Origin: Lytechinus pictus
Taxonomy: Eukaryota
NCBI RefSeq assembly: GCF_037042905.1
Contig: NC_087251.1
Coordinates: 8,558,001-8,622,000, forward strand
Reading direction: 5' to 3'
Length of the DNA: 64,000 nt
The position numbers and the translations under genes were made by a program. This document shows positions 1 through 64,000 of the stretch, in pieces. The notes under the pieces were generated by a model, which had not been told where the DNA came from, made no database searches, and worked only from the letters and a program-made list of their open reading frames with translations. Position 1 is the stretch's first letter. Every line of letters starts with the position of its first letter.

Positions 1-661
1 ATTTTGGTTCCAGAATAAATCAAAAGCCTCGCAATTGTGTTGCATTTCTCCACCGAGAGCGTAAAATTTGATTTACTTACAGCTCAAATGATATACAAGT
101 AGATTCGATTCCACTTCCTAATTAGCAATTGACATGCATTGCAATCGATTACAATTGTGTTTCTTGTAACACCCGTTCATCATCTACTCCTTGTACCCGT
201 TTCTTTCTCTCCCCTTCACCTACCCCAGGTACGCTCTCTCTCCAGGACTCGGTAATATCAAATTTCATATGATCTTTTCCACACCTCCACAAACTATAAG
301 CGGATGTGGATAAACTTCATTCATTTAGCACGGCTCGGGCAAACGGTGCCCCTCTTCTAACCCCCTCTCCCCCTCCTTTCTCACATTCTCTCTTTTCTTT
401 TCTTTATTTCTACGGATTCTCTTGTTTATCTTTTCCATTCAACTCCTTGAGTCGCGGCTGTATGAGGCGCCGAATGTACCAATATTATATAGAACAATTA
501 TTTGTTATATAATCATTATTTGTTAAATAATAACTATTATTTATATATAATTTACATTTTATTTGTAAATAACTACTATTATATAAAATATCATTTCTAA
601 TTATTTATATATAATTCCAAGTAATACTTCATTATTTGTAAATAATAATAGTTCGACATTC

Positions 662-1330
662 CATTATTTATAAATAATGATTATTTGTTTTTCATTATTT
701 ATAAATAATGATTATTTGTTTTTCATTATTTATAAATAATGATTATTTGCTTTTCATTATTTATAAATAATGATTATTTGTTTTTCATTATTTATATATA
801 ATGATTATTTGTTTTTCATTATTTACAAATAATGATTATTTGTTTTTCATTATTTATAAATAATGATTATTTGTTTTTCATTATTTATAAATAATGATTA
901 TTTGTTTTTCATTATTTATAAATAATGATTATTTGTTTTTCATTATTTATAAATAATGATTATTTGTTTTTCATTATTTACAAATAATGATTATTTGTTT
1001 TTCATTATTTATAAATAATGATTATTTGTTTTTCATTATTTATAAATAATTTGTTGAGTTTTCCATTATTTATAAATAATGATTATTTGTTAAATAATGA
1101 AAACGTCTACTTCATTATTTATAAATAAGTTTTTCGAGTGCACCATTATTCTCATTATTTATAAATAATCATTATTTAATGTTCGAGTTTTCCATTATTT
1201 ATAAATAAAGATTATTTGTTAAATAATGCCATTATTTATTAAATAATGCCATTATTTATTAAATAATGCCATTATTTATTAAATAATGCCATTATTTATT
1301 AAATAATGCCATTATTTATTAAATAATGGA
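662..1330 (+). repeat. Outer-domain tandem arrays of the fold-back left arm: ~12.5 x 31 bp, then 5 x 20 bp
   Basis: The 31-mer CATTATTTATAAATAATGATTATTTGTTTTT repeats from 662 with period 31; the 20-mer AAATAATGCCATTATTTATT repeats at 1221-1320. Confidence 0.95.
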
Positions 1331-2038
1331 AAACTCGCTATAACATGCAAATGTGGGACCGCCCATGATATGAATATTCATGATGCGATTTCCTTTTTCG
1401 TGATTTTTCTTCACAAATTTTTGTCCATTTCCTCTTCATAATGACATTTCTTGAAGCAATTTTCTAGGGATATGGTCTGATTGTAATATTCTTCATTTTC
1501 TATATAACTTCGTCTTCGTAGAAATATCAAAAAGTGTAATTTTATACGATTTTTCCTACAGTTCACAATCCCCATAGGCGCGCGTGTACGGTAGGGACAA
1601 CCGGTGAATCGACGGAGTGCTCTTCATCGAAATACTACGTTGGTTGGTCCCCGGAAGTGGCGGGCGGAATTTAGCCCGAATCCTCGATGGAAGTCGATCA
1701 AGTGCATATGAGCTGAGAGAGTGAAATATCAGTGTACTTGTACAGGCCCTTCTACTTTTTATAAATATTTCTTGTTGCTTTTTTGGTTAAGTTAATTTTT
1801 CCTGGTGTAGAGATAAGTTTCAGTTCTAATAATGCACTTCAAATACATTTTGGAGTGTCTGTTTGAGGCGTTTGGGGCGATTTCACCCTGGCCCCAAAAT
1901 GCTCGCAACAACAATACGGGGGCATGATGACCCCTAATTTTTTAAAAACTTATTTTTCTATTGAAAATTATCACAAAATTCACCAAAAGTGTGCACGAAA
2001 GCCTTTGTATTTCACTTTTAAAACTCCAAAAAGTGCCC

Positions 2039-2623
2039 AAATGACAAGCTTGGTCGCTTCGCTGTGTCGCTTTCAACTTGAGAACGTTTACGCGTCTGCT
2101 CCCCCCCCCGGCCCCCCTCCTCCGAAAGAAATTCTGTATATGGCCATGCTCTAAAGAGCCTGGCACATTGATTTATGTATACTTTCATTTTCATTATTTT
2201 TATCTCATTATCAACATGGCCTTACGCAGAATTTTTTCCAGGGGGGCCGGGGCCGGAGCATGACGCGCGTAAACTTTCTCAAAAAAATCTTGAAAGCGAG
2301 ACAGCCACGGGAACAAGCCCAAATGACAAGCTTTGTCGCTTCGCTGTCTCGCTTTCAACTTGAGAACGTTTACACGCGTCTGCCCCCACCCCCGAAAGAA
2401 ATTCTGTGAACGGCCATGCTCAAAAGAGCATATGGCACATTGATTTATATGTACTTTTCATTTTCATTATTTTTATCACATTATCATCATGGCCTTACAC
2501 AGAATTTTTACCGGGGGGGGGGGGGGGGGCAGCTAGGACGGGCGTAAAGTTTCTCAAAAAAATCTTGAAAGCGAGACAGCGACGCGACCAAGCTCAAATG
2601 ACAAGCTTGGTCGCTTCGCTTTC
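2039..2623 (+). repeat. ~280-bp direct repeat (2 units plus partial third) forming the centre of the fold-back
   Basis: AAATGACAAGCTT(G/T)GTCGCTTCGCT recurs at 2039, 2321 and 2596, and the downstream sequence of the units is alignable. Confidence 0.85.
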
Positions 2624-3584
2624 TCAAGATTTTTTTGAGAAAGTTTACGCGCGTCATGCTCCGGCCCCGGCCCCCCTGGAAAAAATTCTGCGTAAGGCCA
2701 TGTTGATAATGAGATAAAAATAATGAAAATGAAAGTATACATAAATCAATGTGCCAGGCTCTTTAGAGCATGGCCATATACAGAATTTCTTTCGGAGGAG
2801 GGGGGCCGGGGGGGAGCAGACGCGTAAACGTTCTCAAGTTGAAAGCGACACAGCGAAGCAACCAAGCTTGTCATTTGGGCACTTTTTGGAGTTTTAAAAG
2901 TGAAATACGAAGGCTTTCGTGCACACTTTTGGTGAATTTTGTGATAATTTTCAATAGAAAAATAAGTTTTTAAAAAATTAGGGGTCATCATGCCCCCGTA
3001 TTGTTGTTGCGAGCATTTTGGGGCCAGGGTGAAATCGCCCCAAACGCCTCAAACAGACACTCCAAAATGTATTTGAAGTGCATTATTAGAACTGAAACTT
3101 ATCTCTACACCAGGAAAAATTAACTTAACCAAAAAAGCAACAAGAAATATTTATAAAAAGTAGAAGGGCCTGTACAAGTACACTGATATTTCACTCTCTC
3201 AGCTCATATGCACTTGATCGACTTCCATCGAGGATTCGGGCTAAATTCCGCCCGCCACTTCCGGGGACCAACCAACGTAGTATTTCGATGAAGAGCACTC
3301 CGTCGATTCACCGGTTGTCCCTACCGTACACGCGCGCCTATGGGGATTGTGAACTGTAGGAAAAATCGTATAAAATTACACTTTTTGATATTTCTACGAA
3401 GACGAAGTTATATAGAAAATGAAGAATATTACAATCAGACCATATCCCTAGAAAATTGCTTCAAGAAATGTCATTATGAAGAGGAAATGGACAAAAATTT
3501 GTGAAGAAAAATCACGAAAAAGGAAATCGCATCATGAATATTCATATCATGGGCGGTCCCACATTTGCATGTTATAGCGAGTTT

Positions 3585-4233
3585 TCCATTATTTAATAAA
3601 TAATGGCATTATTTAATAAATAATGGCATTATTTAATAAATAATGGCATTATTTAATAAATAATGGCATTATTTAACAAATAATCTTTATTTATAAATAA
3701 TGGAAAACTCGAACATTAAATAATGATTATTTATAAATAATGAGAATAATGGTGCACTCGAAAAAATTATTTATAAATAATGAAGTAGACGTTTTCATTA
3801 TTTAACAAATAATCATTATTTATAAATAATGGAAAACTCAACAAATTATTTATAAATAATGAAAAACAAATAATCATTATTTATAAATAATGAAAAACAA
3901 ATAATCATTATTTGTAAATAATGAAAAACAAATAATCATTATTTATAAATAATGAAAAACAAATAATCATTATTTATAAATAATGAAAAACAAATAATCA
4001 TTATTTATAAATAATGAAAAACAAATAATCATTATTTATAAATAATGAAAAACAAATAATCATTATTTGTAAATAATGAAAAACAAATAATCATTATATA
4101 TAAATAATGAAAAACAAATAATCATTATTTATAAATAATGAAAAGCAAATAATCATTATTTATAAATAATGAAAAACAAATAATCATTATTTATAAATAA
4201 TGAAAAACAAATAATCATTATTTATAAATAATG
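3585..4233 (-). repeat. Mirror tandem arrays of the fold-back right arm: 4 x 20 bp, ~12.5 x 31 bp
   Basis: Reverse complement of the left-arm arrays, with the same variant units in mirrored order. Confidence 0.95.
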
Positions 4234-4802
4234 GAATGTCGAACTATTATTATTTACAAATAATGAAGTATTACTTGGAATTATATATAAATAATTAGAA
4301 ATGATATTTTATATAATAGTAGTTATTTACAAATAAAATGTAAATTATATATAAATAATAGTTATTATTTAACAAATAATGATTATATAACAAATAATTG
4401 TTCTATATAATATTGGTACATTCGGCGCCTCATAGTATAATACTTTATAGAAGGTCTCTTGCCCCGTTCACTGTAAGCTTACCATACAAAATGGTGTCAT
4501 GGAATTACAAAGTAGAATGAAAAAAAAATCAATACACATTACAAAAGAAATTCTTGTAGCATGATTCATCACATCCATGTCAGGAGACCCATGAGTTTAT
4601 TATAAATAAGATATACTCTGGCATAATTAACTTGCATTAAAAAATAATTACATGTGAAGATGTTCATAAGAAACTCATATGGGGCACTTTGATTTCATAA
4701 TGGATAACTCAAAGCAAAATATGAAAGAGGTTATGGTATTATCATTGTGTATTGATATTATTATCATTATTTTTTCCCCAAAGCTGGTGCTTTAAACATT
4801 AA

Positions 4803-5388
4803 AGGACAAGTCCACTCCAACAAAAAGTTGATTTGAATAAAAAGAGAAAAATCCAACAAACATAACACTGAAAATTTCATCAAAATCGGGTGTAAAATAA
4901 GAAAGTTATGAAATTTTAAAGTTTCGCTTAATTTCACAAAACAGTTATATGCACATCCTGGTCTGTATGCAAATGAGGAGACTGATGACGTCATCCACTC
5001 ACTATTTCTTTTGTATTTTATTACATAAAATATTCTAATTTTCTCCTCATTGCCAAGTGAAACAACGATTAATTCCTCCCTGAACATGTGGAATTAGCAT
5101 TGTTTAATACCATATGGTTCAGTCAAGTTGGTCCTTCTTGTCAAATTTGTAAAAAATGAAATATTGTATAATTCAAACAATAAAAAAGTAAGTGAGGGAC
5201 ATCATCGATCATCTCATTTGCATGTCACTCAGTTGTGTATATCACTGTTTTGTGAAAAATAATCGGAACTTGTAAAATGTCATAACTTTCTTATTTTATA
5301 TCCGATTTTGATGAAATTTTCAATGTTGTGCTAGTTTGATTTTTCTCTATTTATTCAAATCAACATTTTTCTGGGGTGGACTTGACCT
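4803..5388. mobile_element. TTAA-specific MITE, Kolobok-type (AGG...CCT ends)
   Basis: TTAA|AGGACAAGTCCAC ... GTGGACTTGACCT|TTAA, with imperfect TIRs over 100 bp. Confidence 0.8.
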
Positions 5389-8098
5389 TTAAACAACTTC
5401 GTAAGGAGTTTCAGCATAATATTGAATATCAACAGTTCGAGACAAACGTTTATGGGTATTATATCTATTTTTCACATATTGAATGATTTTTTTGTATTCA
5501 CCTAACATCACGATTGCTGGAGTATTGTTTCCTCTTCCAAATAAGAGAGTAGGTTCCAGATCTGATTGTTTGGATATGTTGGCAAAACCTTTTGAAAGAC
5601 ATTATTTCTGGCAAGTTCCCACAACACCTACAGGCATTGCGGACGATTAATTCCCAATGCTATACAACCCACCTAAATTTCAAACATTGCCCAATTACAT
5701 GTTCGTTTCACTGATTTTTCACAATACAAGGTAAAAACATCGACTGAAAAGATCCAAACAATCTTTGTGTACACGTCTGCCCACAAGCACACAATAAGAT
5801 ATGATTATGCATATTATGACCGTCTGTATTTATCTCACAAGAAACCAACATCATGTCAAAGAAACAATTAAAGGACTCTCGAGGGGGGGGGGGTTAAGCA
5901 CCCCTCCTCCCCGCCCCTCCCACTTCTCACCACTACCTACTTCGTCATCATTATTATAAACTATTATAAGACCAATGGTTGGTTCACGTATTTCAATTCG
6001 ACATTGGAACAATGTTAGCAAGGTTGTTTGTTTCTTTTTGTGGAATTTCTATCCGATTTAATGGTGCGTGCATCCGTAAAGAAAAGGCATTCCATGGACA
6101 GAATTTGATAAATCTCAGCAAGGATCAGACCATGTAAAGCGAGTCTATAGTGGATAAATGTCAGCAAAGAGTTAAATGTAGTTTTCTCATCCCCTGATCC
6201 ATGTAGATTTTTTTTCTTCCAGAAAACAATCAATTAGACAACACTAATACCCCCATGTCGACCAACTCCAGGCTCATATTGGCCTACTGTACTATGGAAC
6301 AGAACATTAAGCTGCCAATGGGTTTGGTTTGGATGGAGAGTTGCATTTAGAGACCACTTTTTAAGTTGTCCATATACTCTTGCTGCTTGAGCCTCTATTC
6401 CTCTATGCCACTTATCTGGTTTTAGTATCATGTCGAGACAGCCCCCACTCCGCCCGCCCGTAGAAAATGGAGGCAAAGTAAAGGTACATATACATATTCG
6501 TCGGCGTTCATCCGAACCGTCGTATCGGTCAATTTTGTTTAAAAAAAAAAAAAAAAAAAAAATGAGAGTACAAGTCCTATTCTATTCATAACTAAATTTA
6601 TAGGCAGCAATTTAGTTTTAGTTTTTGAGATATGAGGGGATATGGGTCTTATTTCCTTTCAATTACTTTGAGATTGATAATTACAATTTCTTCACCATGT
6701 TCACGAACAATCGTCACAATTTAGGTAAGCCAAACTCCAAAAGTGTGTCCTCACGTCACAATTTATATTTAATTCGTCTATCATGATTGAAAATCGAATC
6801 ATAATGTGACATCAGATATTGAAAAAAAGATTGTTTGCTTAAATGATAATCATAATATCCAACATCAATACTGCGCCAATGCAGGGAGGCAGACATGCGC
6901 ACAAAAACTGAATACCCCTGTAAATAAATAAATTGTTGCCATTGACCCCCCCCCCTCAAAATTAAATCAACTAGAAAAGTCATCCGTTCAATGTAATAAT
7001 AACGCATTGCCATTATTTTGCAGGTTTACAGAAAGACAGTGATACATTTTAAGTTCAATCAAGTAGGTCGAATATTAAACAACCAAATCTTGAAAACTTC
7101 ATACGGGTTCAGGCTAGCATAGACCAACTATTGTCCATAATCAAATTATAATCGTATTTTCTGCATTATACATTGTGTCTTTTTTTAACGATTCAATGGC
7201 AAAATTCTTTCTATTTATCACAGAGTATAGTGATACTTCTTTGAATTTACCGAATGAAAAAAAAAGGAATTATCTTCAACAAATTCTTCTTTAGCCCTTG
7301 ACATCAAAGGTAAGAGACAACTAAATCATTTTTCTATATTTCGTTGTTTGTATGTCACGCATCAGTTACATCCTAAAGTTTCTCTCCTAAACTTTGAAGA
7401 GCAAAGAATTTAATTGCTGTCATGAACTTTGATGATAAATCAAACCATCCCCAATTGAACTATCCATGAACTATAAAACCTTAAGATTCATTATAAAGTC
7501 AGCAGTTCATCAGAGCATTTCATTTGTTTGAATATCAAAATACATTTTGTACTTTGGTCAGAATATATATATATATATCTATACGATAAAACTAAGTTTT
7601 AGACATAAAAATGACACCGGCTTGTAAAAAAGATGAATCCGATTTCGTCCAAATTTATAAACCTGATTCCAATATCCTTCACATAATTTGTATTTGACTC
7701 GAATCAAATCAGTCAAGATTATGACCATTATTAATGCAAGTTTTATTATGTAAATGTCTCTCCGTGGTATGAATCACGTGCAGTTTTAGATAAAATATCT
7801 CAATCAGCGTATACCGATTATATCCTTACATTTCTAGGCATGATGAATGTATAATATCAATTGCCAAGCAAATAAAACTTGATATTTCAAGTGGCAAAAG
7901 TGGCATCTGGAATCCAATATTTACAAAATTGCTTAGTATTAAATTTACATCCGTCATTGCACACCGCGAATGGAAGCGAATCGCGTCACATGTCTTTAAA
8001 AAAATTGAGGTCCGATGTAAAACGTTCTGGAAGACGCTGATCATACTAGACACTGCACACCTTTGGCAAGATGAATTTCACGTACACAGTTATGTCAT

Positions 8099-9607
8099 TC
8101 ATGTATATAAAGATGGAATGTAAGTCATCCACTCTAACGAGCTACATACACGTAAATCACCCGACGGCGACGACGATGACCTATGATAAGAAGACAAAAC
8201 AGCGTTTGATGTTTTGTATTTCGTGTTAGATTCCCATTTAATAGGTTTGGTTTGCATGACAACTACACACTCTTCTCGACACTCCAACACCTCTGCAATA
8301 CTCGTCAAAAGAATACTCTCTCGACGTCGAAGTAAAGTGGCAGCATCGGGAGAAACCAGAAGACATGCTACACAATGCCTGATGTCGGGTACTGCAAAGT
8401 GAACGCGAGCATCGCCCACTGCGACATGACGTTGGATCTCTCTTGGGACATCACTCACCCATGAAACGTCGACGTCGTCTTCACCTATCGTGAAAAACGC
8501 TTTCAACGCCGTTGAGATTAAATCAGTTTGGACTTCACGTAACAGAGATGACGCCCCATCTACAATCTGCAAAGTTAGACGAAGGCTTATAGAAGCTTCG
8601 TCAAAATGCGAGGCAATCCTGATGTACTTCATGGCTGACTCAATCGTCTCACCGTAATCTTCCAAACTATTCCGGTATGTGTCGTCCTTCTTTCGAGTAA
8701 GAAACTGCCAGAGAGATCTCAATGGCCATGCCTTTGATGCAATTTTCCTATTAACATTTGCGACAAATCTGCTCTTTCTGCTGTTGTTACTACTTAGACT
8801 GGTTGAAGATGAAGTCGATTTGTTCGGTTTTCTCTTGATGGTACTGCGTCTTATTGTGTTGAGGTGCTCTGTTTCGCAGTAAGCAAACGATGAGGTAAAA
8901 TCCTCATTCGACATCAACTCAAAGGAATGGTTTCCTGGAAGATGACCATTCGTGCTCAAGTGGACAGGGGCTTCCTTCATAGAATAATCAGTAAGCACTT
9001 CCTCTACCTGTTCCTCATCGCATTCACTGAACTCTCCTCCGCTGTCGTACTCCTCATCGTGACGATCCATGTCGTCCTTGAAGCCAAGGTCCCATCTAAT
9101 CTTGTGTTTTTTACAACCAGCACTACATATCGGCACCTCCTCTTTGGTATAAGACAAACCATCATCACTGTAAGAGAAGAAAGTTACTTCACCTTTGTCG
9201 ATGTCATCAGTGTCAATGATACAACAGTTCCCATTGGGGTTGTTAGGTATCTCGTAAAACCCAAGATTATCCAAATTCTTCCGTTTCGTATTCGAGCTCA
9301 TCTTTAAGGGACTTGGTTTTAAGGTCTTAAGGAGTCTCAGAGATTTTCTTTTGACACTGCATCTGAAGCTGTGTCTGGAGGTAGGCTCTATTTTGTTCTT
9401 CGTTGGCTGCAATGTTCCATAATGTGTTGCGCTGTTGTTGTTCTTTGGAACGCTATCAGACCCAGTTGTAGAAGAGTCCCCTGACGAATGGCGTCCTGTA
9501 CGAGAAGGCAGCGTGTAGAATTTGCAATCCCTTTGGATCACACCTAAGTCATCAGATCTCATCGATTCAGTCCTCCCGTCTTCCGTTGGCCATTGTATTG
9601 CTGCCAT
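8099..9607 (-). CDS. Uncharacterised 502-aa protein: low-complexity Ser/acidic/basic N-terminal two thirds, probable globular alpha/beta C-terminal region
   Basis: 1.5-kb open frame with higher GC than its flanks. On the minus strand a polypyrimidine tract plus CAG acceptor lies 4 nt upstream of the ATG (exon starts at 9611). No transposon motifs recognised. Confidence 0.8.
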   Translation of the reverse strand: MAAIQWPTEDGRTESMRSDDLGVIQRDCKFYTLPSRTGRHSSGDSSTTGSDSVPKNNNSATHYGTLQPTKNKIEPTSRHSFRCSVKRKSLRLLKTLKPSPLKMSSNTKRKNLDNLGFYEIPNNPNGNCCIIDTDDIDKGEVTFFSYSDDGLSYTKEEVPICSAGCKKHKIRWDLGFKDDMDRHDEEYDSGGEFSECDEEQVEEVLTDYSMKEAPVHLSTNGHLPGNHSFELMSNEDFTSSFAYCETEHLNTIRRSTIKRKPNKSTSSSTSLSSNNSRKSRFVANVNRKIASKAWPLRSLWQFLTRKKDDTYRNSLEDYGETIESAMKYIRIASHFDEASISLRLTLQIVDGASSLLREVQTDLISTALKAFFTIGEDDVDVSWVSDVPREIQRHVAVGDARVHFAVPDIRHCVACLLVSPDAATLLRRRESILLTSIAEVLECREECVVVMQTKPIKWESNTKYKTSNAVLSSYHRSSSSPSGDLRVCSSLEWMTYIPSLYT

Positions 9608-11423
9608 TGAGCTGTGGGCATGATAAAAAAGGAGGAGAAGGTATTATACGGGAGTGAATATAAATCAATACCTCTTACAGAGTATAGAGAGTTACAGTCG
9701 TATACCTCATGGTTGTATAATCTTTTCAAACAATCCAAGACTTTTTACCTTGTTGGGCAACCTCGGCTCCTGGTCATTTTTATATCACATTAATGATCCT
9801 ACATCCTTCTCAAAGCTGCCTTGCCATGTTGCCTTATCTGCATGACCCCATCCGTCTCCTCTGATCGACTAACACAAAATGAGTTGAGCCTTTGCTCGCA
9901 ACAATACAACTGACGAACAAAAGGGATCGCTTTTGGGGGTAGCCCAGATCCAATAGTATAATAGTTGAAAAGCAAGCTCCTTGATTTGTACATGCATAAA
10001 TGGTTTTGCTGAATTTTGTTTTTCTTTTCGATTGGCGGTCGCATGTTCAGTGCAGGAATCTGAATAAATTACAAAGGTATGTGTCTTCACCAGGGTCTCC
10101 ACAAATCAAAATATAGTTCTGATTACTATAAGAACCCAATCTAATCCGATTGACAAGACCAATGAAGTTTATCTCATGAAAGACAAATTGTCATTATTAG
10201 CAATCTTTGAGTTTTATCGTGTACACAAATTTGTTATTCGTTGTAACTGTTGTGTCGCTTACATTCTGTAACTTGCTGACATTGTTATAGATTATAAATA
10301 TTATATTGGTAAGGGCGTCGCTACAGTGGGCAAAATGAGAAAAAGGAGAAGAAAGTGGAAGAAAGACGTTAATAAACAGTGGCAAGATGACACTTTTTTC
10401 AGTTGAATTAAGGGATATAGATTTGACCCATATATCCCCCTTTTTATGATCTTCTTCTTTTAGTTTTCCTTTGTTCCCCCACTACTTGAAAAATAATAGA
10501 TAGCCTCGCCCCCTGCATGTATAATTATAGCTGATTAGAGAAAATAATATATCTTTCTCTCTTTGTCTTGATGAATTGCAAATAAATGACGAAGAGGTAG
10601 TCACCCCTGTATATACCTAAAGACGCACTATACCCCTATATAAAATAATCTTATACGTAAGACATGTGGTTTATTATTAATGTCTCGAAAATAAAAAAAA
10701 TTAGCATTAAAGCGTTCAAAAAGAAAACAATCTAAATGGCACTATAGCAGATGGAGGGCTTAGGACCATGGACTTCCAAAAAATTTCACGACTATGAAAA
10801 AAAAAATAGGAAAGGAAGGAAAGGGAAAGGAAAAAAAAGACGAAATATCTTTTTCTGAATATTATGTCAAAATCTATAAACAAAATATATATATTTTTTG
10901 TAATAAAATCTTTAAAATTTTGGTTCTGACATCTTACCCCATATGCCATGTGTTCCTTCTCAATTTTTTTTGGCTCATTACACTGCCTATAAAAATGGCA
11001 GGGGTGCTAATTTGCACACGAACTCGACCTAAATTATCTGTCAGTTGATTATCCACCCACTATGGTGAGATACAGAATAGCAAGAGGGCTATAACATAAG
11101 AGGTTATTGTGTGTCTCACAGGGCCTCTGGCATATCGCCTATTGTCATTCAAAGATTGATGATTATAATGACGAGCATTCAATGTCGATATAATGTCCGA
11201 ACTTTGAACAACCTCAATCTTTACTTGTCAACAAACAGACCGTAAACATTGTAAACAAGGATATACAATTATTCCTTGAACTACAGACAGCAGACGACAC
11301 AGGCCAATTAATTAAGGCCAAGGTCAAGCATTGTTTATTTAGACCCGGAAGCAAAACGAACTGGTTAATTAAACATCAACATCATGGGAATATCAGATAT
11401 AAACACAATTACGGGCACATTAA

Positions 11424-11872
11424 AGGGGAAGTTCACCTCACAAAAAGTTTATTGTAAAGATAGCAGAAAAAATAATAATGAAAATATTGAAGGTTTTAGG
11501 AAAGTCCATCAAAGAATGCATGAAAAAGTTATTAGAATGTTAATTATTTGAGTTTTGACGTCACATGCGAGCAGCTTTCCTACATTATCGATTAATGTAA
11601 TTTTCTCAGAAAATTAGAAATGGTTTTTATTGTATCTTCCAGTAGGTATCAATACACAAATTCATTTCGAACCCGCTCCTTAAAAGAAAAGAAAACAAAC
11701 AAGTCATCACGAACCATTCAAAAATAAAATCTATGCATTTTATATTATAAAACATATGGGGCAGCTGCTCGTTTATGACATCACAAATCAAAAACTTGAA
11801 ATTCTAGTAGCTAAGGATTTTCCTCAAACTTTCATTATTTTCTATTACTCTTCATCAGGGTGAACTTCCCCT
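11424..11872. mobile_element. TTAA-specific MITE, Kolobok-type
   Basis: TTAA|AGGGGAAGTTCACC ... GGTGAACTTCCCCT|CTAA; homologous to the copy at 14964-16514. Confidence 0.75.
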
Positions 11873-11939
11873 CTAACATTGAAGTTTGAAAAGGATGAGA
11901 AAAACTTAAGAAAATAGAGTAAACGAGAAAAAAGCTGGA

Positions 11940-12200
11940 AAAGAGCAAAGAAGAAGAAGAAGAAGAAGAACTTGAAGAAGAAGAAGGAGAAGAGGAAGAA
12001 GAAGAAGAAGAAGGAGAAAAGGAAGAAGAAGAAAAGGAAGAAGTAGAACTTGAAGAAGAAGAAGAAGAAGGGAAAAGAAAATAAGAATATGAGGAGGAGG
12101 AAGAAAAATAATAAACATGAAAAAAAGGAAGGAAGGAAGAAAATTATATTGATTTAAAAAAGAAGAATAACAAAAATAAAGAAATATGAAGAAGAGATAG
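11940..12200 (+). repeat. Degenerate (GAA)n polypurine microsatellite
   Basis: Runs of GAAGAAGAA/GGA over ~250 bp. Confidence 0.9.
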
Positions 12201-12649
12201 ATTTATCGAGTTGGGACTCGTGTAAAGAGTCAAGGTCATTCATGAGGCTGATGATATTATGTGAGAGAATGTCAAGACATTGTTCCCATGCATGTACTTG
12301 AGTCTACTCTGTTGCTGGTAGAAACAGGATGCACGTCGTAAAGAACGAACATAGCAACAAAGAACCCCATAAAGCCAAGGGTCACAGTTTTGTGCAATCT
12401 GATATCAGTTTCTTCTCGATCATGGTTGATTCAAGTTCACGGGTGGTAAACCACTGTGTTGAATGATCTCATGGAAACAATTAGGCCTATTCGGGCCGTT
12501 CTTGGTTTTTGGGGTAATGGATGATTGAACTAGAATTATTATAAGGAGGAGTGACCACATTGATTTTGTTTAGATGGAGATGGCTAAACTTTTAAACATC
12601 CACATTGGTGATCTACCACCACTCACAAAATATTACCCCTCGGTTATTG

Positions 12650-13130
12650 TGTGCTCGGTCAGGTTGTGTGTTCGGACAATCAATTTGAACAGCCATTTGG
12701 AAAAGTTAACAAGCAAAATTATACTAGGCCTATTAATTCTTAGTATACCCAGTGGTTGTGTGTCCGGACGGGTTGGGTGTCCGGACACATGACTTTTACT
12801 CTCAATTTTGAAAAGTTTACAAGCAATGTCTTTAATTCTTTTTAGCACAGAATATAAGAAAATATTATAAAGAACAAATATTGATGGTGAAAAAAAACTA
12901 TTCAACCTATATTTTTGGTTTATTCCTGAGATAAAAACAAGGCTTCATTTCTGTTACTTGTCCGGACACCCAACCCCCCATCCTACAAAGTGAATGCCAA
13001 TCTTATAAAGAACAAAACTGAAGACGACTGCAATATTTTTTGCGTAATCCAAACTAAAACTTTAAAAGAATGCTTCACAATATTTTATTTTTAACTTACA
13101 GTGTCTGGGCACCCCATCCCCCATCCTAGC
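12650..13130. repeat. Degraded element with repeated GTGTCCGGACAC motifs in both orientations
   Basis: GGGTTGGGTGTCCGGACAC near 12770, versus GTCCGGACACCCAACCC near 12960 and GTGTCTGGGCACCCCATCCC near 13100. Ends are not resolved. Confidence 0.4.
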
Positions 13131-13299
13131 CTATATGGTTGTAAATGACAATTTAATATATTTTTTGCCATAGTTTCTCTCACAACTCTTAGTCCCTTTT
13201 TCAGATAGGAGGAGGGGGGGGGGTATACTATAGCAAAGGAGAATAACAAAATTGTAGAGAGAATGCCAATGGCAATGGCAAATATGCGAGCCTACTTAC

Positions 13300-13440
13300 C
13301 TCTTCTTTTCATACTCTCAACGTTACTTTGCCAGAAAAGTATTCAGTCTTATCCCGTATCTCCTCACTGTAATATTACAAAGACTTCCAACCAGAAATAT
13401 TAACATGCACTAAGTAGATTTCTAGGGTAGAACCGACGGA
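13300..13440 (-). other. Possible non-coding upstream exon of the 502-aa gene
   Basis: Consensus donor GAG|GTAAGT on the minus strand at 13300/13299 could pair with the acceptor at 9612. The 5' boundary is a guess. Confidence 0.35.
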
Positions 13441-13490
13441 ATAGCTGGTTACTCTTGCCTATTTCTTTCAATTTATTTGTTTAAAATCTG

Positions 13491-14320
13491 GGGCGGTATT
13501 CTGAGGTCATTTTATCTTTAAAATATTTTATTTTATCTCTTAAAATGAAATTGGTATTCTGAGATGACATTTTATCTTTCAGATAAAATTTAAAATTTCA
13601 TCTTGCTTATAAATTTTATCTTGCGTATTTATGATGATACGCAACAGAGCAGTGGCTCTGCGTAGACATACCCATCGCGTATCTGGCCATTGCAACGCGG
13701 GTGATGTGCTTGCGCCCAAGTTACTTTGAAGAAAAAATGAAATAAACTTAAAAGAGGGTAGGGGCTATTTTATCTCCGCGACGTTCATTTCGTCAATATT
13801 TCTAAGTGAATTAACTCCAAATGTTGGCATGAAAATTAAGAAAAATTATATCTTCATTGAGAACAACACCTTAAAGTTATTCCTGTACAATCAGGAAGCA
13901 TTTCATAAGACTTTTCTTGACTAATATTGTCTTTGAAATGATGCTTGAAAAGATGCGATATAGACTTCGAAAAAAAGATGAGAGTGTTGCCATTTTTGTT
14001 AAAAAGAAATCTCTGTAAAGACGCACAAGCGTATAGTGCAAGCGTATTGAAGCCAATAAATTGACGCAATCTCACTCATTCGCCACACCTCCTAACGGAA
14101 TGGATTTCCATTGGTTGAGTGATATGAGAGAGCTATAAAAGCGCGTTTCTAATTGGATATTGATTAAAAAATAGGTGTGTCTTACAGAGATAAAATGAAG
14201 ATAAAATTGTTCTCAGAATACCAATTCGGAGAGATTTTAAGGGTATTTTATCTCACTGATTTTAACGGAGATAAAATATTTTATTTTATCTGAGATAAAA
14301 TGGATCTCAGAATACCACCC
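13491..14320. mobile_element. PIF/Harbinger-type MITE
   Basis: CTG|GGGCGGTATTCTGAG ... CTCAGAATACCACCC|CTG; 3-bp TSD, GGG ends, subterminal TTTTATCT repeats. Confidence 0.8.
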
Positions 14321-14523
14321 CTGATTTAAATAAAACACAGCAAGAATGAGAAGCGCGATAAAGCTCCAAACTAGATGCGCGCTTATTATAATGTTACAAA
14401 CGCTAGATGGCGCTAAAGTTGCTAAGTGGGATTGTCTCGCTGAACTGGAAATACGTACCGGTATTTCCAGTTCAGTGGGTTGTCTGCTGCTGCTTTCAAT
14501 GAGCAATTCCGGACTGACTAAAA

Positions 14524-14624
14524 ATGCGTAAATTAACTCAGTTATTCATATTATGGAAAATTTTATATCTTTTTTTGCTAGGATGTTGTTTTAAAGCTGA
14601 GGGTAATTCAAATGATAAGCAGAG
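14524..14624 (+). CDS. DEX1-like exon 1 (signal peptide MRKLTQLFILWKILYLFLLGCCFKAEG)
   Basis: AAAATG start, basic-hydrophobic-AxG signal pattern, donor AG|GTAACG in phase 2 matching exon 2. Confidence 0.7.
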
Positions 14625-17600
14625 GTAACGTATTTTGATGAATATTCTATTATTTGGATACATGTATAAGGAAAGATACTTGTGAGAATAGCTGAAACTA
14701 AGTAAAGTGCAAGATTGTTGTGTATCAGAATTGTTATAAAACCGATTGGCTTTTTCGGTCACGGTGTTCGGACGACGCGATGCCGATGGCGTGTGCATTG
14801 GTCAATGGTAGGTCCATGGTTTGTGTGGGAGAGAGAGAGCAAGAGAGTGGTTTTTAGGTAGGCCTTCGTTTAATCAAGGAGTCTCTATCTCCTTGCTTGG
14901 TTTAATCGCATGAATAAAATGCAAATAAATGGGTGACACAACCTCAACGTCTTTCAAAAAGCCTTCACCCTGACAAAAAGTTAATTGTAAAAATAGTAGA
15001 AAAAATAATAAAAAAATACTGCTGAAGGTTTGAGAAAAATTCATCAAAGAATTAAAAAGTTATTAGAATTTCAATTACTTGATTTGTGACGTCATATGCG
15101 AGCCGCATTCCTACATAGCGAATGGTAAAAAATCAATGAAATGTCATTTTCTCAGACAATTGAAAATGGTTTTCACTGTATGATAGTGGGCCCCAAGTCT
15201 GCGCACCTAACAAATTTGAGTTAAGATTTTTAAACTTATGATGAATTTCTTCTTATTTCACAAAATCTTTCAATTAATAATGTTCCTTACATTATTAAGA
15301 GTACCGTATGGGCACTAGTATTCAACCTGGCATAATTTGGACAAATTCCCCCAAATATTTAGAAATAGGGAATTTATCTTAATTTCATACCTTTGTTATT
15401 TCCAGTGTAATCTGTTGTCGGTATTTTCTTTATCAATCTGTCAACTGTATGCGCGAAGGATCGAATTATGCGGCGATGACCTTTTGCACTGAAATGCACT
15501 AGTATTCAACCTAGTGATGATAGATGGCTAATTTCAAAATGGTTTAGATTGCTAAATTAGATCTAGATTTATGTAAGTCTCTGGCTTTGATTAATTCCCT
15601 GTTTGGTCTCATCTCAATTGGTCTAGTCCATAGTCGGATGGGACAAGGGCAGATTGAAAGACAGGGCCATCTTTCATCATCGCTGGGTTGAATACTAGTG
15701 CCGACGGATTGAATACTAGTGCCAAAAACCATCGCCGTATAATTCGATAGCCCGCGCACACAGTCGACAGGTTGAAGAAAAAGATAACGGAAAAAGAATA
15801 AGACGGGTCTGAAATTCAGGTAAATTCTATATTTCTATATATTTGAGGAAACTCTCCAAACGGGTTGAATACTAGTGCCCTTACGGTAAGTGTACCAAAT
15901 TTCTCATTAAAAAATGAAAGAAAATATAGGATTTTCTTGAAAAAACCTCGGGCAGTCATTTTCAGATCGAAAAAAAAATGAAACCCCATGTCTGCGCACG
16001 CATTCACTTTGCACACGATTCGGGGATTTTGATGAGAAAGGCTGCATTTTGAGGCTGCACATGAAATGCCCTGAATTCATTATTTTTCCACCATTTTGAG
16101 TCGGATTTTTTTATGAATACCTGTCTATGTATTGCATGTTTAAAGTTCGTGCTCGTTGTGTATCTTCTTTTATTAGAATCGAGCAGATACGCGTGTGCGC
16201 AGACAAGGGGGACTGCGCAGACTTGGGGGAACTTGCCATACCTTTTGTATATCAATAGACAAATCATTTCACACCTAATCATGAATAGAAAACAAAATTA
16301 AGTCATCAGGAATCATATAAAATTTGAAATTCATGCATTCTATATTACATAACATATGGGGCAGCTGCTCGTTTATGACGTCACAAATACAAAACTTTGA
16401 ACTCTAATAACTTTCTTAATCTTTAACGGATTTTCCTCAAACCTTCACCAATATTTTTTATTATTTTTTTCTGCTATTTTTACAACAAAATTTTCTACAG
16501 GGTGAACTTCCCCTTTAAGCTCAAGTGATGTTCGTGCAGCATGCAGGCTCCACTCCACTTACCGCTACACTACCCTCCACCTACCCCCGGGGGGTCACTC
16601 TCCACATGGACTGCTACCCACCCGTGTCCGACAACCTCAGAAATGCACCCTAAACGGCGTAACTACATTAACTAAATTTGCAACCCTAAATGGCGTAACC
16701 CATAAGAAAAGCCACCCTAAGTGGCTTAAACGGGGAAAAGCCCCTAATTCGATACCCTAAGTGGCGTAAACATATCGAAATCGTTTAATTTGATACCATA
16801 CTGATTACTGATGTTAAATTAATGTTACATACAACAGGTATAAATTCCCGGCATTTTTTTAGTAAGTTATTGCAAGTAAGGCCAGCATTATTTACTCTCA
16901 ATGACACCTATCTTAGCCACTTTGAATAGCCATCTTTTACTTTAGCCTAAATTAATGAATGCAAGTGAAAAATGTTGCTTGCCTTGACTGACTGATGCAT
17001 CACTTAGGTTTTACCAATTTCATCAAAACTTAAAATGGAATCCATACCAGTTAATATGTTGAAAAATACATACATTAATTAAACCTGTATCTTCTTTTTT
17101 TGTTATAATTGATAATAAAAAAACAAATCAATATAGGAATCCCCAGTATGAATAAAAAAAAAATGGTATAGACTATAGGCCTAAACCCTAGACGTAAGAC
17201 TGTAGGGTTAGACTAGAGACTATACTCTCATAAGTGATGCGCTGGCCAGCGTGTGCGAGGATTATTTTGTATCCCTTATAATCACGCCCTTTATGGTGTT
17301 TATGGCTTAGGTCTGCTCCCGAATCTTCTCAAATTTTTGCCAAAGACGTCGACGACGCCCCAGTGCCTGAAACGGGACCCTTTTCGACGCTCTTTCTGGA
17401 AGCGGGTGCGTACCAGGCCATGTGGAGAGTGACCCCCCCCCCCCCCCCCCGGGCACCTACCCAAACATTGAGCCCCAAAACTCGCTCTGATACTCTTGAG
17501 TGACAAAGGTGGGAAAAAATCCCGGGGGGCCCACTTCCATTCACGAGTGGATACCATGCGCGACCATGAGATCTAAAAAAGCACCCTAAACACGTATTTT

Positions 17601-20600
17601 CCATATTCTGAAATTGCACCCCTTAACAAGTATTGGCATGTGAAACCCTACCCTTAACAAGTATTGGAAACAAAACAATACTATTGGCAAGTATTCCCTG
17701 AATTGAACCCCTAAACAAGTACAGCGGTATGTCACGGACGTCGGTCGTCGGTTTTACCTTTACCTACATCATTGGGTTTAGAACAGCCCAACTCGCGCAA
17801 ATCATACTCTAAACACGTAGTGTTGACTCCTGGAGCAAAAAGTACATCCTTTATAAAAACATTTTAGTCTTGATTTTTATACCCTCGCAATTTGACCCTA
17901 AACACGTAGCTTTCCTAGCGAAATAGATACCCTTTTTTCATTATTTTAGTGTTTTTGACACCCTTATTACGTTACGTACGTAACGTGCCCTATCTTGAAA
18001 AAGACATCCTTTTTACGTGTTTTTTTGGTCGTGCATGGTATCCACTCGTCAATGTAAGTGGCCCCCCCCCCCCCCCCCCCGGGGAAAAAATGCATATTTT
18101 TGTATGAATCCTACACAGAAACTAGCTTAAAAAGAATAAGAAGCAAAATTTTTTACTTTTCATCCTAATTTCACTCCATATCCATCCTCCGGTTAGCATG
18201 GTTAGCCTCAAAATTTGTGATTTAGAGCCAACATCGAGTTCCTCACACAACATCGAGTTCCTCACACAATTAATCGCTGCCGATTTCAAAACATCGCATG
18301 CGCGAGGGTCTGAAATGGGAATTTCTATGGCTTTCTGTATTGGTGATGCTCTGGAATGGAAATTTAGGCTGGAAATGGGGGTCTCAGCCGTGCCCCCCCC
18401 CTCTGGGACTGAATGATATCGGGTACTGGGTGATGATATATGATGTGGTCTCAGACTCTAGACTAGGTGAGGATTGGGGGGGGGGGGGTGGAAGGTGTGG
18501 GCGCACACTGGCGTATACTTTTGCAGCATGTAGATCTAGAATTCATTAATTGGGCACCCCTTGAAATTAATGATGACCTTTCTTTTGGTTAGTTTTTGGT
18601 GATGAAATGTCTTTTACTGATGACCCTTTTTTTTCTTGACTATGAATGAATGAATGTCCGACTCTGGCCCTGTGCCTGAACACCAACCAACACTGTACTT
18701 GCAATGGTGGTGTTGGGATTGACCTCAGAAATTTCTGGTAGTGCTGGTGTTGAATGTCGTCTGCTGATAGCTGAACCAAGCACTTCAGCTGGTATTGATG
18801 ATTTATGTGTAATTTCCCATTCACAGACAATTGTGACATCAAACCTACTGGCCCTTGGGGTATAATATAATTTTAAGTTCCGTATTGCTGTTGGTGATCT
18901 GAAGCTCACAGACGGCCATTGTGGACAGAATCTGCGAGAATCGTCCTGAAAAAAGCAACCTACTTCTTTTTCTCTAAGAATACAGACAACCAGTCGGTGG
19001 ACTGTACTTCATCATCATCATCAGAAGAAGAAGAACCTTCTAGGGCCAGTTTCATGAAGAGTTACAACTGTTCTAACTTTGCCATTATGGCAATTACCAT
19101 GGAAACCTTGATTTTGATTGGCTGCTAGCCCAGTTGCCATGGTAGTTGCCATTAGGGCAAGGTTACAACAGTTGAAACTCTTTATGAAATGGGCCCTTGG
19201 TCTATTATTGTACTATTGAGGTTTGCCGTGGAATGGCATGTGCAATAAACTGGGTGAAAACCCTACTCTTTGGTGAATCGTATTTTTGGTTTTAAAGGGA
19301 TGGTCCGGGCTGAAAATATTTATATATCAATAAATAGAGTAAAATTCGCAGAGCAAATTGCTGAAAATTTGATCAAAATTGGGTAACAAATAAGAAAGTT
19401 ATTGAATTTTGAAGATTTGCATTATTCCGGTGAAACAGTTCTAGGCATGTCCTTATGAATATTCATTAGGTGGGCTGATGATGTCATATCCCCACTTGTT
19501 CTATTGTATTTTATTATACGAAATTAGGTTTATTCAACAATTTTCTACCAAGAACTAAAACAATTGGATTGACAACTGATTAAGTGCATTAGTTATTTAT
19601 TGCCGCAACTTATTTAATTATAATGGAGACACATCACTTACACATGTACGATAAAATGAAACATTTATGATTTCATGTAATAACATAAGAAAAAAGAAAG
19701 TGGGGATGTGACATCATCAGCCCACCTAATGATTATTCATGACAATGTGCATATAACTGTTTTCACAAAATATTGATAAGCTTTAGAATTCAATAACTTT
19801 GGTATTTGTTATCAGATTTTGATGAAATTTTCAGCATTTTGCTTTGTGAATTTTACTCTGTTTATTTAGATATAAATATTTCTCGTCTGGACCATCTTTT
19901 TAATGTACACACTACACATGTTGTAACTCTCCTATACCAGGGACCAACATTTGCATCCTTTCTGATGGATGCAGTGGTTTTAAATTGTATTTTCCACAAT
20001 TACAAAGGATGCTAACACAAATATATGAGCATCAGTTGTTGCTTTTTAGATGGGTTTCGGCATGAGCGGGACTCTAACCCCGCACAGTGGGATCTACGAT
20101 GTTATCCATAACAGGCATTCTAAGTTTCTAAGTGACTGAGCTACGTCACCTGGTACATGTACATCTTCAATGAGGATTCAAGGGCAGGCCACAGCCACTA
20201 GGACACTCTAGTCTAGACACTGGCTTGTGCAGATATCCCAGATTTGTTCATTCTATTAAAACAGGGATTTTATAAATTTTTGGCGTTTTTAGCTCATCCG
20301 GCCTGAAGGGCCAGATGAGCTTATGCCGTGGCGTGGCGTTCGTCGGCTGTCGTCTGTCCACAATTTCAAAATGCTTCTTCTTCGCCATTTCAAGTCCGAT
20401 TTTAATTCTGTTTGCTTTATATGATAGCACTAGGTGGGGGATTCAAAACTTCTACACAGTATTTGGAAACTCATTAAATATGCTAATTCATGCACATTTT
20501 TCAAAATTCACAAAAATGCTTCTTTATTTGTTGACTGATTTTAAATTTTTTGCTTCCTTCTGGTAGAGCTTCATAAGGTTCACCAAACTTCTACACAGAA

Positions 20601-23600
20601 TTTCGAAATTTTGACTAGAAAATTATTTATGCTAATTTATGCGAAATTCATAAATCACAGAACATGCCTCTTCTTTATTTGTTGACTGAATTTCAAAATG
20701 CTTCTTCTTCGTCATTTCAAGTCTGATTTCAATTCTGTTTGCTTTATATGATAGCATTAGGTGGGGGGTTCAATTCTACACAGAATTTTGAAACTCATTA
20801 AATATGCTGATTTATGCGTATTTTTAAAAACTCACAAAAAATGCTTCTTCTTCTTTAATTGTTGATCAATTTTGATTTTTTTCTTCCATCTGGTAGAACT
20901 TCATGAGGTTCATAAAAGTTGAACACAAAATTTTGAAATTTTGTCTAGAAAATTATTTATGCTAATTTATGCAAAAATTTATTCATAAATCACAAAAAAT
21001 GTTTTTTCTTCTTCATCTGTAGATTGATTTCAATTTTGTTTGCTTTATATGGTAGCTCGAGGTGGTGATACAAAATTTCAACACAGAATTTTGAAAAACT
21101 CATTAAATATGCTAATTTATTCATATATTTTCAAAACTAACAAAAAATACTTATTTATTTGTTGATTGATTTTGATGAATTTTGTTCCATCTGAGAGCTA
21201 CATGAGGTTTACCAAGGTTCTACACAGAGTTTAGAAATTTTGACTAGAAAATTATTTATGCTTAATTTATATGAAATTTATTCATAGATCACAGAAAATA
21301 CTTCTATGTCACTTCTTCATCAATTTCAGTTCTATATCCTCAATTTATGTCACCAATATAATTTACTACAGTGTCAACTGGGCTGAAATTAAAATTGTGT
21401 TAAATTTCGTTGCGAGATGCCGGATGAGCTCCACATCATTGATGTGCTAGTTTAAATTCTATTCCTGTTCTGCACCTACCTATGAAAAACACAGTCCATG
21501 TAGAATGCAAGCACTCAGCTAAAGTGAAGTGTATAATTGGATAAAAAGTTTTTCTGTGTCCATGGGTCTCACTCTCATTCAATGACTGGTCTTGGGATGG
21601 GCAAACAATGGATTTTGAAGTTAAAGGGATGCTCCGGGCTGAAAATGATATTTAAACAGATAATGAAAAATCATACAAACAAAATACTGAAAATTTGATC
21701 AAAATCGGACAACGAATAACAAAGTTATGGCATTTTAAAGATTTGCATTATTCCAGTGAAACAGTTCTAGGTATGTCTTTATGAATATTCAATGAGCAAA
21801 TTGATGATGTCATATCAATATCCCCACTTGTCCTTTTGTATTTTATTATATAAAATTGGGTTTATTCAAATTTTGTCTACCAAGCACTGAAAAAATTGGA
21901 TTGTCAACTGATTACATGTAGTGCATTTGATATTAATTGCTGCAACTAATTTCATTATTGAGGAGACACATTATTCACACATGTATGAAAAAATGAAACA
22001 ATTATGATTTCATGTAAAAACCTAAGAAAAAGGAAAGTGGGGATGTGACATCATCAGCCCACCTAATGAATATTTATGATGATGTGCATATAACTATTGT
22101 CACAAAATAATGCTAAACTTTAAAATTCAATAACTTCATTATTTGTTATCCGATTTTGATGAAATCGTCACCACTTTGCTCTGAATTTTACTCTATTCAT
22201 TAAGATATTCTTTTAGCCGGAGTATCCCTTTAATGGTTAATGGTTTTTGTCTCGCCTGCATAGCAGAGCGAGACTATAGGCGCCGCTTTTCCGACGGCGA
22301 CGGCGGCGTCAACATCAAATCTTAACCTAAGGTTAAGTTTTTGAAATGACATCATAACTTAGAAAGTATATGGACCTAGTTCATGAAACTTGGGCATAAG
22401 GTTAATCAAGTATTAGTAAACATCCTGCCTGAGTTTCAGGTCACATGACCAAGGTCATTTAGGGTCAATGAACTTAGACCATGTTGGGAAAATTATTTTC
22501 AAAATCTTAACCGAAGGTTAAGTTTTTGAAATGACATCATAACTTAGAAAGTATATGGACCTAGTTCATGAAACTTGGGCATAAGGTTAATCAAGTATTA
22601 GTAAACATCCTGCTCGAGTTTCAGGTCACGTGACCAAGGTCAAAGGTCATTTAGGGTCAATGAACTTTGGTCAAGTTGGGGGTATTTGTTGAATTACTAT
22701 CATAACTTTGAAAATGGATCTAGTCCATGAAACTTGGACATAAGGTTAATCAAGTATTAGTGAACATCCTGCTTGAGTTTCAGGTCACATGACCAAGGTC
22801 AAAGGTCATTTAGGGTCAATGAACTTTGGCCAAGTTGGGGGTATTTGTTGAATTACCATCATAACTTTGAAAATTTATGGATCTAGTTTATGAAACTTGG
22901 ACATTAGGTTAATCAAGTACCACTGAATATCCTGTGCGAGTTTCAGGTCACATGACCATGGTCAATGGTCATTGAAGGTCAATGAACTTTGGCCGTGTTG
23001 GGGGTATTTGTTAAATTACCATCCTAACTCTGAAAGTTTATGGATCTAGTTCATAAAACTTGGACATAAGAGTAATCAAGTATCACTGAACATCCTGTAC
23101 GAGTTTCAGGTCACATGACCATGGTCAAAGGTCATTAAAGGTCAATGAACTTTGGCCGTGTTGGGGGTATTTGTTGAATTACCATCCTAACTCTGAAAGT
23201 TTATGGATCTAGTTCATAAAACTTGGGATATAAGAGTAATAAAGCATCACTGAACATCCCCTGTGAGTTTCAGGTCACAAAACCAAGTCAAAGGTCAGTT
23301 AAGGTCAATAAACTTAGGCCATGTTGGGGTAATTGTTGAAGTGCCATCATAACTTTGAAAGTTTATGGATAGAGTGAATGAAATGTGGACATGGGTGTAG
23401 TTGACAGTCTTAAGTCTCCGTTCAAATGTCATTTATGGTCAATGAACGTGGTATTATGTCATTATATGAATGATGTTTTTGTGAATGATTATTTTATAGT
23501 AGTTTTCAAAGTTAGCACTGCTGCTATATTAAATTGCGTAATGCAGGCGAGACTGCCAGAGGCGTTCCACTTGTTGATGAATGTTTTTACTGTGGTAGTA

Positions 23601-26600
23601 CCTTTGCTTCTTAAATAAATACAGAATTTGAAATTAAACTTACATGTATCAAACCTTATATTGTGTTCAAACCAAACATCAAATTAGAAATATATTTACC
23701 AAACAACAAAGGAATACTTATCTTGATCCGTAGGGCTGAAATTATGAATACAGAAAATAGATATTGTATGTACCAAATTTTGTTTTGTAAACAGCAATTT
23801 TCAAGTACATTTTTATGAACTGACTCTGTATATTCTTTGTTCTAGCTGTCACTTTGATATCGACATACTACAAAGTCATCATGTTGGCAATAGTCCCATC
23901 ATTAGTTCACCGTTGGTAGCAGACATTAATGCTGATGGCACTCTTGATATCATTTCAACAACATTTGATGGGACTATTGATGTTGTTGACGGGGAGAACA
24001 TGAAACCACATTCCAGATCACAGTGGCCTTATCAATTCCCAAACAGCACAGTACACTCAAGCCCCATGTTGGTATGTATTGGTATTTGTTTAGTATTGAA
24101 TTCAGGGTTGACTAGACAATGTTATGTTACTGTAAAGGTGTTAATTTTTCATAATTGTAACAGGAGATATTTATCTGATTTTGTTAGTTTCCATTGTGAA
24201 TGTGTTCAGAGTTCAGATATCTGCTGCACATGACAAAGTGCAACAAATACTTTTATGTGAGAACACATGAGTGATAAATTAGACTATTCAAGGCTTTTGG
24301 CACATGCACCCAACAGATTGTTGCCACTGTGTGTGTTGCCACTGTGTGCCATACCAGTTTGATGTTTCAATATGAAAAGGGAATGACTTGTCATATATGA
24401 GAGATGAATTTCATGACAAAAGCTCTACCCTTCTAGCGTATATGTTTCATCTACCAAATAATCTTGAATGAAATACGTATGCATTTGTAGATATTTTAGA
24501 TTTGGTTTAAGTTCCATTTTAGTCACATGTACATTCTACTTTATATAGACTATCCAAAAAGAATAAAAGCCTGGGGCCGTATTCTGAAAATTGTCTTAAG
24601 AGAAATATTCTTGTATCTTAAGAGTTACAATAAAATCCGTATTCCGAAAATTGTCTTAACTTTTCTTGTAACTTTCACTGAGCGCGTATGATGTCAGAGA
24701 TATAATGATGCGTAAATATATAATCGGCGCACATTATGTCTGTGCGCAAGATAAAATCTCGAGTTACAAGGTATTCTGAAAATTCTCTTATCTTTGCGTT
24801 CTCTTAACTTCCTTGGAAAATACAATGAAATTTACAAGAGGTGGGGGGCTATTGTAACTTATTGTTGCATGCGATATTTGACCGTCCGCAAAAATTATTT
24901 CTTGCTGCATCCCGCAAGAACATCATATTTTACAAAAGGAGACATTCCAAAGACATTATAACGACGGATTGGTAGACTTTTCAGAAATTAAAAATTGGTG
25001 TTCGAGACGATGAATCTTTCGAGAGAAAATAATCTTTGAAAAGAGCCACGTGTATTTTTAGCACAGAAGCGCACAAGCATAAGCGTCGGAGGCGCAAGGA
25101 AATTACGCCTCATAACAACAATGCGCTTCATTATTTTTCAGAAGAGACGCTTCTATTGGTTGACCTAAGCATATAACAAGCTTAATAATTGGTTGATGAC
25201 AGAATATTGGGCGTGTCAGAGATAAAATAGGGGACGCCCTTACAGAGATAAGACAATTTTCAGAATACTAATTTAAGAGAATTTTAGCGCGCTGTTATCT
25301 TGCTGACTTACAAGAAAAGTTAAGAGAAAAGTTAAGACAATTTTCAGAATACCACCCCAGGTGTCATGCCAGTCATGGACTATGTACAATCAGATTGGAT
25401 GTGTGCGTCAATCCATGTAACCCAACTCAATTTTTGCTCCAGCACCTTGATGTTCTTCACATGTATTTCCTTTTAATGTCTAAACTTTCATGGTTTTCAA
25501 GATATATACAGTATATATTCATATATAAGTAAATTATTGAATTAATGTCCTTCTCTGTTTTATTTAGTATGATGTCGATAGTGATGGCCTGCCAGAAGTT
25601 GTAGTGTTTACTACTGATGGAGAGATTAACTACTTCAAGATAGATGGGACATTTCTTCCAGACAAAACAGTGCAGGTACAACCTTAATTATACTTTAAGT
25701 TTGAAAAAAAAAAAGGAAAAAAAAAAGAGTTCAATTTTTATGAAACCCCCAAATAGAAATTGGAACTGATTTTCAAGTTTCAAACATTCAGCCAAACAGA
25801 AGTATGCAGTTGGGACCAGTGTTTAATTGTAGTTGTTTGTGCAATAGGCCCCTGGGCCCGTATTCCATAAACGAGATAAGCTTTTTGCTTAAGTCTTAGC
25901 AATTTGTCTTAGCATTTTGCTTGTCTAAGAAATCTTACCTAACGATATTCTATAAACCTTAAGACATTTGTCTCAAGTCAGACGATATGGCTAAGCCAAA
26001 GTCTCAAATTCTAGTATTAGGTACTGCTGCAGGGGTGACTGCAACAAACTTGCAAAAATGTCACTGAAGTTGTTTTTTCTTAAAAATTAGGATTTTATTG
26101 AAACTAATTACAACAATTGTAGTAAAAGAAGAGCATTCATCACCCATATATGGTAAGAATTTTTTATTCAGATTATCTATATTTTTGTTAATAACCAAAA
26201 CATTTCAATCCCAAACCGAGTGACTTGAACAGTTTTTTGTGTATCAGTCCCATTTATTACTTTTCATGTATTGTTTGTCAAAATCTAAATTGAATAGATT
26301 CCTCTCGACATCTTTATTTAACTTTAGTTTAAGTAGACCTAAGGGAAAACTTTTGTAACTTTTGAGACTAGTCTTGGGTCTCACATTAGGCCTAGATCTA
26401 GACTAGGCCCAAGATCTAAAGCTAATATCCGTCTGTTTGGAGGAGAATTGAACATCGTTTTGACTTTTTTACTTTAAGGCTGAAGCAAAACTTAACTTTG
26501 TTAGTCTAGTGGCGTGCCATTAATTTTGGTTTTTTAATATGTTGTTACCATGGCAACGTGATATTTTATATAGGCATAAAATATGTTTTGCATATCTTCA

Positions 26601-28120
26601 CATCAAGACTAATGTTTGTGCCACATTTCATGAGAATTGGTTTAAAACTGAGGAAGTAGTTAAAACAGCAATATTTATACATAATTTTGCCATAATATAC
26701 CGTTACCATGGCAACACAATTTCCGACACATGCAAAAATGTATCTTGCACATCTTTTCCTCAAATCCAATGTGTGAGCCAACTTTAATGAGAATTGGTAG
26801 AAAAATGATGAAGTATTTTAAACGGCAAAATTTTGGCCATAATATACTGTTACCATGGCAACACAATATCTGAAAAAGCAAAAAAAAAATGTTTACACCT
26901 CCTTACCTTAAGACCAATGTGTGTTCCAAATTTCATGAAAATCGGTTAAAGCTAAATTACAGTAGTTGCAGTAAAACACTAATTTCGTGAGAAAGTCTGT
27001 AAAACCAAGGTTAAGTATGACTATATCATCGTGGATCTAGATCTGGTACAGTTACATAAACTGAACTTTGTGAAATCATAAAATCTAAGCTGAAATACGA
27101 TCACACTGAAGATCGCCAACACAGATAGGCACACGTGGGACAGTGTATTATTATTGCTGGAATAAAGACCCGACGGAAGTGACCGAATCCGCGCTTATTT
27201 TGCTTATATCTCAGCAATTACACAATTTCTTCCAGAATCCTTTGGCGCATATTTTTTATTCATACAAACAGACACTTGGGTGGTCATTATATTAGATTCT
27301 GTAAAAAATCATTTTGAGATCGTTACCAGAACTGGAATTTACCTTTAAAAACTGAGGAAGTAGATCGAAATGCAATATAGGTATTGTTGCGGCATGAAAT
27401 ATAATAGGGTCTGAAACCCAAGCCTATTAATGAACAAAGTTACCTGTATGCAAAGTTATTTTGTGTCTATTGGTTAGGATCTCACTTTCCTCTCCTGGTG
27501 ACAAAATATTTCTAAATGTACTAATTCTGGTTGGTCAAGTATACCATGCCCAGTGTATAATCAGGTAGCAACAGTAATCCAATTGGTCAACACATTGGCC
27601 AAGCATGTAAATTAAACATGACTCAGAGATACCAAGAAATAGGAGATACCACAAAGTTATCCCACTTGGCATCAGAAGACAAAGGAAAGTTCCACAGTCA
27701 AGACGTGTTCACCATTTTGTTATAAAACTTGAAGAAAATTGCATAGATTTGGAGGTCAAACAATTGGTGAGTTGAAATTATATTATTTGTATAGTTATAC
27801 ATATTTGTACTGATAATCTCGTACTAGTTAAGGGACTTTCTTCTGTATTTAAATCATAAATATTGTTGTTTGTCATGAAGTTGTGATGACTGCATCTCAG
27901 TCGAGTATATATACTACTCCGCCTAATGTTATATAATACTTCTTTAAGTTAAGAAGGGAGAAATTCTGGTTCTGATTGTAATAATGTATATGAATTAATG
28001 CATCTCTCTTATGTGTAATTAAGTTAATAGACATTACATTACTCTGATTATTAGTATTCGATATACATGTATTAGTAATTCTAAATGAGGTTTCCTAAGA
28101 GGATTGCTAGAGTGAGAGAG

Positions 28121-28160
<40 letters not shown>

Positions 28161-31100
28161 AGTTTGACCATATACGTGCACACACACAAGTGCACCTACT
28201 ATTAAGTCTTTGTTCTGGAGTGTACAGATTTGTCAATGGGCAAAAGTTGTGGCTAGGCTGTCAACTTGACGGTTGCCATGGGTACGAAGTTCTGACCATG
28301 ACTGGGGTTTGTTTACACAACCGCTTGTGTTTAGTAGTATTAGGATTAAAGTTAGTATCGATTTATCTTTGGTATATGATGAGTTTAAGTTCATATTTTA
28401 GTTATTATGTTGTATCATCATTGTATATATACCTGAGCGATATGTATTAGCTTGTTATAGTCTTGTTTATATTTTACTAGTTGTCAAGAAGATATTCTGT
28501 TGTCGTTAGTTGTTTGACAATGATTGTTAATCATGTATTTATCATGTGTTTATCTTCTTTCTTATATTTCAGCAAACCACTCACTCACTCAATACACTCG
28601 CTTACTACACTCAGTTCATTTACTAGCTTCGTTCACTACACTGTTCACTATTCTGTACAATTGTTCGTCGTTTAATTATTCATCTGTATACTTCATTTAC
28701 GCTCAACTCCGTCAAGTTATTAAACTGTTTACATCTTTCGCTTATGATTTGTAAACTGCTTCGATACTTGGAGAATTGTTGATTGCTGTGATTAAATGAA
28801 GCATAACTGTATGGAATTGTGTTCCTGAACTGTTTATTTCGAGTGCGTTCGGAATATCGACCATCAAATTTATAACTACCATCCTACTTTAAACTCCTGT
28901 GGCTTAATTTGTTTACAGAAGTCACATAAGTTTGCAATTGCCAGACAATAATAAGGATGGCAGATTCAGATTTTTCAAATGATGATAACGTCACTTCGCT
29001 GAAGCATTCATGTAGGGGATACATAGGGACATTATCCCGACTCTACAAGGAACTAGAGGTTTTAATGGCAGACTTCGAAAAGAAGGACGCAGTCGTGCAA
29101 AGGCATCTCCAACTCGAAAGGGTATTCACCTCGTACAAGGAAAAAAGCGATGAATACATAAGCGAGTTGAGTGGAGCAGAAGCGGAGGCTGCGTCAGAGA
29201 AATTCGAGAGAAATGTCGAGAACAATCGAGAGTTCCGAGTCAGACTACAAGATTGGATGGAAGCAGCGGAGAAAAGAGTTGACGTGGGAGGTCGGTCAGC
29301 CGACGTTGACGGCGACGTCGATGACGACAGGCGGTCAGTGCGGTCTTCTCGATCGTCGAGTAGCAAGGCATCGCGGTTCACCGTAGCGAGCTCGACATCG
29401 TCAGCACGACTGCGAGAAGCAAGAGCCAAGGCGGCTGTTGCACGCCTCAATAGACAGCACATGGTAAAGGCCCATGAACTTAAGCAAGAACAATTGAAGC
29501 TTGAACAGAAGCTTGCGGCGATGGAAGCCGACAAGGACATCGCAGCTGCTGAAGTTGAGCTTCAGTGTCTTGAGGAAGAATCGGACGATGAATGTCAAGT
29601 AAGAGTAGATAAGTCAATTAAGGTACATGTTAATGACTCTACCTTTAATGATGTCAAAACAAGGGATAATAGATATTCTCTTGATGAAGCTGCACATGTC
29701 CCCATGGTAACAAATTTGAATCCAAATGCCCCAGAATACACTGGGAAAGGGGTAAAAGTAGAAAGTGTCAAGGGGGATGGTGCAGCCATTTCTAACATGA
29801 CTCAAATGTTTAACGCTATGGACTTAGTGATGAACATGCCAAAGCCGGAAATGAAAGTATTCGATGGTAACCCATTAGATTATTGTGCCTTTATTTCCAG
29901 CTTTGACGCCACTGTAGCTTCTAAGATAAGTGATGATAGGGCTAAGCTAACGTATTTAATACAATACTGTAGTAGTAAGGCTAAGGATAGCATTGAAAAT
30001 TGTGTCTTCCTAGGGTCCCAGACCGGATACCAAAAGGCAAGGGATATTCTAGAAAATCAATTTGGGCAGCCATACATGGTTGCCACTGCTCACATGAAAA
30101 AGGTGCTAAGTCGTCAGCCCATCAGACCAAATGACGGTGAAGCACTATGGGACCTTGCTCGCGGCATGAGGAAATGTCAGATGGTTTTGTCGCAAGGAAA
30201 TTATCGAGCCGACATGGATAGCACAGAAAACCTTCTGCGCATCCAACAGCTCTTGCCGGTCCACTTGCAGTCCGAGTGGGCAAGGAGGGCGCACTCAATG
30301 ATGACCAGGTTCATGGCTCCAACGTTTGAAGCCATGACTATGTTCATTGAGGAGTCTGCCCAGTTATCAAGTAATTTGTTTGGCCAAAACATTGGCAAAT
30401 CGAAAAACAAACCATCTGACAAATCCTCAAAGCCAAAAGGAGGGTTCAAGGTAACAACAATGTCGACTCAGAGCAACCCCACAGCTGGTAAAGGTAAGTC
30501 TAAAGCAAAGAGCGATAGAAGTTGTCTTTGCTGCTCTGGGCGGCATAACCTAGAGGACTGTAGGAACTTTGTCAAGAAATCCTTCGAAGAGAGGAGGAAC
30601 ATTACCAGGAAGCACAAGTTGTGTGATAACTGCTTCCGACCTTCACATATGTCGTCCGGATGCATGATGAAATCTAGATGTACTGAGAAGGGATGCCAAC
30701 GGAAGCATCACACCCTTCTTCATGCTCCTGCATCCTTCTTCAAGGAAAGAAAACTTGACAAAGCTAACCCCAAGAAGTCTAGCAATTCCCAAGAATCCAA
30801 CTCAGACACCGGGGCCGGTAGTTCAGATGAAGAAGCCTCTAGCAGAGAAGCGGGCGACTGTTACAGCAGTGTAACTTCACAAAGAAAGGTAAGTCTAAGG
30901 GTCTTGCCGGTGAAGGTCCAAGGTAATGGACGTGAAGTACAGACATGGGCCTTACTGGATGAAGGGAGCGATATATCAATCTGCTCCAAGGATTTGGTAA
31001 GAGACCTTGGGATGACAGGGTCACCACGGCGAATTCAACTCACAACTGTCAATGGGGTTGATTCCCAGCAAGGTGAAGAGGTCAGCCTCAAGGTCAGGGA

Positions 31101-34100
31101 TATCCATGACAAGGAAGAGTTGGATATTCCACGTGTCTGGACAGTGAAGTCCTTACCGCTTTCCGATTCTCTGATTCCAGACAACAAGGACCTTCTTAAG
31201 TGGAGACACTTAAGAGGTATTGAGTTCCCATCGATCGACGCAAGGGAGGTCAAGCTTCTCATAGGAGCCGACACCCCTGAAGCGTTTTGGGTCCTGGAAC
31301 AGAGGAGAGGGAAAAGGAAGGAACCTTATGCGATACGCTGCCCTCTAGGTTGGACGCTAATGGGGCCAACCACAAAGTCTAAGGAAACTACAGCCTTCCA
31401 TGTGAACTTTGCCCGGCTAGAAGATGAAAGACTTCAAGACCAGGTCAAGAAGTTCTGGGAGTTGGACCATGTGGTTGAGGATAATCCAGGGAGGATGGGA
31501 GAGTCCATCCAAGACATGCGAGCGAGAGAACTCATGCGGGAAAGTATCAAGCTCGTCGATGGCCACTACGAGGTAGGGCTACCCTGGAAGTATCCAGACC
31601 CCGGACTTGAGAACAATCGCCATATGGCTGAAGTCCGTCTCAAGTACTTGGAAAGGAGGCTTAAGAAGGATTCTAATCTAGCCGTCAAGTACACGGAGAC
31701 TGTCCAAGGTTATATAGAGAAGGGATATGCGGAGAAGGTACCAAGACAGAAGAAGGAAGCAAATCTTCAGACTTCCTGTATATGGTATCTCCCTCATCAT
31801 CCGGTCGTTCATCCTCACAAACCTGACAAGGTAAGAGTTGTGTTCGACTGTGCAGCAAAGTATCGTGGAACTTCACTAAATGACACATTGCTGCAAGGAC
31901 CCGACCACACCAATAGCTTAGTTGGTGTACTCCTGCGATTCAGGCAGGAACCTGTGGCAGTTGTTGGTGACGTAGAGGCAATGTTTCATCAGGTAAAGGT
32001 GCCGAAGAAAGATTGCGATGCTCTCCGCTTCCTATGGTGGGAAAATGGTAACCTGGCCACAGAACCGGTAGAGTATCGAATGAAGGTGCATCTTTTTGGT
32101 GCAACGTCATCACCAAGCTGCGCAGGATTTGCTCTTAGAAGAACTGCAGAAGATAACCGACATGAATATGACGAAGACGTCGTCAACACAGTGCTGGACA
32201 ACTTCTATGTCGATGACTGCCTCAAATCAGTACCCTCTGACAAAGATGGGGTGAGGCTAGTCCAGCAACTGAGAGGTCTTCTGCAGAAAGGAGGATTCCG
32301 CTTAACAAAATGGGTAAGTAATAGTAGAGAAGTGCTTAACTCAATACCTGACACAGAAAAGGCTCCATCTGTAATTGATATGGATCTGGATACTCTCCCA
32401 ATCGAGAGAACGCTAGGAGTGTTGTGGGATGTCGATTCCGACAGGTTCGGCTTTAAGGTGAGTCTGAAGGACAGACCTGCAACCAGGCGAGGGATACTGT
32501 CTAAGGTAAGCTCTTTATACGACCCCCTTGGGTTCCTAGCACCTTTCATCTTGGTAGCCAAGGTTCTTCTGCAAGGCATCTGCCAGAAAGGTCTAGCATG
32601 GGATGAACCAGTGGATGAAAAGGATCTCCAGACCTGGCAAGAATGGCTTGATGATCTTCCCAGACTGACAGAGATAAAGATACCAAGATGTCTCAAACCA
32701 GAAATACTTGAAGATCAAGTACTTTACCAGCTCCACTATTTCTGCGATGCATCAGAGCTTGGGTATGCAGCTGTGGCTTACCTACGCTTAGAGGATTCTG
32801 CTGGTCGCATACATTGCTCATTTGTTTGTGGTAAGTCTAGACTCAGTCCCTTGAAGGTCACCTCAATACCAAGGCTTGAATTGGCAGCAGCTGTACTAGC
32901 TGTTGACATGAATCACATGATTCAAGAGGAATTAAGGTTACCGATTGCTACCACAACGTACTGGACAGATTCAACTTCTGTTCTCATGTACATCCAAAAT
33001 GAGAGCCGAAGGTTCCATACCTTTGTAGCAAATAGAGTTGCTAAGATTCGTGAGGTAACAGAACTGAGCCAGTGGCGACATGTGAACACTAAACTCAATC
33101 CAGCTGATGATGGATCGCGAGGTTTGAAGGCTCAGGATCTTATCACGAATCCAAGATGGCTCTCAGGACCCGACTTCCTCAAACAAGAGGAAGAAAACTG
33201 GCCATCTTCTCCAGCCATCTTGGGAGAACTGAAGAAGGATGACCTGGAAGTAAAGAAAGACAGAGTTCATGTGAACACTGTCGTAACAAATGACAGTGTG
33301 CAAGAACTGTTGACCAGGTATTCATCCTGGAATAGACTCAAAAGAGCCTTCGCTTGGGTACTTCGGTATAAGATGTTCTTGAGAAATCGAGATGCAGCAG
33401 CAAGGCTACCTCGAGGACTCACTGCAGAGGAATTGAAAGAGGCTGAACTTGAAATTACTAAACAAGTTCAGCTGAGATCATTTCCTTCAGAAGTGATGAC
33501 TGGATCAGGGGAACCAACAAGGCGGCAAAAGGCCTCAGGTCCTCTGGACAAACTGAATCCCATCATCACTGGTGGAGTACTGAAAGTTGGTGGTAGACTT
33601 TCAAGATCTACTCTTGCAGAAGATGCAAAACACCCTGCTATACTCCCAAGAGATAATCATGTGACTGACTTGATTATCCAACACTATCATGAAGAGGTTG
33701 GGCACTCAGGAGCGGTCATAACCTTATCAGCCATAAGAGAAAGGTTCTGGATAGTCAGAGGAGGAGCCACTGTTCGCAAGGTACTTCAAAGGTGTATGAA
33801 GTGCAAAAGGAGAAGTTCCCGTCGAGGCGAACAGTTCATGGCAGATCTTCCAGCTGAGAGAGTGACACCAGATAAACCACCGTTCACCTCTACAGGGGTG
33901 GACTTCTTTGGGCCTTTCATGGTTAAGAGGGGACGCAGTGAGGTGAAGAGATATGCATGTCTATTGACTTGTCTTGCGTCAAGAGCCGTTCACATAGAGA
34001 TTGCCTGTTCTCTTGACACAGATTCATTCATTTGCGCCCTGAGAAGATTCATCAATCGCAGAGGAAAACCGGATCAGGTATTCAGCGACAATGGAACAAA

Positions 34101-35796
34101 CTTTAAGGGCGGACATAAAGAATTGAAGGAAAGTCTGGCTGCACTCAATGACTCTAAGGTTGGGAATTTCTTAACCCAAAAGGGCATTGAGTGGCGCTTC
34201 AATCCTCCTCTAGCCAGCCATATGGGAGGAGTGTGGGAACGTGTAATACGCTCAGTGCGCAAAATACTAGGAGGCCTACTTCATCAACAAGTTATGTCGG
34301 ATGAGGCATTAGTTACGCTGATGACGGAAGTAGAGGCTATCCTAAACGCACGCCCACTCACCCCATTGAGCATGGATCCAAAGGATGAGGAGCCTTTGAC
34401 CCCAAACCATCTCCTGCTATTGAGGAATAATCCATCCTTGCCACCCGGCATCTTCACAAAGGATGAAAGCTATGGCAGAAGGAGATGGCGCCATGTCCAA
34501 TTCATCGCGGATCAGTTTTGGAAGCGATGGGTTAAGGAATATCTTCCACTCCTTCAACCGAGACAGAAATGGACCAGGGAAAAAAGAAACTTCGAACAAG
34601 ACGACCTCGTCTTGGTGGCGGACGATAATGCACCTCGTGGGCAGTGGCCTTTGGGGAAAATTGTGGCCACTTATCCAGACAAGCAAGGTAGGGTAAGGCA
34701 GGTCGAGGTTAGGATAGGTTCAAAATATTTCCGGCGTCCAATTTCAAAACTTTGCCTTTTGGAGGAAGGGAAGGGTGCTCCCTAAATAATGGCAAATTAT
34801 TTAATGTTGTAGTAAATAATAGTGAATGCTATTTATTCTGAGTTTTGTTTTCTGGGTCCCAATATTTAATTGTGATTTAGATATGTATGTAGAAAGATAT
34901 AGCTACAGGTCATTGATTGTTTGAAGTCATTTGGATATGTATTCTAGTTGATTATTGTTATAATGTTATGTTTGTTTTGTTCATACTTGTATTGTTTATA
35001 TATGCCGCGTTCTAATGGTAGGAATGAGCTTATGGGTGAGTCAGCTCATTGGGGCCGGTATGTTGCGGCATGAAATATAATAGGGTCTGAAACCCAAGCC
35101 TATTAATGAACAAAGTTACCTGTATGCAAAGTTATTTTGTGTCTATTGGTTAGGATCTCACTTTCCTCTCCTGGTGACAAAATATTTCTAAATGTACTAA
35201 TTCTGGTTGGTCAAGTATACCATGCCCAGTGTATAATCAGGTAGCAACAGTAATCCAATTGGTCAACACATTGGCCAAGCATGTAAATTAAACATGACTC
35301 AGAGATACCAAGAAATAGGAGATACCACAAAGTTATCCCACTTGGCATCAGAAGACAAAGGAAAGTTCCACAGTCAAGACGTGTTCACCATTTTGTTATA
35401 AAACTTGAAGAAAATTGCATAGATTTGGAGGTCAAACAATTGGTGAGTTGAAATTATATTATTTGTATAGTTATACATATTTGTACTGATAATCTCGTAC
35501 TAGTTAAGGGACTTTCTTCTGTATTTAAATCATAAATATTGTTGTTTGTCATGAAGTTGTGATGACTGCATCTCAGTCGAGTATATATACTACTCCGCCT
35601 AATGTTATATAATACTTCTTTAAGTTAAGAAGGGAGAAATTCTGGTTCTGATTGTAATAATGTATATGAATTAATGCATCTCTCTTATGTGTAATTAAGT
35701 TAATAGACATTACATTACTCTGATTATTAGTATTCGATATACATGTATTAGTAATTCTAAATGAGGTTTCCTAAGAGGATTGCTAGAGTGAGAGAG

Positions 35797-35836
<40 letters not shown>

Positions 35837-38800
35837 AGTTTGACCATATACGTGCACACACACAAGTGCACCTACTATTAAGTCTTTGTTCTGGAGTGTA
35901 CAGATTTGTCAATGGGCAAAAGTTGTGGCTAGGCTGTCAACTTGACGGTTGCCATGGGTACGAAGTTCTGACCATGACTGGGGTTTGTTTACACAACCGC
36001 TTGTGTTTAGTAGTATTAGGATTAAAGTTAGTATCGATTTATCTTTGGTATATGATGAGTTTAAGTTCATATTTTAGTTATTATGTTGTATCATCATTGT
36101 ATATATACCTGAGCGATATGTATTAGCTTGTTATAGTCTTGTTTATATTTTACTAGTTGTCAAGAAGATATTCTGTTGTCGTTAGTTGTTTGACAATGAT
36201 TGTTAATCATGTATTTATCATGTGTTTATCTTCTTTCTTATATTTCAGCAAACCACTCACTCACTCAATACACTCGCTTACTACACTCAGTTCATTTACT
36301 AGCTTCGTTCACTACACTGTTCACTATTCTGTACAATTGTTCGTCGTTTAATTATTCATCTGTATACTTCATTTACGCTCAACTCCGTCAAGTTATTAAA
36401 CTGTTTACATCTTTCGCTTATGATTTGTAAACTGCTTCGATACTTGGAGAATTGTTGATTGCTGTGATTAAATGAAGCATAACTGTATGGAATTGTGTTC
36501 CTGAACTGTTTATTTCGAGTGCGTTCGGAATATCGACCATCAAATTTATAACTACCATCCTACTTTAAACTCCTGTGGCTTAATTTGTTTACAGAAGTCA
36601 CAGGTATAAATTCTAAAAATTTGTTGGCCATGATTTGTTGGATATAAACCAGGCTGAAACTACCCCCTGCACGAGTTTAACTTTTTGAGAATTTATTGCC
36701 ACTCTTAGACACGGGCCTATGTGTTTTATGTGTTCAAGCAAAAATCGCATCAAAACGAATATCAAGATGGAGGCTGAGAAAAAAAGGAAAACCAATTTCA
36801 CTGGAGGAGAGAAAATCGCTTTGATAGCCGAAATAAGAGAGAGGGAAGAAATCTTGAGACCCAAGCTTAATTCAAGTATCACGTTAAAGGATAAAGAAAA
36901 GGCGTGGGCTGAAATTGCCTTGAAACTAAAACAATTAAGACAACTCACAACTGTCTTAAAGTTAGGGCTAAATTCTTAGCCATGTTGTATTTATGAAATA
37001 CAGACTCTGCAGTTTTAAGATAAGTTACTTAGCCATTCTTCCTATATCTGTCTTAGTCGCCAATTCTTTATGGAATACGCGTTTTGGCTAAGAATTTTGT
37101 CTTAGACAGAAAATAAGACAAAATGCTTAGATTTTTTACTTAAGCATGCTTATCTAGTTTATGGAATACGGGCCCTGATCATACATTTTATAAGCAATGG
37201 ATGATTTGCCCCCTCCCTATTACAAAACAGTCCTTACAAGTATGCATATGTTGCAAAAGCCCTCGTAAAATTCTATTAGCTTCATCACAAAATATAATTT
37301 TTGATGTCATAAAAGTTTTTAAAAAGTGCTTTGTGCAGAATATTTTCATTTCTCCTCTTGATTTGCTCTAGGTATGCTGTAAGTACAGTTTAAGTTGGCA
37401 TCTGATTGCAAACTTATTTCAAAGTGCCCTTTTTCAACTAATGGAGTTATCAGTTTTGATAGTCAATAAGTCTCATAATTTAATAACATAATGAGTCTTT
37501 TTTCTTCTGACCGAAATTTTAGATGATTTTTATCATAGAGAAGAAAAATAGACACTGGAATTAGCTATTACTTCATGAAATCACAGCCATTTCTCTGAGG
37601 GAAATATGATTTTAAACAAATTATGGTTATATTATACTTATGTGAATTGCAATTTTCATTTCATTTTCGATTGCCTGTACCCCCATATAAAACCTCAACC
37701 TATTTTACCTACTGCCCTCTTGCTGTGTTTCCTCTGTAGTGTTTTCACTCTAGTGATATCTGAAAGAAATACATCAAATAGGAGCTCAATCCTTTTCCTT
37801 CCTTCTGTGAATTTAACCAAATTGATTTATAAATGGCATGGTTTCAAAAGTTCATTAAAGTGATATTACAACTGTGGGAAAGGTGAAAAGAGTAATTTTT
37901 TAACTTTCAAATTATTTTTATGACATTTAGTGGGAATATCATAGAACATCATTCACTTCAAAGGATGACTCTGTTTACATTGTCTCACATTCAACATTTG
38001 GGCTATTATTTATTTGTGTGTAGTACCATGCATTTATTGTAAATGTGTTGTGTGTATGTGACTTGCAGGCTTGTGGTGAAATTAAAAAGTTGCAGGAAAC
38101 ATCGGTATTAAAGGTGTTTAAGAATTCAAGAAACAGCCTTCCCCATTAACTTAGAAACAGATTATTTTCAAATTCAAATAACTAGAACTTAATGTTATAT
38201 TGAAAACACCATTGTTCGATATTTGAAGGACAAAGGAAGGTAGATAGTTGAGATAACAATTAATAGAAAATAAGATGGGCAAAATTAGGGATTTATTATG
38301 AAATATTGAGCGTTATCCTATTACAAGATCAGTACAAGGTGTGTTTGGTACTTTTCTATCTTGTAGATTCAGTAAGATATAAATCTTATGAAATTAATGT
38401 AATGAAACAAAGGGATTAATCCCCAGGGATCAAAGGGGGGGGGGGTCACTTAGTATAAATGTATGATACATATGTGCCATGGTTGAGACCCCCCTTTTCA
38501 GCCTAAATTTCTGTTCCAGTCTTCCAGAGCATCACCAATACAGAAAGCCATAGATATTCCTATTTTTTCCATTCCGGAGACCCTAAAATTTGTGATTTCC
38601 CATTCCAGTGCGTGCCCATCATGAACTACTCAGCTGGACGGAGCGGCGAGCTCGATCGGGGCAGAGCCTTGTATGCCGGGCCGCGGAAGCTTAGTCTGCA
38701 GGCAAAGACCCAGATTGAAACTTTGATCAACAAGTGTGTCTCCACGCAAAGACGAGCACATACAAAACTTGGTGTTTCAATTCAGGAGGCCTTCAGTACA

Positions 38801-41800
38801 CAAGGCATGAGTAGGCTGCACATTCAGACCCTTAACTCGAGTGAAGGGTTTGCACAGCAGACCAGCCGAAGCTCTCCTTGATTACATCCAAAAGAATTAA
38901 ATAACTGAGTAAACACTATTTACTTCCGTTTGATTCCTAGTACATGTCCTTCCTGAAAACATACATGTATGTGTTACAACCAAATGAATGTTAAAGCTGT
39001 GGTACATGTACCTAACAACTGTTATAACTGATTGCAGGGATCCACAGTAACCCTTTTTTCTTCTCCTGGTCCAACCTGTTCATGTCAAGCAAGTAGATAC
39101 CAAGTTTTTTTGTTTCATTTTTACTGGTCCGAACCTAAAATTACTGGTTCCCCGAAAATAAAGAAAAGTATTTTTAAAAAGACTTCAAGTTTATTTTGCT
39201 GTCTTTTATTGCTTCCTAAATAAGCCATACAAACAAACAGTAGGCCGTCTCATACACACACAACATAAATCATGAGAGCCATTTCTCAATTTTAGAGATC
39301 TAATTTTTAAGACACCTGCATGCAGAGCCGTTTTTATAATTTGCAAAGAGGAGAAAATATCAATTGTATCAGTTTGATATATTTTTTTACTAGTCTGACA
39401 AGACCAGTAAATCTGGCTATTTCTGAAAAGTTACTGGCCCGACAGTAATTTTACTGGTCTGGGGCCGGTCTTCGGTCGGCCAGTGTCGTGCTCTACTGAT
39501 TGTGATGTATTACTAAGTATTTAAAGGAGCAGCTAGGATATCTAGTAATACATGTTTACGTCAATTCCATTATAAATGTAATTGATACTGAGATAACTAT
39601 CAAGTTTCATTAACTGCTGTAGATAATATATCACTAACAAACCCTCTATTACAGGCGCATGAATGTGGGCCAAAACTAATTTCCCCAGACATACTAAATG
39701 GCCCTTGTAATACAATAAATTGAGATTTCTGTAAATTGGGTTCAACACATAATGCAATTTGAAATGAACAGAAATATAAAGATATTAGTTGTACAGAAGT
39801 TGTTTCTAACAGTTTCCCCTGTCAACCGTCAAGTTTGCCACATTTCTTGAATGCTAAAATACAAATTACAAGTACACTGTACATAAAAGGAAGATGGAAT
39901 TGGCTCTTTAAAATAAGTTCAATGTGATGTTAAGTTGCCTTAGCAATCTAATCTTACTCAACGTGAGTGAACGTAACACCTGAGCTAGCCAGCTTGGCCT
40001 TGATGAAGGAGGTTGGATACATCTCTTGGGAACTGTAAGAAGTTTGTAGCTACGCCTCCTTCCAATGATTCACATGCAATGATTGAAATGAGAACTGAAT
40101 TGCCACTCCCACTGATAGAAATACACTGTTGTACTCGTAACATATACATGGCTTTACACCATGAAGGCAATGGCCTCCTGCCAGAATTACACTTAAAATG
40201 ATATTAGGGGGATTAAAAAGGTATACATTTTTTATTTCTTCTCTGTCCAACAGTTGTTAGAACTGTACATTTTGTAAATGGGCAAGACACTAATTTCCTT
40301 AGACCATCTATAAGTGACATCACTAGAGCATAACTGGCGTAAAGGGTATCTTGCTCAAGTAAACAGGAATCCTGACAAAAATTATGATAATGTTCATAAT
40401 TTTAAAACATGAACCTCATCAAACACATTACATTATCTGGCATTTCCACAATATGCTATTAAAAAGTGTTTAAAGAAATGTTTTGATTGTCAGTACAATC
40501 TATTCTTGTTTCACTGTAAAATCACTGTAAATTTGTTTAAGCACGTTGTTTAAGCCCATCACTCTGTACTGTTTAAACTTATCAAACATGTTTAAAAAGT
40601 TTAAACAATCACAAAAAGTTTAAGCAACTTGTTAGGTTGACAGGATTAAGTTCCCATGCTATTTTTTTTTACTGTGTTGTTGGCTGAGACATATTTTAAA
40701 AAAGAACACTACTTTTGAATGGATTTGTTGAAATTATCATACAAAATTTACATGGTGCTTAAAGAAATACTCTATTCATTTTATGAATTTGATGGTTAAC
40801 TCAAGGACATCGCTGGGACCGAATGAAGAAAGAATTGCAATCAACACGACTCCATAAACCAATGCAACTTAGTTTAAATCTATAATAAGGAGTGTATTAA
40901 ACTTGTGTTTGAGTTTTGTGTGGTTCCCATAAAAGCTAGGTCTCTTATGTTGTATTAGAGACTGTTGTTAAAGCCATTTTGTTAGATGCTATCATTGCGC
41001 AAGCAAATGTGATTATTTAATTAGTATCCCTTCTATGAATATTCATGAGTATTCTAAGTAAATGAATGGTCAGTTGTTGCTCAGTGATAAGAATAATTTT
41101 ACACTATATTTTCCGGGGTAGCTTTATCATTCAAATACCAGTCCAACCTTGGTCAAATGATTACCGTACCTCTACGTGTATTTTCTCAAAGCCTGGTATA
41201 TATTATCGGAACTCCCAGTACGTTTAAGGGATTTTTTTTTGTTTAAAGATGGGCACTACTTTGATATTGTGTGAAACATTTTGGCTTAATAATCACTTGT
41301 TACAGAACATAGTTTACATTTCAATAGTGCAGTAGCTTTTTAATTATACAGGTTTAACCTTGTTTGGCTTAATTAAGTATTATCCTATCATCGAGTCTGG
41401 CACCTTTCCCATGGGAAAGCATTGTTCACACTAGCAATGGGGACAAATCTCAGCAACGTTTTATGTACAAAATCAATAAGAGGATATAAATGCACTTTAG
41501 ACCAATAAAGTGCTTTAAAATTAACAAAAAAAGTGTGATATCTCAACTGACTTTGACGAATTCTATTTGAAAGTTGATGCATAAAATGATGTGGATTCAT
41601 TTGGAACTTGCAAGTGGAGCAGTTGTCACTTTCTATGTCTGAGCAAAAATTTATCTGAGCATTGCCGCGCTTGTCTAAACACACCTTAATGAGTAGTTGA
41701 TGGAGGAGTGAGAAATATTAAGAAATTCCCAACCATGGTCCATTTTCAAAGAATTGAATTCATAATGTATGAGTACTCTTGAAATATGAATACTTTAATA

Positions 41801-44800
41801 TGAATGAAGATTATAATTAGGAACATTGAGGCTGGAATTAAGAAGATAAGAATTGATGTAAAGCAGTTTTTGTATTACTTTTTTCCATTATACACTATAG
41901 TTTATATAAAGTGGAAAGAAACTCCTCCTAGCCCACGCAATGCCATCTTGTAGATCCTTATAGAATATTGCATAGATGACCCAATTAAAGATTGTATCTT
42001 GGATTGAGATGCTCATGCAAACACCACAAGCCCTCTTTTATATTACATGATAGACTTCTTTATGAAGTGTTTGAATGCCTACTGGATACCATTATAGCAT
42101 GGACCTATTACGAATGGACATTCAACGAGAGCATTTTATGACCACCACCTGTTTCCAGCTGTCAAAATTGCTGTCTAACCCTTAACTTTCTCTTTACGCG
42201 GTTTTTACAACGACCGCCCGGGGTGATTGTTTACACAAGCTCCTTTCGCCCGATGATCGTCACCGATCGATCACTGGCCCTCTTTCGACCAAAGACGGTC
42301 ATGTTGTAGCCCCGATTGCCAATAGGGAAAGTCCTTACATTACCTAGAATGCAATGCGCAATTCATATCCGGTTTTTCAGTACATTATTTTAGGCTCTCT
42401 ATAATGTGCGATTGTCGTCTGTCCATCAAAAAAAATCCCGTTAAATTTCATCAATCCTGTGGAATTTTATGCCCAAATGAAAATCAACTTCTGACCGAAG
42501 GTAAGCGCTACTATCGACATCGATACTGTCCGAAAAAGCTGAGATTTTAACGTTTTTCCGCAGATTTTTTCGTCGAATTTCAACTGCTTTTTTGCCGTAG
42601 ATATACGGATCTGCAAGGTGATGTCAATGCATTTCATTTCCGGTTGTTAGCGATGTACGTAAAAAATACGTTTATGCACGCCTGTTTTCTTGTTTCTGCT
42701 ATCATTTTCATAGCGCTAACGTTCGATGCTGTGCGTTGCTTTTGATAAAGTGAACGAACAACATCGCAATGGGTAGGAGCAGCGTACAATTGATTTCCGC
42801 TGTCAATCAGTGAGAGCATGTTTTACGACCGGCTTGATGGGTGTCAGCTGCCAGCGCTCTGTTTATAAAAGGATTAGCGGCGACGGTCTCTGTGTCAAAG
42901 GAGGGGATTCGTTGAATGTCCATTCGTAATAGGTCCATGATTATAGTGATCATTGATGGTAAGCTGGTAAGATATTTTATTATCAAATTGTTACACCCAA
43001 TGCAAGCAACATCAGGTACTATTACCATGTATTGTGCTCCTATTTACTGTGGGTGAAACTGATCAACAAGTACGTAACTTCCAGAGCTTTTTAAGATTGA
43101 AAAATTAAGGTTATGCATATAAGTTCTTCTCACTTCACTGGAAATGTATTTGGCCTGATATGGAAACTTTTCCTAGTCATTTGTTACTTAGAATTAAAGC
43201 CACAATATATCCTGCAGCTTCTCTCTTTCTTTCTCTTTCTCTCTCTCTCTGTATACATGTAGGCTTACTAATACAACTGCCTTGTTGATTAATAACTTGA
43301 GAGCAATATTTATAGGCTTTTGTGGTGCAATGTTTTTTTTCTTTCTGAATTGCCAATTATTCCTGGCATACAGGATGTAAATTTTCCTAAATATCTCTGC
43401 GCAAGACCCAAAGTTTTTCTATCTTTGTTGCAATTATGATCAAACTGTAATTCATTTATGGAAGTATTTATAAATGATCTATAAATCCAGTCTTTTGATT
43501 TCATTAAAAATAGGAAGTGTTCATAAGGATAAGCTGTTAGGAAATATATTCACAAGTTTAATGCGATTCATGTCAAGTATAATATGTCAGTTATGCACAG
43601 TTAATGATAATATCTGAAAACTGTTCAAGAAATGATCACCACTAGTGAATAAATCAATAAATAATCCTACGCTGTACGTCACTGCTTTTATTTTCTCACA
43701 TTTCAGTAATTGTAATGGGAAAGAGTAATTTTACATCATGTTCACAATAAAGACATTTATAAAACTTTGAATCACCCTCATGCCAAATTTAGTATTCAGA
43801 ATCCATTGAAATTTGATAACCACCATTATCTTGAAATGACACACTGTACTTTCTCATTATTCAATAGGAAGTTTTTCTTTGTAAACATAACATATATTTC
43901 AAATGAATTTGTAATGTCTCTAACAATGTGATATGATGATAATTAGATTGTATTCAAAATTCATGTTCATGGCCACTTGTCTATTTACAATAATTCACAT
44001 TAGATTTTAGACTTACTATAATAAACAGGATTGCTCACTGTGTCTTCTTAATTTTCATGACTTTTACAAATAGCTGTTGAGACAATTTAACAACTTCCAA
44101 ATATTTTGGCATGCTTTGAAAGTAATGCATAATACCCTAACAGCTTGAAATAAAGTCCCCAACTTTTAATTTCTGTTTAAAATCATATGATCATGAGTCA
44201 TATGATGAGAGGGCTTTCAGGTGGGAAATTAATTGTGCTTAACAAACATTAGAACCCATTATTTGAAGAAGAAATCACAGATTTTATTTTATTAACATAT
44301 AATTGCTTAAATCAAATTATGACATGCTAATTATGATGCAGGTTTTTTATGACTAAAGCTGCGAACAAGTGACATTTAAATAACCCTTTTTTCAAACTTG
44401 TCGCCAGATTTTACTTATACATCAGCTTGAGGAACTGAAATGAACGCATGTGGCACTATACAAGTACAACGAGCAATTCTCCTTGTGCATTGTGATGAAG
44501 ACAGTGTCGAGTGTGTGCAGCAATCTCGAAATCAACAAGTCACAAAAATTATGAACACAAAAATACCACCATATAAAGAACACAAACATACCACCATATA
44601 AAGTACTTTAATTTTGGTTGAAGATCATCATCTGAGGACTTCAACTCTCAGGAGGTCATCAAAGTATCACACCTTCTTTAATATAATATATTCATTCAGG
44701 TTCTACATGTATATGATTCATCTAATTTCATCATTGGAAAGGAAGGTCATGCTTGCTCCTCCCTTGGACTCGTATTTCACTTGTCACCTTTTGAAAAGGC

Positions 44801-47221
44801 TTCAACCTATTACAATAATCAGCTTACATTCCCTACAATCCCTGATTTGTATAAGATAATTAGATAACTTATGTATATTGCATTATGCTACACCTTCTTT
44901 ATGTTCAATTTCAATTCGTCATTTCTCTTTGTATATAGAGGTATATCTTTATAATAATTGGAAATATATGTATTGATGTATTACTGATTTATACGACATA
45001 CAGTTATGAATGTTTTTGTTTATGTTATCATTGTATATATTTTAAAACAAAATATTCATGCCATATGAATGAAGTTTGTTAATAAATTCAAATTCAAATT
45101 CAATCCCAAATAAAGAAAAACCTTAGGAAAATATATTAAAACATTATATAAATCTATACTGACTTGATTTGAATAAAATGATATTGACCAGAGAAATACA
45201 TGACACCATCCCTCTCTGTCAGATTAAAAAATAATAATGCAAGCAGTAAACGACTTCCCTTTTTCTGACTAGTACTATTTTTTCACAATTTTTCTTCTTT
45301 TATTAGATTAGAAAAATAAAACCAACTTGAAATTAGGGTTAAAAACTTTAATTTAAAAAGGAGTCATATTGCTTTAATGTTTTCATATCCTGAAATGAAT
45401 AAAAAAATCAGTTGCAGCACTAAAATTCCTGAAAAAATAGATATTGCATATGTATGTCTTTTCTTAAAAATAATTATGCAATCACATTGTTAACAAGTAA
45501 TCAAAGTAGATTACAACAAAAATAAAATAAAGCACTAAAATGACTTGCTTGTTTTCTTTGCAAGACTACAAGTTTATTTATTAAATCATTTTGGAGTATG
45601 TGAGTTTATAATAAGATGGAAACTAAAACTCTTCTAAATTGCTCTTGCCTACTGCCATAATTATTACATGTATGCACTGGTTTACGAGGAAAGTTTGATA
45701 AGCAAAATCCACTCCAATAATTAGGTAGCTAAATTAAGGACAACTCCATGCAGAAATTTTATCACAAATTGTCTCTTGCATAAGAACAGGCCTACTTGAT
45801 TTGCTTATGGTTAGAGAATATATTCCTAATTTCATAAACCTGTGGTAGATTCCCAAGTACTGTTCTGATGTAATCTGACTGTAGATTGTACTATTGAAAC
45901 CAAAGGAAAGACTAAATGATTATAGGTCAATGGTTCTTCAATGCCAATATACTGCTTTCAGGTACTTGTTTTATAATTACTTTATGTTTTTTTAGATGGA
46001 ATTGAGAAGGTTGATTTATTGAAAAGCAAACTCATTTTGTCCTTTGTACACACACTTCACACACTTTCTAGAAAGAAGAAAGTGATTAATTTGATAACTG
46101 GAAGAATGATTAAATGTATTCTTTTAGATATGATATTATGAAGTATTCATTTGTCAAGATATTACAATTTAATGTGTATTGTGTAATTTCTATGTTCAAA
46201 GATCCCTCCCCTCATGGTACCCAAGCAATGGTTCAAGGAACAATCCAGGATTGATGCTACTATATCTGGCTTTGTGAGAACATTGAGCGAGGGTGGTTAT
46301 CAAGTAAGTATATTATTTCACTAATATAGTTTTCCACTTGCTTTCCAAGATATGGAGATCATATTATAGTTCCTGGTAATATATTCCTTTGATACTCTGA
46401 ATATAGATACTACTCGTTATCACATATCCATTTACACGTGGCAGTAAAGCATGTTTGAAAATTCTCTTAATTAGAAAGGTACTTTTGTTTTCACTTTCAA
46501 AGCCTTGTACCGGTAAAATACCTTTGAGAATTGATTCTATGAATGACATAATTATATTTGTTGCCCTGAAGTTATCTATACTTCTGCATTCCCTCGGTTT
46601 ACATGTGCAAAATATGCTGATGAAACCATTCCTCATCTATATGAATTTATGTAGTTTTTGTTTTGCAGTCATGCACCTTTTCTGTGCACATTAAATTTAG
46701 CTTGGCTAAGATCAAATGAGTGACCATTGGGTGATTTTAAGTCCAGTGTTTAAATGCTACAGTACATTACAGAGGACATGCCTAGACCAACTTCAGATTA
46801 TCCATTGTGAAGGCAGATGCAATGATGTGGGATATAATTCAGGGACTCTATTTGTCAAGATGTATTTGTAATTAAAATCATATGATATTGGCCACTCATT
46901 TGTTTTAACTGGTAATGGTAATCATTGAAAGAATTTAACCCTAATTTATTTTATTTTCAACACTGTCGCAGATATATATATATATATATATATGTGCGTG
47001 TTTGGTGTAACGCGCTTCGCGCGATCGCGACATGCATTGTTCAATGGTATTGAAAAGTTTTATCAGTTGCCTGAAGATCGCACCTCACGTAGGTTGCGTG
47101 AAACTCAGAGTTGCAATTAAATTTGATGAACCTCCAGTCAACCTTGTGAACTTGTGTTTATTATTCAAAGCTCTTCCTGTGAAGGACATCGAGCACTCTA
47201 TACAAGGATAGTATTCCCGAA

Positions 47222-47260
<39 letters not shown>

Positions 47261-48099
47261 TATATTACGTAGGATGTATGTATATATATATTCTTTATTG
47301 TGTCCTAAAGTCTAACATTATAGTCTGAGATGCATGCTTTCTGATGATGATTATTTTTTTAAAGGTGATAGTTTGTGTGTTTCCAAGTCCATGGTAGGAA
47401 ATCCAATTTGAGAAATGACAACCTCATGAATGATGTTTCCAGCTTTTCTGCATGGATAACATGTATCGTTGCAAGAGCATCAGTGGAGTCTGATTTCAAT
47501 TAAAACTCTAATCCTTTGGCATAATTGTTGTTCCACATGTTGAAAAAGGATGTATGCTCCCATTACTGAAACAATAATCCTTACCATGTTTGAGCATGTT
47601 TGAATGAAAAAATGCAATTTATTATTTAACAATCATTCAAAGAAAAATGTTTAAATGAAATTTTTGCTTTTTCTTGTAGCATTGCTCAATTCAGATTGCA
47701 TTTATTTGGGCTTGCACTAAAGAATAAAACCTTTATTCAAATTCAAATGTAAAAGACTTAGTCCAACCGTAAAACCAGTTTGTCACAGTTTTTCTTCTTT
47801 GTAGCTTGTGTGCAGCAAAACAAAGGCACAACTTGATACTGTGAAGTTATTTGAAATAACTGATTCAAACAAACATAAGGTAAAAATAGGCTGGACCCCC
47901 GTTTGTTATCCTGGCCAACATGGCTAAAGATGAATATCCTGGCATGCATGCTCATGTAAAACCGATGAGAGAACTCATGTATGAATTGCCACAGGTCAAA
48001 ACTGAGTAACTGACCATTTCATGAACACATCAACATACTGCAAAAAAATCATGACTAGAATAAGAGATTATCTCCCATATCTTTGGTAAAATAATAATA

Positions 48100-48130
<31 letters not shown>

Positions 48131-51100
48131 TAATAGTAATAATAATAGTAATAATATTATATTAATAATAATAATAATAATAGGTATTTATATAGCGCCA
48201 TCTATCTAGAAATAATCTATTCTGAGGCGCATTGTTTATTATTATTATTTAGTCTTAGCTCGAGCTGCCTTTTAGCGCTCAGTGCATTCAAGGAATCAAT
48301 CCTGACGGTTACCAATTCACGTCACCTGGGTTGAGTGCAGCACAATGTGGATAAATTTCTTGCTGAAGGAAATTATGCAATGGCTTGGATTCGAACCCAC
48401 GGCCCTCTTGTTTCAAAGTCAGAAGACTAATCCACTGGGCCACAACGCTCCACGCTATTAATAGTAATACATATGAATTATAATGCGCCAATTTTACTCT
48501 GTAGAGTGCTCAAGGCCCATAAAGGTTTTAAGAACATTTTTGAAAGACTCAACAGAGATACAATTTTGATGTCTTCAGGAAGTCGTGTTACATAGTATGG
48601 GGCACGCATGAGTAAAGGATCTTACCCCCCAAGTTTTTGAAACTTTTGGAACCACAAGCAAATAAGATGATGAAGAATGTAGAGAACTAGTGGGTATGTA
48701 ATAATTGATAAAAAGAAAGATTGTATTGTGAAACTGATCCATGAATGCAATGAAAAGTGAGCAACAAAATCTTGAAAGTTATCCGATCCTTGATATATTC
48801 AAGACAGATTAAAAAATATATTTTGTAAGTTTCAGATCAATCAATATACTACTACATATGAGCATTACATTGTATATGAGATTTTTAGTTGTGGAGAGGG
48901 GGAAGGGCCTCAAGATTTCATTCAGGGAATTGAAGAAGACCTTGCTGTGATAAATGTTGTCTGCGTCTATATAGCCCACTTGTTTCCTTTCAATTCTATT
49001 AATATACAGATTGATATTCACTCAGTTATGAATAGAATAAACAGATGAATAATCCATTTTCCTTGGCATCATTGATATAATAACCATAATGAAAATCAGC
49101 AGTATATAAGAAAATAATACTCCTTTAAATAGCATTAAATTCATGAAAATAATCTTATGTATAAACACAGTATCTGCACAAATATATTATGACATACATT
49201 TATATGGTTTTGACCCTTACTTTAATTATACATATATTGTGCAATTTAATCATCAATGTAGAAAGGATAATTATTATATAAAAGTAGATATGAATTAAAT
49301 ATTATTTTGAGTTAATTCTATTTTGATGCTAGCATCTGTTAGTAATCTAAATTTCCAAACTGTGTAGCCTACCAACAACTACAAATCACTTATGATCTTC
49401 CATGAAATTTTGTGTAGTCGTACGTTTCTGATTGATATCTGTCTTTCATTCACTTCAGCTTTGAAAGTGAGAAGCGTAATGAAACCATGGTTATTCAAAT
49501 TTTCCACTGTTGAATAAAAAAAAAAAAAAAAGTCTAAGCTTGATAGAAGAGTGTTACGTGTACCTTGCGATGACTGACTATTCCTTTGTAGCTGTTAGAA
49601 AATGAATGTTACTCAAGAACATTACTAGAGTTACGGAAGAGAAAGTAGTACTTACCCAAGCTTGTTCCTCTTGGAAGTATTCCGAGTGAGAATATATTCC
49701 TGTTTACTTTGGATGAACATGATCACATGTAAGCCTGTTGGCTTGGTATCAACAAGTTACTGTGGGATGTGAAACCGTGAGTGCTTGTGTTTTGTTGGGA
49801 TTTTATTTACCTCCTACTCTCTCTCTCTATCACCATGTATTTCCTCCTCTCTCGCTCTCTATCTCTATGCGCAGACCAACAACTTTATTGCCTGTGACGC
49901 TCACATCCTGGCCACACCAAGGCTTGCAGACCTCGATGGAGATGGCAGAAAGGAGGAACTTGCACTTCCTGTGTCGTATTATGAAGAGCTTGAGTCACCA
50001 AGGTAACTGAAAAGTTTTAATGTCTTCTGGGTCCTACAACACAAAATATACTATTGTGTAATTGATAGTGTATGGCAAACCATGTACAGGAATTACAATT
50101 GATTAAAAATATGAATCATAACCTTCTATGTTTCAGTTTCTAGGAGCAGGAGTCCTGGAGCCTGTTGCAAAAATAGTTACAATCAATTGCAACCCTGAGA
50201 ATCATTCGAAACTTCATTCCAAAAGCGTATTCGGGACTTAGGCTTGATGTTTTGAGATTTGTTTATTAATGATAAAATAATAATATGCAACATTTATATA
50301 GCGCTTAAAATGTTTCTCAGCGCTGCAAAATATTACCTTGGCTGTAGTAAGGCTATTCTTATCAGGCGCTTGAGCATTCAAGGAATTTATTCCTGCCGGG
50401 CTATCATTTACTTCACCTGATTGGAGAGTGGCAAATGTAGATAAATGCCTTGCCAAAGGATATGAGTGCTGCGATGGGATTAGAACCCTGATCCTTGTGG
50501 TTCAAATTCTGGAGACTTATCCACTAAAGCCACAACACCTCTTCAAAGCACAACTCTTTCTGCAACAGACTCCTGATCATGTTTCCTTTGTTTATTTTCG
50601 TTGGGTATGTGTGTATAGCTCTCTCTTTATCCTATCATTTCTAAGTTTGACTCTGAACTTGAAAGAAGCTGTTGGAATGACCGATTCTTAACCCTTTATT
50701 CTGGAGCCATATTTATTCAGACAATACCCTGCTAATGTTTTCATTAGGAACTCTATCTCGTACACCTGTAGTCTGTGTAAGTCAGGATATTGCTATTGCC
50801 TTACACCAACAGTGTCTGATGTACTTTCCTTCACCCTCAAACTCTACCTGTAATCTCTTCATTTATACCTGTTCTGATCAAGTGTAGAAGGGGCCCTCTG
50901 AAGCATAGAGAACGTATATCGAGAAGGAATCACCCTTATGGCTTGCTCACACATGTTTCAACAGTGCTCAGCAAAAAATTTTGTGTGCAAAGTCGATGCA
51001 ATATGAGTCTTTGAAAAAATGTTGCTGAAGAAAAAGACTTTGTCACCTTGGCAGAAAAAATATGCGGACCAACCAATTTTTTTAAAGGTTTTTGAAAATA

Positions 51101-54100
51101 TCTTTTATCTAGATTTTCATGATTATGATTTCATGAGTTAATTCAGGCAACTTTGGACAAATCTTTGAGACTTAAAGCTTGCCCGTTATTATTTAGGAGG
51201 TGATTTGTCTCACCATGTTTACTCATAACTGATTCTTATTGAGTGTTGAATTTTTACAGTGTTAAATTTTACCTCTCACTTTCAGGTGAATGAATCATAA
51301 GGTATAATGAAAAATATCCCATCAAGGGTAGCACTCACTCATTGAGATCCATTACTGACTCAAGGGCAATGACCATCCTATATATCCCCTAATTTCCTCA
51401 CATTGTTCAAGGCATTTTAGCCTTCAATCCTCTCTAAATTTCTCTCAATTTCCTCAATCATCTTGTCTCCTAAATATAAGATAAATGGTTCGGAAAAGAA
51501 GGATGAGAGCCAAATCACTGACCTAATGTATTGAATTCCTCTTGTCAGCAGAATTTGCTTGATTTATATTTTGGTTCTATTTCACTATTGATTTATATGC
51601 ATTTTGTTTTGTTTTGATTTTATCATTTTTTATTTGAAATTTCCTACTTATATTATCCTTCAACTTTTTAAATCACATTTTGTAACTAAGGCAAGCAGTG
51701 AACAAGAAAGCATATATATTCAGTTTTTTTCTCAGTACCTTCTAGGGTCAGAAGTTTTTGAAGGATAGGATAAGCTAAGATGTTTTTAGGCTTATTTACT
51801 ATCTTTATTTATCTGTAGGCTTGGTAATGAGCATGGTTACATATTAAATAAATGTGACAGTTTTAAAGCTACAGTGTAGGCTCAATAGGCCAGTCTGGTA
51901 TTACCTCATGGGCAATTTTGGTTAAATGACCTTTCATTTTTTACATTATGATAGGCAGATTTCAAAGCAAGATATGTAAGCATGCCTTACATAGCAGGAT
52001 GTAGAAATTGTATAGACCAGGTGACTAGAATAGCACACCAATGAACACTATGAAAGTATTTGTTGCCTTTTTACTTTGAATGCATTAACAAGTTGCTATA
52101 ACAATGTACTTGGCCAATTGTGAAATACCAGTTGCTAGTAGATGCATTGTTTTTTTTGTGTGGATCTAATGAAAAACAAAATTCAAAAGAATATATGAAT
52201 AATCAAGACATCAAAGTTGGTGTTTATCTCATTAGATATAAACCACCATGTCACTTTTAGTCCGAATGACCTTCTTATGATCATGTGCAAAATGGAACTC
52301 CAAACTGGCTTATTGAACATTATTGCATTTATTTCTGACATTGAAGAGAAGGTTGAATGCTTTCTTCAAACATTTAAAATAAGGATTATAAAGTCACAAT
52401 AGGCTCAATAAGAACTGATCAATAGACTTTGGGACATAAGTTCTTTTGGCATGTTTCTACAGAGAATCGTAAAATCGGTTTTTCTTATCTGAAATAAAAA
52501 AACCGTATCGCCCTGTCACCAACCTGTTTCTACAGTGCGAATAAGCCGATTAACTCACGTCCGAAACGGATTAACACGGCAATAACCACCTCCCAGAGGT
52601 GATTATGAGAAACCGTATTTTGTGCGATGCGGTTTCGCGTCTGTTTCTACAGGGAAGTTTTCCGGAATTCTGGATACTTATGCGGGTAATACCGTTTAAC
52701 GATTCTCTGTAGAAACACACTGTTTGATTTATAAAGATTGGTAAGTTACTATGCTCAATAGTGAAAATGACATGGCTTTATATTATCAATTTGATACAGA
52801 ACAGCATACAGGACGTTTCAAGCAAACTTTTAGATTGCATATAGTTGAAATACAAAAAATAAATGGGAAAATTCCATATTTTTTATTATTAGAAGCCAGC
52901 GTATTATCAATACCCTGGAAACGTTGAATAAGTTTATCTCTGTATTATGTCAGACAAACAGACATTCAGATGATTCATGCTCATAGCTAATGTTACTAGA
53001 TTAGTTTCTAATGATGCTACTGACAGGTTTTTGATTAACAGGAGTTTGTGTTCAGGAAATCAACTAACGGCCAAACCAATTTTCTTGGTGATGTATGTGG
53101 CACAGTTTATGGAGAACTTGACTGTGTGAATTCAGACAAAGAACTTTATGCCTAAAATGGGAATTTGATGGGTTAAGCCTAGGTATATCATTTTAAAGGG
53201 GGAAAGTTTGTTGAGATTTCAGAAAATGTTTCTATTGAATAAAATCAAACAAATGACCACCAGTTGTAATTTTGTATTCCTAATCATTCTGGTATAAGCT
53301 ATTAAAAGTAGTAGATGCTCTGTATTTAGCACAAAGACCAGTCTTTACTTTTGAATTTTTTCTACTGCTTAATGAATGCTTGTGCCTAACTGTTGGCAAT
53401 TTTCAGCTTAATATTTTTTCTATGATGGTTTGTTATTTCATGTTTGGATTCCTTAAACCATATAACAACGTTTATTGATGAAAAAGGAATTTGCCTTGAT
53501 TTAAAGACTCACAAGTATTGCTCACTGCGACTGTTCAGTTTGACTTTTTATAAAATGGTGAAATTCAATAGATTGTTGTGATAAATGGGTATTTCAGATA
53601 TGTTTAGTCTTCTTTCCGGTTTTCAAACGTGACAAATACATGTATTTTAAAGCCTCTAGACTAAAGTGAAATTCAAATATTAAACATGAAGCAAATGCTT
53701 TAACTTCAACAACATTGATCTCAGAGCAAGGACACATAAAGCAATAACATTTAGAAAGTAAAGACACATTCTATTCAATGATCTTAACTTGCTTTATCAA
53801 CTACAGGTACTTGTGATATTTGAGATCTTTGATTTTATAGGAAAATCTTCAAAATTTAATTTAGGAAATATATTTTGAAATTAAAATGTGTTATTTTTCA
53901 TTTGCAGAAATATATGATTGACTTTAAAATATCACTTGTACATGTTGCTTCAATGTCAATGAATTTCATTGTATAAAATAGTACATTGCCTTTGTGTCCT
54001 TAAAAAGTTAAGTGTGTAGCACTTTTTAAGGGAAGTAGATGTGAGCAAAATTACCTGCAAAATTTGATAAGCCTGTCAATCTTTTTTTTTCCTTGTGTGA

Positions 54101-57100
54101 GAAAACTTTATTGTAGTATATAGACAATACAATAATAACCAAATTCTACATCATCTGAATCCTTTTCAACTTTGAACCTGCAGTGATACAGCAGTAATTA
54201 GATCACCTGATTGTGTGTAAATCACATGATACATTACCCTGATGATAGCCCAGAGATCAGATCAAGTTTGAACTTGTTAGTTGTCCAAAATATTTAAATG
54301 ATCAATAACAAAAGCATAAATAGTACATGTTCAAACAAATCACCTGTAACCACATGATATTTTTTCCTCTATTTTTATGTCCCCCACTCCTGATACAAAT
54401 ACTCTGAAAAGCCATTTTGAAAGTGACTTCTACAATGAGCATGCTTGCAAAGAATGCTACCCAAGTCCTAATAACTGCTTAGATTTCAGTTAATAAAAAG
54501 GCTGAGTAATAGATTCATATTAAAATCATACCCAATTTACCCCTCCATAGTTTTTCCTGAATTCAAGAAAGAGAGTTGATGCTATCCCATCTTTTGTACT
54601 CTTAAAATTTCAAGTGATTTTAATGGAAAGTGTGATAATGGGAGAACATTAAACATGTATGTTTGCAAACACGGTTGTTCTAATAGATGGATACCTGATA
54701 TGAGTGACTGATTTCTTAGTATCCAACCTTTTTCCAGGATGTGTGAAGAGTGCAAAGGAAACTGCTAACTTCCTGCATGCACAGTTCATTTATAATTCAA
54801 TATTTCAATAATTTTATTGCACGTCTTCTGAATGAAAGCTTACATTGATCGTATTTCCGTCTGTACAGTGTAAACTTTTATTGGTTGTCAACTGGTATAT
54901 TGTTTTATTATCTTATTGATGTCTTTGATTCAGTATTTATGTTAAGATTTATAGAGTGCTGTATACAATATTTTCCAAGCACACAGGAGGGCTGACTAAA
55001 TATTAACACTATTTGAAGGAAGAAAACAAAAATGCATTTTTAGTGTTTACTCAAATATCTCCCCTCTATTTCTTTGAATTTGTTTGCTCACAGATGCTCA
55101 CTCATCAGCTAATTCATTTTGATTTTCAAAAAGGTTTAGTGTAATAATGTATTAAGAAAATCATGATTTTAATTGATAATAAAGATAATGAATGTACAGA
55201 AAAGTTGTGTATGAGGTGTTCCTATCTCATTTAAATTGTTAAATTACATTAAAATTTAAATTAACAAATTTATCTGTAAATGGAAAATGCTCTTTTTGCA
55301 TATAAAGCAAGTCAATTTCAGAATCAAAATTTTTACTTTTCTGTGCTATATGCTGACTTGATAAGAACTTACAATGGTCTGCTTTTTTCTATTTATTGAA
55401 GGGAAAAATCATTATGATATGATTAGCAAATCATGCACCTTTGCTGTAGACATACATGTCTGTATTCTTTCCTGGGGAGCATTTCATAAAAGGACTTACA
55501 GTCAGACGTTTTATCCGACAAATCCTGTTTTATCCAACAGTCACTATAGTAACAGTGCTTTTCATCCAATCAAAATCAAGGAAAGTTATCAGATCTGACA
55601 ACTTATCAGACAAAAAGTTTATGAAACTCTTCCCTGGTTTGTGTTTTCAGGTTAATCGTAATCTTGTCTACATCAAAGAGTTCACTATAAATCTTGATTC
55701 AATTGAAGTTTGAACTTTTACCTTGGTTATAGTATTGCAGTTATTTTCATTCTTATTAGATATTTTTCTAAAATTGATCACACTGTCCATCTAAAGAGTA
55801 AACAGGAACCATTGGGGTCTTCTGGTAATGTACTCATATCCTGAATGCCAGTATGGTAGTGATAAAAGTTGGAAAAACATGTTATTGATCAGTGAAATAT
55901 CAGTCAGGGTACACGTAACCCAGGAGAAACTAAACTGGGATGAGGTTTTGAGTTTTAAGCAACATTGGTATGGTCAATGTAAGAGGAAATGCATAGATGC
56001 AAGTCATTGGGGAAAAAAATGATTATACCCTTGATGTTAATATATGAAAAAACTATTTTTTCTGATGTTTAGGGAGATTCTAAGAAGATGATATATAAGA
56101 TTCTAAAGTTAGGTTTGATACTTCACAGATTTTATTTTTACTCCAGCTTTAGCTCATTTATATTGGTCAAGTTCATGTACGTTTGATGAAATAAGTGTCT
56201 AAATTTACAGTGTGTAATTTCTCTTTTGAGGGTTATAAGATAAAACTATATATCCTATTATTGCTTACAATTTTTTTTTGCTGTTAAAAGTGTTATTCAT
56301 TTCACATTGTTTAGATTTATACATGTATCTTTATCCTATGCATGATTTATAGTTTTAGAATTTATAATGTACAATTACAGGGAGATACTTTTATTCAAAT
56401 ATTAACAAGACATAGTGTGTTAATTCAAAGGGGTATTCCAGATTGAAAATAATATGATTTGAACAGATAAAGCAAAATCTGACAATTTTATCAATATCAG
56501 AAAATGAATGAAAAAGTTACGACATTTTAAAGTTTTACATTATTTCAGTGAAGTGGTTCTATGCATGTCTTCATTAATATTAATTGAACAAGCTGATGAT
56601 TCTTTTCTATTTTATTATATACTGTATGAAATTATTTTATCCTCTCAAGAATGAAATAAATTAGATTGACTACTGATTTAATGTGTAAGATAATCATTCC
56701 TGCAACATATTTTATTACATGGGAGATGTGCTTTACAAACACATGTATGAAATTATGATAGAATTATAATTTCATTCAATAACATTAAGAAAAGGGAAAG
56801 TCAGGACATGACGTCATCAACCCACCTATTGCATATTCATGATGAAAATATTGCTAAAACCTTAGAATTCAATAACTTTGTTATCAGATTTTGATGAAAT
56901 ATTCAGTGTTTTTCTTGGTGAATTATACTCTATTTCTGTAGGTATAATTATTACTTTCAGCCCAGAGTACCCCTTTAAGCCCTTATATGTACATTTCCAT
57001 TGTTATGAAACATGCAATAATAATTGTAAATTACTAGTATTGATTCTTTATGCGTGTGTTTTTTTCATATGAAGAAATTTAATGAAACCTTGTTTTTTTT

Positions 57101-60100
57101 TATTTTATTTTTTTATCCAGGAATGTAGAGTCAGGTGAAAGTGTCCTGGACCTAGTGGTCAGTGGATTGGTCATTCTCAACATGACCAGTGGTCATCTTA
57201 TCAAAGAAATACCATTACACTTATCAAAGGTCAGTGAGAATCACTTAGTAATACTTTTATATCTGTATCTGTATTTTTCACTTGTGTTGATTATCAAACA
57301 ATAGATTCATTATCAAATGTTGAAGGTTATCATCTGTTCAATGTTAGTTAAAGTGAATATTATGATTAAACAATTTTGATGGTGTGTCCCTCCCTTCCCC
57401 CACCATTTGCAAGTCTAAAGATGTTGACTACTATACTATTGTGTCTGCACATAAAGACCTAAATTATGGAAATAATTACCCATGATAAGGTTAATGATTG
57501 AAAATGAATGTGAAAATATCAGCACATATATATTTTGGTTGTAGACTGAGACAGAAATATTAAGTTTTATTCTTAATGAGTGTAATCATTAATAAAAGAC
57601 AGGCTTGAATTTAGAATAAAAGTTTATTTCTTACAATAGTTTATCAAACAATAGTTTAAACTGGTGAAAGTGGACTAAGATATTAAGAATAAGATACAAT
57701 TCATGTTGATGTCAAAAGAAAACATATGAACAGTCAGGAATATGTGTACTTGTACATTTAAAAACCCAGGAAAGTGGCTAACATGATCCATTGTTTTGAA
57801 TAAACCTGTGTGAATACATGCCATTGTTAAACCTATACTGCACTATGGGTATGAAAAAAAAACATTCATATTGAGAGACCTCCATATGGAAAGTACATAG
57901 CTAAGGATACTGAACCTTTTTGATTGCTTTCTATCCTTGCCAGCAATCAGATCCATTCCCAGCCTATCTGTTATATCCTCCCACCATCGTTGACCTGGAC
58001 AATCGTCATGGACCAACAGAGGTCATCATAGCAACCACATCAGGTCTACTGCACGTTGTCGATATCAAGGGACAGGCAAGATCAGGTTTCCCTCTACGGC
58101 TAGAGGGAGGGGCCATCATGGGACAGGTCAGTTTTTTGTCTCGCCTGCATGGCAGAGCGAGACTATAGGCGCCGCTTTTCCAACGGCGGCGTCAACATCA
58201 AATCTTAACCTAAGGTTAAGTTTTTGAAATGACATCATAACTTCTTTATTCCTTAGTTTCAGATCACATGACCAAGCTCAAACTTCATTTAGGGTCAATG
58301 AACTTAGACCATGTTGGGAGAATTATTTTCAAAATCTTAACTGTTCGGTTAAGTTTTCGAAATGACATCATAACTTAGAAAGTATATGGACCTAGTTCAT
58401 GAAACTTGGGCATAAGCCATAAGGTTAATCAAGTATTAGTGAACATTCTGCTTGAGTTTCAGGTCACATGACCAAGGTCAAATGTCATTTAGGGTCAATG
58501 AACTTTGGTCAATTTGAGGGTATTTGTTGAATTACTATCGTAACTTTGAAATTTATGGATCTAGTTCATGAAACTTGGACATAAGGTTAATCAAGTATTA
58601 GTGAACATCCTGCCTGAGTTTCAGGTTACATGACCAAGGTCAAAGGTCATTTAGGGTCAATGAACTTTGGCCAAGTTGGGGGTATTTGTTGAATTACCAT
58701 CATAACTTTGAAAATTTATGGATCTAGTTCATGAAACTTGGACATTAGGTTAATCAAATACCACTGCATATCCTGTGCGAGTTTCAGGTCACATGACCAT
58801 GGTCAATGGTCATTTAAGGTCAATGAACTTTGTCCGTGTTGGGGGTACTTGTTGAATTAACATCCTAACTCTGATAGTTAATGGATCTAGTTCATAAAAC
58901 TGGGATATAAGAGTAATCAAGTATCACTGAACATCTCCTGTGAGTTTCAGGTCACAAAACCAAGGTCAAAGGTCAGTTAAGGTCAATGAAATTAGGCCAT
59001 GTTGGGGTAATTGTTGAATTGCCATCATAACTTTGAAAGTTTATGGATAGAGTGAATGAAATGTAGACATGGGTGTAGTTGACAAGTCTTAAGTCACCAT
59101 TCAAATGTCATTTATGGTCAATGAACGTGGTATTATGTCATTATATGAATGGTGTTTTTGTGAATGATTATTTTATAGTAGTTTTCAAAGTTAGCACTGC
59201 TGCTATATTAAATCGCGTAATGCAGGCGAGATTGCCAGAGGCATTCCACTTGTTTATGATTCATTTAATGAATTTTAAAGTATAAAAAATTGTACTGTAC
59301 GAAGTAAGATTTCGTAGAGCTAGAGAGAAAATGTTAAATAGTTTATTTATATGGGCTTTCAAGGTTTGTATGTGGAGAAACTAGATGATTTTTGTATTAG
59401 TCATGATAAGGACCAGGTTTTTTTATTCTTTTGATAAGTTTTTGAAAAAGAAATGTTTTTCTCAAGCATCATCCAACTTTTTGTTTAACATTATGTTAAA
59501 TGCGACTTATATCACACCTCTTTTGGGCATTATATTTTCAGTATGACTCAATGACCTGCAAATTTTTACAGAGCTAAATATTATTCCCAAGTCATAAAAT
59601 TGTCAAAGAAAACAATTTAACTATGACTTTTAATATTGAAGTCTTGCTTCTATCACTCAAGGGTCATTCCATGTCAAATCACCCAATGGGTTTAACCCGA
59701 CCATTTTTTATTTTGATAAAAATTGGTATACTTGTTAAGTGTGATCCCACAGTACCAAATTTCAAATTTTAGGTCAATCGGGCCAGGGGTTAACGAGATA
59801 CGGCCCGTTGAATTTCGAGATTTTCTGCAAAAATGGGTGTGGACACCTACATGTACCTTTGAACCCTCATATCTCAAAAACCACTGGGCCAATCTTCACA
59901 AACTGGGTATAGATGGAAAGGGAATTAATTAAGGATTCCAAATCTGCCATCACTTATAAGATTGAAACATCCTGAGGTGTTTTGACAGTTTGACCTTGAC
60001 ATTATTTTTCATGAAATGTAAGCCTCGACATGTTCTTTACAATATATAAAAGTTTCAGAGACGCAATATTTTTTGTTCAGGAGCAAATAAAATTGAAACT

Positions 60101-60193
60101 ATGCATACCACCAGAAAATTCATAGCGAACAGTATATAATGCATACCAAATACATGCAATATGCACTGCATCAACTTCCATCATGCTCTTCCG

Positions 60194-60235
<42 letters not shown>

Positions 60236-62329
60236 ATAGGGCCTACATTACATCCATTCATTCTATAATAGCAGTACTTGGAAAGATACATGTAAAGGCA
60301 TGAGTGATCTTTTTTTTTAAATCAGGGGATGCGGAAACGGTGGGGGAGGGGAGGCTGCCGGGGGCTTAAGCTTTCGCACTTTTTTTCAAAAACCGTGTAC
60401 AAGAACAATAAAAATAACCATATGATTATGATTTTTTCATGGTTGGCCCCCCCCCCCCCCCCACTTTCGGCTAAGCCCCTCACTTTCAAAACAATTCCGC
60501 GGCTTGTAATTTATGCTTGCCTATTTTAACGTTCCGTCAAAATCTATTAATATTCGGGCCATTACTGTGAGCACATGTATGTTTATGTAGATACATGTAT
60601 TCATTAAAAACAAAAAGTAATTGATAGTTGATACTGAATTTTCTTGAAAATAGTAGTATTCACTCAGCATTGATTGGTTGAACACAAGATGTCAGAGGTT
60701 GATTTATCAAGTATTATCCACCACAGTCTATGCTTTTCTGAATTGAGCCAAGGTCTTGATTACAGGAACTGGTCAGTGTGATATGTGTGTGTTAATAAGA
60801 AAAATAAAATAATGTCAAGGTCAATTTCAAGGTCAAAACTTAGGTCAAAGTGTCAAAACACCTCAAGATGTTCTAATCTTAAAAATGATAGCAGATTTAA
60901 AATCCTTATTCTATCCCTTTTCCAACAATACCCATTTTGTGAAGATTGGCCCAGTGGTTTTTGAGATATGAGGGTTCAAATGTAGGCGGTCATTACAATT
61001 TTTGGCGAAAATCTTGAAATTCAACGGGCCGTATCTCGCGAACCCCTGACCCGATTGACCTAAAATTTTAAATTTGGTACGGCGGGATCACATTAAATAA
61101 GTATACCAATTTTTTTCAAAATTAAAAATGGTCGGGTTAAATTTTTTTATTATTTTTGGGTGATTTGACATAGAATGACCCTCAATCGTCCAAGTATTGG
61201 CTTTGCCATTCATTACAAGTGTTTGCCACAGGTTTATTGACTCAAATAAACAAAAATGAAATCTAGAACAACTTCATCTTGAGCTATCATTTATCATTCT
61301 TGTAATATTATTCCAATATTTGAATCATACTAGTGATTCTTCATAAAAGGGTGCATAGGACGGTAATAAGGTAATATCACCAGTTCTGACACATTTTCAT
61401 GAATTTATACAAACTTTGAAAACAGATCACTGTTGATGATTTGGACAGTGATGGCATCCTGGAGATGATTGTCCTCCAGACATCTGGTGATGTCACATGT
61501 CTCAGTCGCCATGGTGACAAAGTGTGGTCTTCCAAGATATCAGGTGGTTCCATGCCTGGATCCAGATTGGCTGATCTTGATGGTGATGGTGTGATGGATG
61601 TTATCATACCTACAAGTGATGGGTAGGAATGCAAACACCTTTTTTTCTGTGCAGTAGAAATGATTCTTGCTAACAATACAAAGATTCACCTAGCATTTCT
61701 TGAGATAGTTTCATGCTTAAAAAATGTGGGATTTTTTTTTTTTACTTTTAGACATTTAGTTGTAAATTTTACCTTAACTACATTTGTATTTTGTTTTCAT
61801 GTAATGGTTGCTTATTTTACTTAAACATTGAAAGTACATTTTGAATAAGCTGTGGGGTTCAGGGAAACTGAAAGGTTGCTTTGAATTGAATTAAAATATT
61901 TTCTTAATTGTAACTTTTGTATTTTGTAATATTTGTTAAACTTTATCCCTTTTTGCTGTTCACTTTCAGAAAGTATAAAATGAAATAAGATGAAATTTCC
62001 TTTAATTGAAAATGAGTTGATTTTTCATTATCCATTCAAGTTAACTGTGTTAGGTGTTCTTTAACTTTGTTGATTATGGTAAGATATCACAAATAATATA
62101 GTGTAAACCAATCTTCTGTTCTTAGACCCATGTCACTTTAATGCAAGCAGCATTGTTGCTAATGTTCTCTAAATTCATGTTTAATTCTAATAACCCTTAC
62201 AGGAATGTTTGGGCATTATCAGGCAAGACTGGTACCCATTTACATCATTGGCCTGTGTACGTTGGAAGCAGACTTGTATCAAATATTGTAATCACCAGTC
62301 TCATAAAGTCATCTCGACATCCAGTTGTG
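14524..62329 (+). CDS. DEX1: FG-GAP/VCBS-repeat (beta-propeller) secreted or membrane protein, DEX1 (Defective in Exine Formation 1)-like; multi-exon, 3' incomplete
   Basis: Exons 14524-14624, 23846-24071, 25568-25675, 46202-46303, 49875-50002, 57121-57229, 57944-58126, 61426-61622 and 62203-62329 join in frame through GT-AG introns (phases 2,0,0,0,2,0,0,2). The protein has a signal peptide, several DxDxDG loops, and the motifs STVHSSPMLYDVDSDG and DAHILATPRLADLDGDG..PVSYY that I recall from plant DEX1. Confidence 0.8.
14964..16514. mobile_element. Kolobok-type MITE (same family as 11424-11872), left tip eroded, split by a nested insertion
   Basis: 14964-15180 and 16239-16514 align to the two halves of the 11424 copy; right end GGTGAACTTCCCCT|TTAA. 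Confidence 0.75.
15181..16238. mobile_element. Nested ~1.06-kb non-autonomous TIR element flanked by TA
   Basis: TA|TGATAGTGGGCCCCAAGTCTGCGCA ... TGCGCAGACTTGGGGGAACTTGCCA|TA; internal CACTAGTATTCAACC motifs face inward from both halves. Confidence 0.75.
16586..17453. mobile_element. CCCGGGGG-ended MITE with 8-bp TSD (CACCTACC)
   Basis: CCCGGGGGGTCACTCTCCACATGG ... CCATGTGGAGAGTGAC(C)nGGG; TSD at 16578-16585 and 17454-17461; subterminal ACCCTAAA repeats. Confidence 0.85.
17521..18083. mobile_element. CCCGGGGG-ended MITE with 8-bp TSD (GAAAAAAT)
   Basis: ~45-bp TIR (CACTT..ATT.ACGAGTGGATACCATGC.CGACCA); TSD at 17513-17520 and 18084-18091. Confidence 0.85.
19042..19197. mobile_element. Short Harbinger-type MITE
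   Basis: AGGGCCAGTTTCATGAAGAGTT.CAACTG ... CAGTTG.AACTCTTTATGAAATGGGCCCT inverted ends; TSD unclear. Confidence 0.65.
19296..19899. mobile_element. TTAA-specific MITE, Kolobok-type
   Basis: TTAA|AGGGATGGTCCGG ... CTGGACCATCTTT|TTAA; same family as 21625-22229 and 56429-56974. Confidence 0.8.
20040..20150 (-). mobile_element. Degraded tRNA-derived SINE head
   Basis: The minus strand reads GGTGACGTAGCTCAGTCACTTAGAAA (A-box-like) and GGGTTAGAGTCCC (B-box-like). Confidence 0.4.
20286..21453 (+). mobile_element. Helentron/HINE-type non-autonomous rolling-circle element with internal tandem repeats
   Basis: T-run ends, subterminal IR AGCTCATCCGGC ... GCCGGATGAGCT, 5' stem-loop, 3' hairpin CACATCATTGATGTG followed by CTAGTTT, and internal ~150-330-bp degenerate repeats. 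Confidence 0.7.
21625..22229. mobile_element. TTAA-specific MITE, Kolobok-type
   Basis: TTAA|AGGGATGCTCCGG ... CCGGAGTATCCCT|TTAA. Confidence 0.8.
22244..23575 (+). mobile_element. Helentron/HINE-type element carrying a ~180-bp tandem array (copy 1 of 3)
   Basis: Subterminal IR GTCTCGCCTGCAT ... ATGCAGGCGAGAC, T-rich ends, and about six units containing GGTCACATGACCAAGGTCAAAGGTCA. Confidence 0.7.
23846..24071 (+). CDS. DEX1-like exon 2
   Basis: ttctag acceptor; encodes SSPLVADINADGTLDII...WPYQFPNSTVHSSPML; donor GTATGT. Confidence 0.9.
24574..25357. mobile_element. PIF/Harbinger-type MITE related to 13491-14320
   Basis: GGGCCGTATTCTGAAAATTGTCTTAA ... TTAAGACAATTTTCAGAATACCACCC; flanks CTG and CAG. 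Confidence 0.75.
25568..25675 (+). CDS. DEX1-like exon 3
   Basis: tttag acceptor; encodes YDVDSDGLPEVVVFTTDGEINYFKIDGTFLPDKTVQ; donor GTAC. Confidence 0.9.
26520..26945 (+). repeat. ~150-bp tandem repeat, each unit with GTTACCATGGCAAC
   Basis: Motif at 26544, 26702 and 26849; the units align. The following unit is interrupted by two insertions. Confidence 0.75.
26950..27344. mobile_element. TTAA-specific MITE, Kolobok-type, nested
   Basis: TTAA|AGCTAAATTACAGT ... ACTGGAATTTACCT|TTAA; removing it restores the repeat-unit sequence GGTTAAAAACTGAGGAAGTAG seen near 26640. Confidence 0.75.
27385..28926 (+). repeat. 5' LTR (1542 bp)
   Basis: Direct repeat of 35061-36602 at constant offset 7676; contains CCAAT boxes, TATAAAA at 27721 and a (GA)n tract. 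Confidence 0.97.
28957..34785 (+). CDS. BEL/Pao Gag-Pol polyprotein, 1942 aa (Gag, three Cys/His knuckles, aspartic protease, RT, RNase H, integrase)
   Basis: FDGNPLDY gag motif; CLCC..H..C, CDNC..H..C and C..C..HHTLLH knuckles; ALLDEGSD protease; WYLPHHPV..KVRVVFD and FYVDD RT; FCDAS and IPRLEL RNase H; H-H-C-C plus DFFGP, SDNGTNF and WERVIR integrase; LTPNHLL and WPLG C-terminus. Confidence 0.97.
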   Translation: MADSDFSNDDNVTSLKHSCRGYIGTLSRLYKELEVLMADFEKKDAVVQRHLQLERVFTSYKEKSDEYISELSGAEAEAASEKFERNVENNREFRVRLQDWMEAAEKRVDVGGRSADVDGDVDDDRRSVRSSRSSSSKASRFTVASSTSSARLREARAKAAVARLNRQHMVKAHELKQEQLKLEQKLAAMEADKDIAAAEVELQCLEEESDDECQVRVDKSIKVHVNDSTFNDVKTRDNRYSLDEAAHVPMVTNLNPNAPEYTGKGVKVESVKGDGAAISNMTQMFNAMDLVMNMPKPEMKVFDGNPLDYCAFISSFDATVASKISDDRAKLTYLIQYCSSKAKDSIENCVFLGSQTGYQKARDILENQFGQPYMVATAHMKKVLSRQPIRPNDGEALWDLARGMRKCQMVLSQGNYRADMDSTENLLRIQQLLPVHLQSEWARRAHSMMTRFMAPTFEAMTMFIEESAQLSSNLFGQNIGKSKNKPSDKSSKPKGGFKVTTMSTQSNPTAGKGKSKAKSDRSCLCCSGRHNLEDCRNFVKKSFEERRNITRKHKLCDNCFRPSHMSSGCMMKSRCTEKGCQRKHHTLLHAPASFFKERKLDKANPKKSSNSQESNSDTGAGSSDEEASSREAGDCYSSVTSQRKVSLRVLPVKVQGNGREVQTWALLDEGSDISICSKDLVRDLGMTGSPRRIQLTTVNGVDSQQGEEVSLKVRDIHDKEELDIPRVWTVKSLPLSDSLIPDNKDLLKWRHLRGIEFPSIDAREVKLLIGADTPEAFWVLEQRRGKRKEPYAIRCPLGWTLMGPTTKSKETTAFHVNFARLEDERLQDQVKKFWELDHVVEDNPGRMGESIQDMRARELMRESIKLVDGHYEVGLPWKYPDPGLENNRHMAEVRLKYLERRLKKDSNLAVKYTETVQGYIEKGYAEKVPRQKKEANLQTSCIWYLPHHPVVHPHKPDKVRVVFDCAAKYRGTSLNDTLLQGPDHTNSLVGVLLRFRQEPVAVVGDVEAMFHQVKVPKKDCDALRFLWWENGNLATEPVEYRMKVHLFGATSSPSCAGFALRRTAEDNRHEYDEDVVNTVLDNFYVDDCLKSVPSDKDGVRLVQQLRGLLQKGGFRLTKWVSNSREVLNSIPDTEKAPSVIDMDLDTLPIERTLGVLWDVDSDRFGFKVSLKDRPATRRGILSKVSSLYDPLGFLAPFILVAKVLLQGICQKGLAWDEPVDEKDLQTWQEWLDDLPRLTEIKIPRCLKPEILEDQVLYQLHYFCDASELGYAAVAYLRLEDSAGRIHCSFVCGKSRLSPLKVTSIPRLELAAAVLAVDMNHMIQEELRLPIATTTYWTDSTSVLMYIQNESRRFHTFVANRVAKIREVTELSQWRHVNTKLNPADDGSRGLKAQDLITNPRWLSGPDFLKQEEENWPSSPAILGELKKDDLEVKKDRVHVNTVVTNDSVQELLTRYSSWNRLKRAFAWVLRYKMFLRNRDAAARLPRGLTAEELKEAELEITKQVQLRSFPSEVMTGSGEPTRRQKASGPLDKLNPIITGGVLKVGGRLSRSTLAEDAKHPAILPRDNHVTDLIIQHYHEEVGHSGAVITLSAIRERFWIVRGGATVRKVLQRCMKCKRRSSRRGEQFMADLPAERVTPDKPPFTSTGVDFFGPFMVKRGRSEVKRYACLLTCLASRAVHIEIACSLDTDSFICALRRFINRRGKPDQVFSDNGTNFKGGHKELKESLAALNDSKVGNFLTQKGIEWRFNPPLASHMGGVWERVIRSVRKILGGLLHQQVMSDEALVTLMTEVEAILNARPLTPLSMDPKDEEPLTPNHLLLLRNNPSLPPGIFTKDESYGRRRWRHVQFIADQFWKRWVKEYLPLLQPRQKWTREKRNFEQDDLVLVADDNAPRGQWPLGKIVATYPDKQGRVRQVEVRIGSKYFRRPISKLCLLEEGKGAP
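35061..36602 (+). repeat. 3' LTR (1542 bp)
   Basis: No difference from the 5' LTR seen in spot checks; all three short ORFs are duplicated identically. Confidence 0.97.
36767..36979 (+). pseudogene. Truncated Myb/SANT-like DNA-binding protein (Harbinger ORF2, NAIF1-like)
   Basis: MEAEKKRKTNFTGGEKIALIAEIREREEIL...KEKAWAEIALKL fits the RKxNF...E...L...K..AW..I pattern; similarity is lost after about 55 aa; lies inside the Harbinger TIRs. Confidence 0.8.
39035..39494. mobile_element. hAT-type MITE
   Basis: Starts CAGGGATCCACAGT, degenerate right end AGTGTCGTGCTCT; 8-bp direct repeat ACTGATTG on both sides; repeated TTACTGGTC subterminal motifs. Confidence 0.65.
40512..40675. mobile_element. 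Short CACTGTAAAA-ended MITE relic
   Basis: CACTGTAAAA ... TTTTACTGTG with internal TGTTTAA repeats. Confidence 0.45.
42098..42939. mobile_element. P-superfamily-like MITE (31-bp perfect TIR, CATG ends, 7-bp TSD)
   Basis: ATTATAG|CATGGACCTATTACGAATGGACATTCAACGA ... TCGTTGAATGTCCATTCGTAATAGGTCCATG|ATTATAG. Confidence 0.85.
46202..46303 (+). CDS. DEX1-like exon 4
   Basis: AAG acceptor; encodes IPPLMVPKQWFKEQSRIDATISGFVRTLSEGGYQ; donor GTAAGT; phase 0/0. Confidence 0.75.
46993..47222 (+). mobile_element. 230-bp insert within a (TA)n microsatellite, probable Penelope-like element pseudo-LTR remnant
   Basis: CpG-containing block flanked on both sides by (TA)n; contains a hammerhead-like core followed directly by ATTAAA. 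Confidence 0.6.
47065..47118 (+). ncRNA. Minimal type I hammerhead ribozyme-like motif
   Basis: AGTTGC-CTGAAGA-T-CGCACCT(CACGT)AGGTTGCG-T-GAAA-CTC-A-GAG-TT-GCAATT: both conserved boxes, three helices, and predicted cleavage after GUU at 47112. Confidence 0.65.
48089..48452 (-). mobile_element. tRNA-derived SINE with (ATT)n tail
   Basis: On the minus strand: A box TGGCCCAGTGG, B box GGTTCGAATCC, central TGCTGCACTCAACCCAGGTG block, simple-repeat tail. Confidence 0.8.
48465..49030 (-). mobile_element. Degraded L2/CR1-group LINE 3' fragment
   Basis: Frameshifted minus-strand peptides TTKNLIYNVMLICSSIL and FTHACPIL..LPEDIK..SVESFKNVLKTF resemble an L2 ORF2 C-terminus, followed by a GCCTTGAG...GGCGC tail. 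Confidence 0.55.
49875..50002 (+). CDS. DEX1-like exon 5
   Basis: CT-rich tract plus CAG; encodes TNNFIACDAHILATPRLADLDGDGRKEELALPVSYYEELESP; donor GTAACT. Confidence 0.9.
50276..50541 (-). mobile_element. tRNA-derived SINE, older copy related to 48089-48452
   Basis: Shares GCATTCAAGGAAT...TCCTG, TCACCTG and AATGT.GATAAAT blocks; degenerate A and B boxes. Confidence 0.7.
52449..52720. mobile_element. Small MITE (possibly Harbinger-type)
   Basis: TGTTTCTACAGAGAATCGT ... ACGATTCTCTGTAGAAACA inverted ends, with two internal TGTTTCTACAG repeats. Confidence 0.7.
55475..55633. mobile_element. Short Harbinger-type MITE
   Basis: CTG|GGGAGCATTTCATAAA ... TTTATGAAACTCTTCC|CTG. Confidence 0.65.
56429..56974. 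mobile_element. TTAA-specific MITE, Kolobok-type, diverged copy
   Basis: TCAA|AGGGGTATTC ... GAGTACCCCT|TTAA; interior aligns to 19296 and 21625. Confidence 0.7.
57121..57229 (+). CDS. DEX1-like exon 6
   Basis: Long T tract plus CAG; encodes NVESGESVLDLVVSGLVILNMTSGHLIKEIPLHLSK; donor GTCAGT; phases fit both neighbours. Confidence 0.85.
57944..58126 (+). CDS. DEX1-like exon 7
   Basis: Encodes QSDPFPAYLLYPPTIVDLDNRHGPTEVIIATTSGLLHVVD...GFPLRLEGGAIMGQ; donor GTCAGT. Confidence 0.9.
58132..59255 (+). mobile_element. Helentron/HINE-type element with ~180-bp array (copy 2)
   Basis: Same ends and array as 22244-23575, with fewer units. Confidence 0.7.
59661..61181. mobile_element. Long-TIR non-autonomous DNA transposon with 4-bp TSD (TCAA), possibly Sola-type
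   Basis: TCAA|GGGTCATTCCATGTCAAATCACCCA ... TGGGTGATTTGACATAGAATGACCC|TCAA; imperfect TIRs of roughly 330 bp. Confidence 0.75.
61426..61622 (+). CDS. DEX1-like exon 8
   Basis: Encodes ITVDDLDSDGILEMIV...RLADLDGDGVMDVIIPTSDG, two FG-GAP-type loops; donor GTAGG. Confidence 0.9.
62203..62329 (+). CDS. DEX1-like exon 9
   Basis: ttacag acceptor; encodes NVWALSGKTGTHLHHWPVYVGSRLVSNIVIT...; donor GTAAGT. Confidence 0.85.
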
Positions 62330-63495
62330 GTAAGTGTTTGGATTAATTCCTATTCTCTACCTCACTGCTTTATGAAATTCAGTACTTTGTCTGAAAATTG
62401 TCAATGAGATTGTATATTTACAAACTTAAACAGAGAAATGAGCAGACTTGTATAAATCTACACAAGTTTTATGCTCCCCCCAAGACAAAAAATAGATTGG
62501 GCTTTAATTGTTGCACCTGTACACCTGTCTCCATATGGAAGAGTATCGGACAGATTTCATTGCTTATGGTTTATCACAGTGAAATATGTGTCTAGTTTTG
62601 ATAATGGATTAGATTGGATTGGATAATTCACAATTCTGGTAGAAAGGTACTTTGTACCAGTAGCATGCGTTCATTAACAGGAATTAAAAGGTTATTGTAA
62701 CAGAAATAATAGTTTATGAACAAATACAATGAGTCTTAACTCACAGATTGTCACATGATCGTCTTGTGGTGGTTTTTGTTGTCTGTCTCGTAGATAATTA
62801 TATTGACCTTTCTCTGTCTGTATATCCTTGTTTTCAGTTGTAATTAATTAAAACATTAGTTTCCAACACTGCCAATTCAATTTTTTTCAACTTAACAGAC
62901 ACTTGTTTTAGAAAATAGTCATCAATGAATCTTCACAATAGAAACTACTATGAAGTATGGAATGTTGTGAGATTTTGATCTGAAAATACAAGGAATGACT
63001 TTAAAACTTTTGCAATTTGTTTTCTTTAGAAACGTTTTAAGATATTGATCATGCCTACACGGAAGCAATGTTAGCACCCTTGAGTAAAAGATATTTAGAA
63101 GGAAATAAAGAGAGTTGTGGTTCTAGTGAATTACTGTATAAAAAAAAAATTGTGGTTTAAGCCATATTCTTGTTATTTCTCATGTCTGGTTTCAATTATT
63201 GTTCTTGAAGTCTAGATATATAAGTGTGGGAAATGAGTGTTTTTTAATGAGAATGAAAGAATTTTAGTCAAGTTTCTGTGACTCGTGATGTATGTGTGCT
63301 ATAAGAGTAATTCTGTATTTGCATGTTTTAAGGGATGCTATTGTAAATTATTAATAAGGTGATAATTTAAATAATTCCAAGAAGTTAACTGTGTTTTATC
63401 TTGATAATAATTTGCCACATTACATAATGATTTATTTTAAGCACATTACATAAAACTCAAAATGGGGAAAAAATTGCTTCCTTGCTTAGAATTGA

Positions 63496-64000
63496 TTTTT
63501 GTCTCACCTGCATAGCAGAGTGAGACTATAGGCGCCGCTTTTCCGACGGCGGCGACGGCGGCGTCAACACCAAATCTTAACCTGAGGTTAAGTTTTTGAA
63601 ATGACAGCATAACTTAGAAAGTATATGGACCTAGTTCATGAAACTTGGCCATAAGGTTAATCAAGTATTACTGAACATCTTGCCTGAGTTTCATGTCACA
63701 TGACCAAGGTCAAAGGTCATTTAGGGTCAATGAACTTAGACCATGTTGGGGGAATCAACATCAAAATCTTAACCTAAGGTTAAGTTTTTGAAATGTCATC
63801 ATAACTTAGAAAATATATGGACCTAGTTCATGAAACTTATACATAAGGTTAATCAAGTATCACTGAACATCCTGCATGAGTTTCACGTCACATGACCAAG
63901 GTCAAAGGTCATTTAGGGTCAATGAACTTTGGCCGAATTGGGGGTATCTGTTGAATTACCATCATAACTTTGAAAGTTTATGGATCTGATTCATGAAACT
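63496..64000 (+). mobile_element. Helentron/HINE-type element with ~180-bp array (copy 3, cut by window edge)
   Basis: Begins TTTTTGTCTCACCTGCATAGCAGAGTGAGACTATAGGCGCC, followed by the same array units. Confidence 0.7.

Follow-up and report, generated by a model that had tools for sequence, protein, structure and literature searches.

A gene-less foldback transposon with near-identical arms in the sea urchin Lytechinus pictus

About 4 kb of DNA near the start of the 64,000-nucleotide stretch of the Lytechinus pictus genome analyzed here (hereafter, the window) reads as a near-perfect palindrome. This locus raises the questions of whether the palindrome is a genuine mobile element or a product of assembly, to which group of transposons its ends belong, and how its two arms came to be joined. 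The foldback class has long been known from sea urchins, whose TU elements are foldbacks. We conclude that the palindrome is genuine, a gene-less foldback transposon of recent insertion, whose one oddity is the absence of the short target duplication usual for its kind.

Extent and architecture of the element

The whole element occupies positions 461..4434 (3,974 bp, with no strand assigned) and has the ends 5'-TATGAGG...CCTCATA-3', its extent being given by the arm alignment and, for the right boundary, by sequencing runs X1, X2 and X14. The left arm (461..2293, plus strand) measures 1,833 bp and the right arm (2624..4434, minus strand) 1,811 bp, the same lengths as in an earlier sequence-only reading of this DNA, which had also noticed few substitutions. 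In a global alignment of 461-2293 with the reverse complement of 2624-4434, 1,808 of the 1,811 aligned bases pair. The arms differ by three substitutions (1129/3766, 2006/2909 and 2055/2860) and two indels, namely one 20-bp unit and one 2-bp CC, and the alignment thus recovers the two changes to which the 22-bp length gap had been ascribed. Such likeness is far beyond chance, and the distance between the arms is 0.17% (95% range 0.03-0.48%). The longest frame in the element has 117 aa from stop to stop and 81 aa from an ATG; in a Pfam scan of the six distinct longest among 12 listed frames of at least 70 aa, none (0/6) attained the cut-off, and Rfam gave no match across positions 1-12000, so that the earlier statement of no coding capacity stands.

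From outside to inside, each arm is built of several domains, the innermost being a module of about 275 bp (see below). The terminal domain (461..627, plus strand; mirror 4268-4434) starts with a 20-bp non-repetitive tip, which within the window is confined to the two ends of the element, and continues with degenerate 18/21/42-bp AT-rich repeats. It is followed by a 31-bp tandem array (628..1091, plus strand; mirror 3804-4267) of 15 copies by TRF, 12 of them full; the core of the 31-mer is a perfect palindrome 18-20 bp long. Counts of the 18-bp core were 20 within the element and 0 across the 59.6 kb on its right side (4435-64000). We regard this array as a putative transposase-binding array. 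A 20-bp tandem array (1192..1328, plus strand) has seven copies in the left arm and six in the right (3587-3703), and the complex inner domain extends over 1331..2034 (plus strand; mirror about 2881-3564). Within the latter, positions 1551-1720 are CpG-rich (53% GC, with 15 CpG in 170 bp), a CpG count reached by 2 of 349 windows taken elsewhere in the 64,000 nucleotides. This segment contains what we take to be GC-box and ETS-like motifs, and it is possibly a candidate remnant of an inward promoter of a master or parent element.

Long inverted arms, a modular arm structure with tandem repeats and an inner domain, and a non-coding middle are thus all present, as in the foldback class; dispersed copies and insertion polymorphism were also found, with a scope restricted to the right end (see below). 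A similar build, in which a flanking domain, internal tandem repeats and an inner domain make up long arms on either side of a non-coding middle, is known from Drosophila FB elements. In the available portions of their descriptions, it is also found in Tetris (PMC4079207), with inverted arms of up to 1,735 bp, and in two-TIR copies of Galileo (PMC3573991). Compared by these descriptions, the present element differs from Tetris and Galileo in having two short arrays in the outer part, with a palindromic core, and inner modules that form hairpins, and also in the target site, where Tetris has duplications of 8-10 bp and Galileo of 7 bp and the element has none so long. A search confined to the literature found no paper on the family of this element.

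Central modules and copying between the arms

Further examination of the centre revealed three modules of about 275 bp, each a hairpin, a feature that is new beyond the earlier reading. Module U1 (2035..2316, plus strand) is an imperfect hairpin of about 275 bp with a mirror copy at 2624-2880. Module U2 (2317..2590, plus strand), also an imperfect hairpin, is the unpaired central copy and aligns to U1 with 241 matches, 26 substitutions and 22 gap columns. Next to it, the segment 2591..2626 (plus strand) holds the beginning of a third module and the switch into inverted U1: this module starts in the forward direction and then passes into the end of U1 in inverted form. The stretch of 330 bp that separates the arms therefore consists of the end of U1, the whole of U2 and the start of the third module and, judged by its sequence, is not a foreign spacer. 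Self-complement scores of the modules are 172-178 (U1, 178), whereas 200 shuffles of U2 reached at most 52, and U2 folds as DNA at -71.8 kcal/mol (z -10.5), with 0 of 200 shuffles equally stable. A 13-bp inter-module linker has the forward orientation at three places (2035, 2317 and 2592) and the reverse orientation at 2880. The arm switch point lies at a TCGCT(TTC) microhomology, common to the module start and its inverted end, with two extra bases.

The array of self-complementary modules at the centre explains how the palindrome was closed. Self-complementarity of the modules means that a left-end module in forward orientation is directly homologous to a right-end module in inverted orientation, and the left-to-right switch within this shared homology points to an internal-deletion derivative. 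The parent would have been a longer element whose long inverted ends bore the modules of about 275 bp, and a deletion or template switch at the shared module homology would have removed its interior.

The arms also carry signs of copying from one to the other. Position 4373 of the window is a C, with G at its mirror position 522, and T was found at 4373 in nearly all of the sequencing depth of the runs compared (X1, 54.7/54.7; X2, 4.82/4.82; X3, 86/86; X14, 379.2/397.2 depth units). Since a variant that is rare in the runs is nevertheless present in both arms, it must have passed from one arm to the other, either in the present copy or in its immediate line of descent. Moreover, the two arms share all 12 full 31-mers as identical copies in identical order, among them the variants at 750, 781, 812 and 967, which agrees with the earlier observation that rare variant 31-mers are mirrored in order. 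Together with the private 4373/522 variant, they agree with the suggestion of a young or actively homogenised family, and copying between the arms would maintain their likeness. Such copying makes the identity of the arms an imperfect clock. Both arm extension and conversion are documented for Galileo in the accessible text of PMC3573991. The inner arms, taken as RNA, have a computed duplex energy of -1,796 kcal/mol, and a cruciform or dsRNA-hairpin role may be considered as a structural possibility only.

Other copies, an element-free allele and the neighbouring gene

Parts of window positions 1-2620 are present in 20 of 24 listed sequencing runs. None of the runs listed as containing it is given as RNA; in four runs that were guessed to be RNA, and may be DNA, the share of the sampled words is 0.37-0.39. 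Four runs (X1, X2, X3 and X14) were compared with positions 4268-8250, which comprise the right end and its flank only, and the results given here refer to the matches listed. Record 1 of X1 matches 4268-4434 with one difference and then continues into another flank of 29 bases. Record 16 of X2 is a contig that begins exactly at 4434, again with one difference, and at least 21 contigs of X14 cover 4304 among the matches listed. Record 10 of X14 is 1,095 bases long and aligns with 5435-5910 and with 4435-4782, and its 206 further bases do not fit the element. We read this record as the element-free allele at the insertion site, so that the unique right flank (4435..4782, plus strand) is element-free in X14. 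This reading is drawn from the match coordinates of the record. Relative to the window, the X14 genome shows 103 differences in 2,866 flank bases (3.6%) among the matches listed, and X3 shows 28 in 2,359. Record 10 also lacks the MITE of 4799-5392.

The same end joined to another flank, together with the element-free allele, indicates a mobile, multi-copy insertion rather than a fold-back artefact, and supports the proposal of a young modular foldback belonging to a family. Given the element-free allele in X14, the insertion either postdates the divergence from the X14 genome or is polymorphic. The sequencing depth of the end exceeds that of the flank in X14 (about 500 versus about 20) and in X3 (121 versus 22-28), values that are not a copy number; the ratios suggest several to tens of ends. 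Exact searches returned no match for four element patterns in viral contigs and none for two element patterns in prokaryote genomes. In metagenomes, four matches to the 19-base end were obtained, all four of which are chance matches in which nothing beyond the pattern aligns. No transposase-bearing master was obtained in these scans.

The neighbouring 502-aa ORF shows 98% identity to a Lytechinus pictus protein (497/505 residues), which marks the host as a Lytechinus-type sea urchin. Its stop is at 8099 on the minus strand, 3.7 kb away, and the element thus lies downstream of the gene at about the distance given previously. Run X3, a single run guessed as RNA, has listed cover at 5565-8250 and none at 4534-4666. 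No poly(A) signal was found near 5565 on the minus strand.

Ends, likely relatives and alternative readings

We searched for a target duplication at the boundary 461/4434, which is backed by X1, X2 and record 10 of X14; record 9 of X14, a diverged contig, disagrees, since it fits only to 4433 and its last letter does not fit. No exact duplication of 3-15 bp exists at symmetric boundaries inset by 0-5 bp, in agreement with the earlier statement that one of 6-9 bp is absent, and no 8-10-bp duplication of the kind made by Mutator-type foldbacks such as FB, Tetris and TU exists at symmetric insets of 0-5 bp or asymmetric offsets of -12..+12. The repeats that fit the letters are a 1-bp G (with ends TATG), a 2-bp TA (ends TGAG), a 2-bp AT (ends GAGG) and an asymmetric GTAT, and none is longer. 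Contrary to the earlier claim, TA is not the only candidate, because G, AT and GTAT fit as well. The flanking hexamers of this one copy are CGGCTG on the left and GTATAA on the right, and neither recurs in the opposite flank searched. When read as right ends, CCTCATA is followed by G at the right end of the window copy, C at its left end and T in X1; three different bases at this place indicate that the conserved end extends through ATA. Moreover, the element-free allele matches from 4435 only, and not from 4433, so TA is more likely part of the ends (5'-TATG...CATA-3') than the target duplication for which the sequence-only reading took it.

Ends of this form recall IS3EU/GingerRoot transposons, which are defined by TA..TA ends and 6-bp (rarely 7-8) duplications in the available parts of PMC10045372 and PMC6839031; fungal IS3EU ends are given as TAYGG..CCRTA in those of PMC12730594. 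According to these sources, the likeness lies in the TA..TA ends, in the first four bases TATG, which fit the fungal TAYG(G), and in the occurrence of the group in marine invertebrates. The differences are that the 6-bp duplication is missing, that the fifth base is A (TATGA..TCATA) versus fungal G, that the TIRs are 1.8 kb long versus 100-150 bp in Selaginella, and that the element comes without a transposase. By its ends the element may work like an IS3EU/GingerRoot member, but as the 6-bp duplication is absent it is not filed there. The earlier verdict of an unclear superfamily can thus be narrowed to an IS3EU/GingerRoot-like end, short of a firm assignment.

In our best explanation, the locus is very probably a DNA transposon of foldback build that moves by cut-and-paste, is non-autonomous and was inserted recently. 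A transposase encoded elsewhere in the genome would bind the palindrome-cored 31-bp and the 20-bp arrays and cut at the TA ends; the binding is proposed by analogy with Galileo, whose transposase sites lie in internal repeats according to the accessible part of PMC3688188. Within this explanation, the ends may point to an IS3EU/GingerRoot-type transposase, and end chemistry of that type with a rearranged flank is our tentative preference, still short of probable. The 6-bp duplication would have been lost at this copy through an adjacent deletion or an exchange between copies. Among Galileo copies, 12 of 170 have non-matching flanks, and two-arm copies are known (PMC3573991, in the portion available). 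It should be mentioned that a missing 6-bp duplication is odd for arms only 0.17% apart, that the fifth base departs from the fungal IS3EU motif, and that record 9 of X14 speaks against a fixed final A.

Two other accounts of the ends were weighed, both of which leave the foldback nature of the element untouched. One of them, which we consider unlikely, is that TA is the target duplication and the ends are 5'-TGAGG, as in a Tc1/mariner-like or TA-duplicating PHIS lineage, or that AT is duplicated and the ends are GAGG, as in ISL2EU-like elements. TA and AT are indeed exact direct repeats at insets 2 and 3, all ends observed in the window, X1 and X2 share the same ATA, and record 9 of X14 fits only to 4433. 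However, the element-free allele should then match from 4433 (TA) or 4432 (AT), and it was observed to match from 4435. As for ISL2EU in particular, its AT direct repeat can be read at inset 3 of the element, but the target described in the available part of PMC4482050 is A|AT|T versus T-AT-A here, and AT is not kept in the element-free allele.

The other account, which appears rather unlikely, is that the family inserts with no duplication or with a 1-bp one (G at this site) and has TATG ends, and would form an unclassified long-TIR family. It fits the element-free match from 4435 and the presence of only the 1-bp G repeat at 461/4434 (a repeat with a chance rate of 27%), and the near-identical arms imply that a duplication should have survived. 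TIR elements without duplication are known as well: excerpts of the published descriptions report Spy, with TIRs of up to 1,474 bp (PMC4122938), and PHIS elements with duplications of 0-4 bp (PMC10045372). On the other hand, both flanks are visible for one copy only, TA..TA ends already belong to a group with 6-bp duplications, and Spy requires AAA|TTT targets and GGANNNNG ends and has long TIRs without sub-repeats (PMC4122938, as far as its available text goes), whereas the element has CTG|GTA flanks and TATGAGG ends. End chemistry other than these three kinds is very unlikely. Two further groups were rejected on the available parts of their descriptions: Crypton elements have short direct repeats and no TIRs (PMC3212892), and the element has long TIRs; Academ elements have duplications of 3-4 or 9-10 bp (PMC10045372), none of which the element has.

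A separate question is whether a young subfamily has recently moved between species, by horizontal transfer or introgression, which we hold to be decidedly doubtful. X1 and X2, which hold 0.48 and 0.44 of the sampled words, match the end in 166 of 167 bases and, like the window, have A at 4304, with no cover of the unique flank; X14, holding 0.24 of the words, covers the flank at about 96%, and all of its depth at 4304 (188 of 188 units) shows T. However, gaps in filtered cover prove nothing, and a low host-DNA share in X1 and X2 gives the same picture, because only a homogeneous high-copy family then assembles; the 29-base tip past the end in X1 fits such a share, and X3 may be RNA and so gives no copy number for the window's own species. 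Low-depth host DNA in X1 and X2, combined with a subfamily burst in the lineage of the window, fits as well as or better than transfer. Equally doubtful is the broadest picture, that of a young sea-urchin family, mobile to this day and outside the described superfamilies, with 1.8-kb repeat-built arms, TATG ends, no or 1-bp duplication, modules acting as built-in deletion points that make pure palindromes, and possible movement between species. Finally, an assembly fold-back chimera, or arms equalised by polishing, is hardly credible: arm identity is 99.8% and no spanning record was seen among records over the right end and flank, but the mirror ends sharply at the family end between flanks unrelated to each other, the same end occurs in four independent runs, the arms retain five differences, and the 330-bp centre is asymmetric with a distinct module.

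The foldback transposon described here retains, at its centre, the junction by which the palindrome was formed, and copying from one arm to the other is recorded by a private variant that both arms share. A near-perfect palindrome of 4 kb is a likely rearrangement site, and the insertion polymorphism is useful in a model sea urchin. If the family inserts without duplication, this would matter because the length of the duplication mirrors the chemistry of the transposase and only a few TIR groups of that kind are known. If a master element with an IS3EU/GingerRoot transposase is found, it would link those transposases to foldback arms.

A MITE-like element beside the foldback

Next to the foldback element lies a 594-bp MITE-like element (4799-5392) with 143-bp arms that are 83% identical, and its relatives within the window were found at 19292-19903, 21613-22233 and 56470-56978. 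In the public sequencing runs X3 and X14, this element is present at very high copy, and loose ends occur by the hundreds at its two borders (4798/4799 and 5392/5393). The X14 allele that is free of the foldback element also lacks the MITE-like element.

Protein-coding neighbours

A protein of 502-514 aa is encoded by a single large exon on the minus strand (8099-9643). A Pfam search with this protein returned no match, and only four relatives were found, among which those with names are echinoid; its C-terminal half is conserved. On the plus strand, an exon belonging to a larger gene (23748-24233) contains an FG-GAP-like repeat, which scores under the Pfam cut-off.

Other repeats and a BEL/Pao retrotransposon

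Three copies of a dispersed family with a 163-bp (and 192-bp) tandem repeat are located in the window (22241-23580, 58133-59259 and 63493-64000), along with a diverged tandem repeat of three ~300-330-bp units (20362-21305). An inverted pair of ~340 bp (59660-59996 and 60842-61182; 83% identity) encloses a run of 35 T bases at 60196. The BEL/Pao LTR retrotransposon at 27385-36602 has a pair of ~1.55-kb LTRs with 99.9% identity, a 5-bp duplication (GGTAT) and a single open frame of 1,951 codons with Pao peptidase and integrase domains. It is an insertion of very recent date.
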